The translations under genes were made by a program, and so were the position numbers. A stretch of DNA of 64,000 nucleotides from Macrostomum lignano (taxonomy: Eukaryota): assembly GCA_002269645.1 (NCBI GenBank), contig NIVC01003731.1:15882-79881 (forward strand), read 5' to 3'. This document shows, piece by piece, positions 1-64,000 of the stretch (within the stretch, counting starts at the first letter, position 1; each line of letters starts with the position of its first letter). The notes beneath the pieces are model-generated. The model was given only the letters and a program-made list of their open reading frames with translations. It did no database searches and was not told where the DNA came from.

Positions 1-480
1 CGCAGTTTTTTAAAGTTTCTTGGTTTTGGAAGGGTAAAAAATAGATTGCCAGAGCACAGAGAACTCCATCCCCTCAAGAGACTCAAGGGCTGAGCGCAAT
101 TCTAATCTTTCCTGCAAAGACTGACGGTCCTTCAGATTCCAGAGCGTGCGATTTCAGACCTTAGCGACCAACTTTCTGCTGGCTCAGCCTCCTAATTCCC
201 TTCTGATAGCGGAGCATTTAATCATTCTCTTCCGTTCTCCGCTTTCTCCCTGTCCGCCTCCAAATCTCGCCCATCCCGTCAGTCTCGCTTCTGTCTATTA
301 TTTTTTTCGTCCGTCCGGCCCGACCGCGGTTTTGTTGAAAATTCGGCCACGCGCCCCCCTCGCCCGAGTTGCCGCCCCTTTTTTATTCTCTTTTCGCCGA
401 TTTAGGAAGATGGCATATTTGCACTCTGCCTTGTGAGTTTGTGGCTTTGCTTTTTGTACCTGCTTACGATCTTTATACAA

Positions 481-1335
481 CCTCCTCTCGTCTCTCGTCT
501 CTCTTCTCTTGTCTGTCTTCTCTTTTCTGTCTTCTCTTTTCTGTCTTCTCTCGTCTGTCTTCTCTTTTCTGTCTTCTCTCGTCTGTCTTCTCTTTTCTGT
601 CTTCTCTTGTCTGTCTTCTCTTTTCTGTCTTCTCTTGTCTCTCTTCTCTTTTCTGTCTTCTCTTGTCTGTCTTCTCTTTTCTGTCTTCTCTCGTCTGTCT
701 TCTCTTTTCTGTCTTCTCTTGTCTCTCTTCTCTTGTCTGTCTTCTCTTTTCTGTCTTCTCTTGTCTCTCTTCTCTTGTCTGTCTTCTCTTTTCTGTCTTC
801 TCTTGTCTGTCTTCTCTTTTCTGTCTTCTCTTGTCTGTCTTCTCTTTTCTGTCTTCTCTCGTCTGTCTTCTCTCGTCTCCCTTCTTCATCTCTCTTCTCT
901 CGTTTCTCTCCTCTCGTCCCTTTCCTCCCGTCTCTCTCATCTCGTCTCTATTCTCTATTCTCTCTCCTCTCGTCTCTCTTCTCTCGTCTCCCTTCTTCAT
1001 CTCTCTTCTCTCGTCTCTCTCCTCCCGTTTCTCTCCTCTCGTCTCTCTCCTTTCGTCTCTCCTCTCGTCTCTCGTCTCTCGTCTCTCTTCTCTCGTCTCC
1101 CCCTCTCATCTCTCTTCTCTCGGCTGTCTTCTCTCGTATCTCTTCTCCCCTCTTCCTACTCTCGTCTCCCTTCATCATCTCTTTTCTCTCATTTTGTCTC
1201 TTATCTCATTTCTCTTGTCTTTCTTCTTGATCTCACATCTTTTATCTCCCTTCTCCCATCTCCTATTTTCCATCTCCTTTCTGTCATCTCCCTTTCGTTA
1301 TCTCCCTCTGTCATTCACTTCTTTCTTCTTTCTTT
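481..1335. repeat. CT-rich minisatellite (14-bp units CTGTCTTCTCTTTT / CTGTCTTCTCTTGT, often alternating) decaying into CT low-complexity sequence
   Basis: Units read directly at about 505-865. The long Ser/Leu ORFs here are repeat read-through. Confidence 0.95.
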
Positions 1336-2210
1336 CCGTTTCAATTTTCAATACCGGGTTTCTGGCGTTAAGAAGCAATTTTCTCTAATTACGTTGACTC
1401 GGTCTCCGTGGGGAGAATCGGTCTCCCCACGCCAGAAATCTTGTCGTCTTAGCCATTGCGCAACAGACTGTGAAGAAAGAGATAGATAGTTGCCCCTGAC
1501 AACGGAAGTTCCGCTCTCTGACGCAATCATTTTTTAAGTTTAGAAAATAACGCTAGAACAGAAAATTGACAGCAGGAAGATCCTCTCATCTGCTTTCCGC
1601 CTTCTGCACATTGAAATTCCCTCTCCCCCTCCAGTTTACCAGCTCCGGGGGCGGGGCTGCGTCTCCTTAGTTCAGGAGCACTCGGGTTCCGCGATCCGAT
1701 CGAATCCTCGTTTGCGTTTCCATCCAGCGTATTATTGATTATTTACCTGCGGCAGAGCACACAGGAGAGGCAGCTGGCGATGACAGGGGAACAGAGGCAT
1801 AGAGACAGGCGAGCAGTTAAAAAGCACCTGTTAATGTGTCTGTCGAGTTGTTTCCTTTGCTCTCTGGTCGGCACATGGGCGTTGTCATGCACTAAAGAAG
1901 GCTTTGTTGCCGGCATCCGGCATGTATTTTGCGCCCTTTAATCTGAGCACTGGTTGGGTCGCTTCATTAGGGCGAGTCGGATAAAGGGGTTACAGAGATC
2001 AATTGACTGTAAAGATAATAGGGGGGACGGGGTTCATGGATTATAGTTTGTGAAGGCAAAATGTAGAGAATTAATAATGGGAAAACAGAGGGGTGATAAT
2101 TAGCGGACAGGTGCAGAGTTGTGGAATAAACGACGTCATACAGAATAATTTCTTGACTGCGATGCGAGCTCAGCTTTTGAGATGGGAGAGCATTGGGATG
2201 GGTGGATATG

Positions 2211-2747
2211 CAGACAGGTAGATAAGCAAACAGGTAGATAGGCATACATGTAGATAAGAGACAGGTAGATAAGCAAACAGATAGATAAGCATACAGGTAG
2301 ATAAGAGACAGGTAGATAGGCAGACGGGTAGATTAGCAAACAGGTAGATAAGCAGACAGGTAGATAAGCAGACAGGTAGATAAGCAAAAAGGTATATAAG
2401 CAAACAGGTGGATAAGCAGACAGGTAGATAAGCAGACAGATGGATAAGCAGACAGGTAGATAAGCAGACAGATGGATAAGCAGACAGGTAGATAAGCAGA
2501 CAGGTAGATAAGCAAACAGGTGGATAAGCAAACAGGTAGATAGCAGACAGGTAGATAAGCAAACAGGTAAATAAGCATACAGGTAGATAAGCAGACAGGT
2601 AGATAAGCATACAGGTAGATAAGCATACAGGTAGATAAGCAGACAGGTAGATAAGCAGACAGGTAGATAAGCAGACAGGTAGATAAGCAGACAGGTAGAT
2701 AAGCAGACAGGTAGATAAGCAGACAGGTAGATAAGCAGACAGGTATA
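2211..2747. repeat. 16-bp minisatellite ACAGGTAGATAAGCAG, about 33 copies
   Basis: Direct periodicity of 16. Confidence 0.97.
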
Positions 2748-4344
2748 TGAGTGAAAATGGATTTAACATGCAGATAACAATGCAGACAGGAGCATAGTTG
2801 ACCGTCGGCGCGATATATCCATCGTGTCAATTATTTATAAATGAGGAAACCAGATATCGCAAAAGGCAACTGGAGAAGCAAATCCCGTTATTCCAAAGAG
2901 TTTAGTAAGCTACGGTGGTATTTTTTGTCCTTCAAACTTATCCTAATTTGTTATATTCTAATCATTTGTTTTGACTGGTATATCATTTTAAATCTGGATT
3001 TGTTTATCCTGTGTCGGGCTTTTTGCAAAATAGGATTGAACGTTCGCTTTTCAGTTTTCGCTTTTTTGCTTTCGGTTTTTCAGTTTTTTTGAATAAGTTA
3101 AGTTGAAAAAGATAGCTGCCTAGCAACTACGTTAACCTGTCATCGCAGCTTCATCAACTGGGTGTTTCCAGAATCCTGTTACTCATAACTGATTAGTCAC
3201 CAAGGGGGGCAGGAGGCTAAGCTAAGCTTATTTGATGGGCTGGAATGTGTGCTAATTGGTGGTCTGGGTGCAGATCCTAGATCTAGACTAGCTAGGCCTA
3301 CACACTACTGCTGTTCAGTAGTCAGCTTGGTATATTAGAATGCGATAGTTGTTATTTTCATTGTTTATACTTATGAGGTTTTGATTGCCTACTGTTAGTA
3401 GCCAATACTGCATCGTATTATATACTTCTCAGTTCTTTTCTTTTCTCTCTCAATTCTCTCCCCTCTTCTCTCCTCTCACTCTACTCTCTCTCCTCTCTCC
3501 CCTCCCTGCTTCTCTTCCCTCTCTTTTTCTCTCCCCTTTAAAACTCTCCCTTCTCTTCTCTCCTCTCTTCTCTTCTCTTACCTCTCCTCTGTCTTATGAG
3601 CTGAATTTTTTATCTGGCACTTGAGGTAAAAAATAAATAGTCTAGCATTATTATTCATTCACAAGTAGAGTTTTTTTAAACAGTTTATCTTGTTAGATTC
3701 TGTTTAGTTAGTTGATCAAGATCTGGTATTAAGTGAGGCTTGCCAGCTTCAAAATCTTCATTATCATTATTGTACTCATATATTAGTCTGGTTGCCAGGT
3801 CGCATTTGAGCAGCTCAGAAATTAATGCTCAACTTGCTGCAGATTCACTCTTCCATAGCATTCACGCCTTCTACGTATCTAGGAGAATCTAAACTGTACC
3901 TAATAGCTTACCTTTTCACACCTTGCCTGTCACCAGTTAGTTTTTGAGTGCCGTGCTCATGCAGCTTGTCTTGCATTCGGGACTCAGCCGCATCGCGTTG
4001 CTTGGTCGGACTCAGTGCGATAGAGAGTACTCTACTAATTTATTCATTTGACTCAAACTGCCTGCGGTCCCGGCGTTTATTGAGAGCATGAATATTGATG
4101 GGGGAGAAGCTGGAGTCTGCTACTGCTTTTGTATTTGTATCTGCTAGCAAATTTAGAGGATCGAAATCCCCTTATTTAATGCTTTCATTGAATGCTTCTT
4201 CATCGATTTGTTATCTCTTGCAGCCATGCTATTCTAGGCTGCGTACTGCATTTTCGGTTTCCTTTTTTGTCATTCTTTTTACGGCTTCAATTTTCCTACA
4301 ATTTGCTTTTGGATGGATTCCAAGTAGCAAACAATTGCTCATGA

Positions 4345-5110
4345 TAGATGTCGCTTATAAATGATGTCGCTCACGAGAGAGCTGTTGGGATGTCGCTCAT
4401 TAGAGATGTCGAGATGTCGCGCATGAACTGTCGGAATGTCGCCCATGAGGTATCAGAATTTCGCTCATGCGATGTCGGGATATCTCCCATGAGAGATGAA
4501 GGAATGTCGGCTATGAGCTGTCTGGATGTCGGCCATGAGATGTCGGGATGTCTGTCATGAGCTGTCTGGATGTCTGTCATGAGCTGTCTGGATGTCTGTC
4601 ATGAGCTGTCGGGATGTCGGCCATGAGATGTCGGGATGTCGGCCATGAGATGTCAGGATGTCAGCCATGAGCTGTCGGGATGTCGGCTATGAGCTGTCGG
4701 GATGTCGGCCATGAGATGTCGGGATGTCGGCCATGAGATGTCGGGATGTCGGCCATGAAATGTCAGGATGTCGGCTATGAGCTGTCGGGATGTCGGCCAT
4801 GAGATGTCAGGATGTCGGCCATGAGCTGTTGGGATGTCGGCAATGAGATGTCAGGATGTCGGCCATGAGCTGTCGGGATGTCAACTATGAGATATCTGGA
4901 TGTCGGCCATGAGCTGTCTGGATGTCGGCTATGAGCTGTCTGGATGTATGTCATGAGATGTCTGGATGTCGGCCATAAGATGTCGGGATGTCTGTCATGA
5001 GCTGTCTGGATGTCGGCCATGAGAGTCGGGATGTCGGCTATGAGCTGTCTGGATGTCGGCCATGAGATGTCGAAATATCGCTATCGAAATGTCGCTCATT
5101 AGAGATTTTA
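4345..5110. repeat. 22-bp minisatellite GATGTCGGCCATGAGATGTCGG with degenerate edges
   Basis: Core at about 4505-5075. The unit contains an internal GATGTCGG duplication. Confidence 0.95.
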
Positions 5111-6430
5111 TTCATTATTCATATCATCAATGAAGTATGTCGCTTAAAAATACTTTTTAGTTTTTTTCTGTTCCATATTTCATAGATTAAATGTCTTGTG
5201 AATATGAATGAATGAATTTTCATGCCCAGAAATAGAACTTAGCCGAAGCATTCATATTCATATTCACCTTTTAGTGCGAGGCCTGTCAACTTTGCTTTAG
5301 TCAGTAGAGCTCCCATAATTCGTGTTCAAACTAGCTGGTTCAATCTTCATTGTATGCTGACGAAGTTAAAAAAATACCTCGTATCCTATTTTCGTACCTA
5401 CCCTACCTATTATTCTTCTTTACCTCTCTGTCAACACTGGTTAACTAGATAGCAATTCTCACACTAATAGCTTAATGGCGCAGCACTGGGATCGCTTAGG
5501 GATAGCGCTCGCCCCTCTGGATGATCTACTAGTACTTTGACAAGAACCGAAATTGAGTAGTGATTATTAGATGAGGCTCTCTGTTCGAAAATCGTCTACT
5601 GCTTTCGTTTCTGCAGGCCATAAATTTCATTTTCTGCTCTCTCTCTCCCAGAGTCACACAGCAGCAGCAGCACTAACGAGTGCCCTGCCGTTGCTGCTGC
5701 TAGGCGGTCTGAGCATGACTATACGTGCAGAAACATTTGCCAGTAACAACCCCGGGGGAGCTGGGAATCCAGGCTTAAGTGTTCCAGATGAGTTCCTTAT
5801 GCCTACTATACTGTCGTGGAGAACTTCGGCCAAGCGTCAATCTTCGATAAAGAGCTGCTCATTAGAGTTTCTACTAGGGTCAGTAGGCGAGAAAACTGAT
5901 TAAAATGATTAGCAGTGCTTAAGATTTGACGGTTCAAGTTGGATTTAGCGGACTGTCGGATTGGCAGGGAGCAAGGCTGAGTCCACTGACACACTTATTG
6001 AGCTGGAACGGCGCTGATTGGTCGGCCCAGTTTTTCTGGCTGACTGAAGGCTTCTGAGGCTTCATCGGTTTATATGGCTGTTTCTGACAGTCCAATTTTA
6101 CTTCCAATACTATTTCTAAACACAAAGATACACTTTCAAGCGATATTGTCGCGGAGATTTTGCATCGAACTTTCGAATCCTTTTTTCTCTGTGTTTCCGT
6201 ATTTGTGTCATTGAGTGCGCGCAGTTTCCCGTAACGCCTGTGCCGCCCCCACGTGTGTGTGTGTGTGTGTCCCCGATAGCTGGACCGAATTAGCTAGATT
6301 GAGAACGCAGCCGGTCTCAATCTAGCTGACTAGCTGCCAAAAATGCAGCAACAGCATCAGCGTAATGCTGCAGCAGATTCAGTATAGTATATATAATATA
6401 CACAGTATAATTACTGCCGTCACAACAGGT

Positions 6431-6542
6431 ATGTCTAGCAGACTAGTTGCTATGGTCGGACGGTTCGGCCACTCAGAATTCACTGTCTCAATGCCGCTGC
6501 TGCTTCTGCTATTATTGTTACTGAGCTCCGGCGTCTCGGCTG
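6431..6542 (+). CDS. Lar: Alternative leader exon A of the LAR-family RPTP, encoding a signal peptide (MSSRLVAMVGRFGHSEFTVSMPLLLLLLLLLSSGVSA; start could be 6365, 6431 or 6491)
   Basis: Poly-Leu h-region and VSA cleavage motif end exactly at a G|GTAAGT donor (6543) in phase 1. This matches the phase-1 acceptor of the Ig1 exon at 32490. Confidence 0.7.
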
Positions 6543-7635
6543 GTAAGTTTTTTAAAAATATTTTTATTCCAGTCTCAGGCTTTGTCACGGTCATAGCAAT
6601 CCGCGCCATCAGAGCACCGGTAAAGAGCTAAATACTCTTTCGACCAAAACGCTGAATAATAAAAGTTTTTTTTAAATTCTGCATTATAAAGCTGTGGAAT
6701 TGTTGCGCTGTAAATGTTTGGGACGAGTTGCAGAAAGTCAAGCAAATAACCTAGGGAAGGTTTTAGTGCTTTTTTGCTATGTACACCTCAGCAGCGGAGA
6801 ATCTCCCTTTCTCCTATACTGCTTTTTCCCCCAGCTTCTTTGTCTTCTCCCCATCTCTTGGCGTGCAGGCTTGTAGCTTTATTTATCTCTACCAGTGCTC
6901 ACAGCAGAGCCGCTGGTCTATTCAGGATCTGCTCAAAGCGCCTAAGCTTTGACTTTACGGAGATGTCACAGGTTGGTGCTGCTGCTGCTTCTGGTGCTGA
7001 AGCAGAGCAAAACTGAGGTGGGCAGGGCAGGGGACAGCTTTGCGTTTGGCAGCCCCTCCGGCGGCCACTGACCATTTATTATTCATTTACTCAGCAACTA
7101 TGATGTGGGATTGGAGCCTTCTCTCCCCTCCCAACTCCCTAGCTTCTCCCCTCCCCGTGTCTCGCCCTCCTGCCCAGCCAACTCCCAGAGTTCACCTTTC
7201 CAGCCTTGGCCGCATAGGAAGGCCTGTCGCCCGAGAACAAGTTGTATCTGACCGGCCCAGCCAGAGACAGAGAGTAAAACGATCGCAAACGATACGAGAG
7301 AAGCCCACTGGTTTGCCTGCTTAGGCCGGGAGGGGCGGCTCCATCCCCTTTGACCGGCTGGGTGACCCGCTCAAATGAACAATGCAGTGAGCTCAGACAC
7401 GACCAAGTTCTAGTAGTTGAGGCTGGAGCGAACAAGAAGCTATTCCAGTTCAAAGAAATCACTGGAGTGCGTGTTAACAGGCTTTTGGTGGCATTGAGCC
7501 CTGGTATTTGTGCACTTTTGCGGGGCGAAGTTGAAATTTGGGCTCCTTATTATGCTATGTAAGACTTGATGTGTTTACAGGAGTTTTCCAATCAGACCCT
7601 ATCCTTATCCTATCCTCATAGGATCCATATCCTCA

Positions 7636-8205
7636 AATCTGCCTCTCCGCTCCCTCAGTCCTTGAGAATCAGCCTCTCCGCTCCATCAGTCCTTGAGAAT
7701 CTGCCTCTCCGCTCCCTCATTCCTTCAGAATCTGCCTCTCCGCTCCCTCAGTCCTTGAGAATCTGCCTCTCCGCTCCATCAGTCCTTGAGAATCTGCCTC
7801 TCCGCTCCCTCATTCCTTCAGAATCTGCCTCTCCGCTCCCTCATTCCTTCAGAATCTGCCTCTCCGCTCCCTCACTCCTTGAGAATCGGCCTTTCCGCTC
7901 CATCAGTCCTTGAGAATCTGCCTCTCCACTCTATCAGTCCTTGAGAATCGGCCTTTCCGCTCCATCAGTCCTTGAGAATCTGCCTCTCCACTCCCTCAGT
8001 CCTTGAGAATCTGCCTCTCCGCTCCCTCAGTCCTTGAGAATCTGCCTCTCCACTCCCTCATTCCTTCAGAATCTGCCTCTCCACTCCATCAGTCCTTGAG
8101 AATCTGCCTCCCCGCTCCATCAGTCCTTGAGAATCTGCCTCTCCACTCTATCAGTCCTTGAGAATCTGCCTCTCCGCTCCATCAGTCCTTGAGAATCTGT
8201 CTCTC
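7636..8205. repeat. 31-bp minisatellite TCCTTGAGAATCTGCCTCTCCGCTCCCTCAG, about 18 copies
   Basis: Direct periodicity of 31. Confidence 0.96.
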
Positions 8206-8943
8206 AGATTCTTTGAATCCTGTAGCAATCCTCTTCAGATGAAGAGCCTGCGATCTTGTCCCAATCCTTTTAAGAGATCAATCTACATTCCCACTCAGTT
8301 TGGTCTCACAGTCTAACTTAAATGCCTGTCATTCTTCTCATCGCCCAGAGCTCTCCGCACATCCACCTGGAAGGCTTAGGCGCCATGGCCTTCACAGCAG
8401 AACCCGTGAATGGAGGCCAATTTCTAGTTGGTTCTGAGCAAAGAAACTAACGCCAATGAAACGTGTGTATGCGTGTGTTTTTTCACCTTCCTCTCGCCAT
8501 CGGTTATTTTTTTTTTCGCGCTCCAACCCGCTTACGGCTGGCCAAGTGTCGCCGCGTGAGCTGTTCTTAGAGAAACTGTTTGAAACACTGCAAGGCGAGA
8601 GATGACGAGACAGAGAGAGAGGCGAGAGTTCCTTTCAGCCTGTCTGTAGATCGATGCCACATCCCAGCCATTCTCTGTGCTGCAGTATTGTTGCAGGCTT
8701 TGCAGGCGTTCATGTTTGTTGCCTCATCTCTTTTTCCGATGCGCTCATTCTCCATGTTGCCTAATGTCTTCATGTCATCGGCCACCTCTTCAAAATTGAT
8801 GTCGTTAACGCTGCATCAGCTTCAGTAGAAGATTCTATTCGATTCAAATGATCGCAGAAAGGAAAGGGTATTCTTGAACTTCAGCTTATTATATAGTATA
8901 ACATAGCTTTCACCTGGATAGGATAATCTTATTAGCTTAAAGA

Positions 8944-9054
8944 AGAGATTGTACAATGCCTGACGATTAGAAAGTCAAGGGCTGCTGTACACCCTTGTGT
9001 GAGCGAGTGTATGACTTGCCTCATGTCAATATCGCCGTAGGCGTTGCGCCAGGG
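8944..9054. mobile_element. Dispersed repeat, internally deleted copy of the element at 26387-26577
   Basis: TGACGATTAGAAAGTCAAGGGCTGCTGTACACCCTTGTGTGAGCG and TCGCCGTAGGCGTTGCGCCAGGGT match both ends of the 26.4-kb copy. Confidence 0.75.
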
Positions 9055-9255
9055 TACCTAAAACTCACCTGGTAATTAAACTCAATTAAAGACTTTTATT
9101 GTAATTAATGTATTACCTAGCAAAGTTCAGTTAGTTTCAAAAACAATGCCTGTGGGACTCCCCTGTTAGTTCTCCTGTTAGGTAATGGTGTCTCATTATG
9201 ATTGTTTAATGACAATAATAATTCAGCCATTGTTATCTGGGCGCGGGTTAATTGT

Positions 9256-9418
9256 ATGGCGCCTGCTGGCTTGTGTCTCGCATCTTGGCAACATTTTTTT
9301 TATTATTCTGGCCAGCTCAAAATCTCCTCGTCCCGTTTCTCTGTGTCTGTCTTCTTTCCCCTCCTGTTTTTTTCTACCTTTCCCGCCGTACCGAAGAAGT
9401 TTAATACGCAGGTCCCAG
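9256..9418 (+). CDS. Weak candidate alternative leader exon B (MAPAGLCLASWQHFFYYSGQLKISSSRFSVSVFFPLLFFSTFPAVPKKFNTQVP)
   Basis: Open from the ATG to a strong CAG|GTAAGC donor in phase 1. The hydrophobic stretch is late and atypical and may just be a pyrimidine tract. Confidence 0.3.
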
Positions 9419-10502
9419 GTAAGCTAGCCGCTGGCGCCGGCGCTAAATACAGGTTGGACAGGAGGCCAATACTGGCTGGATTTGAGTAGCTGGCAGTTAG
9501 AGCCGGGAGAGAGTGAGCGCAAGTGTACCTGGCCATGCGGCACTGCGGAAACCATTCTAAATTATGCATTCCCATTCTTGGCGCGCCAGCTGAGGAGGTT
9601 GGGTTGGCGGCCAACTCCGCACTAAATATTGCGCCTTGTCTTCGGGATCTGATGGTTCGTTGAAGTGGGAAAATTCTCCCATTTCCATCCGTCCCCAGCC
9701 TGTGACGCGGCCATCCGGCAGCCCTCGGTTAGACGAGATCCAAAAAAATTTCCATTGACAACAACCGCCCCTGTAAAATCACTTTGATCAGGCAAGCTCC
9801 CCCCCCTGACCCCTTAAATACACCTGGCACTAGCTACTGCTGTTGAATATGTTTACACTGTTACTCAGCCAACCAGCCAGTTTATAAACCTAGTCGCTGT
9901 ATTTCTCCATAAGAGATAAGAGCCTTGAGATCATCGCTTCCAGTTCGATTAGTCGCTATTTTATTCCACTCGACTGTGGGCTCCACTGTCTGTGTCCGGC
10001 CTGAAGCTTATTTGCAAGCTGGCTTCTCCTTCCGAGCCCTACCCGCCAGCAAGCGGTATCAAATTCCCATTGCGGATGCGCTGAAGATGCCTCATCAAGG
10101 CTTAGGGATAGACTGCAGCGAGAGGGAGAGGTTAGAGAAAGAAAAATAACTGTGCGCATTATTGTTAGCCAGAGTGCCGGTCCTGGGGGCTCGCTTTCCT
10201 CGGCTGGCTCGTATATCTCTGTCTGTTGGGGTTTTACTTTTTCATATTGGCTGTGGGCCTGCGCTGACCAAGCATTGGCTTCTCAATTGAGCTGCTTGAG
10301 GCGAAAAAATTGATAGAACTAACTGCATAGAGAGACTGTCGGTGTTATGCAACAGCGCAAATTTAGTCGTACGTCAACATTTTTAATGGAATATAAATTG
10401 GATAGCTACATGTAGCGGGCAGCTGAGACATCGAGGAAACTTACCATTTTACAGCAGGTCCTTATGGACACAGCTTAGCCATGATGCATGCTCTATGAAC
10501 CA

Positions 10503-11385
10503 CTGCCAGCCTTCCTGATCCCCAGTTGCTGTGCTGCCAGCCTCCCAGGGTGTCAGTTGGTGGACAAGCCTCCCAGAGTGTCAGTTGCTGGGCCAGCCTC
10601 CCAGGGTGTCAGTTGGTGGACAAGCCTCCCAGAGTGTCAGGTGCTGGGCCAGCCTCCCAGAGTGTCAGTTGCTGTGCCGCCAGCCTCCCAGATCCTCAGT
10701 TGCTGGGCCAGCCTCCCATGCAGAGTGTCAGTTGCTGGGCCAGCCTCCCAGATCCTCAGTTATTGGGCCGCCAGCCTTCCAGATTCTCAGTTGCTGGGCC
10801 ATCCTCCCAGATCCTCAGTTGCTGTGCCTCCAGCCTCCCAGATCCTCAGTTGCTGGGCCATCCTCCCAGATCCTCAGTTGCTGTGCCTCCAGCCTCCCAG
10901 ATCCTCAGTTGCTGGGCCAGCCTCCCAGATCCTCAGTTGCTGTACCTCCAGCCTCCCAGATCCTCAGTTGCTGGGCCAGCCTCCCAGAGTGTCAGTTGCT
11001 GTGCTGCCAGCCTTTCAGATCCTCAGTTGCTGTACCTCCAGCCTTCCAGATCCTCAGTTGCTGGGCCAGCCTCCCAGAGTGTCAGTTGCTGTGCTGCCAG
11101 CCTTTCAGATCCTCAGTTGCTGTACCTCCAGCCTTCCAGATCCTCAGTTGCTGTGCCTCCAGCCTCCCAGAGTGTCAGTTGCTGGGCCAGCCTCCCAGAT
11201 CCTCAGTTATTGGGCCGCCAGCCTTCCAGATTCTCAGTTGCTGGGCCATCCTCCCAGATCCTCAGTTGCTGTGCTGCCAGCCTCCCAGATCCTCAGTTGC
11301 TGGGCCAGCCTCCCAGAGTGTCAGTTGCTGTGCTGCCAGCCTTCCAGATCCTCAGTTGTGCTACCGACCTCCCAGACCCTCAGAT
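10503..11385. repeat. 28-bp minisatellite family GCCAGCCTCCCAGATCCTCAGTTGCTGG, array 1 (28- and 31-bp variants)
   Basis: Direct periodicity. The same family occurs at 12480 and 35868. Confidence 0.96.
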
Positions 11386-12479
11386 TAGATATTTTAGTTT
11401 TAAAAACCAATGCCACTTAAAAGCCTTTAACCGTACGAGGATAAACCTTAGTCTAAGTATAAAGCGAAGTTAGTTTGAAGAAAAGGAATTTCGGTTTCTC
11501 AATTTCGTGACTAGAGAGCTGTGACACTCCTTTGGCCTTTCGTCTGCCAGATCGCGAAGGCCGCGGTCATAAAATTGGGTAGAAAAAGCAAGAGAAAAGG
11601 AGAGGAGCAGAGGTTGGGAGAATTTCCACCCCACACGCAAGACCATGACCGGATTGTTGGCCACAATTCCATCTTCTTGGTCCTTAACCGCAGGATAAAA
11701 CTCTATTTTTTAAATTGAATACTTTCGACGACCTTTCGGTTGTTTTCTTGAGCAGAGTAGTGCACCGGTACTGGTTAGCTTGAGCCGGCATCTCCCGCCT
11801 GCTAACTTGTCCTTTATGCGGGAGTTCTGTTGTGTCCCAGCTGGCAAGTGGCTGGATTCTATGTATACATTTTCATGGCAGCCTTGTGGAACAGGGCTTC
11901 TGGGGCCCCCCTTACCCGTACGCTGAGGCTGCAAAGGCCCCATCGATTCTCCATTGCTGTCGCTTCCCAACTCTTCTCTCTGCCGGACTCTCGATCTGCC
12001 TGACTTGGCGCATTTCTCCCCTTTGGGGATCGAACTTTCGCTGGAGGTATGAATATGTAAAAAAGTGGCCCGTATCTCTCTATCTCTCCTCTGCTGTCCC
12101 TCCTTCTGCTTGCCTCAGCTGCACAGCCAGCTTCTGTCTTATTTTCTGCCCATCACTGTCCGAGTTCCTGAGGCGATGGGCCCTGCCTGCCGCCGCCGCA
12201 GATATGATGCGAGTAATTTCAATTTACTGTCTTGCGATCTAGTCCAAGTCTGGTCCGTCTGTCAGATTGCCGCGTCCGCGCGCTGTTCAAGAAGAATATT
12301 CATATACTTGTTCTTTACTGAGAATCGGAAATCTGATTTTTGTATGCATGTGTGTGAACTTACTTCACTGGCTGCTGGGCCTATGGGAAATATTTGAGAT
12401 TGTTTGCGGTAAATTTGCTGCATCTGCCACTAGGTTCGGCTTGTGCACTTTCATGATTGTTTACTCCAAGCTTCTCTGA

Positions 12480-12868
12480 ACCGCCAGCCTCCCAGATCCT
12501 CAGTTGCTGTGCCAGCCTCCCAGATCCTCAGTTGCTGGGCCGCCAGCCTCCCAGATCCTCAGTTGCTGGGCCAGCCTCCCAAATCCTCAGGTGCTGGGCC
12601 AGCCTCCCAGATCCTCAGTTGCTGGGCCGCCAGCCTCCCAGATCCTCAGTTGCTGGGCCAGCCTCCCAGATCCTCAGGTGCTGGGCCAGCCTCCCAGATC
12701 CTCAGTTGCTGGGCCAGCCTCCCAGATCCTCAGGTGCTGGGCCAGCCTCCCAGATCCTCAGTTGCTGGGCCAGCCTCCCAGATCCTCAGTTGCTGGGCCA
12801 GCTTCCCAGAGTGTCAGTTGCTGGGCCAGCCTCCTAGATCCTCAGGTGCTGGGCTAGCCTCCCAGATC
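12480..12868. repeat. 28-bp minisatellite family, array 2
   Basis: Same unit and orientation as 10503-11385. Confidence 0.96.
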
Positions 12869-14703
12869 GTGGCAGATCGATATTTAATGCTGTTAGCTAT
12901 ATGCCCCACCCATCATGTGCTGACAGGTGCTAAGCAGCAAACGATGGAGAGGGGATGCTGCAGGTGTTGCCAGGCCCCGCACTCAGCTCAGCCCGCCCAG
13001 CTGGGACAATTTTTTCATCCAAGGCAATAGCGGATAGCGAGGCTGTAGGTGAAGGCAGGCGAGCTCAGTAGGCTTAGGAGAATCTGCCAAGGTGAAAAAG
13101 GTAAACTGTGAGTGCCAGTGCGCGTGTATGCAGAGTAGGAAACTGCGCTTATGGTGGGCCCTCCCGCTTTTTTCCAGGGCAAAAAAGTGTCTCATTTCCT
13201 ATCGCTAAGGCGATATCAGGCAGGCGCCCGCAACTTTCAATTGCCTGTCCTTTGCTTCACTTTCCTCTCAGCAGTTTGGTTAAATCGTGCAATAGTGCGG
13301 GCTGAGCTCAAGCGTCTTCATTGTGTCGCACGCCGTTCTCTATTGCACCCGAACCCTGTTGCCCAAATTATTAATGCTATAGCCAATGCTCAGGTATGCA
13401 GCTCTCTTACATTTAACGTGTTGGGATCGCTATTGTGCGCCATCCAGTGTCCAGCATCCGGTCAGGAGCTTCAGTGGTAATATATGGTAGAACTAGTTGA
13501 TGATGAAGTTGGCTCTTTCTCAGCGCCACCCTGGCGCATACCTACTAGGTGTGTACACACACACGTATATAGAGAGAAAGTTAATAACGTTTCACCTTCA
13601 CCTTCATAGGTGCGCCGCAATAAATCACTCTTTAATCTCTTTCCCTGTGTGTCCACCAGATGGTCAGAATTCCTCACTGTGTGCCTGTCTTCGGGTTGCG
13701 CGCTCATATTATTCTTTATAAAACAATACTTAAATTTTGGTACAAGGCTATTCCTGCTGTAGAAATATTGTCATTATTATTATTATTATGGAAATATAGT
13801 CGTATTTTGCTAATATTAATGAATATACGAGCGTATTGTATTACGCAATACTTTTCCTGGGGTCTGACTAAAATCCCAGCTGCTCCGGCTATTGTTGCGA
13901 GCCCACCACCCCACCACCAGGTGTAGCACCGCCGCCTGAGTGAAACAGCGGTGCGATAGTATGTAAAAAGTGAATAGCAACGATTCACTAGATTTTATGG
14001 GGTCTGCGAGTATAGCCATATGTTGAGTTCGATATCTCTAGGGTCACTTTTCAACTTTATCTGTAACGTCTACTCTACTTCTACTATATCTACCTCTCTC
14101 TGTCTCACCCTGCATCTACTCACAGTCTCACTGTGTCTACCTCTCTGTCTCACCCTGCATCTACTCACAGTCTCACTGCCTCAATACTGTAACTTGATAT
14201 TCATCATTCAGCCAGTCTACTTTAAAATATATTTATTCCACTCTTTTCATTGTTCGCTAATACAAGACAATGGCTGCTTCATAAAAAATAGTTAAATATC
14301 CAGCTTTGGTAGTGAACAAGAGACACGTGTCTAAAAGGAGCTCGTAGGACTTGAGCATAGGCTGAGTCACTCGCAAGAGACTCATTAATAAGACGAGTTC
14401 TCAGCAGTTGAGAATTATAAGTAGTCAGTTTATCTTTAATTTTTACTGTTGTTTATCCTCCTACTTGACGATCGTCTATAGTTGAGACTTTAATACGATA
14501 AGGTGCCACTTAGAGGCCACTTTACTGTCGGGACGGCGGCTTTGTATTTGCCCTGCCTATTGTGCACTGAGTCTTTGTGCCGCTCTTGGTTGCCACTTGA
14601 AGTTCTGGATAATATAGAAAATGAAGGCAATTCAACCAATCATCGGTTTTTATGCATACAGTATACGAGCTACTAATGTCTTTTTCGCCTACTCACCGTT
14701 TTT

Positions 14704-15356
14704 CACTGTGTGAATGCTTGACTGTGTGAATACTTTTCTGTGTGAATGCTTTACTGTGTGAATGCTTTACTGTGTGAATGCTTTATTAGGTAAATGCTTT
14801 TCTGTGTGAATGCTTTACCGTGTGAATGCTTTACTCTGTGAATGCTTGACTGTGTGAATGCTTGACTGTGTGAATGCTTGACTGTGTGAATGCTTGACTG
14901 TGTGAATGCTTGACTGTGTGAATGCTTTATTAGGTAAATGCTTTTCTGTGTGAATGCTTTACCGTGTGAATGCTTTACTAGGTGAAAGCTTTACTAGGTA
15001 AATGCTTGACTGTGTGAATGATTTACCGTGTGAATGCTTGACTGTGTGAATTATTGGCTGTGTGAATTATTGGCTGTGTGAATTATTGGCTGTGTGAATT
15101 ATTGGCTGTGTGAATTATTAGCTGTGTGATTATTGGCTGTGTGAATTATTGGCTGTGTTAATTATTGGCTGTGTGAATAATTGGCTGTGTGAATTATTGG
15201 CTGTGTGAATTATTGGCTGTGTGAATAATTGGCTGTGTTAATTATTGGCTGTGTGAATAATTGGCTGTGTGAATTATTGGCTGTGTGAATTATTGGCTGT
15301 GTGAATAATTGGCTGTGGGAATTATTGGCTGTGTGAATTATTGGCTGTGTGAATGC
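14704..15356. repeat. Compound 16-bp minisatellite: CTGTGTGAATGCTTGA switching to CTGTGTGAATTATTGG
   Basis: The switch occurs at about 15045. Confidence 0.95.
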
Positions 15357-15662
15357 TTCACTAAATATAGGTACATACTTGATAGTATATTCAGAGTACT
15401 GCGTGAATGCAGTGAATGCGAAGGTTTTACTCATAATCTCTTTCACCGGATTTTATGATCCAAAGCATTCGCTATACTTATTTATAGCGTCTTAGTCAAC
15501 TGCGTGCTCGCTTAACTGATGGCCCCGCGTCAGTTATGCAAATGCTATAGCTATAATGCATGTTTACTACTGACTTTACTACTGACTTGACTATGTAGCC
15601 AGTTTTCACTACTTTCTTCTATTATCTCTTTTCGACTTTGCTTCAATTAACTGTCGCCTGTC

Positions 15663-16150
15663 TGTTGTGTCTGTCTTAGTGTCTGTCTTAGTGTCTATCT
15701 TAGTATCTATCTTAGTGTCTATCTTAGTGTCTGTCTTAGTGTCTGTCTTAGTGTCTATCTTAGTGTCTGTTTTAGTGTCTGTCTTAGTGTCTGTCTTAGT
15801 GTCTGTCTTAGTGTCTGTTTTAGTGTCTGTCTTAGTGTCTGTCTTAGTGTCTGCCTTAGTGTCTGTCTTAGTGTCTGTCTTAGTGTCTGTCTTAGTGTCT
15901 GTCTTGTGTCTGTCTTGTGTCTGTCTCTGCGTGTCAATTAGTGTCTGTCTTAGTGTGTCTCAGTGTCTGTCCTAGTGTATCTTATTAGTGTCTGTCTTAG
16001 TGTGTCCTAGTGTCTGTCTTAGTGTGTCTTAGTGTCTGTATCAGTGTGTCTTAGTGTCTGTCTTAGTGTGTCCTAGTGTCTTTATTAGTCTGCCTTAGTG
16101 TCTGTCTTAGTGTCTGTTTTAGTGTCTGCCTTAGTGTCTGTCTCTCTGTC
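15663..16150. repeat. 12-bp minisatellite TAGTGTCTGTCT
   Basis: Direct periodicity. An inverted relative lies at 33645-34215. Confidence 0.96.
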
Positions 16151-16684
16151 TGTCTCCACACGCTGCAACCCACAACTAACTGCATACGATGTCTTGTGCA
16201 CTTTACTTCCATTCAGCAAGTTGAAAGTCTGAAGTTTAAATGAGCAGTCCGTTTAGTTTTTTGTTTTCATTCTATGAATGGAGGAGTTCCTTATGAGAGA
16301 CTTAAGATGGCGCTTGCACTTTTGCACCTGGCAACGGGTCCGTTCTCCTTTCTTTTTTGTTTCCTGCTATTTGTGGGCTCTGAATAATTTAAAAGGCCGT
16401 CTCAGCTCGATGGCAGCCGGACTGTGGGCGATTCCAGCCTCCTTAAGCCACTTGTAGGACTGGGCGGAGACGGATGTTGCTGAATAGAAAAAAATTGTTA
16501 TTACAATTACGATGAAGAGTTTTTTACTCATTGCACTTCTGTACCTCAGATATATTGATATATTGTGGAACATTAACACTTGAACTGGCTAAGGCGCTGT
16601 ATTTGGTACTTTCTTGCCTTAAGCATACTTTGTGCACCGGCTGCTTACGGAGCCTCATCGTATTTCTTATCTCGCTCTGTGTCT

Positions 16685-16880
16685 CACTGTTAGTATCTCA
16701 CTCTCAGTATCTCACACTCGGTATCTCACTCTCAGTATCTCACACTCAGTATCTCACTCTCAGTATCTCACTCTCAGTATCTCACTCTCAGTATCTCACT
16801 CTCAGTATCTCACTCTCAGTATCTCACTCTCAGTATCTCACTCTCAGTATCTCACTCTCAGTATTTCACACTCAGTATCT
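16685..16880. repeat. 14-bp minisatellite CACTCTCAGTATCT
   Basis: Direct periodicity. Confidence 0.95.
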
Positions 16881-17052
16881 CAAAATTTATCCATTTATAT
16901 CTCATTCTCACATTCTCACATCTCACATTCTATCTATTTTTATCTCACCCTCAGTATCTTGTCCTTCTCACCTTTGTTTTAGCATATATTTATTTCAGTA
17001 GTTTTTTCCCTCTTTTTTCCTAGGAATTGCATAAAATTCAAAATATTCTACT

Positions 17053-17116
17053 ATGAGTAAACCACAGAGGTACGCAAGTGTATTTTTACGGGTAATTCTT
17101 CAAGTCATTCTAGCTG
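17053..17116 (+). CDS. Lar: Candidate alternative leader exon C (MSKPQRYASVFLRVILQVILA), exon probably starting at 17024
   Basis: Strong acceptor TTTTTTCCCTCTTTTTTCCTAG|17024 and ATG at 17053. A basic n-region plus hydrophobic stretch ends in Ala at a CTG|GTAAGT donor (17117) in phase 1. One Arg interrupts the h-region. Confidence 0.5.
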
Positions 17117-17792
17117 GTAAGTTCTAATTTGTAGGGCTTGGTCTGAATTTACAGAGCCAGCAACCTGCAGAATGTGAGCGTAAAGTTGGCGTGGAAAGCA
17201 GCACTTTCACTGGCAGCCACTGGGCGAGGCAGTGAAAACACAAACAAAATGATTTAGATAGCTTCGGCTGCACTTGGAGACCTGTCATTCATGGCCGTAC
17301 TTTTTTCACCTATTCAACTAGGTATTCTTTCTGTCACACCTTTTCATAAGCCACCACCTTCTTCCAGAGCACTTCCCAGCCAAGAGAGGCCAGTTGAGTT
17401 TTTCTTCAACAGGCCTGGCGCCATCCGCACTGTGTCACGGTGTTGAATTATTAATAATAGCCAAAGTGTTGACGGTTTTTTTCAGCATGGACTCAATGAG
17501 GAAGTAGTTTTAAGTAGGCCTTCGCTTTCCACAGCATCAGGTGGGGTCCGGTCCTAAAGCTTAAAGTACTGAATTTTTATATTGTTCGACAAAGCATCTG
17601 TAGGTCTGACATAACCGTTAATTTAATATTTTCAAATAATTCCATTTTCGATTCAAATTTTAGTTCTTGACTTCCACTGTTTATGGCATTAATTTGTGCT
17701 TCTAGCTATTGTTAGTAGTATAAATTAGAGGCATTTTATATTTGCTTACTATCTGCGTGTTTGGCACCAATGACTCACACAATGGCTTATGG

Positions 17793-18372
17793 TTGGCGCC
17801 ACACTGGCTTATTAATATTGGCGCCACACTGGCTCATTAATATTGGCGCCACACTGGCTCATTAATATTGGCGCCACTCATTAATATTGGCGCCACACTG
17901 GCTCATTAATATTGGCGCCACTCATTATTATTGGTGCCACACTGGCTCATTGATATTGGCGCCACACTGGCTCATTAATATTGGCACCACTCATTATTAT
18001 TGGCGCCACACTGGCTCATTGATATTGGCGTCACACTAGCTCATTAATATTGGCGCCACTCATTATTATTGGCGCCACACTGGCTCATTAATATTGGCGC
18101 CACACTGGCTCATTAATATTGGCGCCACACTGGCTCATTAATATTGGCGCCACACTGGCTCATTAATATTGGCGCCACACTGGCTCATTAATATTGGCGC
18201 CACACTGGCTCAGTAATATTGGCGCCACTCATTAATATTGGCGCCACACTCTCTCATTAATATTGGCGCCACATTGGCTCATTAATATTGGCGCCACACT
18301 GGCTCAGTAATATTGGCGCCAAACTGGCTCATTAATATTGGCGCCACACTGGCTCATTAAAGTATTAATATT
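17793..18372. repeat. 25-bp minisatellite ATTGGCGCCACACTGGCTCATTAAT with 19-bp deletion variants
   Basis: Direct periodicity. The variant lacks CACTGG. Confidence 0.96.
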
Positions 18373-19761
18373 GACTCACCAGAGACATAGACAGACTGTG
18401 CAACACAAAGTGGCTGCTGGCAGTGTGAGCATGCTTCTCAAAACAGCCGGCTCCTCAATCTCACTTTGCCCTCCCCAGTCTCCGCCGCTCTTCATCCAAC
18501 GATGCCGTCATCATTGCGCACGCAACCCCTATCAAAGGACCGTGAAAAACATTATAAAAACAGTTTTGAAAAACACCGCCTGAAGGCAGTTGAACAGAAA
18601 CTTCCTGCAAATTTTCTAATATGCTTGAGCATCTCAGCATCTTTGAGTGCGGATATTCAGTCTGGCAAAACCGGCTATTGCCCCCCCCTTTTTACGTAAG
18701 CGATTAATCTCGCTTCATGGGTTCGAAAAGAGTTGCTGTTAGGTTTTCGGCACATGGGAGCCTAAAATGGATGCATATATACGCAGCAGCGACTGCAGGG
18801 ATTGAATAGATGTCCCATACTAATCAAAGTAATGCGATTTGGCGTTTGTCTCCCCCCAAGCTCCTGTCAATGGTAGGATGGATGATCCGGAACGGTCTTC
18901 AACCCCTACTAAGGCATGCAATTGTCCACCGTTAGACTGACGGGGTGAACAAGGTGAAAATGGCAGGAATGAGCTGACAGAGGTGTGAGCGGACAGACTT
19001 TACGTACAAGCTGACACCGTTTTTTTCTCTCTTTTACCTTACCTTAACTTGGCCCAGAAGAGGACAGAAGCAGTGCAAAAATGAAACAAGCTGGTGAAAG
19101 TCAGGAAGTGCCACTTAAAGCAGACATTTTGGCTACAAGAAGTCCCAGTAGAGTAGAGTAGAGTTAAAAGCTGCAGCAGCCACTTAAGGTGCAATTCCTA
19201 AGTCCTTCTAGCATTCTCTGCTCAGAGAGAAGACTGGTACACAGAAAGTGAGCGGGGCCGAGCAGCTCAAGTGAGCTGGCGATATCCGATTGAAATTTTC
19301 TGGAAAGCGGATCCTGCAGAAGCGGCATCTTGTAAATTACATAAAGCGGGGGGGGCATTATGAGCAAAGGAAACTCACTACTCCCACACTCCCCTAACAA
19401 TCCAGCAGCTCTAATTAACTACTGAGAATTTTTTCTTCTCTGAGAAAAAAACCGGCACGCAGGTAAAATTGGCGAGAGGCAGACGCCACTTGGCGTATAG
19501 ATGCCGGCGTAGAGATAAGCTTTATGATTAATATATTGCTGGCATCAATTATTAGTAGACCGACGGGCGACTGAGCACATGTATAAATACACAGGTGCAA
19601 GCGAACTTGATAGGCGAAAATAATCATTGATAAAAATAGCCATCATAGATTTGGGCGCCACCTTGTCTACACTGGGGAGTACTAACTCTTCGAAAATTAA
19701 ACTTAAACTTTCCAAATCACGCTTGACAGACATTGTGATGCCCAAAATTAGCTAGACGCAA

Positions 19762-20061
19762 AATTAATAATAATAATAATTGATTACACCTGCCCCTATT
19801 GGGCCAGATGTGCAACCGACAGCTCAGCCGCAGCTATTGCGCAGTGCATCTGAAGACTGCGTACGGCTGTTCAGTCCAAAGACTGGGGGTCACCACACAG
19901 CCTCAATTAACACAGCTAATGCTGGCACCCATTTTACAGCTGAGTGAACTGAAGCAATGCAGAGTTAAGTGTCTGGCTCAAGGACACAAATTATTTCGAT
20001 GGGTCGAGAATCGAACCTTTCAGTCGTGTGTCCGACGCTCTAACCACTAGACTACAACCCC
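19762..20061 (-). mobile_element. tRNA-derived SINE with CORE-like central domain and (TTA)n tail
   Basis: Minus strand head GGGGTTGTAGTCTAGTGGTTAGAGCG...GGTTCGATTCT has A and B boxes. It is followed by GTGTCCTTGAGCCAGACACTTAACTCTGCATTGCTTCAGTTCACTCAGCTGTAAAATGGG, which resembles the MIR/CORE consensus as I recall it, and a (TTA)n tail at about 19766-19780. Confidence 0.8.
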
Positions 20062-22340
20062 GGCGCCAAGCTAGTAGTGTACTGATAAGCTAGTTCAGTA
20101 GCTTATACGCATTTGAACAGATTTTTTTTAAGTAGCAAACTCAAAGCCAAGTGCACACAATCAGCGGTCTTTTTAGTTGCCGATGAGGTATTAGCTTGGG
20201 GCTCCTGGGCACTGTGTGTATCCAAGGCAAACATCTCCGTTTCCATGTAGCTCATTGCGATAAGATCGTTGATTTATAAAAGCATTGTCGGCATTTCTGC
20301 TTTGTGAGGCAAATTTTTTAAAAGCCATGTTTTCACTTTTTTTTCTACTTTCGATATCAAAATTGCCCGCTGATTGTGTTTTCCGTCTTCTCTTGAAATC
20401 GTGTATAAATAAGCTGCTACTGATGAATGAAGCAGGTCTTTGCTAACTGAGTCAATCAAGGTGGTGGGGAGTAGCTTAAAAGGAAGAGGAAAAAAACCAT
20501 TTGGTCACGCAGCATCTGCTCTAATATGGGCCATAGGTGGCGAGAGTTGCCATCGGTTGGGAATTGACTCAATTTTTTTCGGTTGGGGGGTCGCTGGGAG
20601 TCGCCGAGTTTTTCCAGTATATATTGACCAGTGTGTTTATCTTCACCCCGTGTCTGGCGAACGAGTGCCCTGTCTATACCATAGATGCATGCAGTTTGCT
20701 CTCCATTTCTGACTATCTGTGAGCACTGGCCGGTGTCTGCTCTCTGCCTCCTTCCCACTCTTCCCAGGCCTAATGCTGAGCAGAGCTTTGCTGGAACGTA
20801 GTAGAGGAAATTAATTTCCCCACTAAATAAGTTGACCGATACGCGTGGCCAGTGGCCCCCCGCCAGCCTCACCTCAGACCTCATCCCCCCCCTGTTCTCT
20901 GTCTCTGCTGATCCCCCCGGTAGTCCGGGGCCGCCCAGTTACCTAAGCTATAGATACAAAACTGCGATGGATTGTGTACAATTGGCTCATCGCTGTATTG
21001 ATACTGCCAGTAGACTACTGGGAGTAATAGAGCTTAGAGGAGGGGAAGGGAGTGAGGCTGGGAATCATGATGATGAAGGGGGTGGGTGAAGGGGGAATTG
21101 TCGCATTGAAATCCCGCTATACTTGCTGCGGACAAAGCGATAGGCTTAGCCGAGGAGAAATGAGAAGCAGAGCAGTATAGGAGCCATACAGTTAAACTAG
21201 AGACTGCTAAACCCAAGACAAGGCGAGTGATAGTGGGTGTTGGCAGTCCAGGTGAGAAATGATGGGGTAGTTGGAAAGAACAATTTGGTCCATGGCACCA
21301 GCTCCAGGTTGCTGACGGGCCTGGGTTGGTTGGTTGCTGCTTCTTGGCAGCGCTTTTGTCCTTCATATTTCTGCCTACCTGTCCCACCCTCTTTGCTTTT
21401 TCTTTTCGTCTCCCGCACCCTTGTCCGTTTCCCCCTCCCTTATCGCCAGTCGCCTTCCTTCACGCCAGAGAGAGAGAAAGACTTTTTTAGAGGGAGGGGT
21501 TTTCCAATTTTTAACACGCGGCAGCTGCAGCTTCCTCTTTGGCACTTGTGCTTGTGTTTAGCTTCATAGCCAGCCTAGCGCCACCCTTACGAGATGCTGC
21601 TGCCGACATCTCTCTCTCTTATGTGTGCATCATGCCCGTGTATGAATAGGCGCAGGTACCTGCCAACTTCTATTGTGCGGATTAAGGCTGCGTAGAGGAC
21701 TCAAACGGAGATCTGGCTTGGCTAGGGTGGATGGAGAATAAGGATTCTGTGTGCTAGGCCTGGGATAGGCCAGGGGGCAACGGCCAACCATTGGCTCTGC
21801 TAGACTGGGCGAGGCTCCTGCCCTGCATTCTGCTAGGTTTTGTTTGAGTCCCGAGACCTACCTCTCGTTCCCCTGATAGCCAACCCCAGACTCAGTCCGT
21901 AGCCTTACCTCGTCGGTCTCTCGCCGCCAGCAACCCCCAGCCCTCGGGGAGAGATTATTTGACCCACTACCTAACAGGGGTGTGTGTGTGGATTACTTCG
22001 CCGTGTGCGCTAAGCTTTAAATCTGCATCAAGTCAGTCTATACAAAGCAAGCATAAACGGTCAGGAGGTTTTTCGTTGCCAAAATCGAAATTTCGGCAGT
22101 CCTATACTGCACTGTTCGAGCATGGAAACACGAGTTGAATGCTCGGTTACTATGGCAACTTGAATCTGTTCGATATTGAGAACTCGGGTGGATTCGAACT
22201 GCTGTTTACTCGCCGGTTAAGCTTCTCCCATCTCTTTTCTAATCCAAAAAGTCGCCATGCGTTCTCCTGCGAAGTTTGCCGACAGATTCTAGCCCAGGAA
22301 TTGTTTAAGTTATAACAAAAACACTGGAAGCAGCGGGCCG

Positions 22341-22488
22341 ATGTTGCTTCCGCGGCCTTTATTGCAGCTCCTGCTGCCGACGTTGCTGCTGCTGCTGTTG
22401 TTGCAGTTCGGCCGCCAGGCCTCCGCAGGCGCTCTCGACAACATGGACGAGATCATATCATCCACGTCTAAGCTGATTGACAAGCTGC
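22341..22488 (+). CDS. Lar: Leader exon D of the LAR-family RPTP (MLLPRPLLQLLLPTLLLLLLLQFGRQASA-GALDNMDEIISSTSKLIDKL)
   Basis: Classic signal peptide with an ASA cleavage motif. Open to a C|GTAAGA donor (22489) in phase 1; C+AG gives Gln joining Ig1 in frame. It is absent from the ORF track because it is under 60 aa. Confidence 0.8.
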
Positions 22489-24924
22489 GTAAGAGAAGCC
22501 GCTCTTAGCTGTTGATTGATTGGGGCTGGCGGGCCGCGCCATTGGCGGGATGGGATTGAATTCTGGGCGAGTCCACTAGCGATTGTCGCCTTTCTCCTAT
22601 TAGATATTTTCTATTGCTACAAGCAAGAGTTCACAGTGGGGATAGGAGACGAGCAGAGGACTAAATTCAATCAGTTCGCTGCACAGGAAAAAGGAACTTC
22701 TACTGCTCCGTCCATTTGTTTGTTTGTTTGTTCTCTCCGGTCGTCAGCGGCAATTTTTTATGGCCGGGATTTGAGTTGAAATATTCCCCACTCCCAACCC
22801 GCGCCGTGGATGATTAGTTCGAAAGTTCGAGTAGGGTTGGGGGCTGCGTCGGGGGTTAAGGACTTCGGGACTTGCCTTTCTCTCTCTCACTCTCTCTCTC
22901 TCTCTTCATTCTTGCTACTAACATGCTGCCACCGCGATGTGAAGAGAGCCTGGCTCCCGGGGTAAAACCTTTGAAAAAATTGCTATCGTCACTCGACGAG
23001 TGAAAGGCGGAAGTGGAAGCGAAGTGGCGGCAGGGCGGCAGGCAGAGCTCGGCGAGTGCGCAGCTTATTGTATTGGGCACACAAGTGCCCTCTTGTGCCG
23101 CCCCACAAGCTCTCGGGGCTTTGGATTCTAGAGATTTTTTCTGAGTCCTCAGCCGAGATTCCCCCTCTTTTCGGTACGAGGTTGAAAGCTCAAGTTTTGA
23201 GAGCGTCAGCGTTGAGGTTAATTTCTGTGTACGCTGAGACACTGCGCAGAATGCCCTTGTTATGTCAGGAGTATTTTTCGCACAGCAGTAGGGAGTTCCA
23301 CAGATTCGGCGGCAGAGGGGGGTGGGTTGCTGCGAGGTGAGGACTTGGGCTCTGGCTGCAGATAGCTAGCGCCTTTGGTAATTGAATTTTCCGGCTCTCT
23401 ACTCTACACTTATACAGGCCAACCGAGCTAGAGGTCCAAAAGCGTTGCTAACCTATTTGACCCGGCCTCGCTCGCCCTTCTCCTTCTCCCCCTGGCACTT
23501 CCCTTCCCTGTAGCCAGTTTCTCAATTAATCCCCCCCCACCTCAGCCGTTGGTCCCCAGCTTTCGGCACTTTTATTATGCTGCTGTAATGCTACAATCTG
23601 CAAATAATCTGCACACACCTATAGTAGCGGTTCCAAGTCTGTTATTGCAGTCAACTTGCGCCACAGTTTCTTGGAATTTCAGTAGAAAAACACCACACCC
23701 TGTGATTTCCCCCCTCCCTCCCTCATCCCTGCCAATTTCCCTGTCCGCCCCATCCGCCTATGACTAACGGCCACTTCCCTGTCGCAGCACGCGCTCGCTC
23801 CTCTTCCCTTGGTTTCGCGCTGACTGCTCAACAACATAAGGCGCCGGGAGCTGGTTAAAAACTTGGCCAATAACGCCGCTAAATAATTCCCACGGGGGGG
23901 GGGGAGAGCAGAAGAGGAGGCGGCGAGGTGGACGGGACAAAAACCTTCATTTTCCCATTCTCATGTCTCTGCCTTCACCCGGTGTTTTTATCCTCTGATT
24001 TGAGCTCCGGGGGTCCACCGCATTGAAGAAGTTTCTCTTAAACTGATGGGGGGCCTGGGTGGTGGCGGCAAAAAATGTGTCCCCCCCTCTCTCTCTCTCT
24101 CTCTCGACCATCTGCCTCAAGTGTACCTACCCTCGGAGCCCGACTGACGGACCAAGTCGGAGGGGGGCGGGTAGGCAGCACAACAAGTGTAGCTGGCGGG
24201 CCTTCTGTGTAGATGTTTTCATACGATGAAGCAAGCAGGCTCTGCTCTCCCAGAGCGACACTTCAACTGCGAACAGTTTTTCTCCCTCCCCCCCTCTCTC
24301 TCTCTCCTTCGTTACTTTTTGACCAGATTGTTAAATTGTTTCCGTAGTTGACAGTGGAAAAAAGGGGATTAGGAGAGGGGTTTGCTTGGGAGACGTGCTC
24401 CCAACAGAATTGAATGGCTTTCAGTAGTCTGCCGACGGCTCTTTCAATTCAATTTTCCAGCCTAAACTTACTCTGTTAGCTGTTCCCCATGCTGTCCATC
24501 ACATAGCCGACTTTCTTCTCTCTGGCTTTGGAAGGCGGATCGACAAAGCTGAATTGGGAGCTGCCTTAGCCCCATCAATCACTGCCAACGTGTCATCTGG
24601 GCCGGGTGAGGGCTTGCCTTCCGATGTGGCTGGGTAATTCGGCTTGTTTGAGAGAGACCTACGCTCACTGGATACATTGCCGCTGCAGGGTCGAGGTCGG
24701 ATAGTGTTTGGGGGGAAATTATAGCCTTGAAAGCAAGCAGAATTGGCAGGTTTGGCCTGCTCTCCGCCCTATGAGAAGCCAGGGAGGGAAGCAGACAAAG
24801 CAGCAGAGATGGTGAGACTGGAATAGGAGCCACTTGGCGACAGGTAAATCCAAAGCGGGGTTAGATAAGCAGGTTGGTAAATAGAAACGACGGGAACTCG
24901 GGAACTCAAGAGAACGGCGGGTTA

Positions 24925-25625
24925 GACAGGACCACCGAGATAGAGACAAGACCACGGAGATGGAGACAGGAACACCGAGATAGAGACAAGACCACGGAGA
25001 TGGAGACAGGAACACCGAGATAGAGACAAGACCACGGAGATGGAGACAGGAACACCGAGATAGAGACAAGACCACGGAGATGGAGACAGGAACACCGAGA
25101 TAGAGACAGGAACACCGAGATAGAGACAATACCACGGAGATGGAGACAGGAACACCGAGATAGAGACAGGAACACTGAGATAGAGACAGGAACACCGAGA
25201 TAGAGACAGGAACACCGAGATAGAGACAGGAACACCGAGATAGAGACAATACCACGGAGATGGAGACAGGAACACCGAGATAGAGACAGGAACATGGCGG
25301 TGTAGACAGGAAAACCGAGACAGAGACGGGAACACCGAGATAGAGACAGGAACATGGCGGTGTAGACAGGAAAACCGAGACAGAGACAGGAACACCGAGA
25401 TAGAGACAGGGATTCTGGGAGACAGACAGAGACTCTGGGATACAGACAGAGACTCTGGGATAGAGACAGGGACTCTGGGAAAGAGACAGGGACTCTGGGA
25501 TAGAGACAGGGACTCTGGGAAAGAGACAGGGACTCTGGGATAGAGACAGGGACTCTGGGAAAGATACAGGGACTCTGGGAAAGAGACAGGGACTCTGGGA
25601 TAGAGACAGGAACTCTGGGATAGAC
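24925..25625. repeat. 20-bp minisatellite GAACACCGAGATAGAGACAG with a 40-bp higher-order unit, grading into GACTCTGGGATAGAGACAGG
   Basis: A period of 40 is visible at 24940-25090. Confidence 0.95.
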
Positions 25626-26386
25626 AGGTGAAAAGTCACAGTCAATTAGACCGAAGGAAGATAGGTAGAGGTACAAAAGCGAGGCAAGAATGCTTGATGG
25701 GAAGTTACTCCCCGCTCTCCCCTTTTCACCTGCCGGGTCAGCTCTAATGACACGAGGGATGCCTGAGCAGCTTCTTTATCAGCTTGACTCTCCCAGGCCT
25801 CCCAATCGCTTCGCCTTTTGGTCGGCTGCTCACATGCTCGCGCATTATTTTTCTCTTTATTGAAAATTGCTGCTTCTGCTGCTCATTTTCATCTGCTGCC
25901 GCTCTTGCTCTCAGCTTTATTCGCCTCTGAACTGCCCCTGCAAGGCCCCCCTGCCGATTCCCCTTAAACCCCCGTCCCACTCTCCCTCTCTATCAAGACG
26001 CCGACTTTCTCCTTTCTACAGGATTTCAACTGAAAGGATAGACGGAGTAGAGCAGAGTGAATGTGCGCGTATATTAGAAGTCGGCGGGTTATGATGAGGC
26101 AAAGTAGAGATCTGGGGGGAGAGGGAAGCTTATTGCCGCAGCGCTACCATTTAGAGTGCTAGCAATAATATGCCAAAGCTAGGAAGCTGGGACAGAGTGG
26201 GTAGTTGACTTACTGACAGATCATACGCCCGTATTGCTTGTATTGGAGTCTCCGGTTGTCCCAAAAACTGGAGCCTTGCATGAACCACTTGTTCTCCCAT
26301 ATAGTGCAGTGTGTCTGATCAGTTTTTTAGCTTAGTTTTATAACCAATGCTACTCGTAAATCTACTCACGATTCACAGCTTCGGGG

Positions 26387-26577
26387 CCAACCCCCAAGGG
26401 ACAGAGAGTGTACATGTGTGACGATTAGAAAGTCAGGGCTGATGTACACCCTGTGTGAGCGTGTGCATGAGTGCTGTGCCTGCGTACATAATTGGGGCGC
26501 TTGAGTTAGCGGAATGTGCAGAATTGCCTCAGCGCAGGTAGTGGGACCATGTCGCCGAAGGCGTTGCGCCAAGGTGT
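26387..26577. mobile_element. Dispersed repeat, longest copy of a family also at 8944-9054 and (inverted fragment) 40259-40296
   Basis: Shared sequence blocks read directly. Class not determined. Confidence 0.7.
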
Positions 26578-28306
26578 CACCTCCGAATACTATTATTATT
26601 ACTATTTAATTCCACTCCAATAGCGTTAAACTTGCTCTATAGAGTCAAATTGGGCACCTTATCCCCCGATACCGATGGATGAAGATGCTTAGAGACCCTT
26701 AGAGACTGGAACGATGAGTCACACACAGCTCGGGAGAGGGGGGGGGCAGCGCTGAAATCGAACAGATTTTCTCGCGTCTCGGTTTGACAAGGCCGAGTTT
26801 GGAGCGTAACCTGAGCTGCTTCCTTGAGCTGCTGCTGCTTTGGCTGCTGCTGCTGTTTCCATTAAAGCAACTCCCCGATTGAATTTGGCCCGCAGCTAGC
26901 TGTGATGATGCAAGACTTGCGCCAATCTTACATGCTGATTTTGCTATAGTTTTCTTCACCGGGCGAGAGAAACTCAGCCGACTCTAAACAGCGGTCGGCG
27001 ATGGCATGAGCAGCCCAAACCCCATCGCTATTCCATCTTCTTATTTCTGGGGGAATTACTTTCTTCTGACCGCCTGTCAGAAGCTTAATCTGGTAGATTG
27101 AATTGCCAACTGCCGCAAGTCGAACCGGAGTTCTTGAAGTCAGAGAAATAATATTCTGCTTCATCCAGCGCCTGGTTCCGCAATAATTCATAAAGTGGCC
27201 AGCTTTCTTCCCTAGGGAGATAACTACCAACCCCCCTTCCCCTATTTTCCTCGCAGTGTTCTATCTGGGGAGTGGGAAAACGATAGACTAGGCCACATTG
27301 TGGGCAATACACAATTTGCATACTCAACCCCGGCGGCTTTAATCGCTTTCGCCTAATTTTTATGGTAGCTTTTCGATGCTCAGATGCTCATAGCCTCCCT
27401 ATTTGATGCCCCCGGTCTCTCTCTCCCAGATTGAATTGGGCCTCCATAATTCGCCTATTAAGCTGCGCGGAATGGGATTGGAGTTTTGGGGCTGTCTGAC
27501 TTGACCCCCCAACTGGTGCGCGGGATCTTTTTTTTATTAATTGCTCCCACAGGCTCCGCCAAGGCTTCTCGGTAGCTGCCGTACTAAGCAGAAACCTCTT
27601 GCAACTAGCAAACTTTCCTTCGCGATTGCCTGCCCCTCTGGCTACTCCTCTCTGCCCTCCTGTCTCTCCCTCTCTGTCTCTCCGTTTCCTTTTGCGTGGC
27701 CTTCTCAAATTCTGCATCAATGCAACTCAAGCCCAGCCCGTGGCCGAGTGTCCAGTGTCAAGCATCGATTGCTTTCCTATTGCTTCTCTTTGAATGAATC
27801 ATTTTTTGCTTCTCTTCAACAAGGGGGGGGGGGTAGCAAAAGCTTCGTGTGTGCGCGCCCCGCTCAGATGATACGGCCAGATAGGGGCGGGTCCCGCGGC
27901 CGATTCGCAGAGGCCTCAACACAAGCCAACAAGTGTCGCCTTTCCTTCACCTTCGCTCCCCCCCCCCCGATAGATGCCTTGGCCTAGTGCCAACCGGGTT
28001 TAATCTCTTTTTTAACATGTTTTCCATTGCAATTTCCCCTGTTTCCAATCGGCCACACACTTGACCGGGGTTGAGTAGGTTGGCTTAAATTTGAGCCGAA
28101 GCTGCGGTTAAACAAAAATAATAATAATAATAATTCAGCGTTTTGGTCGACGGAGAGCTCCAGAGCCAATGCCGGAAGTCTGCTCTCGGATGCTGGGTCA
28201 TATTTTATTGTCCAAACTGTCTGACTCGCGAGTGCCTGATTTTGCCGCCCTACCAATTGCAATTTTTTTTCATTTTTATGTTTGTTTGTATTTTCCTTCA
28301 CTCAAG

Positions 28307-28408
28307 CGGACAGCCAACAACCGACTTCGGTGCCGGCGGCAAAGCTGCTTGTCCAGCTTAGCCCGGCGATGATGCGGGATGAATACTATTTCATTGATTA
28401 CGATAAGA
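28307..28408 (+). CDS. Lar: Candidate 102-nt phase 1-1 exon between the leader and Ig1 (xDSQQPTSVPAAKLLVQLSPAMMRDEYYFIDYDK)
   Basis: About 45-nt T-rich tract ending TCAAG|, open frame in the required phase, and an AGA|GTGAGT donor at 28409. Confidence 0.5.
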
Positions 28409-29238
28409 GTGAGTTGAGTCCGATCGTCGAGCAGGCTATGGCCTAGTCTGTGAATAGGGAAAGTTGTAATGTGTTGTTGTGGCTGGTGGCAGCGGAGCAG
28501 CTCGTTGCCGCGCGTCCAGGTGGGGGCGCCAGAGATGCATAATTAATTAGGCAGGTCTGAGCGGCCTCGCGTGCCGACTGGATTTCGGAGCACAGACACA
28601 GAGAGGGAGGAGAAACTGTTACGAGAAGCTTCTTCGCGCTGATCGGGCGGCGCTGAAGCTCAAGGAAAACTGAGCCGCCGGTCTTACAGAGGCCGAGAGG
28701 CACAGAGTGAGAGAGTGAGAGGGGGCCACTTGATTTCCTTGGTCCAGTGCGGACCCCGTGGCGCCTGCTTGGGCTCACGCTGGAACTTCGCTTCCTCTCC
28801 AGCATCCCACGGGCCCCGCCTCATCGCTCATTTGTTCCTAGGCTGCTGGAGCGATGGAGGGAGGAAGGAAAAGGGAGGATTGTCAGATGGAATCAGGCAA
28901 ATTCGAGCAAACTTATCCCACTAGTTTTTATTCCTTAACCCGGGCTTACTCTCACTTTGAGCCTCAATGCGCCTGGGGGGATAAAAAAACTGCTCTGAAC
29001 TTGAAAATCCCCAAGCCAAGAAAGAGAGAGAGAGAGAGGGGGAATGAGGTTAATTCCCGGCACTGAACTTGACAGAAAGAAAGAATAGGGAAACTTCCAT
29101 GCAAAACTGCGCCCGAGTATGCAGAGAATAAGATTACAAAATAGCTGGTGTGAAAGAAGAAAGTGCCAGCCGATGGGAACCTGCTGGATCCCAAATATCC
29201 TCTTTCCTCGGCGCCCTTCCTTCCCGCTCGCCTTTCTT

Positions 29239-29242
<4 letters not shown>

Positions 29243-29279
<37 letters not shown>

Positions 29280-29452
29280 CGCTTTTCATCTTGGCGGCCA
29301 GCCCCGCTCGGCGAAATCCGGCAGTGCTCAGCTGAAATCCTACACCTCCGCCCACTAACCCCGGCGGCGGAGGAGGAGGCGCACTGGCAAGATGCTGGCA
29401 AGGTTTTACAATCCTTCATACACACACACACAGCCAGCTCCATGCCCGCTAC

Positions 29453-29482
<30 letters not shown>
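29243..29482. repeat. (CT)n at about 29243-29276 and (GT)n at about 29456-29482 microsatellites
   Basis: Read directly. Confidence 0.9.
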
Positions 29483-29486
<4 letters not shown>

Positions 29487-30637
29487 CACCCCCCTCGATT
29501 GCATTGCAACCAGAGACCAACTGGCTGAATGCAAGCTGCCGGCTGCTACTTATTCTTCATCTGCGCTTTTCTGCACCGGGAGATGGGAGCTTGCCGGGGG
29601 GATTTGGGAGGCTGGAAGCTGCTGCTGAGTAGCCGAAAAGCCAGTGCCTCTAGGAGAAGTTGAAGTGGTGCGCCTCGCCCTCCCCTTCATTCCCCGTCTG
29701 TCCCTCTCTTCTCCCGCTGCCTTCTATGCAGCTTCTTCCCCCGCCTCCCCCCAGTTTCTCCCGGTAGCGCCGCTTTTCAAACCGGGTGGGCCGTCGCCAG
29801 AAATTCTTTCACTCAGGCTCCCCCTCTCCCCTCATCATCCAAATCTGCCGGCACACTCTCTCCCTCCCGTCTGCAGCCTCATCGCGTCCTCACTTTCTAC
29901 AGAATGCTAAAGAATTTTTTGCCAATGCGCAAAGTCAGGAAACAGATGCATATTTTTACAAAAAGTATAAGCCATTTAGATCATTTTGAGAGCCCGCGGT
30001 AGCGGCGCTTCGCTGCTGGATGATGGAGAAAAAAATTTAAAAAAATGTTGAGACCAATTTTGATTGCCATCCGCTCTAGCAGGTGGGCTTCCGCCTGCGG
30101 TTGTGCAGACTGGCAAAGCTGATGTAGATAAGTGCGAATGCAGATGGTGAAATCGGAGAGTGCTCCTGGGTGTCCTTGAGTTGATTTGTTTTCTTGCCGG
30201 GCTAGATGGGAGTTGGTCTCTCCCCTTCCCTCGCCCCTATCTCGGCGCCTCCCCCCTTTCGATTTCTAACGTTATTGATATGAGCCCGCTCGCGGCCAGC
30301 TCCCAGCGCTCTGTTTGGCCTTGCGGTTGCCAGCCTCCCGCCTAGCCTATTGAATAGCCACGGCCCGCTCTGGGAGACTGCGGTCGACGGAGAGTCGGTA
30401 GCAAGATAATGACGGAGGGTGGGCGGTCGGGGAGGAGCGGAGATGTGGAAAATTTGATGTGAAAAGTTTTTGTGAGAAGTCTAGGCGGGGCCCGGCTACT
30501 TCTGATCAGTAATGTCCTTGATCACCTCAGCTTTTGCCTATTTGAACTTTTAAGCTGCCGATTATGTTCTTTTGGGGTACTGAAAAATTTGCAAATTGAT
30601 TTTACCCGATGCGGTCGGATTCTCAGGTACAGCATGG

Positions 30638-32400
30638 AATAGATGAGAATCGATCCTGAAGTAGATGAGAATCAATCCTGAAGTAGATGAGAATCGATAC
30701 TGAAGTAGATGAGAATCGATCCTGAAGTAGATGAGAATCGATCCTGAAGTAGATGAGAATCGATCCTGAAGTAGATGAGAATCGATCCTGAAGTAGATGA
30801 GAATCGATCCTGAAGTAGATGAGAATCGATCCTGAAGTAGATGAGAATCGATCCTGAAGTAGATAAGAATCGATCCTGAAGTAGATGAGAGTCGATTCTG
30901 AAGTAGATGAGAATCGATCCTGAAGTAGATGAGAATCGGTTCTGAAGTAGATGAGAATCGATCCTGAAGTAGATAAGAATCAATCCTGAAGTAGATGAGA
31001 ATCGATCCTGAAGTAGATAAGAATCGATCCTGAAGTAGATGAGAATCGATCCTGAAGTAGATGAGAATCGATACTGAAGTAGATGAGAATCGATCCTGAA
31101 GTAGATGAGAATTGATCCTGAAGTCGATGAGAATCGATCCTGAAGTAGATGAGAATCGATCCTGAAGTAGATAAGAATCGATCCTGAAGTAGATGAGAAT
31201 TGATCCTGAAGTAGATGAGAATCGATCCTGAAGTAGATGAGAATTGATCCTGAAGTAGATAAGAATCGATCCTGAAGTAGATGAGAATCGATCCTGAAGT
31301 AGATGAGAATCGATCCTGAAGTAGATAAGAATCGATCCTGAAGTAGATGAGAGTCGATTCTGAAGTAGATGAGAATCGATCCTGAAGTAGATGAGAATCG
31401 GTTCTGAAGTAGATGAGAATCGATCCTGAAGTAGATAAGAATCAATCCTGAAGTAGATGAGAATCGATCCTGAAGTAGATAAGAATCGATCCTGAAGTAG
31501 ATGAGAATCGATCCTGAAGTAGATGAGAATCGATACTGAAGTAGATGAGAATCGATCCTGAAGTAGATGAGAATTGATCCTGAAGTCGATGAGAATCGAT
31601 CCTGAAGTAGATGAGAATCGATCCTGAAGTAGATAAGAATCGATCCTGAAGTAGATGAGAATTGATCCTGAAGTAGATGAGAATCGATCCTGAAGTAGAT
31701 GAGAATTGATCCTGAAGTAGATAAGAATCGATCCTGAAGTAGATGAGAATCGATCCTGAAGTAGATGAGAATCGATACTGAAGTAGATGAGAATCGATCC
31801 TGAAGTAGATGAGAATTGATCCTGAAGTCGATGAGAATCGATCCTGAAGTAGATGAGAATCGATCCTGAAGTAGATGAGAATCGATCCTGAAGTAGATGA
31901 GAATCGATCCTGAAGTAGATAAGAATCGATCCTGAAGTAGATGAGAATCGATCCTGAAGTAGATGAGAACCGATCCTGAAGTAGATGAGAATCGATCCTG
32001 AAGTAGATGAGAACCGATCCTGAAGTAGATGAGAATCGATCCTGAAGTAGATGAGAATCGATCCTGAAGTAGATGAGAATCGATCCTGAAGTAGATGAGA
32101 ATCGATCCTGAAGTAGATGAGAATCGATCCTGAAGTAGATGAGAATCGATCCTGAAGTAGATAAGAATCGATCCTGAAGTAGATGAGAGTCGATTCTGAA
32201 GTAGATGAGAATCGATCCTGAAGTAGATGAGAATCGGTTCTGAAGTAGATGAGAATCGATCCTGAAGTAGATAAGAATCAATCCTGAAGTAGATGAGAAT
32301 CGATCCTGAAGTAGATGAGAATCGATCCTGAAGTAGATGAGAATCAATCCTGAAGTAGATGAGAATATATCCTTAGATAGATGAGATTCGATCCTAAGGT
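30638..32400. repeat. 22-bp minisatellite GAAGTAGATGAGAATCGATCCT, about 79 copies
   Basis: Direct periodicity. Variant pattern repeats at 462 bp (21 units). Confidence 0.98.
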
Positions 32401-32489
32401 ATCAGATGAGGATATCCGGACTTCGTTCACTGAATGCTAAGAATGTCACAATCACAATGTCCCTGTCACCTGACTAACGCACATTGCAG

Positions 32490-32795
32490 AGGAGGCGCGG
32501 ATCACCCAGGGTCCGGAGACAATCACCGTGCTGGACAACACCGCGGCCCTCTTCATCTGCCGCGCCGAGGGCAGCCCCGCACCTGAGATCGAATGGCTGG
32601 TGAACAATCGCCGCGTCACGCCCAGGCTGCCTAGGTACTTCTCATTCGCCATCTCGTTTGGCAAGGTGCTGCGCGCCGAGCTGGTTCGAGCCAGCGAAGA
32701 CAACAACACCCTCATCGCCTGCGTAGCCAAGAACGCCGTCTCGTCCAGGTCTGTCACCCAGACAGCCAGGCTCTACGTGTATCCCAAAGCGTCAG
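32490..32795 (+). CDS. Lar: LAR-family RPTP exon: Ig domain 1 (EARITQGPETITVLDNTAALFICRAEGSPAPEIEW...LIACVAKN...ARLYVYPKAS)
   Basis: TGACTAAC branch point at 32471-32478, TGCAG| acceptor, CAG|GTAAG donor. 306 nt, phase 1-1, with I-set C-x(11)-W...C pattern. Confidence 0.95.
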
Positions 32796-32864
32796 GTAAG
32801 ATTTCTGCTTGATTGATAGAATTTTTAACAGTTTGGGAAGTTGAAGCTTTCGAGTAGGTTACCT

Positions 32865-33205
32865 GTCACCTGTTACCTGTCACCTGTTACATCAGTGTCC
32901 CATTCCTGTTACATCAGTCTCCCATTCCTGTTACATCAGTCTCCCATTCCTGTTACATCAGTCTCCCATTCCTGTTACATCAGTCTCCCATTCCTGTTAC
33001 ATCAGTCTCCCATTCCTGTTACATCAGTCTCCCATTCCTGTTACATCAGTCTCCCATTCCTGTTACATCAGTCTCCCATTCCTGTTACATCAGTCTCCCA
33101 TTCCTGTTACATCAGTCTCCCATTCCTGTTACATCAGTCTCCCATTCCTGTTACATCAGTCTCCCATTCCTGTTACATCAGTCTCCCATTCCTGTTACAT
33201 CAGTG
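32865..33205. repeat. 22-bp minisatellite CCCATTCCTGTTACATCAGTCT, near-perfect, about 14 copies
   Basis: Direct periodicity. Confidence 0.97.
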
Positions 33206-33644
33206 CTCGGGTTTGTTTTATTTACTAATAGTGCTAACCGAGCAAGCAGCAGTTTTAGGTCTTTGAATAATCAATTGGTTCGTGCCCTTTCTATACGTAC
33301 TTTTCCTTCCACCTGTTTAATTTCTTTGCCTCGAAATTTTCTCTTTTTTGCCTGACTGAATCGCCTTTGTGTCTTTTGTGTGTCTGCTGTTTGCCTTTAT
33401 CGATTGCGAACAGAAAGGGTGCACTGGCTTTTAACCTGAGTAGCTTGGGCCTGGGGTCTGCATTCTTTGCTGCCTTTGATCTTAGTCCTCCTTTTTGGGC
33501 GCTATTGGGTCTATTGAAAATCAGCATGGCACACGGGGAGACACACGGTATTTATGGGGTGATAGAATTCGTTTCACATTTTACAAATTTATTATTTTGG
33601 AAATTCAGTACCTATTTTTCTAAAGGAAAAATGAAATAAGATAA

Positions 33645-34215
33645 GACGCTAAGACAGACACAAGACAGACACAAGACAGACACTAAGACACACTAATAAA
33701 GACACTAGGACACACTAAGACAGACACTAATTGACACGCAGAGACAGACACAAGACAGACACAAGACAGACACTAAGACAGACACTAAGACAGACACTAA
33801 GACACACTAATAAAGACACTAGGACACACTAATAAAGACACTAGGACACACTAAGACAGACACTAATTGACACGCAGAGACAGACACTAAGACACACTAA
33901 GACAGACACTAGGACACACTAAGACAGACACTAATAAGATACACTAGGACAGACACTGAGACACACTAAGACAGACACTAATAAGATACACTAGGACAGA
34001 CACTGAGACACACTAAGACAGACACTAATTGACACGCAGAGACAGACACAAGACAGACACAAGACAGACGCTAAGACATGCAAAGACAGGCACTAGACAG
34101 ACAAAAGACAGACACTAATTAAACACACTAGGACAGACACGAGACAGATGCTAAGACAGAAACAAGACAGACACAAGACAGAAACAAGACAGACATTAAG
34201 ACACCAAGACACACT
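33645..34215. repeat. 12-bp minisatellite AGACAGACACTA (reverse complement of the 15663-16150 array)
   Basis: Variant blocks are exact reverse complements of 15901-16010. Confidence 0.95.
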
Positions 34216-34394
34216 GAGCACATGTGCAGCAATCTGTATACAAAAACATACATAGTTTGTCCAACATGTACACTTTATTACACTTTGAAAGTTTGGCCCT
34301 CGTTGATGTTAGTTGCTGAAGCAGACCCCAGGCTGCGGCACCAGAGCACCTAAAATACCTAATGGATAATCGCCGCCCACCTCTCGCTGCGCAG

Positions 34395-34571
34395 TGATCC
34401 CAGCCGGCTTCCCGCGCATCGTCAAGCCGCCGGGAATGCAGGTGGTTGAGAAAGACCAGCGCGTCACGCTGACGTGCCAGGTGAATGGCGAGCCTCGGCC
34501 GCGAGTTCTGTGGATCAAGGACTACATTCCGGTGGACTTGTCGCTGCCCAGGTTGTCCATGAGCCCAAATG
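34395..34571 (+). CDS. Lar: LAR-family RPTP exon: N-terminal part of Ig2 (VIPAGFPRIVKPPGMQVVEKDQRVTLTCQVNGEPRPRVLWIKDYIPVDLSLPRLSMSPN)
   Basis: GCAG| acceptor and G|GTGAG donor; 177 nt, phase 1-1. P-x-GFP...VVEK...C...G-x-P-x-P...W-x-KD-x-x-PVD is the LAR-family Ig2 signature. Confidence 0.96.
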
Positions 34572-35867
34572 GTGAGCTGAGATGACGAAATTATATACTC
34601 TTTTTTTGTTCAATGCATTTGTACACTACAGTAGCATTTATTTTATGTTGACTAGCATTTGCTGCCCCCCCCGAAGGAATCACGTGAATAACAAGGGTAT
34701 TATTGTACCATCACCAAATCGGATTGTCAATTAGTCAATCAATCAACCACTCTGTGGTCTTAATCCGTCCGTGCACTGACCCTGTCTGGCAATCTGCTAT
34801 CTAATCCATTCTTTATTTTTAGCGCTTTTTATAATTCAATACTCATTCCACCTCGGCTTCCCTCACTCCCTCTCTCTCTCTCTCTCTGTCTGGCTCATCC
34901 GCAGAAACCGCCTTTTCCTCGCCACCGCTCCCCCCCGTCCCATTCTCTAATGCTTGGCAGAGTCTCCATTCCTAAATTGAATTTCTGTTTCGGCTAGAAT
35001 TGCCCGCCGGCGAAATGCTCTGCTGTGTGTGTTTGTGTGTGTTTGGTCTCACTTGCGTGCTGTGCCGTTGATGAGGCGAAGAAGCCAAGCGAAGAAGAAG
35101 CAGTAACGCATACACAAAACAAAAACGCGCACAACGCGGAGATACGGACAGAAACACAGGAGCGACAGGCCGGATTAAGTAAAAGAAGAAAAAAGCTGCA
35201 AGTTTCTCAAAAAACTTTCCCTGCTCAAATTCGGAAGTCATACAGTTTCAGCATCCACCAGAGCTTTTTCTAGTGAGCTCCACCCGGACTGAATCAGAAT
35301 TGACTTATCCGCCTGGCATTCCGTCTGCCTCCAACTTGCTCGCTTTTCCTTTTCCCCGACCAGGCAAATTGGCATCAGCCACACACCGAGAGTCCCGGCT
35401 TGAGCTCTTGAGTTGAGGAGAGAAGGGCGGAGAAGGGCGGCGGGCAAGAGAGAAATTGACCGGAAGAAATCAATGTCTGGGGCAAAGATGGCCCGGTGAC
35501 CTCTGCCCCGGCCTCTGCAGGCACCGCCAGCTTGCTGACTGTCTGTGCTAGCAGCGTCTGCCAGCCTTAATTAGACTGGGTCTGCCTCTATAAGCAGTGG
35601 CTTCCCCAGGCGCCTTTGCTCTGCGTTTCTCTTCGTTTAGTGAGATGCCCCACCTCTCTTTTAATCTGCCAATCTCTCTTTAAGGTTCGTCTTCTGGATT
35701 TCACTCTCTAATTTCACTTCTCATACTTTCTCACTCGTCATCTTCATATTGCATTTCTGTATATCAGCTCTTGTCGAATTTTGAGGCAGCGAAATTTTAA
35801 TCATTAGCTATATTGTGAAAGTTAGGAAACCTTCTAACTTCTCTACTCTCTAAATTGTAGGAAGGGG

Positions 35868-36745
35868 TCAGCCTCCCAGAGTGTCAGTTGCTGGGCCAGC
35901 TTCCCAGATCCTCAGTTGCTGGGCCAGCCTCACAGATCTTCAGTTGCTGGGCCAGCCTCCCAGATCCTCAGTTGCTGGGCCAGCCTCCCAGATCCTCAGT
36001 TGCTGGGCCAGCCTCCCAGATCCTCAGTTGCTGGGCCAGCCTCCCAGATCCTCAGTTGCTGGGCCAGCCTCCCAGATCCTCAGTTGCTGGGCCAGACTCC
36101 CAGAGTGTCAGTTGCTGGGCCAGCCTCCCAGATCCTCAGTTGCTGGGCCAGCCTCCCAGATCCTCAGTTGCTGGGCCAGCCTCCCAGATCCTCAGTTGCT
36201 GGGCCAGCTTCCCAAAGTGTCAGTTGCTGGGCCAACTTCCCAGATCCTCAGTTGGCGGGCCACCGCCAGCCTCAGATCCTCAGTTGCTGGGCCAGCCTCC
36301 CAGATCCTCAGTTGCTGGGCCAGCCTCACAGATCCTCAGTTGCTGGGCCAGCCTCACAGATCCTCAGTTGCTGGGCCAGCCTCACAGATCCTCAGTTGCT
36401 GGGCCAGCCTCCCAGAGTGTCAGTTGCTGGGCCAGCCTCCCAGATCCTCAGTTGCTGGGCCAGCCTCCCAGATCCTCAGTTGCTGGGCCAGCTTCCCAGA
36501 GTGTCAGTTGCTGGGCCAGCCTCCCAGAGTGTCAGTTGCTGGGCCAGCCTCACAGATCCTCAGTTGCTGGGCCAGCCTCACAGATCCTCAGTTGCTGGGC
36601 CAGCCTCACAGATCCTCAGTTGCTGGGCCAGCCTCCCAGATCCTCAGTTGCTGGGCCAGCCTCCCAGATCCTTAGTTGCTGGGCCAGCCTCACAGAGTGT
36701 CAGTTGCTGGGCCAGCCTCACAGATCCTCAGTTGCTGGGCCAGCG
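35868..36745. repeat. 28-bp minisatellite family, array 3
   Basis: Same unit and orientation as arrays at 10503 and 12480. Confidence 0.97.
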
Positions 36746-37409
36746 CCACCGTTTCCCTAATCCTGCAGAACTGCAACCTTTCTCCCTTAGCTCCAAAAGA
36801 AAGATCAAATCAGCCTGTCCAAGTCAGTCTAAGTAGTGATCCATGTCTGCAGGCTTGCCTTCCATCTGTTTGCATAGTTTAGCTTGATTGAGTGCGGCAC
36901 CCGTCAATCTGTCTCTGTCCTTCTCTGCATTGTCGCGTGTTCAGACATTCAGCAGTGCAAGTGTAATGCATTGCTGTCATTCCCTGTCTTGAATTGACTT
37001 AATGACATGCTGATAATTACCCAGTGCCCTACAGCAGCACCCGGTACCAGCTGTGGTTGCCCTCTGCCCCGGTGGGAGGGAGGAGTGACATGCGAATACA
37101 ATGCTAGTGTGTCTGGAGTCTAGAGGGGACAAAAAACCCGTTCTGCACTGACTCGCTTGAGCAGCCGTCACGCGTCCTTTGATTGGGGGCTTTCTCACCA
37201 TCTTTCTTTCTACGTTTCTCTCCTAGACTTGGCTTAAAGTAAGAGAACATGTCAATAAACAATTGAGCTTTCGCTTACTTGCTTTTTCATTATCTTCGTA
37301 GGAATGTTCTTAAAAAGTCAGCGGACTAAGGGGCAGCGTAATGGCTTGTAAGGCTAACACGAGTTGGGCAGAGCAGCTCAGCGAAGAGCGCGTCTGTCTC
37401 TCGCGCCTG

Positions 37410-38236
37410 CGAGTAACTAGCTTAGTATCTAGCTAACAGTGAGTAACTAGCTTAGTATCTAGCTATTAGTGAGTAACTAGCCTAGTATCTAGCCAACAGT
37501 GAGTATCTAAGCTCACAGTGAGTGAGCTTAGTATCTAATTCTAGCTATTAGTGAGTAACTAGCTTAGTATCTAGCTAGCAGTGAGTAACTAGCTTAGTAT
37601 CTAGCCAACAGTGAGTAACTAGCTTAGTATCTAATTCTAGCTATTAGTGAGTAACTAGCTTAGTATCAAATTCTAGCTATTAGTGAGTAACTAGCTTAGT
37701 ATCTAATTCTAGCTATTAGTGAGTAACTAGCTTAGTATCTAATTCTAGCTATTAGTGAGTAACTAGCTTAGTATCTAGCTATTAGTGAGTAACTAGCTTA
37801 GTATCTAGCTAACAGTGAGTAACTAGCTTAGTATCTGGCTAGCAGTGAGTAACTAGCTTAGTATCTAGCTAACAGTGAGTAACTAGCTTAGTATCTAGCT
37901 AACAGTGAGTAACTAGCTTAGTATCTGGCTAGCAGTGAGTAACTAGCTTAGTATCTAGCCTACAGTGAGTAACTAGCTTAGTATCTAGACAACAGTGAGT
38001 AACTAGCTTAGTATCTAGCCTACAGTGAGTAACTAGCTTAGTATCTAGCTAACAATGAGTAACTAGCTTAGAATCTAGCCAACAGTGAGTAACTAGCTTA
38101 GAATCTAGCTAACAGTGAGTAACTAGCTTAGAATCTAGCCAACAGTGAGTAACTAGCTTAGTATCTAGCCAACAGTGAGTAACTAGCTTAGAATCTAGCT
38201 AACAGTGAGTAACTAGCTTAGAATCTAGCTAACAGT
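37410..38236. repeat. 30-bp minisatellite AGTGAGTAACTAGCTTAGTATCTAGCTAAC (some 36-bp variants)
   Basis: Direct periodicity. About three inverted units lie at 40296-40385. Confidence 0.96.
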
Positions 38237-39347
38237 GAGTAACTAGCTTAGTATCAAAGTAAAAATTACCAGAAGAGGATAATGATTGTTAAACAAAGCA
38301 ATACATTGAAAAGTACACCTAAAATACAGTTGGCACAGTCAGTTAAAAGTACAAGCCTTATCGCTAGTTGATCATGAGCTGCATCCTTAACTAACTGAAT
38401 GCATCCTTAACAATACAGTAAAGGTATCTCATAACACAGCCAGCTAACTTGTGAGCAAGTATCGGCAGCAAAGGTCGATGAAGGGAGCGTACGCGGCGAT
38501 GCGTAAACACCTGCCCCCATACCCCCTGCCCAGCAGATCGCCATCCCCAAAGCATTAATCACCCATTTTGGCCCAATAGCTCGCTAATGGGGCGTTAATA
38601 TTTTTGGAGCCATTCTTTGCCAACGATCAGCGTTAATATGAATATAGCCAGCTAGCTGGCAGTACTCCGATGGCTAAAGGCTTCTATACTGATCAGCTGG
38701 ACACAATAATGAGCTGCATAGGCTCTCTGGCTGGCAAGCTGACCCATCTAGAGTTACCCGAGAATTCTATTCGCACCATTTCTACCGCTGAAAAATTACC
38801 GCCCAACGGGATCCGGCAGGTGTGAATGACGGCTGTACACAGAGAAAGACGATTCCTCCTACAAGTTAGTTCTATAACAGTTTTTCCTTCCAAACAACTA
38901 GCAGACCTTTTGTTCTCCGCTATCAACTTACAAAGGAAGCCAGCCAGAGAATATGGGACTTGTGTTGCTGGGAGCGATGTAAAAAGGTGAGAAAGGGAGG
39001 AGGAGAGGAAGAAAGAAAGTTTGCAAGCGAGCAGCAGAGAATTGAGCCGTGTGAACGCGCAACACCTGCTTGTTAATCCTCCACCTTCGCGAGTCCGATT
39101 GTAGCGGATATCTAAAAATAGCCTCTCAGGCCAGCAGTTTCCGCTAAGCCGCAGGCAGCGAGATGCGAGAGAGAGAGAGAGAGAGGGAGAGAGAAAAGCC
39201 AGAAACTGAGAGTTGAAAGTTGGCATAAGCCGAAGCGGCGGCTGCCTCGGTGGCAGCGGGGGGCGCTCACTAATTTGCTGTTCCAGTGGCTAACAACCTA
39301 CCTGACACTGCGGCCGCTACTAAGTCAGCTTGTTATTTTCCTATCAG

Positions 39348-39362
39348 ATGCCAATTTCACTG
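39348..39362 (+). CDS. Lar: Candidate 15-nt micro-exon at the meA-equivalent position of Ig2 (adds DANFT)
   Basis: TACTAAG branch-like motif about 25 nt upstream and TTGTTATTTTCCTATCAG| acceptor. ATGCCAATTTCACTG is open in phase 1. The CTG|GTAGCA donor is weak. Confidence 0.4.
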
Positions 39363-39589
39363 GTAGCAGCAGATCCATCATAGGCTGTAGAGTGGCCGAC
39401 TAAAAAGCACCAAAACAAACTTAGCGGTAGTACCGGAGAAGAAGCATTCGAGAGCGAAATAGTGGCTTTCGAAGAAAAAGACGCAATAACGAAATTATGA
39501 CGGGCGAGTAGCCATTGCCAAGTCCGAGATTAGAACATTTATTTACGAGTTTTATTTACAAGTGGCAGAAGGCCTGCTTTTTTGACCGG

Positions 39590-40035
39590 AGGAAATTAGA
39601 AAATAGACACAGGACATATGGGATTCTGGAGGACAGAAAATGGACAAAGGACATTCGGGATTCTGAAGGACATTGGTAAATGGACAAAGGGAATTCGGCA
39701 TTCTGGAGGACTAAGGACAAATGACTCTGGAGGGTAAATGGACAAAGGACATTCAAGGTTCTGTAGGTTATTAGTGATTAGCCAAATGACATTCAGTATA
39801 CTGGAGGACATTGGTGAATGGCCAAAAGGGAATTCGGTATTCTGGAGGACTAAGGACAAATGACTCTGGAGGGTAAATGGACAAAGGACATTCGTGGTTC
39901 TGTAGGATATTGGTAAATGGCCAAATGACATTCGATATACTGGAGGACATTGGTAAATGGCCAAAGCACATTCAATATTCGGGAGGACATTGGTAAACGC
40001 AAAGGACGTTTGGGATCCAAGATACTGGTAGATGA
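39590..40035. repeat. Degenerate repeat of about 39-bp subunits with a 139-bp duplicated block
   Basis: GGGAATTCGG...GGACAAAGGACATTC block at 39689 and 39828. Confidence 0.85.
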
Positions 40036-40295
40036 GTGACCGAAAAGGACTTTTCAAGGTGATCGTGGGACATTTGATGGGAGGTCAACCGATGAAAGCG
40101 AGCATTGCTGGATTCATACGAACACAAACGGGGCCAGTGAAGGTCAATGCCCCACTTTTAATCTGGTAGGGCCATGCCCACCCACTTTTGCTAAGAAAAT
40201 TGATAAACTGGATATTGGCTGGAGGGCAGGAGGGCTGCGGGCACCCAGGCGCCCGCATCTAATCGTCAGGCATGTACACTCTCTGTTCCTTGGGG

Positions 40296-40385
40296 GCTAG
40301 ATACTAAGCTAGTTACTCACTGATAGCTAGAATTAGATACTAAGCTAGTTACTCAATAATAGCTAGATACTAGCTAGTTAATTAG
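40296..40385 (-). repeat. Inverted solo cluster of the 30-bp family from 37410-38236
   Basis: GCTAGATACTAAGCTAGTTACTCACT is a 26-bp perfect reverse complement of the unit. Confidence 0.9.
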
Positions 40386-41332
40386 TCACTTATTCGAACT
40401 TGAGCGTACGTGACACTCAGCTGGGTGTGTGTGCAAAGCATTTGTCACCTCCCCAATGACGTAACGCGCTGTTCTGTAGACCAGCTGACCTTAGCTGGCT
40501 TTCTGAGCACAAACAGGCAAAACGCAAGCAATCGCTAAGCCAGTCTCTGCCCTTCTCGAGCCGGGCCGTGTTTGCGCGCCGACAAGCTGATGTGGGAAAG
40601 CAATTCATTCATTTTGCAACTCGCACTCGAGTACGTAGTATTACCCGCCATGTCCAGAGAGCTGCTCAACCTGACAGATTGCGAACAAATATTTGAGAAG
40701 CAACTCATTCTCAAGCCGCTCGGTCTTTTGCGAGGTGCCGGACTTCGAATGCTTTATGCTTTAATGACCTTGCGGCGAACATCAAACACGTAGGGCTTCC
40801 CTGTTGTGCGACTGCTCTGAGGAAGAGACACAGAAAATGTGGGAATCTGCGACCCCGTCTCTAATGACCTCGGAGAGGGCGGGGCGAGGGCGGGTGACGC
40901 ACCCGATGACATGCTCACGGAATGTCTAAAAATGGCCAGCTACTAACTTGAGAAGGATCTAGCTATATCTACAGCGTCAGCACTAGCATTTTAGCTGCCG
41001 ACACTACCTTGAATCGCTTTTGTCGTTAGCCGCTTCCAATTCTGCTTTTCTATTCAGTTTTATGGGGCTTTATTGGCGCCATTAAATGCTATATCCCGCA
41101 AGGTACTGCTACGATTTTTAAAGCTTAGTTTTACAATCGCGCTTCTAAGATTTTATGACCACTGGGAGTCTGATGAGTTGTGTTAATTTAAAGCCTGTAG
41201 TGAATCTTAATTATCCCGTTAGTTTTTAAACATATTTCAGCTTTAGCTGGTTTGCACTGCGTGGGTTGGATTGCCAGTGTTGTTGATTTCAAGTGCCTCT
41301 ATTTTGGTAGACCCAATGTGGGTATCGGAGCA

Positions 41333-43975
41333 GCTCACTGAAGGACCCGATGGTGGCTCACTGAAGGACCCGATGGTGGCTCACTGAAGGACCCGATGGT
41401 AGCTAACTGAAGGACCCGATGGTGACTCACTGAAGGACCCGATGGTAGCTCACTGAAGGACCCGATGGTAGCTCACTGAAGAACTAGATGGTGACTCACT
41501 AAAGGACCTGGAGCTCACTGAAGGACCCGATAGTGACTCACTGAAGGACCCGATGGTAGCTCACTGAAGGACCCGTTGGTAGCTCACTGAAGGATCCGAT
41601 GGTGACTCACTGAAGGACCCGATGGTAGCTCACTGAAGGACCCGATGGTGACTCACTGAAGGACCCGATGGTAGCTAACTGAAGGACCCGATGGTGACTC
41701 ACTGAAGGACCCGATGGTAGCTCACTGAAGGACCCGATGGTGACTCACTGAAGGACCCGATGGTGACTCACTGAAGGACCCGATGGTAGCTCACTGAAGG
41801 ACCCGATGGTAGCTCACTGAAGGATCCGATGGTAGCTCACTGAAGGACCCGTTGGTAGCTCACTGAAGGATCCGATGGTAGCTCACTGAAGGACCCGTTG
41901 GTAGCTCACTGAAGGATCCGATGGTAGCTCACTGAAGGACCCGTTGGTAGCTCACTGAAGGATCCGATGGTGACTCACTGAAGGACCCGATGGTAGCTCA
42001 CTGAAGGATCCGATGGTGACTCACTGAAGGACCCGATGGTAGCTCACTGAAGGACCCGATGGTAGCTCACTGAAGGACCCGATGGTAGCTCACTGAAGGA
42101 TCCGATGGTGACTCACTGAAGGACCCGATGGTAGCTCACTGAAGGACCCGATGGTAGCTCACTGAAGGACCCGATGGTAGCTCACTGAAGGACCCGATGG
42201 TAGCTCACTGAAGGACCCGATGATAGCTCACTGAAGGATCCGATGGTGACTCACTGAAGGACCCGATGGTGACTCACTGAAGGACCCGATGGTAGCTCAC
42301 TAAAGGACCCGATGGTAGCTCACTAAAGGACCCGATGGTAGCTCACTGAAGGACCCGATGGTAGCTCACTAAAGGACCCGATGGTGACTCACTGAAGGAC
42401 CCGATGGTAGCTCACTAAAGGACCCGATGGTAGCTCACTGAAGGACCCGATGGTAGCTCACTGAAGGACCCGATGGTGACTCACTAAAGGACCCGATGGT
42501 AGCTCACTGAAGGACCCGATGGTAGCTCACTGAAGGACCCGATGGTAGCTCACTGAAGGACCCGATGGTGACCCACTGAAGGACCCGATGGTGACTCACT
42601 GAAGGACCCGATGGTGACTCACTGAAGGACCCGATGGTAGCTCACTGAAGGACCCGATGGTGACTCACTGAAGGACCCGATGGTAGCTCACTGAAGGACC
42701 CGATGGTGACTCACTGAAGGACCCGATGGTAGCTCACTGAAGGACCCGATGGTAGCTCACTGAAGGACCCGATGGTGACTCACTGAAGGACCCGATGGTG
42801 ACTCACTGAAGGACCCGATGGTGACTCACTGAAGGACCCGATGGTAGCTCACTGAAGGACCCGATGGTGACTCACTGAAGGACCCGATGGTAGCTCACTG
42901 AAGGACCCGATGGTGACTCACTGAAGGACCCGATGGTGACTCACTGAAGGACCCGATGGTGACTCACTGAAGGACCCGATGGTGACTCACTGAAGGACCC
43001 GATGGTGACTCACTGAAGGACCCGATGGTAGCTCACTGAAGGACCCGATGGTAGCTCACTGAAGGACCCGATGGTGACTCACTGAAGGACCCGATGGTGA
43101 CTCACTGAAGGACCCGATGGTGACTCACTGAAGGACCCGATGGTAGCTCACTGAAGGACCCGATGGTAGCTCACTGAAGGACCCGATGGTAGCTCACTGA
43201 AGGACCCGATGGTGACTCACTGAAGGACCCGATGGTAGCTCACTGAAGGACCCGATGGTGACTCACTGAAGGACCCGATGGTGACTCACTGAAGGACCCG
43301 ATGGTAGCTCACTGAAGGACCCGATGGTGACTCACTGAAGGACCCGATGGTAGCTCACTGAAGGACCCGATGGTAGCTCACTGAAGGACCCAATGGTAGC
43401 TCACTGAAGGACCCGATGGTAGCTCACTGAAGGACCCGATGGTAGCTCACTGAAGGACCCGATGGTGACTCACTGAAGGACCCGATGGTAGCTCACTGAA
43501 GGACCCGATGGTAGCTCACTGAAGGACCCAATGGTAGCTCACTGAAGGACCCGATGGTAGCTCACTGAAGGACCCGATGGTAGCTCACTGAAGGACCCGA
43601 TGGTAGCTCACTGAAGGACCCAATGGTAGCTCACTGAAGGACCCGATGGTAGCTCACTGAAGGACCCGATGGTAGCTCACTGAAGGACCCAATGGTAGCT
43701 CACTGAAGGACCCGATGGTAGCTCACTGAAGGACCCGATGGTAGCTCACTGAAGGACCTGATGGTGACCCACTGAAGGACACGATGGTAGCCCACTGAAG
43801 GACCCGATGGTAGCTCACTGAAGGACCCGATGGTAGCTCACTGAAGGACCCGATGGTAGCCCACTGAAGGACCCGATGGTAGCCCACTGAAGGACCCGAT
43901 GGTAGCTCACTGAAGGACCCAATTGAGCCCACTGAAGGACCTGATGGAGCCAGCTGAAGGAGCCGGAGCCCACTA
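41333..43975. repeat. 23-bp minisatellite CTCACTGAAGGACCCGATGGT(AG/GA), about 114 copies
   Basis: Highly homogeneous, with two interspersed major variants. Confidence 0.98.
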
Positions 43976-44654
43976 ATGTAACATTTTTGCTATCTTCAAA
44001 CCAGAAAGACGGAGAGTTGACTGCCGCTTTAATTCAACAACATCCATCAACTTGACCCCATATTGGCTAGCATCTTTATCCAACTCTTTCAAACAAGCAG
44101 CCCGAATTTATATCCCTTGTCAGTCTCCCAGGCTTTTTAAGTCTATACGATTTGGGATTTCTCAATCCTAATTACAAACGTCGCTTTGTATTAGTTCCTC
44201 TGTGCACTTTCTCCCCTTGCGTGTCCCTAAATGCTGTACCCATATTGCCATTGAATATCAAAGAGCGACTGAACGTTAAGATGCTCCTTGGCGCTGCCTG
44301 TCTGCCTGTCTGTCTGTCTGCTCCGCTCCGCTTTTTTACTTGATAATTTTGCCCCCCTCCACAGTTTGGTAATCGGAAACCACGCACCGGGGAAGAGGTA
44401 GGCGTTGGGATTCTCTCTTATCTATCTATCCTTTACGCTAGGCGGCCGATATTGATTCCGATCTGCGTCTTTTAGCTCCCGGATCCCCTTCTCTTGCCGC
44501 ATTTCTGCATCAGTATTCATCTCTCTTATCAGCCGCCCACTCAGTTTCATAGCTTCTAGATTAAGAAGCCGATTTCCTTTATTAAATCTATTGACTGAAT
44601 TGCTGAGGGACTTTGTATCATACTCTAGTATCTTGTCCCTGGTCCTTTCTACAC

Positions 44655-45260
44655 TGCCCTGTCTACCCTACCCTATCTACCAGTACCCTATCTACCCTAC
44701 CCTATCTACCCTACCCTATCTACCCTACCCTATCTACCCTACCCTATCTACCCTACCCTATCTACCAGTACCCTATCTACCCTACCTTATCTAAAAAATA
44801 CCCTATCTACCCTACCTTATCTACCAAATATCCTATCTACCCTACCTTATCTACCAAATACCCTTATCTACCCTACCCTATCTACCAGTACCCTATCTAC
44901 CCTACCCTATCTACCAAATACCCTTATCTACCCTACCCTATCTACCAGTACCCTATCTACCCTACCTTATCTACCAAATACCCTTATCTACCCTACCCTA
45001 TCTACCAGTACCCTATCTACCCTACCCTATCTACCAGTACCCTATCTACCCTACCCTATCTACCAGTACCCTATCTACCCTACCTTATCTAACAAATACC
45101 CTATCTACCCTACCTTATCTAACAAATATCCTATCTACCCTACCTTATCTACCAAATACCCTATCTACCAGTACCCTATCTATCAATACCTAATCTATTG
45201 TTACCTATCCACTCTACATTATCTGCCCTACCTTATTTTTCCATAACCCTACCGATACCC
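44655..45260. repeat. 14/15-bp minisatellite CTATCTACCCTACC / CTATCTACCAGTACC with a 60-bp higher-order unit
   Basis: A period of 60 is visible at 44851-45020. Confidence 0.94.
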
Positions 45261-45389
45261 ATAGGGTCATTTTGAGTAGGCCTCACTAAACCCAACAACT
45301 GGTTTCCAGCTCGTACTAATTAAGATTGTATTATGAGCAATGAATAGCTAGCTATCAATCATCCTGACCATCTTCTTTGCCCACCGCAG

Positions 45390-45500
45390 GCGATCTGATA
45401 ATTGCCCAGGCCCTCCCCCAGGACGACGGCAAATACGCGTGCATCGCCAGAAACGTTCATGGCTCTGCAGAGTCCGCCGATGCTCAACTTTACGTTCGAG
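45390..45500 (+). CDS. Lar: LAR-family RPTP exon: C-terminal part of Ig2 (GDLIIAQALPQDDGKYACIARNVHGSAESADAQLYVR)
   Basis: CTGAC branch site, CGCAG| acceptor, GAG|GTGAG donor. 111 nt, phase 1-1, with the D-x-G-x-Y-x-C tyrosine corner and LAR-type LYVR end. Confidence 0.95.
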
Positions 45501-45947
45501 GTGAGACCAAAATCAAATCCGGTTTGTTTATCTAGATCTAGAATTTTGCTAATAGGCTATTTTTTAAAGTCCTTGTTAACAGTTAATTCGTTTTGTGACA
45601 CATTGAGTTCAAATTTTGGCACATCTTTTACACAAAATTGAATCAAAATCTAGTAAGTTTTTTTATAGATTTTAATACTATGATCTTAGCATTGATTGAC
45701 AACTTGCGCTGAGCGTCTTATTTTGCTTATTTTTGTGTTCTTTCAATCAGTTTAATGTGCTCGCCTACATGTTTTGGTTCTGTGTGGTCTTTTCGTGTCT
45801 GTCTGCGCAGAAATTAGTGCAAATTTTGTTATAAAAATTCGGGGAAACCTGCAACCTTAATAGCCAATACAGCAGCCCCTCTCCCTGGGGTTGCTTCACA
45901 GACTAGACTTTTCATAATGCAGAAAATTTAGAAAACATTCTAGCTTC

Positions 45948-47533
45948 TAGTGTCTAGTTTGTGAAGTGTCTAGTTGGTGAAATGTCTTGTTTGTGAAATG
46001 TCTAGTTTGTGAAATGTCTAGCTTGTGAAATATCTAGTTTGTGAAATGTCTAGCTTGTGAAATATCTAGTTTGTGAAATGACTAGTTTGTGAAATTTCTA
46101 GTTTGTGAATAGTCTAGTTTGTGAAATGTCTAGTTTGTGAATAGTCTAGTTTGTGAATTGTCTAGTTTGAGAATTGTCTAGTTTGTGAAATATCAAGTTT
46201 GTGAAATGTCTAGTTTGTGAAGTGTCTAGTTTGTGAATAGTCTAGTTGGTGAAATGACTAGTTTGTGAAATGTCTAGTTTGAGAATTGTCTAGTTTGTGA
46301 AGTGTCTAGTTGGTTAAGTATCTAGTTTGTGAAATATCTAGTTTGTGAAATGTCTAGTTGGTGAAGTGTCTAGTTTGTGAATAGTCTAGTTGGTGAAGTG
46401 TCTAGTTTGAGAATTGTCTAGTTTGTGAATTGTCTAGTTTGAGAATTGTCTAGTTTGTGAAATGTCTAGTTAGTGAAGTGTCTAGTTTGTGAATAGTCTA
46501 GTTGGTGAAGTGTCTAGTTTGAGAATTGTCTAGTTTGTGAATTGTCTAGTTTGTGAAGTGTCTAGTTTGTGAAGTGTCTAGTTTGAGAATTGTCTAGTTT
46601 GAGAATTGTCTAGTTTGTGAAGTATCTAGTTTGTGAAATGTCTAGTTTGTGAAATGTCTAGTTTGTGAAGTGTTTAGTTTGTGAATAGTCTAGTTGGTGA
46701 AGTATCTAGTTTGTGAAATGTCTAGTTGGTGAAGTGTTTAGTTTGTGAATAGTCTAGTTGGTGAAGTATCTAGTTTGTGAAATGTCTAGTTGGTGAAGTG
46801 TTTAGTTTGTGAATAGTCTAGTTGGTGAAGTATCTAGTTTGTGAAATGTCTAGTTTGTGAAATGTCTAGTTTGTGAAATGTCTAGTTTGTGAAATGTCTA
46901 GTTTGTGAAATGTCTAGTTTGTGAAATGTCTAGTTTGTGAAATGTCTAGTTTGTGAAATGTCTAGTTTGTGAAATGTCTAGTTTGTGAAATGTCTAGTTT
47001 GTGAAATGTCTAGTTTGTGAAATGTCTAGTTTGTGAAATGTCTAGTTTGTGAAATGTCTAGTTTGTGAATAGTCTAGTTTGTGAAATGTCTAGTTTGTGA
47101 AATGTCTAGTTTGTGAAATGTCTAGTTTGTGAAATGTCTAGTTGGTGAAATGTCTAGTTTGAGAATTGTCTAGTTGGTGAAGTGTCTAGTTTGTGAAGTG
47201 TCTAGTTTGTGAAATATCTAGTTTGTGAAGTGTCTAGTTTGTGAATAGTCTAGTTGGTGAAATGACTAGTTTGTGAAATGTCTAGTTTGAGAAGTGTCTA
47301 GTTTGTGAAGTGTCTAGTTTGAGAATTGTCTAGTTTGTGAAGTGTCTAGTTTGAGAATTGTCTAGTTTGTGAAGTGTCTAGTTTGAGAATTGTCTAGTTT
47401 GTGAAGTGTCTAGTTTGTGAAGTGTCTAGTTTGTGAATTGTCTAGTTTGAGAATTGTCTAGTTTGTGAAGTGTCTAGTTTGTGAAGTGTCTAGTTTGTGA
47501 AATATCTAGTTTGGGAATAGTCTAGTTTGTGAA
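45948..47533. repeat. 16-bp minisatellite TCTAGTTTGTGAAATG, about 99 copies
   Basis: Direct periodicity with a homogeneous core at about 46850-47070. Confidence 0.98.
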
Positions 47534-48275
47534 GGCGCGTATTTTACAAAGAAAATCGTGACACCCTCCTTCCCCGTTCGATTATGATGTGTTCGTTGTA
47601 ACGTTACTTTTTGTTATTTATACATTAGCTTATATAACTTTGTTCCTACTACGACAATGCGCAGATGATGTAGCACTGGCGTTGGAATGGTTACTAAGGA
47701 ATGGCGGTAATTATCATTGACCTCTGCATCGATACGAATGTGTATGTTTTGTGTGTCTGCTTGTGGTTTTCTAAAAGTGTTTTTTGGCGCACCCCTTACC
47801 GCGTCGCATGAATAGTCTTTGTGTGTGGTCATTGTGTGGTCATTGAGTGGTCATTCACCGGATGCTCCGCGCGGGGATGCATAGCTGCTCACAGCTCTGA
47901 GCTGGAGTGGCCAATTGACACATCGGAAGTGAGCCCTGGGTCTCTGGGGATCTCTGGCTGGGGCTTGACTTAAGCTTTATCTCAGGTAGATTTGTTTAGA
48001 ATTTATGCCAAGTGTGGAAATTACGAACTATGAAAGCTTATAGCATGGCGTGTGGTTTCTAGCTATTAAATAAAAATTATTTTGTATTCTTCAAAATTTT
48101 CCTTCTAGTGCAAGCTTTTCTCAGTCTAATAGTTGGCGTAAGAAAACTTAATAATAGCGTTATTAGCTCAGTTAGTAAATTATGGGTTCATAACCATCAG
48201 GTTCCTGTCTGAGTAAAGCATTTATATGCGTGCATAGCTAGCCATCCAGTTTAAATCCATGATGAAGGCGTTCTC

Positions 48276-48757
48276 AAACCGGAACCGGACAAACCGAAAC
48301 CGGACAAACCGGAACCGGACAAACCGGAACCGGACAAACCGGAACCGGACAAACCGGAACCGGACAAACCGGAACCGGACAAACCGAAACCGGACAAACC
48401 GGAACCGGACAAACCGGAACCGGACAAACCGGAACCGGACAAACCAGAACCGGACAGACCGGAACCGGATAAACCGGAACCGGACAAACCGGAACCGGAC
48501 AAACCGGAACCGGACAAACCAGAACCGGACAGACCGGAACCGGATAAACCGGAACCGGACAAACCGGAACCGGACAAACCGGAAACAGACAAATCGAATC
48601 CGGACAAACCGGAACCGGACAAACCGGAACCGGACAAACCGGAACCGGACAAACCGAAACCAGACAAACCGGGAACGAATAAAACGGAAACGGAAAAACC
48701 GGAACCGGATAAACTGGAAACAGACAAATCGGAACCGGAAAACTGAAACCGGACAAA
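48276..48757. repeat. 15-bp minisatellite AAACCGGAACCGGAC
   Basis: Direct periodicity. ORFs on both strands are repeat read-through. Confidence 0.96.
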
Positions 48758-49989
48758 CATTTTGATTGAGTCCAGCCTATTACCATAGAAACAGGATTCT
48801 ACAAATTCATATCTGTTCTATCTATTTAATTATTAGCAATATGACGTATGGAAAGCAATATTTGACGCAGTTTTGGGTTATCTGTTAGCCTCATATTCAT
48901 AATTTTCTTGATCAAACTTCATTTTATCAAATTCTTAACTAGCTTATAGTGGAAATGTGATGGAATGGCCGGGAAAAGTAACGCGCCTGAAGCGATGGAG
49001 TTGTGGGGGAGAGAAGCTGCGCAATGCTCGTATCACCAAGATAGGGGAGGCTGAGAGATGGATGAGGCTTCGTGGTTAATGCGAAAGACTTAGAAGAAGA
49101 CGGAGCGACCGCGGGACAGCGGTGATTAACGTCTGCAAACAGCGGAGCGATCTTTCAAAGCTGATAAGCCGGGCATCGAAGGTGGCGAGGTTATAAGTAG
49201 AGGAAGAGCGGAGAGAAGGAAGAGAACTGTTTGCTACGATGCAGTCCGAATGCAGCCTCGGAATAAGATGGGGTTCACACGTGGGGAATAGTGCTGAAGG
49301 TTGAAGAGATTCGACCCAGGTAGGCAAGAGGCAACAGACAAGCATGTTGATTCGATTCCTTTTGCGACCATTACTTCCGCCAACTGTTTGGGAAACCGTT
49401 ACCTTGGCTTAGAGCTACTCAAACGGTGCACCGCCTCTTTGGCTTTTTGAGCAGTCTCCCAGCATGTTGCGAATTGGGTCTTTATTGCTCAGCGAATGTG
49501 TTTTTTTTTTCGCTACAGCCTCCACTTGAAGGCAACGGCGCGGAGCTCGGGAGAGTGACTATGCTCGTAGAGATGCGGTAGTTACAGGCTTCGGGTCTCG
49601 GGTGCCGCCAGAGAGAGGCAAAACTTCTCTCTCTCTCTCTCTTTCTCTGGCCCGTTTGTCTTTTCCTCCCATTCGCGCTCCCCTGGATACGAGTACGCAC
49701 GCGTTGTGCATCGGGGGCTCTCCGAGGGCGGGCCGGGGGCTCCAGCAGCACGCCGCCTAATTAAAGAGTTGCAGTCAAAGAAACAGAAGATGAAAATGAA
49801 AATGAGAGACAGGCACAGATAGAGAGGCAGACCGGGAGCGGCAGCCATGCAATGCTAATTAGCCCCCGTTTTTTACAGCGCGTACAAAAAAGCTGCAACT
49901 GCAAGGGACCGGGGCTCGGCTACTGAGATGCGTGTTGAATTGGGAGGAAAGTTGAGCTGGGATAAGAATTAGAATTGAAACTTGCATAA

Positions 49990-50850
49990 GGTAGAGTGGA
50001 GCGAGTAGGAGAGTAGAGTAGAGTAAATTAGATTTAGAGTAAGTGGAGTAAAGTATGGAGTGATTAGAGTAGACTAGAATGAGTAGAGTAGACTAGAGTG
50101 AGTAGAGTAGAATAGACTAGAATGAGTAGAGTAGAATGAATAAGAGTAGAGTAGAATGAGTAGAGTAGAGTAGAATGAATAAGAGTAGAGTAGAATGAAT
50201 AAGAGTAGAGTAGAATGAATAAGAGTAGAGTAGAATGAGTAGAGTAGAGTAGAATGAATAAGAGTAGAGTAGAATGAATAAGAGTAGAGTATAATGAGTA
50301 GAGTTGAGTTGAGTGAGTGGAGTAGAGTAGAGTAGAGTGAGTAGAGTAGAGTGAGTAGAGTAGAGTAGAGTAGAGTGAGTAGAGTAGAGTGAGTAGAGTA
50401 GAGTAGAATGAGTAGAGTAGAGTAGAGTAGAGTAGAGTAGAATGAGTAGAGTAGAGTAGAATGAATAAGAGTAGAGTAGAATGAGTAGAGTAGAGTAGAA
50501 TGAATAAGAGTAGAGTAGAATGAGTAGAGTAGAGTAGAATGAATAAGAGTAGAGTAGAATGAGTAGAGTAGAGTAGAATGAATAAGAGTAGAGTAGAATG
50601 AGTAGAGTAGAGTAGAATGAATAAGAGTAGAGTAGAATGAGTAGAGTAGAGTAGAATGAATAAGAGTAGAGTAGAATGAGTAGAGTAGAGTAGAATGAAT
50701 AAGAGTAGAGTAGAATGAGTAGAGTAGAGTAGAATGAATAAGAGTAAAGTAGAATGAGTAGAGTAGAGTAGAATGAATAGAGTAAAGTAAAGTAGATTTA
50801 GAGTGAGTCGAAGAGTAGAGTCTATAAGAGTAGAGTTGGTTAGAGTAGAT
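49990..50850. repeat. (GAGTA)n-derived satellite with a 39-bp higher-order unit
   Basis: A period of 39 is visible at 50460-50740. Confidence 0.95.
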
Positions 50851-51483
50851 TGAGTGGATTAGAGTATAATTTAGGATTAGATATGAAAATAAATACGGCC
50901 TCTCTAGGAGCCTATTTAATAATTTTGCATTGAAAAGCAATAAGTAGAAATGTTCCACATGTAATAAGACAGCCCTAGCCTGACGCCAGCTTAACAAACA
51001 GTCAGACACGGCACAGAGGAGAATGTAATAAAGTTGACCTTCCATCACGGGGTAGCTGTCTTTTCTCCCCTTAGTGAATTCATTGGCTGCCGAATGCAGG
51101 AATTATATAATATTATATTATAATGCTTGAGTCTACAAAGCGGGGGAGGCGGGTTAAGTGGATTAGTGAACGGGGAGGCCCAGGCTTGCGCAAATACTGT
51201 TACGCAATCACTTCCGATTGCCTCGAAGGCAGTTCTCTCTCTCTCTCTCTCACTCTGGGACCGGATCTGCCTGCTGCTAAGTACTGGCTTTGACCCTGAG
51301 TTCTCTGGCTTGTGCATTGCTGACAGACCGAGGGACACTCGGCCAGGTAGGTAGATTGATAGATAGAGTAGGAGATGCGTTGTTGAGTGTGTAGATAAGC
51401 GATCTACTGGGGGGGGGGGCGAGGAAGAAGAAGGAATGAGGAAATATCGAATATGTTTTTTTCCTATTATAATCTTTGGTTAG

Positions 51484-51513
51484 ATATTTTTTCGCCTGCG
51501 AGCGTGTCTCGCG
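51484..51513 (+). CDS. Lar: Candidate 30-nt micro-exon at the meB-equivalent Ig2-Ig3 linker (adds DIFSPASVSR)
   Basis: TTTTTTTCCTATTATAATCTTTGGTTAG| acceptor, open in phase 1, strong GCG|GTGAGT donor at 51514. Confidence 0.4.
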
Positions 51514-53332
51514 GTGAGTAGGACTCTCCAATACCTCAGAGAGGAGGGTAGATTTGTAAGCCCCCCCCCTCCCGAGCTGGGGAGGACAGAGCAGAAAACA
51601 TAACGACTAACGAGTGTGACAAGGTGAGTTGGTCTCAGCTAGACGGGCCGTCATATTCTTAGCCCTTTGCCCGTCACGCGAGGTTTAGAGAGGGTCAGCG
51701 TTTCTCTCTCTCTCTCTCGGATTGGAAAAAGATAGATAGATAGATTTTCTGAAGCAGAGACAGAAGTTTTTTGTAATATTTCTTCCGCAAGAAGAAGATT
51801 TTCTTCCACGCCCCAAAGTTTTGAGAACACGGAAATTCTTCAAGCTGCACTAGAGAATTTGCGACGCGCGAAGCAGCTGTGAGGAGATTGCGTCACCCCT
51901 CCTTACTCATGGGATCAATGTCAGCAGTTCCTTCGCGCCCACTCTTGGATCCTCCATTATTGCCTTCTGGATTTCACGCCTTCCAGAAGAGAGGCAGGGC
52001 GAGTCATGCAACGCGAAACCCCCAAACAAGAGGCCTCTCTGCTTCTAGGAGGTTCTGTAGGGAGAGGGAGAGAAAGAGGCAGAACACGAGGGCCATTCCG
52101 TCACTTCTCTACTTATCCGTCACTTCTACTCCTCATTGCTCCTCCTCTCTCATTTTTTAGGAGCAGCGCAGCTGGTTCCAGCTATTGGCATGCGATGGTA
52201 TATGAATTCTGTTTACACTATCAACCAAGGTTTCCTGTATTTTTTTGTAATCTATAGCAGGCTAAGCTAATGGTAATACAGTTTAGTTGACTGTTCTTAA
52301 CCGGGGGCGGGGCTGGGGAACGAAACTGCGTGGGCGGGATGCCTCGCTCGTCTTCTATCCCATTTTAACCTGGCAAAACATTTCCCATCCCGAGTCAAAG
52401 CCGTTTAGTGTTCTGGGGTGATAGAATATTTCCAATTTTAGAATTGGAATAAATTACCTGCTTGTCAGAGAAGCTTTGAAGCTGTTAGCAATGTTTGAAT
52501 TGCTTGATCACCTTCTTAGCTTTCACAGTTTCAACGTTTACTTAGAAAGTGCGAGTACGTCTGAACTTAGAATGGACTGACAGCATGATGAAGTTTGACT
52601 TTGCTGTTTCCCAGAAACGGACTAGGTCAGTTATCAGTCCCGTTTGTTTAGTGCTATGTTTGTCCCTTAGAACTTGCTGTTTATAACTCTATTGAAAAGT
52701 TGATTGTGCATGGATCTGCGGAGGCAAATACTTCTGACTTCTGAATTTTGTTATAACAATGCTATTATTCAAAACTACTTGTACTTGCAGCTCCTGACAG
52801 GCGAAATCATCCATTGACATGTACGGGCAAGGAACTTATGCAGACTTGCATTAACTAAGCATGCTGCACAATGCCATTTTTAATTTCTAGTATATTTTTC
52901 ATCTTAATATTAAATCAGTTGCTCATAAAAATTTGTATGCCTTGTCCAGCTGCGTGTGGGCTGGTTTTGTTGAGGTCACAACAGATTTCGGAGATTCTGC
53001 ATGTCTGTTCAGCTTGTTAAAACAGTGGTGTTTGTCTGACTGGCTTCACTTAATAGTAGAATTATTACCGGACACTAAATTCGGATTTTGTCACGCGCGA
53101 TCACGTTGCCTGAGGTAATGAATGAGGTAAAAAGCGGCTCCATGAGTTAATAAATACAAGTCAGTTAGTTGCACTTGCTGGTCTGAATGCCCTAGGTATT
53201 GCTACGCCTCAAGTTCAAGTCCCAGCTATCGAAGGAGTGTGCTCAGTGTTGCTGTTTGGACAGGATTTCTCCCGGGGGCAGTTCGGTGCCAACCGATCTA
53301 GTGGTGCAACGTGTTATCATCCTTGATACACT

Positions 53333-53690
53333 GGCTCCCGACTAGCCTCTCTCAACCCCAATGTACACACGCCCCCGACTAGCCTCTCTGAACCCCAATG
53401 TACACACGCTCCCGACTAGCCACCCTCAACCCCCAATGTACACACGCTCCCGATTAGCCTCTCTCAACCCCAATGTACACTCGCTCCCGACTAGCCTCTC
53501 TCAACCCCAATGTACACACGCTCCCGACTAGCCTCTCTCAACCCCTAATTTACACACGCTCCCGACTAGCCTCTCTCAACCCCCAATGTACACACGCTCC
53601 CGACTGGTCTCTCTCAACCCCAATGTGCACACGCTCCCGACTAGCCTTTCTCAACCCCAACAAACACACGCTCTTGACCAGCTCAACCCC
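53333..53690. repeat. 37-bp minisatellite CACACGCTCCCGACTAGCCTCTCTCAACCCCAATGTA, array 1
   Basis: About 9 units. The same family occurs at 57358-57575. Confidence 0.95.
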
Positions 53691-55319
53691 AAGGCTGATG
53701 CAGAAATAAGCGAATAGCACGTTATATTTTTACCGGACTTTAAGTATTGCTAGTATTGCTGGAATTACCTTTGCAACCAAATGAATTACCTGGAAAACAT
53801 TTGTTAACATTTAGATCAACAATTTGAATAAGAAGGTTGGGACCAGAACGATATGGCACATGTCATTCTTTTCTATTGAAAATCGTCACCGTTTTATGTC
53901 ACATTTTCTGTGTTGAGTTTTTGTCTAATATTCGGAATTGATTGCGTTGGGTGATTTTATTCGATTTGCGCCTGCGTAAAACGATTTCTATGAACAAGTT
54001 TAATGCGTCGAGAATGTGAGGCTTAGCATATATATTTTTTCTGTTTTTTTCCTCTTTTCAGCAAAATGTAAGTCACCGAATAGTTCATAAATATCAGAAG
54101 GGCTCTAAAAATATTTGCTTCTGCGCCGAGCTTCTCAGGCGTAGCTTCTCCCGGACACAAGTTTTTGTCAACTTTGCCAGCCCCACAGATTTTTATTGGC
54201 ATAAACAGCTTTTGTTTCTCAATTTGTGTTTGTTTTGTCGCAACAACCGTTAATCGCCTGTTAATCCGCATTTAACGAGAAGGGAGAGTTATTAATCGCT
54301 AAAATGCTTGTTGCCCTAGCCAATATCGCCAATAGCCTAAAACAGTTCAGTTTGGTCTGCAATTGAAATATCTTCAAGTTTTACTTTCGTCTTTGCAATT
54401 AATTTCATTACTTAAACTATTCTTTAATAATTAACTTAACAAAAGTCGTGCTGAACCTATTGAGCGAGGCTTTTTGACCCGAATACTAAAATTCTACTTT
54501 TTTCCACCATATTTCTTAAATAGCCGGGGCTTCTAATCCAACAGAATTAAAGTCAAGCGTACTATAAATTAATTATCATTTTTGGGCATGTATTTGTACT
54601 TCATTTTTACGAGTAATGTCGCTTATAAGGTGTGCAATATACTAACTTATATACTCGCATTGATGTGCTGTAAATATCAGGAAAATTGACTGAAAATTGA
54701 GTATAGTACTCATGTGTGCTATTCAATATGCAAGTATTTGTGTATAAATTGCTCCAGGCAAATTCATTATCCGCTCCTTTTATTGCTTTATTCAATAAGG
54801 CCTATCATAGAGTTTCAAACTAGCAAGTTTTATTTCAAATAGCATCTTTAACTTCAGTTTATCATTAATTAAAATGCTTTAGAGCTGCCAAAACTGTCTA
54901 TTGCATATTTAAATTAATTCAAAGCTATAATTTATTGTTTCACATATAACTGAAACTGGATTGCTACGAGTAAACGCCGTTATTATCGCGTTATTGTATT
55001 AATGACTAAATTATTATTTTTAAAAAAGTGGTAAGCCTGCGCGGTTCAAAGCTAAGTATAGGCAGCGTTGCTATGCTCAAAAATCGCTTGCTTGCAGCCA
55101 GCCTAAATAGAAGCTGATTCCCTTCAGCCCTCCCGTCTTCCGAATCCAGTGTCCTCACTGTCTCTCCAATAGCATTTCTTAGTTTTTGCTCAATATTCTA
55201 CTCAAATACATGGCCTCGATTTGTCGGGCGATAGTTAAAAGCCAAAACGTGAGCGTTAACTCACTTTATCAAAGTGGTTCATTAAAGCAGCTCCGCTCGC
55301 TTTGTTGCCAATTCCGCAG

Positions 55320-55925
55320 TTCGAACAATCAGTCCGCACTTCTCCTCACGGCCGTCCAACGTAGAGGTGACCCCCGGCAGCAGCGCCAACATCACCTGCA
55401 TCGCCGTGGGCTCGCCGATGCCCGTAGTTCGTTGGTTCGACTCGCACGGCGTAGACCTCGACGAGAAGTCCATCATCGGCAAGAACGTGCTGCGGCTGAC
55501 CGACATTCAATCTGACGAGAATTACACCTGCGTCGCCGATAATAATCTTGGCCGAATCCAGTGGATGGTGCTTGTTCGAGTTTTGAAGATGCCCGAGCCG
55601 CCAACCGAGCTGCGAGTTGTCCGCCTGGAGGCTCGAGCTGCTATTATCGAATTTCGTCAGTCGGTGACGCCCGAAGTTCGATCCTACACCATCAGCTACC
55701 GGGAGGAGGCGGCCACGAGCCTGGGCGCCAGTCACAACTGGATCCAGATTGAGGGCGTGCCGAACCAGCCCGACCCGGACGCTGGCGATCGAATGATACG
55801 GGCGCATATCAGAGGCCTGAAGCCGTTCACCAAGTACCAATTGAAGGTCAACTCTATCACCACCAATGCGAGCTCGGTTAATGCTAAGAATAACACTGTG
55901 ATCGAGTTTACTACCAAGGAGCTGG
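55320..55925 (+). CDS. Lar: LAR-family RPTP exon: Ig3 plus FN3-1 (VRTISPHFSSRPSNVEVTPGSSANITCIAVGSPMPVVRW...NYTCVADNNLG...GLKPFTKYQLKVNS...TKEL)
   Basis: CGCAG| acceptor and G|GTAAG donor; 606 nt, phase 1-1. CIAVGSPMP and NYTC match LAR Ig3 (CVAVGAPMP, NYTC). Confidence 0.97.
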
Positions 55926-57357
55926 GTAAGATCTCTGTTAGCTCTGTTACCATCGATAAGTGCTCTGAGATACTTTTTAGAGGGAGAGGGTGAATGATCT
56001 GTTTAAGCGATGCGGCACATTGCCCGACATCTTCCCGCGCACACGAGACATGCCTTATAGCTCGTAACACATGGCACATATTGCCTGACGGCTCCCTACC
56101 AAATTTTATTTGTCAATTAGAGGTGCTTATAGATGCACTGCCGGGTTGGCTTCAGGTCTACCTTGATTTATTGAGCACACTTTCTACAGCGAAAATTCTT
56201 TGCTTTGGATTAAATAGACTCCAGTTCGTCAGAGACGCTCTCTCTGACGGTACTAACCGCGCGTTGTTCACATTTGTTTAACTAACCTGTTCGGCCACTA
56301 ACAAATAACTTAGTTTTGTGCATTTCATCGGTAAAAGTTCAATGCTTCTGTTTGTGGAAGAGGGAAAAATGGTTGGAAACTATGCCGTATGTTCCCGAAC
56401 TTTTTGCCGGCGGCTCTCTAGGCTAGCAAAAAATTATCGTAATTGAACTAATTATAGAAAGTTTGGGAGCCGCAGTTATTGTGTATTTGCCAGGAGTACA
56501 CACACACACAGCCTGCTCATTATTTTGAGTAGTATACGAGTTAGGCTCTTCATTGTTTGTCCCTGTGTTCAGCTGTTTGAATAAAGCAGAGTCAAAGAAG
56601 ACAGAGATAGGGAGGACAGATCAGAGATATGATATGATGCGCAGAAACCAGCTAGAGGCGCCAGTGCCAAGCCTCTGCTGGAGCTCAAACGGGCTGAAGT
56701 GTATTTCCACTCGGCTGTTTCCGGCCCTGCGCTCTCAGGCAGAGTAATACATTTCTGTCCGTGACTCGCAGCGGCGCTGGACTATTTGCCAGCATGATTG
56801 AATACCACCAAGTAGTCATCGGTCTGGACCTCAACCAATGGCTAATATTTTCTCGATTTTTCCCTCAATCGGCCTGTACGCTATGAATACTAACTTATTT
56901 TACTAACGGCACTACTGAAAATGAGTTAACAAGTAGGTAGATGAGAATATTAAAAAATAACAATAATGTGTGTGACTTTTAGCAATTGCAATTTTTTTCT
57001 GCTCCAGCGGCGGGCAAACAGCCGCAGCCGCAGCAGCTTCAGGGCGACATTTTCTCGCCACCCACGCATGCCCGGGGTCTTCGTAAGGCGGAATAGCTTT
57101 TTGTTTGTTTAGTTTTGTGTTGAAATTAGTTAGAAAAAAGAGCTCATTCACCAAATCTAAGATGTTTTCATTCAGCTTCAAGCTTTTCTATTCCATCCCA
57201 TTCTTTGTTTCTTAATAAAATCATTTAATAATAGTCTTAGAAATTTCTATAAAAGAACAACACGATGTAAGCTCAAAAATATGTATTATGGTAGAGTTTT
57301 AACATACACTTATGACGAGACATTCAAATTAGTACATTAGTACATTAGTACAAAGTA

Positions 57358-57575
57358 CACACGTTGCCGACCAGCCTCTCTCAACCCCAATGTACACTAG
57401 CTCCCGACTAGCCTCTCCCAACCCCAATGTACACACGCTCCCGACTAGCCTCTCCCAGCCCCAATGTACACACGCTCCCGGCTAGCCTCTTCCAACCCCA
57501 ATGTACACACGCTCCCGACTAGCCTCTCCCAACCCCAATGTACACACGCTCCCGGCTAGCCTCTCTTAACTCCTA
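57358..57575. repeat. 37-bp minisatellite, array 2
   Basis: Same unit and orientation as 53333-53690. Confidence 0.93.
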
Positions 57576-58516
57576 TACGCCGAATGCCACAGGCCTTTCA
57601 ATTCTGTTGCTTCAGTAACTGGAATCCTTGCATATTGGAAGGTCAATCACTATCATCACAAATATGAGCATCTCTTTGTTCACAGATTCTTCATATATTG
57701 TTTGAAGTATAGCATATATAGGAGGGAAAAACTTTTTGCACTTTTTACTAACCGAAATCACTTTGACTGCGTCTAATTCTGTTTATTGCTCTCTAAAATA
57801 ACAGTAGTCTTTAAAATCGTCGAAGTACAAGTGAAGGACAATTTTTTTGTTTCATTAGTTTCTGCGTGGAGTGGCCGCCTGTCTCTAATCACTGCCATGG
57901 AACGTGAGAGACTTGCTCAAACACGAAATTCTAATAATTAATCTAGCATTTACTGTGCACCGAGGTACTGATATATCAATATTAATAGTTTCGCAGCATT
58001 TTAAAATTGCCGTATTATTTTTAGCGTGAAGAGTATCCGCGAATATGCAACATAATAATAAACTTCTCATAGCTTTTTATTGGGATATTTCTAGCCACAC
58101 GGGCACAATGGTGCCTTAAAGTTTCTTAGTTGCCAGCTTTTAATTGCTATTAAAGTTAATTTGCTCTTAGAATTATAATAACATTTTTAATTAGCTGGTG
58201 CAGAGCCTGTTTACGGTCTGTACTTTAGTCTGTAGTAGAGTTATAGTACTAACAGTAAATATGATGAATAATTAGTTTCTGTCAGTTTGCATGCGTCATA
58301 AAATATTCAATGTTTAAAGAGAGAAGTCCCCTTAGGTATGCCAGTTGCTCACCATAACCAGTTTTCGTTTTATCATCGAATATTATTTTGTAAAAAATCT
58401 CATTAAATCGCGTTTCGTTCACTTGCTTAGCTAGTCTACTTGTGAGTAGGGCTGTCTGCGTATTATTTTCCTACATTGTGAATAACTGTATTGCTTTTTT
58501 GTTCCAACTAATTCAG

Positions 58517-58617
58517 CACCGGGCTCGCCGCCTCAGAACATCCGGGTGACAATGACCTCCAGGGCCTCCGTCATCATCAGCTGGGAGGAGCCGCGGGACG
58601 TCTACGGGATTCTCAAG
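58517..58617 (+). CDS. Lar: LAR-family RPTP exon: first part of FN3-2 (APGSPPQNIRVTMTSRASVIISWEEPRDVYGILK)
   Basis: CTAATTCAG| acceptor (phase 1) and AAG|GTGAGT donor (phase 0). AP-x-SPP...W-E-x-P is the FN3 start motif. Confidence 0.93.
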
Positions 58618-58646
58618 GTGAGTAGAGGAGCTAGTTTGTTGCACTG

Positions 58647-59524
58647 CATGGCATGTTCCACTCACAGATGACATGGCATGTTACACTCACAGATGGCATG
58701 TTACACTCAGATGACATGGCATGTTACACTCACAGATGGCATGTTACACTCAGATGACATGGCATGTTACACTCACAGATGGCATGTTACACTCAGATGA
58801 CATGGCATGTTACACTCAGATTACATGGCATGTTACACTCAGATTACATGGCATGTTACACTCACAGATGACATGGCATGTTACACTCACAGATGACATG
58901 GCATGTTACACTTACAGATGACATGGCATGTTACACTCACAGATGACATGGCATGTTACACTCACAGATTACATGGCATGTTACACTTACAGATGACATG
59001 GCATGTTACACTCACATATTACATGGCATGTTACACTCAGATTACATGGCATGTTACACTCAGATTACATGGCATGTTACACTCACAGATGGCATGTTAC
59101 ACTCAGATGACATGGAATGTTACACTCACAGATGGCATGTTACACTCACAGATGGCATGTTACACTCAGATGACATGGAATGTTACACTCACAGATGGCA
59201 TGTTACACTCACAGATGGCATGTTACACTCACAGATGGCATGTTACACTCACAGATGGCATGTTACACTCACAGATGGCATGTTACACTCACAGATGGCA
59301 TGTTACACTCACAGATTACATGGCATGTTACACTCACTGATGCCATGTTACACTCACAGATTACATGGCATGTTACACTCACATATTACATGGCATGTTA
59401 CACTCACAGATTACATGGCATGTTACACTCACAGATGACATGGCATTTTATACTCAGATTACATGGCATGTTACACTCACTGATGGCATGTTACACTCAC
59501 AGATTACATGGCATGTTACACTCC
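58647..59524. repeat. 20/25-bp minisatellite (ATGAC)ATGGCATGTTACACTCACAG filling almost the whole intron
   Basis: The intron is 58618-59541 (924 nt) and the repeat covers about 880 nt of it. Confidence 0.97.
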
Positions 59525-59541
59525 CACTCTCCTACCGGCAG

Positions 59542-59740
59542 GGGTTCTACATATACTACACAACAGACCCCACGGCGGAGCTGGGCGCCCAGACAAGGGC
59601 CGTCATCCGACCAGAAGCGCGCAGGCACACCATCAACAACTTGGACTTCAACGTCACTTATTACGTCCGTATGAGCGCCTTCAACGAAGTTGGCGAAGGG
59701 CCCGTTAGCGATCAGTACCCGTTCGTGACTCTTCTAGGCA
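59542..59740 (+). CDS. Lar: LAR-family RPTP exon: second part of FN3-2 (GFYIYYTTDP...TINNLDFNVTYYVRMSAFNEVGEGPVSDQYPFVTLLG)
   Basis: GGCAG| acceptor (phase 0) and GCA|GTGAGT donor (phase 1). L-x(4)-TY-x-V-x(3)-AF-x-x-VG-x-GP-x-S is the FN3 end motif. Confidence 0.94.
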
Positions 59741-60534
59741 GTGAGTCCCCTGTTTTTGCCAGTTTGATCAAAATCACTATTTATCTACCTGTGCAAGGCT
59801 TGCCAGTTCACCTGTTGGCTGAGGACGCTTGACTCATTAATTAATTTTCCCAAAACTGGCAATGGCTTGTGAACTAACTAATGCATGAGACCATTGATTG
59901 ATTGATTGATTGATTGATTGCTAATCAAGTTGAAAAATCAAATTGAAAAATCAAATTTTCACCCAGCATTTTGATCAATCACATACTCGCATATTTCTAC
60001 TTATAGTAAGTAATAAGAACAAATTAGTTCCAAGGTATGAATTTTAATGTTGGCAAATTGCTCGCTCAAAATGGTAAGATGAGAAATAAAATCTTGAATT
60101 TATTTGGGTCATTTTAATTGTTACTTTTTTAACACAAATTAACGAATTATAATATTTAGTTTTTAATGAAATTATTATTCAACTTATCTTTACCGCGCGC
60201 GTTCGCTGCAGCGATTTTAACAAAAATATATTATTTTACTTTTATTATGCTTAATAATTCTTATTAATTAATAGTTAGAGGAGTTTATTATTATTATTAT
60301 TATCGCTTTGTATTGCTTCTACAGCAAAGCCGCGCGAAAATCATGGGGGGTCATTTTTTATTAGTAATATCTGTCTGTTCCGAAATCTTCTTTTGGTATC
60401 AGTTTGGAAAGCAGTTTTATCTTCTGGCAGTGGGCGGGGAGTTTTCCTCTCGCTTTTGCACCTCACGCAGCAAATCTGAGACGAGCAGCTATGCTAGGCG
60501 AGCGCGCGATCCGGATAAATGCCCCCGGGTGAAC

Positions 60535-61365
60535 CCCATTGACCCCGTCTGATCTTTGGTGACCCCGCCTGACCTTAGGTGACCCATACTGACCTTATTT
60601 GACCCAACTGATCTTTAGTGACTCCGCCTGACCTTAGGTGACTCCGCCTGACCTTAGGTGACCCATACTGACCTTATTTGACCCAACTGATATTTAGTGA
60701 CTCCGCCTGACCTTAGGTGACCCATACTGACCTTATTTGACCCAACTGATATTTAGTGACTCCGCCTGACCTTAGGTGACTCCGCCTGACCTTAGGTGAC
60801 TCCGCCTGACCTTAGGTGACTCCGCCTGACCTTAGGTGACTCCGCCTGACCTTAGGTGACCCCGCCTGATCTTAGGTGACTCCGCCTGACCTTAGGTGAC
60901 TCCGCCTGACCTTAGGCAACTCCACCTGACCTTAGGTGACTCCGCCTGACCTTAGGTGACTCCGCCTGACCTTAGGTGACTCCGCCTGACCTTAGGTGAC
61001 TCCGCCTGACCTTAGGTGCGCCGCCTGACCTTAGGTGACTCCGCCTGACCTTAGGTGACTCCGCCTGACCTTAGGTGACTCCGCCTGACCTTAGGTGACC
61101 CCGCCTGATCTTAAGTGACCCATACGGACCTTAGGTGACCTAACTGATCTGTAGGAACTCGCCTGACCTTAGCTGATTTATCCTAACCTTAGATGAACAC
61201 ACCTGATCTTTGGTGACCCAAACTGATCCTCGGTGACCCCGCCCGACCTTAAGTAGCTGGTTAGTCCAGACAAACCTCTGGGGGTCCAATGACTTCCGGG
61301 TGACCTTTATTGACCTTCCGTGACCTTGAGGTCTAGCCTAGTTGACCCGGTTCGACCTCCATTGA
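60535..61365. repeat. 20-bp minisatellite GTGACTCCGCCTGACCTTAG with degenerate flanks
   Basis: Homogeneous core at about 60755-61100. Confidence 0.95.
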
Positions 61366-61920
61366 CTACAGCTAAGCTGCCTCCCTCCTGAAAAATTGCG
61401 CATTTAAAGTATTTGGCCCAAACCAAAAAAGTTTCTCGGGAAGTGCAGAACTACCCCGCAGCTGATCTGCACCCCGATTTTTGTTTTCCATTTTTTCTCC
61501 GTAGCCAAAATGATAGCAAACCTCATTTTTATTAAGCTGTTATTAATTGTAGATCCGCAAAAAATATCAATTTAATTTGTCATCTCCGCTCCCGTGTATG
61601 CTCTTAAATTGTTTGTGCAATTTGAATTGGAATGCGTTCGATTTTCTAGAAACTTGCGGACTAACGTAGCCAGTAGAGTTGGTTTGGGCTGCGCCCCCAC
61701 CCGGCCTTTCTGTTACCATTTCTTTCGTGTAAGCAATGGATTATTTTACTGCGTTCGACACCATTGTTATGAAGTAGCGGCAAAATTGCCGAATGGAGCA
61801 GCTCGGGCTGCTGTGAGTTCCCCAGCCCGGCTCGACCGGCGCCGCGCGCGGGTGCCCCCGCGGCCCGACCCTCGCCAGTCGCCGCGCCGCCTGTAAAATT
61901 TATTTTTCCAATTTTTACAG

Positions 61921-61971
61921 ATTCAGGGCAGATTGCCCATGAAAATGCCCTCTACGCGGCCGCTGCTCACA
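61921..61971 (+). CDS. Lar: Candidate 51-nt cassette exon after FN3-2 ([17 protein letters not shown])
   Basis: AAATTTATTTTTCCAATTTTTACAG| acceptor and ACA|GTAAGT donor. Open in phase 1 and frame-preserving. Confidence 0.45.
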
Positions 61972-62055
61972 GTAAGTTGCTCGCCTATGCCGCGTCTGTG
62001 TCACACTCAGCTGCGCCTCTGCTCTCTCTGGTCCATGCCTCTCCGCTTCTTCCCT

Positions 62056-62330
62056 GCTCTGCTCTTTGCTCTGCTCTGCTCTGCTCTGCTCTGCTCTGCT
62101 CTGCTCTGCTCTGCTCTGCTCTGCTCTGCTCTGCTCTGCTCTGCTCTGCTCTGCTCTGCTCTGCTCTGCTCTGCTCTGCTCTCTGCTCTCTCTTCTCTCC
62201 TCTCCTCTCTCCTCTCCTCTCCTCTCCTCTCTCCTCTCTTCTCTCCTTTCCTGTCCTCTCGTCTTGTATTTCATCTACTCTCATCTATTCCATCCTCTCC
62301 CCTCTTCTCCTCTTCAGTCATGTTTAGTCT
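62056..62330. repeat. (CTCTG)n microsatellite followed by a CT-rich tract
   Basis: Read directly; pure tract at about 62070-62180. Confidence 0.96.
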
Positions 62331-62744
62331 TGAAATTGCACTGGAAACCATGGCTGCCAGAGACAGAGAGAGTTTATTAATTTTTCCTTCTTCTCTGATA
62401 CCTTATAAACTCGTCTCTCCCGATGCCGTGTGTGTGTGCGCGCGTTTATCCGCCAGATTAATTACTTTTTTATCTTTGCCAGCTAAGCCTTTTAAAACCA
62501 AACCTTTGACTTCCCCTAATATCTCCGATTTCCCTATCTGAGAGACGAATTCTAACCCCACTTCCTATCGTCATATTTGCATGTTTGTCAACTTTTTTAC
62601 TCGATTTCGCAACGTGTTTTTCTTCCCTGTGCCGTGCCGTGCACACGAAAAGAGAAATTTGTTTTTAAGATTAGCGAGGCAGTTTGAGGAGGGCTTGGTT
62701 TTATTTTTAAATCCATAGGCTGTCTTTGAAAGGTTGCCCTATGG

Positions 62745-63480
62745 AATATTACCCTTGAAAAGTTACCCTCTAACCCTCTGGAAAAGGCTATCCTCTGGAA
62801 TGTTACCCTTCGGAGGAGTTTACCCTCTGAAGAAGGTTACCCTCTTCAAGGTTAACCCCTGGAAGGTTACCCTCTTCAAGGTTATCCCTGGAAGGTTACC
62901 CTCTTCAAGGTTAACCCCTGGAAGGTTACTCTCTTCAAGGTTAACCCTGGAAGGTTACCCTCTTCAAGGTTAACCCCTGGAAGGTTACCCTCTTCAAGGT
63001 TAACCCCTGGAAGGTTACTCTCTTCAAGGTTAACCCCTGGAAGGTTACCCTCTTCAAGGTTAACCCCTGGAAGGTTACCCTCTTCAAGGTTAATCCCTGG
63101 AAGGTTACCCTCTTCAAGGTTAACCCCTGGAAGGTTACCTCTTCAAGGTTAATCCCTGGAAGGTTACCCTCTTCAAGGTTAATCCCTGGAAGGTTACCAT
63201 CTTCAAGGTTAACACCTGGAAGGTTACCCTCTTCAAGGTTAACCCCTGGAAGGTTACTCTCTTCAAGGTTAACCCCTGGAAGGTTACCCTCTTCAAGGTT
63301 AATCCTGGAAGGTTACCTCCAGAAGATAACCCAGCAGAAGGTGACTCTTTGGAAGGTAATTCTCTAGATGGTTAAAGAAGCAGAAGGTTACCCTCTGGAA
63401 GGTTACCCTCCGCAAAGGTTACCCTCTGGAAGGTTACCCCTCGAAGGTTACCCTCCGGAAGATAACCCAGCAGAAGTTTA
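62745..63480. repeat. 30-bp minisatellite TAACCCCTGGAAGGTTACCCTCTTCAAGGT (dimer of related 15-mers)
   Basis: A period of 30 is visible at 62880-63300. Confidence 0.95.
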
Positions 63481-64000
63481 CCTGCAATAAGTTTAGTCTC
63501 TGCAAGTATACTTGGTAGATTTGCGTCACAAAATCAAACTCCTCAAAGTCACAAACTCCTCAAAACCCCCGGAATGCTAGTGAGCACGGTCGAGTGCAGA
63601 AAATGTTACCCCCTTCCCCACATAAATGCGATCAATCCCAATAAGTCAAAGTTATTGCATAATAAAATTTCCTAAATATTTGAAACCTTCTCTCTTTATC
63701 AGCGTGAACTGTCACACTATCGGCCAGATTTTACGTTTTAATTTTTTAATATCGATTTTTTTTGTGCATGACAAATAAACGATCTTTCCCGATTATTATA
63801 GGTTCTCTGTGGGATCTCATCCCAGTTTTGTAAATTTTATTGCCTCTTTTTTTAATTGATTTGCTGTCGGTTTTCCAGCCAAAACATTTTTTCACCTGAA
63901 CCTTTTTTCTGCATGCCGGAAGCTTCTCTGCCTACTTGGGTGAAATCAAGCGGAATTAAAATTCTTAATTATAATAATTATAAAACTGAAACCAATAAAA

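Follow-up and report, generated by a model that had tools for sequence, protein, structure and literature searches.

The plus-strand gene in the window (the whole stretch of 64,000 nt that was analysed) is, judged from its sequence, the 5' part of a flatworm type IIa (LAR-family) receptor phosphatase (RPTP) gene. The solid result is that LAR variability in macrostomid flatworms sits in front of the first Ig domain (Ig1), where two coding exons, leader D and exon E, are conserved together with their Ig1 junctions. Three further candidate leaders, A, B and C, lie upstream of D. The model that we prefer, tentatively and with a little less than even confidence, takes D as the core start, E as optional, A as a probable distal first exon, and B and C as most likely untranslated.

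The constant gene body

An earlier note on this DNA had proposed a LAR-type RPTP as the constant body, and the Ig/FN3 layout and the database matches agree with this. The top solved-structure matches of the joined exons were the ectodomains of PTPdelta, PTPsigma and LAR, and residues 4-326 aligned to Ig1-Ig3-FN1 of PTPdelta (phmmer against PDB, E = 5e-62), giving the order Ig1-Ig2-Ig3. The closest protein to the gene body was Macrostomum lignano A0A1I8ISY9. In a tblastn mapping of the window, Ig/FN3 exons were confined to 32.4-59.7 kb of the plus strand. The Ig1 exon (32490..32795), the common acceptor, begins after cattgcag and requires one base from the preceding exon. It is followed on the same strand by the first and second halves of Ig2 (34395..34570 and 45390..45500) and by an exon for Ig3 and the first FN3 repeat, FN1 (55320..55925); all four exons are of phase 1-1. 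Another FN3-coding segment was found at about 59.5 kb (59536..59748, plus strand, approximate boundaries). The window stops inside the FN3 region and holds the first FN3 repeats, the transmembrane and phosphatase domains lying outside. Half of the confirmed donors of the gene are GTGAG. In the region that corresponds to the basic glycosaminoglycan-binding Ig1 loop of PTPdelta/sigma (canonical motif KKGKK), NNRRV is aligned with KKGKKV and more Arg residues follow (PRLPR); the loop here is partly basic and differs from the canonical motif.

Conserved coding exons in front of Ig1

Leader D (22341..22488, plus strand) combines a start codon and a signal peptide in one conserved exon that ends in phase 1 at the donor TGC|GTAAGA. 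Cleavage is predicted at ...QASA|G and would leave about 20 aa (GALDNMDEIISSTSKLIDKL) as an N-terminal extension. A mature extension of this size had been anticipated from D, and conservation of the peptide in an M. lignano protein bears it out. When the window was searched with the pre-Ig1 peptide of M. lignano, the tail of D (22437-22487) was the best of 127,900 positions (z = 7.0), with the match ending exactly at the donor. Joined to Ig1, D aligned gap-free through the junction to A0A1I8ISY9 (BLASTP, 50% identity over 139 aa). Its GC3 (0.82) and codon LLR (+0.08) were like those of confirmed exons; GC3 is 0.58-0.82 in the confirmed exons of the LAR gene, and the background codon LLR is -0.53 +/- 0.21. 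By alignment and codon usage, D is a genuine signal-peptide exon with a phase-1 splice straight to Ig1 (32490), and it would supply the ATG, a cleavable signal peptide and the conserved peptide. In M. lignano protein P0007, an unexplained open stretch of 130 codons lies upstream of the D-like signal peptide.

Position 28307, which had been named as an acceptor, indeed opens a 102-nt phase 1-1 exon (exon E, 28307..28408, plus strand) that ends at GA|GTGAGT (28408/28409) and encodes (x)DSQQPTSVPAAKLLVQLSPAMMRDEYYFIDYDK(K). The earlier note had listed the position merely as an acceptor and not as a coding exon. Compared with the pre-Ig1 peptide of P0012, a second M. lignano protein, exon E ranked first among about 128,000 positions of the window, and the match again ended exactly at GA|GTGAGT. 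The BLASTP alignment of E and Ig1 ran uninterrupted through the junction (DEYYFIDYDKKEARIT versus ESYYFVDFDRKEARIT), with DEYYFIDYDKK|EARIT in the window and ESYYFVDFDRK|EARIT in the second M. lignano protein. The GC3 of exon E was 0.64 and its codon LLR (+0.13) lay beyond the 99th percentile of the background. By these measures E is real and is, after D, another conserved coding exon, joined to the shared Ig1 in the second M. lignano protein.

There is no ATG in the open frame upstream of E, and an exon without a start codon needs a phase-1 donor further upstream. The simplest path would run from D through E to Ig1, with the symmetric exon optionally inserted right before Ig1 and adding the acidic, Tyr-rich peptide DEYYFIDYDK. 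A source other than D may feed E, since the 10 residues upstream of the E-like exon in P0012 (KKSTYSAAAA) are unlike the D-like tail. P0012 also contains segments with an apparent frameshift or intron read-through.

Both M. lignano proteins are UniProt entries that lack a start Met, and we assume them to be automated gene models. They have identical Ig1 domains and different N-terminal peptides, one D-like and the other E-like. Identity to the M. lignano proteins A0A1I8ISY9 and A0A1I8JQW9 was 50-55%, pre-Ig1 peptides included. The D and E peptides are conserved about as well as the Ig domain, which argues that they are functional.

Candidate leaders A, B and C

Four ATG-initiated ORFs had been described at 6431-6542 (A), 9256-9418 (B), 17053-17116 (C) and 22341-22488 (D), each with a hydrophobic stretch and directly followed by GTAAG in the phase needed by the Ig1 exon at 32490. 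All of these features were recovered. The ORFs measure 112, 163, 64 and 148 nt, all 3n+1, and their maximal Kyte-Doolittle means over 9 residues (KD9) are 3.8, 2.44, 2.31 and 2.88, respectively. The previous grading of the four (two textbook signal peptides, one plausible, one weak) is fair as a description of the proteins, but at the codon level C is the least exon-like.

Chance levels were based on how often an ATG-ORF of 15-80 aa with KD9 >= 2.2 would end, in one particular phase, at a random plus-strand position before Ig1 (p = 0.018-0.022). The plus strand has seven GTAAG sites in 1-32489, and four of the seven belong to the leaders (P = 8e-6 for this GTAAG-restricted statistic). A phase-1 ATG-ORF was present at five of the seven, versus 10% expected, and at 1 of 16 sites downstream of Ig1. 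For leaders A-C alone, P was about 1e-4 with the GTAAG sites as donor set, about 5e-5 with the five donor-like sites before Ig1 that score >= 6 bits on a generic PWM (the strongest ones), three of which have phase-1 hydrophobic ATG-ORFs, 0.003 at PWM >= 4, and 0.016-0.03 with the 31 sites of the donor motif described for M. lignano, GT[AG]AG (PMC8629364). At weak-donor thresholds, phases 0, 1 and 2 gave 4, 4 and 3 matches and the phase-1 enrichment was gone. The leader pattern is real and probably not pure chance, and the strength of this statement varies with the definition of a donor. The coincidence of strong donor, phase 1 and ATG, with P values from about 1e-4 to 0.03, extends to B and C, and the preferred model treats part of it as chance.

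Leader A (6431..6542, plus strand; consensus donor CTG|GTAAGT, phase 1) encodes MSSRLVAMVGRFGHSEFTVSMPLLLLLLLLLSSGVSA and is a candidate for a distal first coding exon. Its poly-Leu core (KD9 3.8) is unique in 32 kb, with 0 of about 31,000 background positions reaching 3.5, and its nine Leu codons differ from each other by synonymous changes alone. The exon ends in V-S-A, with V at -3 and A at -1. Cleavage of the signal peptide would fall at the exon boundary, and the mature protein would lack the peptide encoded by D and start with EEARITQ, as is canonical for LAR. Leader A sits in unique sequence outside repeats (blastn within the window). Its GC3 of 0.59 and codon LLR of -0.48 are no better than background, the latter lying at the background mean. 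The reading frame stays open across an intron-like stretch of 30/36 nt until the stop at 6629, with a possible 66-aa product. A TATA-like motif (TATATAATA, 6388..6396, plus strand) lies about 43 nt before the first start codon of A, but it is weak promoter evidence because TATAWAW occurs 13 times on the plus strand in 32.5 kb, i.e. about once per 2.5 kb. We consider it plausible that A serves as a LAR leader, probably as a second, distal first exon with a promoter of its own.

Leader B (9256..9418, plus strand; phase 1) is a weak candidate, a T-rich ORF beside the strongest donor-like site upstream of Ig1 (CAG|GTAAGC). Its hydrophobic stretch is at residues 28-45, away from the N-terminus, and phase 0 is likewise open and hydrophobic, which suggests T-richness as the cause. 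GC3 was 0.54 and the codon LLR (-0.49) was at the background mean. Leader C (17053..17116, plus strand; donor CTG|GTAAGT, phase 1) is a 21-codon ORF encoding MSKPQRYASVFLRVILQVILA, a marginal signal peptide with an Arg inside the hydrophobic core. Its GC3 was 0.29 and its codon LLR (-0.76) was under the background mean. A polypyrimidine tract with TAG forms an acceptor-like site that ends at 17023, 29 nt upstream of the C start codon; it ranked 2 among 4641 AGs, but confirmed LAR acceptors score poorly on the same matrix. With coding GC3 set at 0.75 and background at 0.50, the GC3 likelihood ratios were 0.004 for B and 0.0004 for C, and the probabilities of the observed GC3 at the coding value were 6e-4 and 1e-5. 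B and C have strong donors but are doubtful and most likely not translated leaders; they may be chance ORFs beside donor-like sites, or untranslated exons.

Protein comparisons found no homologues of A, B or C. No further coding exons were detected between A and D, where a Pfam search of non-repeat plus-strand ORFs of >= 35 aa (6.3-22.3 kb) returned 0 families and tblastn with 162 Ig-rich proteins gave no match. The DNA between the leaders is mostly minisatellite, and by blastn none of the leader regions is repeated anywhere else in the window.

Promoter and trans-splicing signals

Trans-splicing affects 30-39% of M. lignano genes, and operons contain about 15% of them (PMC5730564, PMC8629364). 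Of the promoter or trans-splice site proposed for each leader, the sole signature found was the TATA-like motif at A, which lies at a suitable distance from the ATG. Read against the published trans-splice acceptor motif [T/C]TNCAG (PMC8629364), the sequences upstream of the ATGs, CAACAG (A), TCCTAG (C) and GCCCAG/AAGCAG (D), contained no match, nor did the exon E acceptor CTCAAG. Alternative 5' ends made by trans-splicing are conceivable in a group where about one third of genes are trans-spliced (PMC8629364), but the SL carries an ATG at its 3' end, and neither E nor Ig1 would be in frame with it.

Alternative explanations

It is somewhat unlikely, in our estimate, that D (with or without E) is the only leader used and that A, B and C are chance ATG-ORFs adjoining GTAAG in T-rich, repeat-laden intergenic or outron DNA. 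This explanation would account for codon usage at the background mean in A and B and lower in C, for the missing homology support of all three and for the two hydrophobic frames of B, and it gains from the modest P (0.016-0.03) obtained with the organism-appropriate donor set and from the loss of the phase-1 excess at weak-donor thresholds. It does not sit well with the three phase-1 hydrophobic ATG-ORFs at the five strongest donor-like sites (P about 5e-5), with the excess of phase-1 ATG-ORFs at GTAAG sites upstream of Ig1 over sites downstream, or with the unique poly-Leu core of A and the purely synonymous differences among its Leu codons.

Among secreted proteins it is generally common for a signal-peptide exon to end in phase 1, and compatibility with Ig1 is to that extent unspecific. 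Some or all of A-C could be 5' exons of other transcripts, be they small secreted-protein genes, non-coding RNAs or upstream members of polycistronic units resolved by SL trans-splicing. The in-frame extension of A to the stop at 6629, the acceptor-like site before C and the frequency of trans-splicing and operons in M. lignano (PMC5730564, PMC8629364) all fit such transcripts. Against them stand the empty Pfam search, the absence of Ig/FN3 exons from 6.3-22.3 kb, the lack of [T/C]TNCAG at acceptor-like sites preceding the leaders and the largely minisatellite DNA between the leaders, and we rate this explanation as unlikely. The full model of the earlier note, with four alternative first coding exons that each have a promoter or trans-splice site and give different mature N-termini, is very improbable. 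A-D do have in common a start codon, a hydrophobic segment and a phase-1 end at GTAAG, the GTAAG-restricted P is low, and more than one N-terminal form of the gene is demonstrated among M. lignano proteins. However, the GC3 values of C and B are very unlikely for coding exons of the LAR gene, B has no N-terminal signal peptide, the four leaders show no sequence similarity, and promoter or trans-splice signatures were not found apart from the motif at A.

Comparison with known systems

With the type IIa RPTPs (LAR/PTPRF, PTPRD, PTPRS, Drosophila Lar) the gene shares Ig1-Ig2-Ig3 followed by FN3 and exons that are all of phase 1-1. Judged from the PTPdelta alignment, its introns lie at the positions of vertebrate meA and meB micro-exon insertion. 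The described diversity of vertebrate LAR-RPTPs concerns the micro-exons meA-meD and non-coding 5' exons, whereas the variable parts here, the D extension of about 20 aa and the optional 34-aa acidic Tyr-rich E peptide, are N-terminal to Ig1.

In IgLON genes, first exons 1a and 1b each encode a signal peptide, cleavage gives an identical mature N-terminus, and choosing between the two is a matter of regulation (PMC5288359). The pair A and D, with C as well if it is real, would work like the first exons of the twin-promoter IgLON genes Lsamp, Ntm and Opcml and of BDNF, and A and C would both give EEARITQ.... An IgLON-type gene has at least two first exons with ATG and signal peptide; here D has both and is conserved, A has them at sequence level, C is marginal, and the hydrophobic stretch of B is not N-terminal. 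Usage in IgLONs is proven by transcripts and promoter-specific assays, whereas here D alone is supported, through homologous proteins. D also differs in being more than a leader, since the mature protein keeps a conserved peptide from it. Alternative signal-peptide first exons being known already from other neural Ig-superfamily genes (IgLONs, BDNF), the leaders, if real, would be ordinary alternative-5'-exon biology, in which a gene family and a phylum are added to an established principle but no new mechanism is.

Clustered protocadherins and UGT1A likewise have tandem 5' exons before constant exons, with an own promoter proposed for each, but their variable exons are paralogous and encode a functional variable domain, whereas the leaders here would contribute at most a leader or short peptide. 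A paralogous cluster of this type is not supported, as a MAFFT alignment of the leaders and their flanks had 45% mean column identity and no conserved block. What is supported of the variable N-terminal structure is D and E, both conserved and joined to Ig1 in M. lignano proteins.

LAR-family phosphatases are presynaptic organisers and proteoglycan receptors; Ig1 is their glycosaminoglycan- and ligand-binding domain, and short spliced inserts in the Ig domains determine the binding partner. A speculative reading, which we think has a small chance of being right, is that A and D at least, and perhaps C, form a small array of alternative 5' exons which, together with optional E, presents Ig1 bare (A or C), after the conserved 20-aa D peptide, or after the acidic Tyr-rich E peptide; DEYYFIDYDK, perhaps sulfated, could imitate a sulfated glycosaminoglycan and cover the basic surface of Ig1. 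Such a set of receptors would parallel, at the N-terminus, what the meA/meB splice code does in vertebrates. If leader A is used, promoter choice would remove the D and E peptides entirely. The exon coordinates can be used to annotate the true start of the LAR gene.

A LAR-family gene on the plus strand

Solid evidence places the 5' portion of a receptor tyrosine phosphatase gene of type IIa (the LAR family) on the plus strand of the window. In a tblastn comparison with 162 Ig-rich proteins, segments coding for Ig/FN3 domains appeared at 32.4, 34.3, 45.4, 55.2-56.0 and 58.5-59.7 kb and nowhere else, and the joined exons matched PTPdelta, PTPsigma and LAR ectodomain structures over Ig1-Ig3-FN1 (E = 5e-62). 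Reading the sequence gave exon limits of 32490-32795 for Ig1, 34395-34570 for Ig2a, 45390-45500 for Ig2b and 55320-55925 for Ig3+FN1, all on the plus strand and in phase 1-1. The introns at 34571-45389 and 45501-55319, 10-11 kb each, break the protein between SPNG and DLII (Ig2) and between YVR and VRTI (Ig2-Ig3 linker), positions that we take to be the insertion sites of micro-exons meA and meB in vertebrate LAR-RPTPs.

In a collection of 5.8 billion sequences, the protein closest to the joined Ig1-FN1 query was Macrostomum lignano A0A1I8ISY9 (here P0007), at 52% identity; no closer relative was found there, which points either to a macrostomid-like flatworm as the source or to a divergent paralogue in the window. 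With P0007 as query, a homologous-protein search returned M. lignano proteins only (n = 3), and among the best 150 matches listed by a representative-protein search giant multi-Ig proteins dominated, which are uninformative on N-termini. The DNA is eukaryotic, with 46% G+C and many minisatellite arrays, a repeat load that agrees with published figures for the M. lignano genome (15% tandem repeats, mean introns of 1.1-1.4 kb; PMC5730564).

Four leader reading frames in the phase of Ig1

Four ATG-initiated reading frames upstream of Ig1 had been proposed as alternative signal-peptide leader exons spliced to one constant LAR body. All four are present on the plus strand, each 3n+1 nucleotides long and directly followed by GTAAG: leader A at 6431-6542 (peptide MSSRLVAMVGRFGHSEFTVSMPLLLLLLLLLSSGVSA), B at 9256-9418 (MAPAGLCLASWQHFFYYSGQLKISSSRFSVSVFFPLLFFSTFPAVPKKFNTQVP), C at 17053-17116 (MSKPQRYASVFLRVILQVILA) and D at 22341-22488 (MLLPRPLLQLLLPTLLLLLLLQFGRQASAGALDNMDEIISSTSKLIDKL). 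The Ig1 exon begins with AG followed by GAG GCG and so has to receive a single base from the exon before it, which leaders ending in phase 1 supply; the codon formed at the junction would be Glu from A, B or C and Gln from D. The observation in the earlier note is thereby confirmed, while its interpretation is partly supported: alternative N-termini gain from D and from a further exon, E, both conserved in M. lignano proteins; B and C, whose codon usage looks non-coding, are doubtful.

An origin of the leaders by recent tandem duplication was rejected, as they share no similarity, and so was their being parts of dispersed repeats. Splicing of an upstream leader in frame into exon D was likewise rejected: of the four AG sites that follow the upstream stop and precede the ATG of D, none is in the required phase. 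No phase-1 leader can therefore read into D, and the leaders, if used, would be mutually exclusive.

Exon D encodes a conserved signal peptide

The case for D as a real, conserved signal-peptide exon of the LAR gene is solid at the sequence level. The end of the P0007 peptide before Ig1, LSLRLPACCYADSMDAMITSTKKLKETIK followed by EARITEGPE, is collinear and gap-free with that of joined D and Ig1, FGRQASAGALDNMDEIISSTSKLIDKLQ followed by EARITQGPE, and BLASTP aligned the two proteins over 139 residues (50% identity) in a stretch that begins at the hydrophobic core, crosses the junction and extends into Ig1. When all six frames of the window (127,900 positions) were scanned with the 17 residues before Ig1 in P0007, 22437-22487 ranked top (score 41, z = 7.0; runner-up 26), and this position stops exactly at the donor of D. 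The strong bias of confirmed exons for G/C-ending codons is common to D (G/C at third codon position, GC3, 0.82), whose codon log-likelihood ratio (LLR) of +0.08 exceeds the 99th percentile of background ATG-ORFs. As the earlier note supposed for D, cleavage at the site predicted between ASA and G would leave a conserved extension of about 20 residues on the mature protein.

Donor-like sites at 21252 (CAG before GTGAGA) and 23337 (GAG before GTGAGG), both plus strand, flank D; with 7.0-7.4 bits they are, next to those of A, B and C, the other two strongest such sites upstream of Ig1. Neither ends an ATG-ORF, and the one at 21252 could be the end of a non-coding first exon feeding D.

Exon E, a second conserved N-terminal exon

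The Ig1 of P0007 recurs unchanged in another M. lignano protein, A0A1I8JQW9 (P0012), where a different peptide stands in front of it (LKVLKSSVSTDPSESYYFVDFDRK before EARITEGPE). The highest-scoring position in the window for this peptide is exon E (28307-28408, plus strand, 102 nt, phase 1-1), and the match ends exactly at its donor. E is bounded by ttccttcactcaag upstream and GTGAGT downstream, encodes (x)DSQQPTSVPAAKLLVQLSPAMMRDEYYFIDYDK and would form a Lys codon with Ig1; the BLASTP alignment of E-Ig1 with P0012 runs continuously through the junction. Its GC3 is 0.64 and its codon LLR +0.13. These matches make a solid case for E as a conserved alternative N-terminal exon, and among the features compared in the window they give the suggestion of alternative N-termini its strongest support.

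Since the open frame upstream of the E acceptor contains no ATG, an upstream phase-1 donor must feed E. The simplest reading would make E a cassette between D and Ig1, with the caveat that in P0012 the E-like exon is preceded by ten residues, KKSTYSAAAA, that are unlike the D-like tail. The terminal ATG of the M. lignano spliced leader (CGGTCTCTTACTGCGAAGACTCAATTTATTGCATG; PMC8629364) was rejected as a start codon for E or Ig1, being out of frame and running into stops.

A start Met is absent from both P0007 and P0012, which for this reason look like partial automated models of uncertain quality. Residues 1-130 of P0007 form a stop-free stretch before the D-like signal peptide, with a second hydrophobic segment, MGWLRLLAAAPALCVLLPQTVLIVCG; they have no counterpart in the window and could represent an upstream leader exon joined in frame, a gene model that fuses two genes, or untranslated sequence. 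A 22-bp tandem array (TAGATGAGAATCGATCCTGAAG, 30640-32395, 80 copies, 94% matches) takes up the greater part of the intron between E and Ig1 and ends about 95 nt short of the Ig1 acceptor.

Leaders A, B and C

The evidence on A, B and C pulls two ways, the coincidence of donor and phase speaking for them and codon usage against. A random plus-strand position upstream of Ig1 has, in any given phase, a chance of 0.018-0.022 of ending a qualifying ORF (ATG-ORF of 15-80 codons with a maximum Kyte-Doolittle 9-residue mean, KD9, of at least 2.2), yet the leaders occupy four of the seven GTAAG sites in 1-32489. Counting ATG-ORFs of any kind, five of these seven end one in phase 1, against 10% expected, and one of 16 does downstream of Ig1; the excess includes a fifth mini-ORF at 2841-2904 (plus strand; MRKPDIAKGNWRSKSRYSKEF before GTAAGC), which is not hydrophobic and follows a TATAWAW motif starting at 2836. 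With a generic donor matrix based on metazoan consensus frequencies, A, B and C are three of the five upstream sites reaching at least 6 bits. The probability of A-C alone arising by chance is about 1e-4 for GTAAG, 5e-5 for a matrix score of at least 6 and 0.003 for at least 4. For M. lignano, GT[G/A]AG has been reported as the donor motif (PMC8629364), and GTGAG makes up half of the confirmed donors of the LAR gene in the window; the coincidence is weakened accordingly. In the GT[G/A]AG set of 31 sites, 0 of 24 GTGAG sites qualify and P rises to 0.016-0.03, and at weak-donor thresholds the phase-1 excess is gone.

Confirmed exons have GC3 values of 0.58-0.82 and codon LLRs of +0.12 to +0.43 (leave-one-out), against 0.50 +/- 0.10 and -0.53 +/- 0.21 for 92 background ATG-ORFs. 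A (0.59, -0.48), B (0.54, -0.49) and C (0.29, -0.76) fall with the background in LLR. Likelihood ratios for a GC3 of 0.75 versus 0.50 were 0.23, 0.004 and 0.0004 for A, B and C, and 2e4 for D.

A is the best candidate of the three. No other position equals its hydrophobic core (KD9 3.8), about 31,000 background positions all staying below 3.5, and the variation among its nine Leu codons (CTG CTG CTT CTG CTA TTA TTG TTA CTG) is purely synonymous. Located in unique sequence, the exon ends with V at -3 and A at -1, before the donor (CTG, then GTAAGT); a TATA-like motif about 43 nt before the ATG counts as weak evidence, there being 13 of them in 32 kb. If spliced to Ig1, A would yield a mature protein beginning EEARITQ, the point at which vertebrate LAR-family proteins start. 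We consider it fairly probable that A is a real signal-peptide first exon, and give somewhat less than an even chance to its feeding this LAR gene, of which it is a plausible distal alternative first exon judging from these features. A competing reading is that A serves another product. A secreted peptide of 54-66 aa, standing alone, could also come from A, whose unspliced frame stays open until it meets a stop at 6629; after the donor, within 6543-6629 (plus strand), comes an AT-rich stretch of 30/36 nt that is in frame and resembles an intron (GTAAGT...TTCCAG/TCTCAG). Coding exons of another gene were not detectable between A and D by Pfam domains or Ig/FN3 matches: packed non-repeat plus-strand ORFs of at least 35 aa at 6.3-22.3 kb hit 0 Pfam families, and tblastn with the 162 Ig-rich proteins gave no Ig/FN3 match there. 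Small genes specific to M. lignano are possible in this interval. Rfam gave 0 families at the gathering threshold in the whole window, and the acceptor-like sites that precede the leaders all fail to match the M. lignano trans-splice motif.

B and C are doubtful as leaders of the LAR gene. In B the hydrophobic stretch lies away from the N-terminus, and T-richness of the DNA makes two of its frames hydrophobic; B is a weak candidate and very improbable as a coding leader. C has a perfect donor and a polypyrimidine-TAG site 29 nt before its ATG that ranks 2 of 4641, but the confirmed acceptors of the LAR gene score poorly on the same vertebrate-style matrix, so this site carries little weight. 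The hydrophobic core of C contains an Arg, and its codon usage is less like that of exons than in A, B or D; C is unlikely to be a coding leader, if slightly less so than B, and may be an untranslated exon. The motif AGGAATTG has its only two plus-strand copies in the 64-kb window at 17022-17029 and 22296-22303, 30-45 nt before the ATGs of C and D, with its AG a possible acceptor at both. As a signal shared by C and D it was rejected, having been spotted post hoc, with a total of 3 copies on both strands equal to chance expectation.

Comparison with known systems

The diversity described for the LAR family is located at micro-exons meA-meD and in non-coding 5' exons. We know of no description of peptides in front of LAR Ig1 such as those of D and E, which would make them a modestly new element. 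The arrangement proposed in the earlier note is of an already known kind: the mouse IgLON genes Lsamp, Ntm and Opcml are twin-promoter genes with first exons for alternative signal peptides, whose cleavage leaves identical mature proteins, and BDNF is similar (PMC5288359). Leaders A-D differ from protocadherin and UGT1A clusters in that they are not paralogous, and do not form a cluster of that type.

We also note a 28-31 bp minisatellite family, GCCAGCCTCCCAGATCCTCAGTTGCTGG, in three arrays of the same orientation (10505-11383, 12483-12868 and about 35838-36833, plus strand). The first two arrays precede D and the third sits in the Ig2a-Ig2b intron; the family produces long spurious ORFs in all frames.
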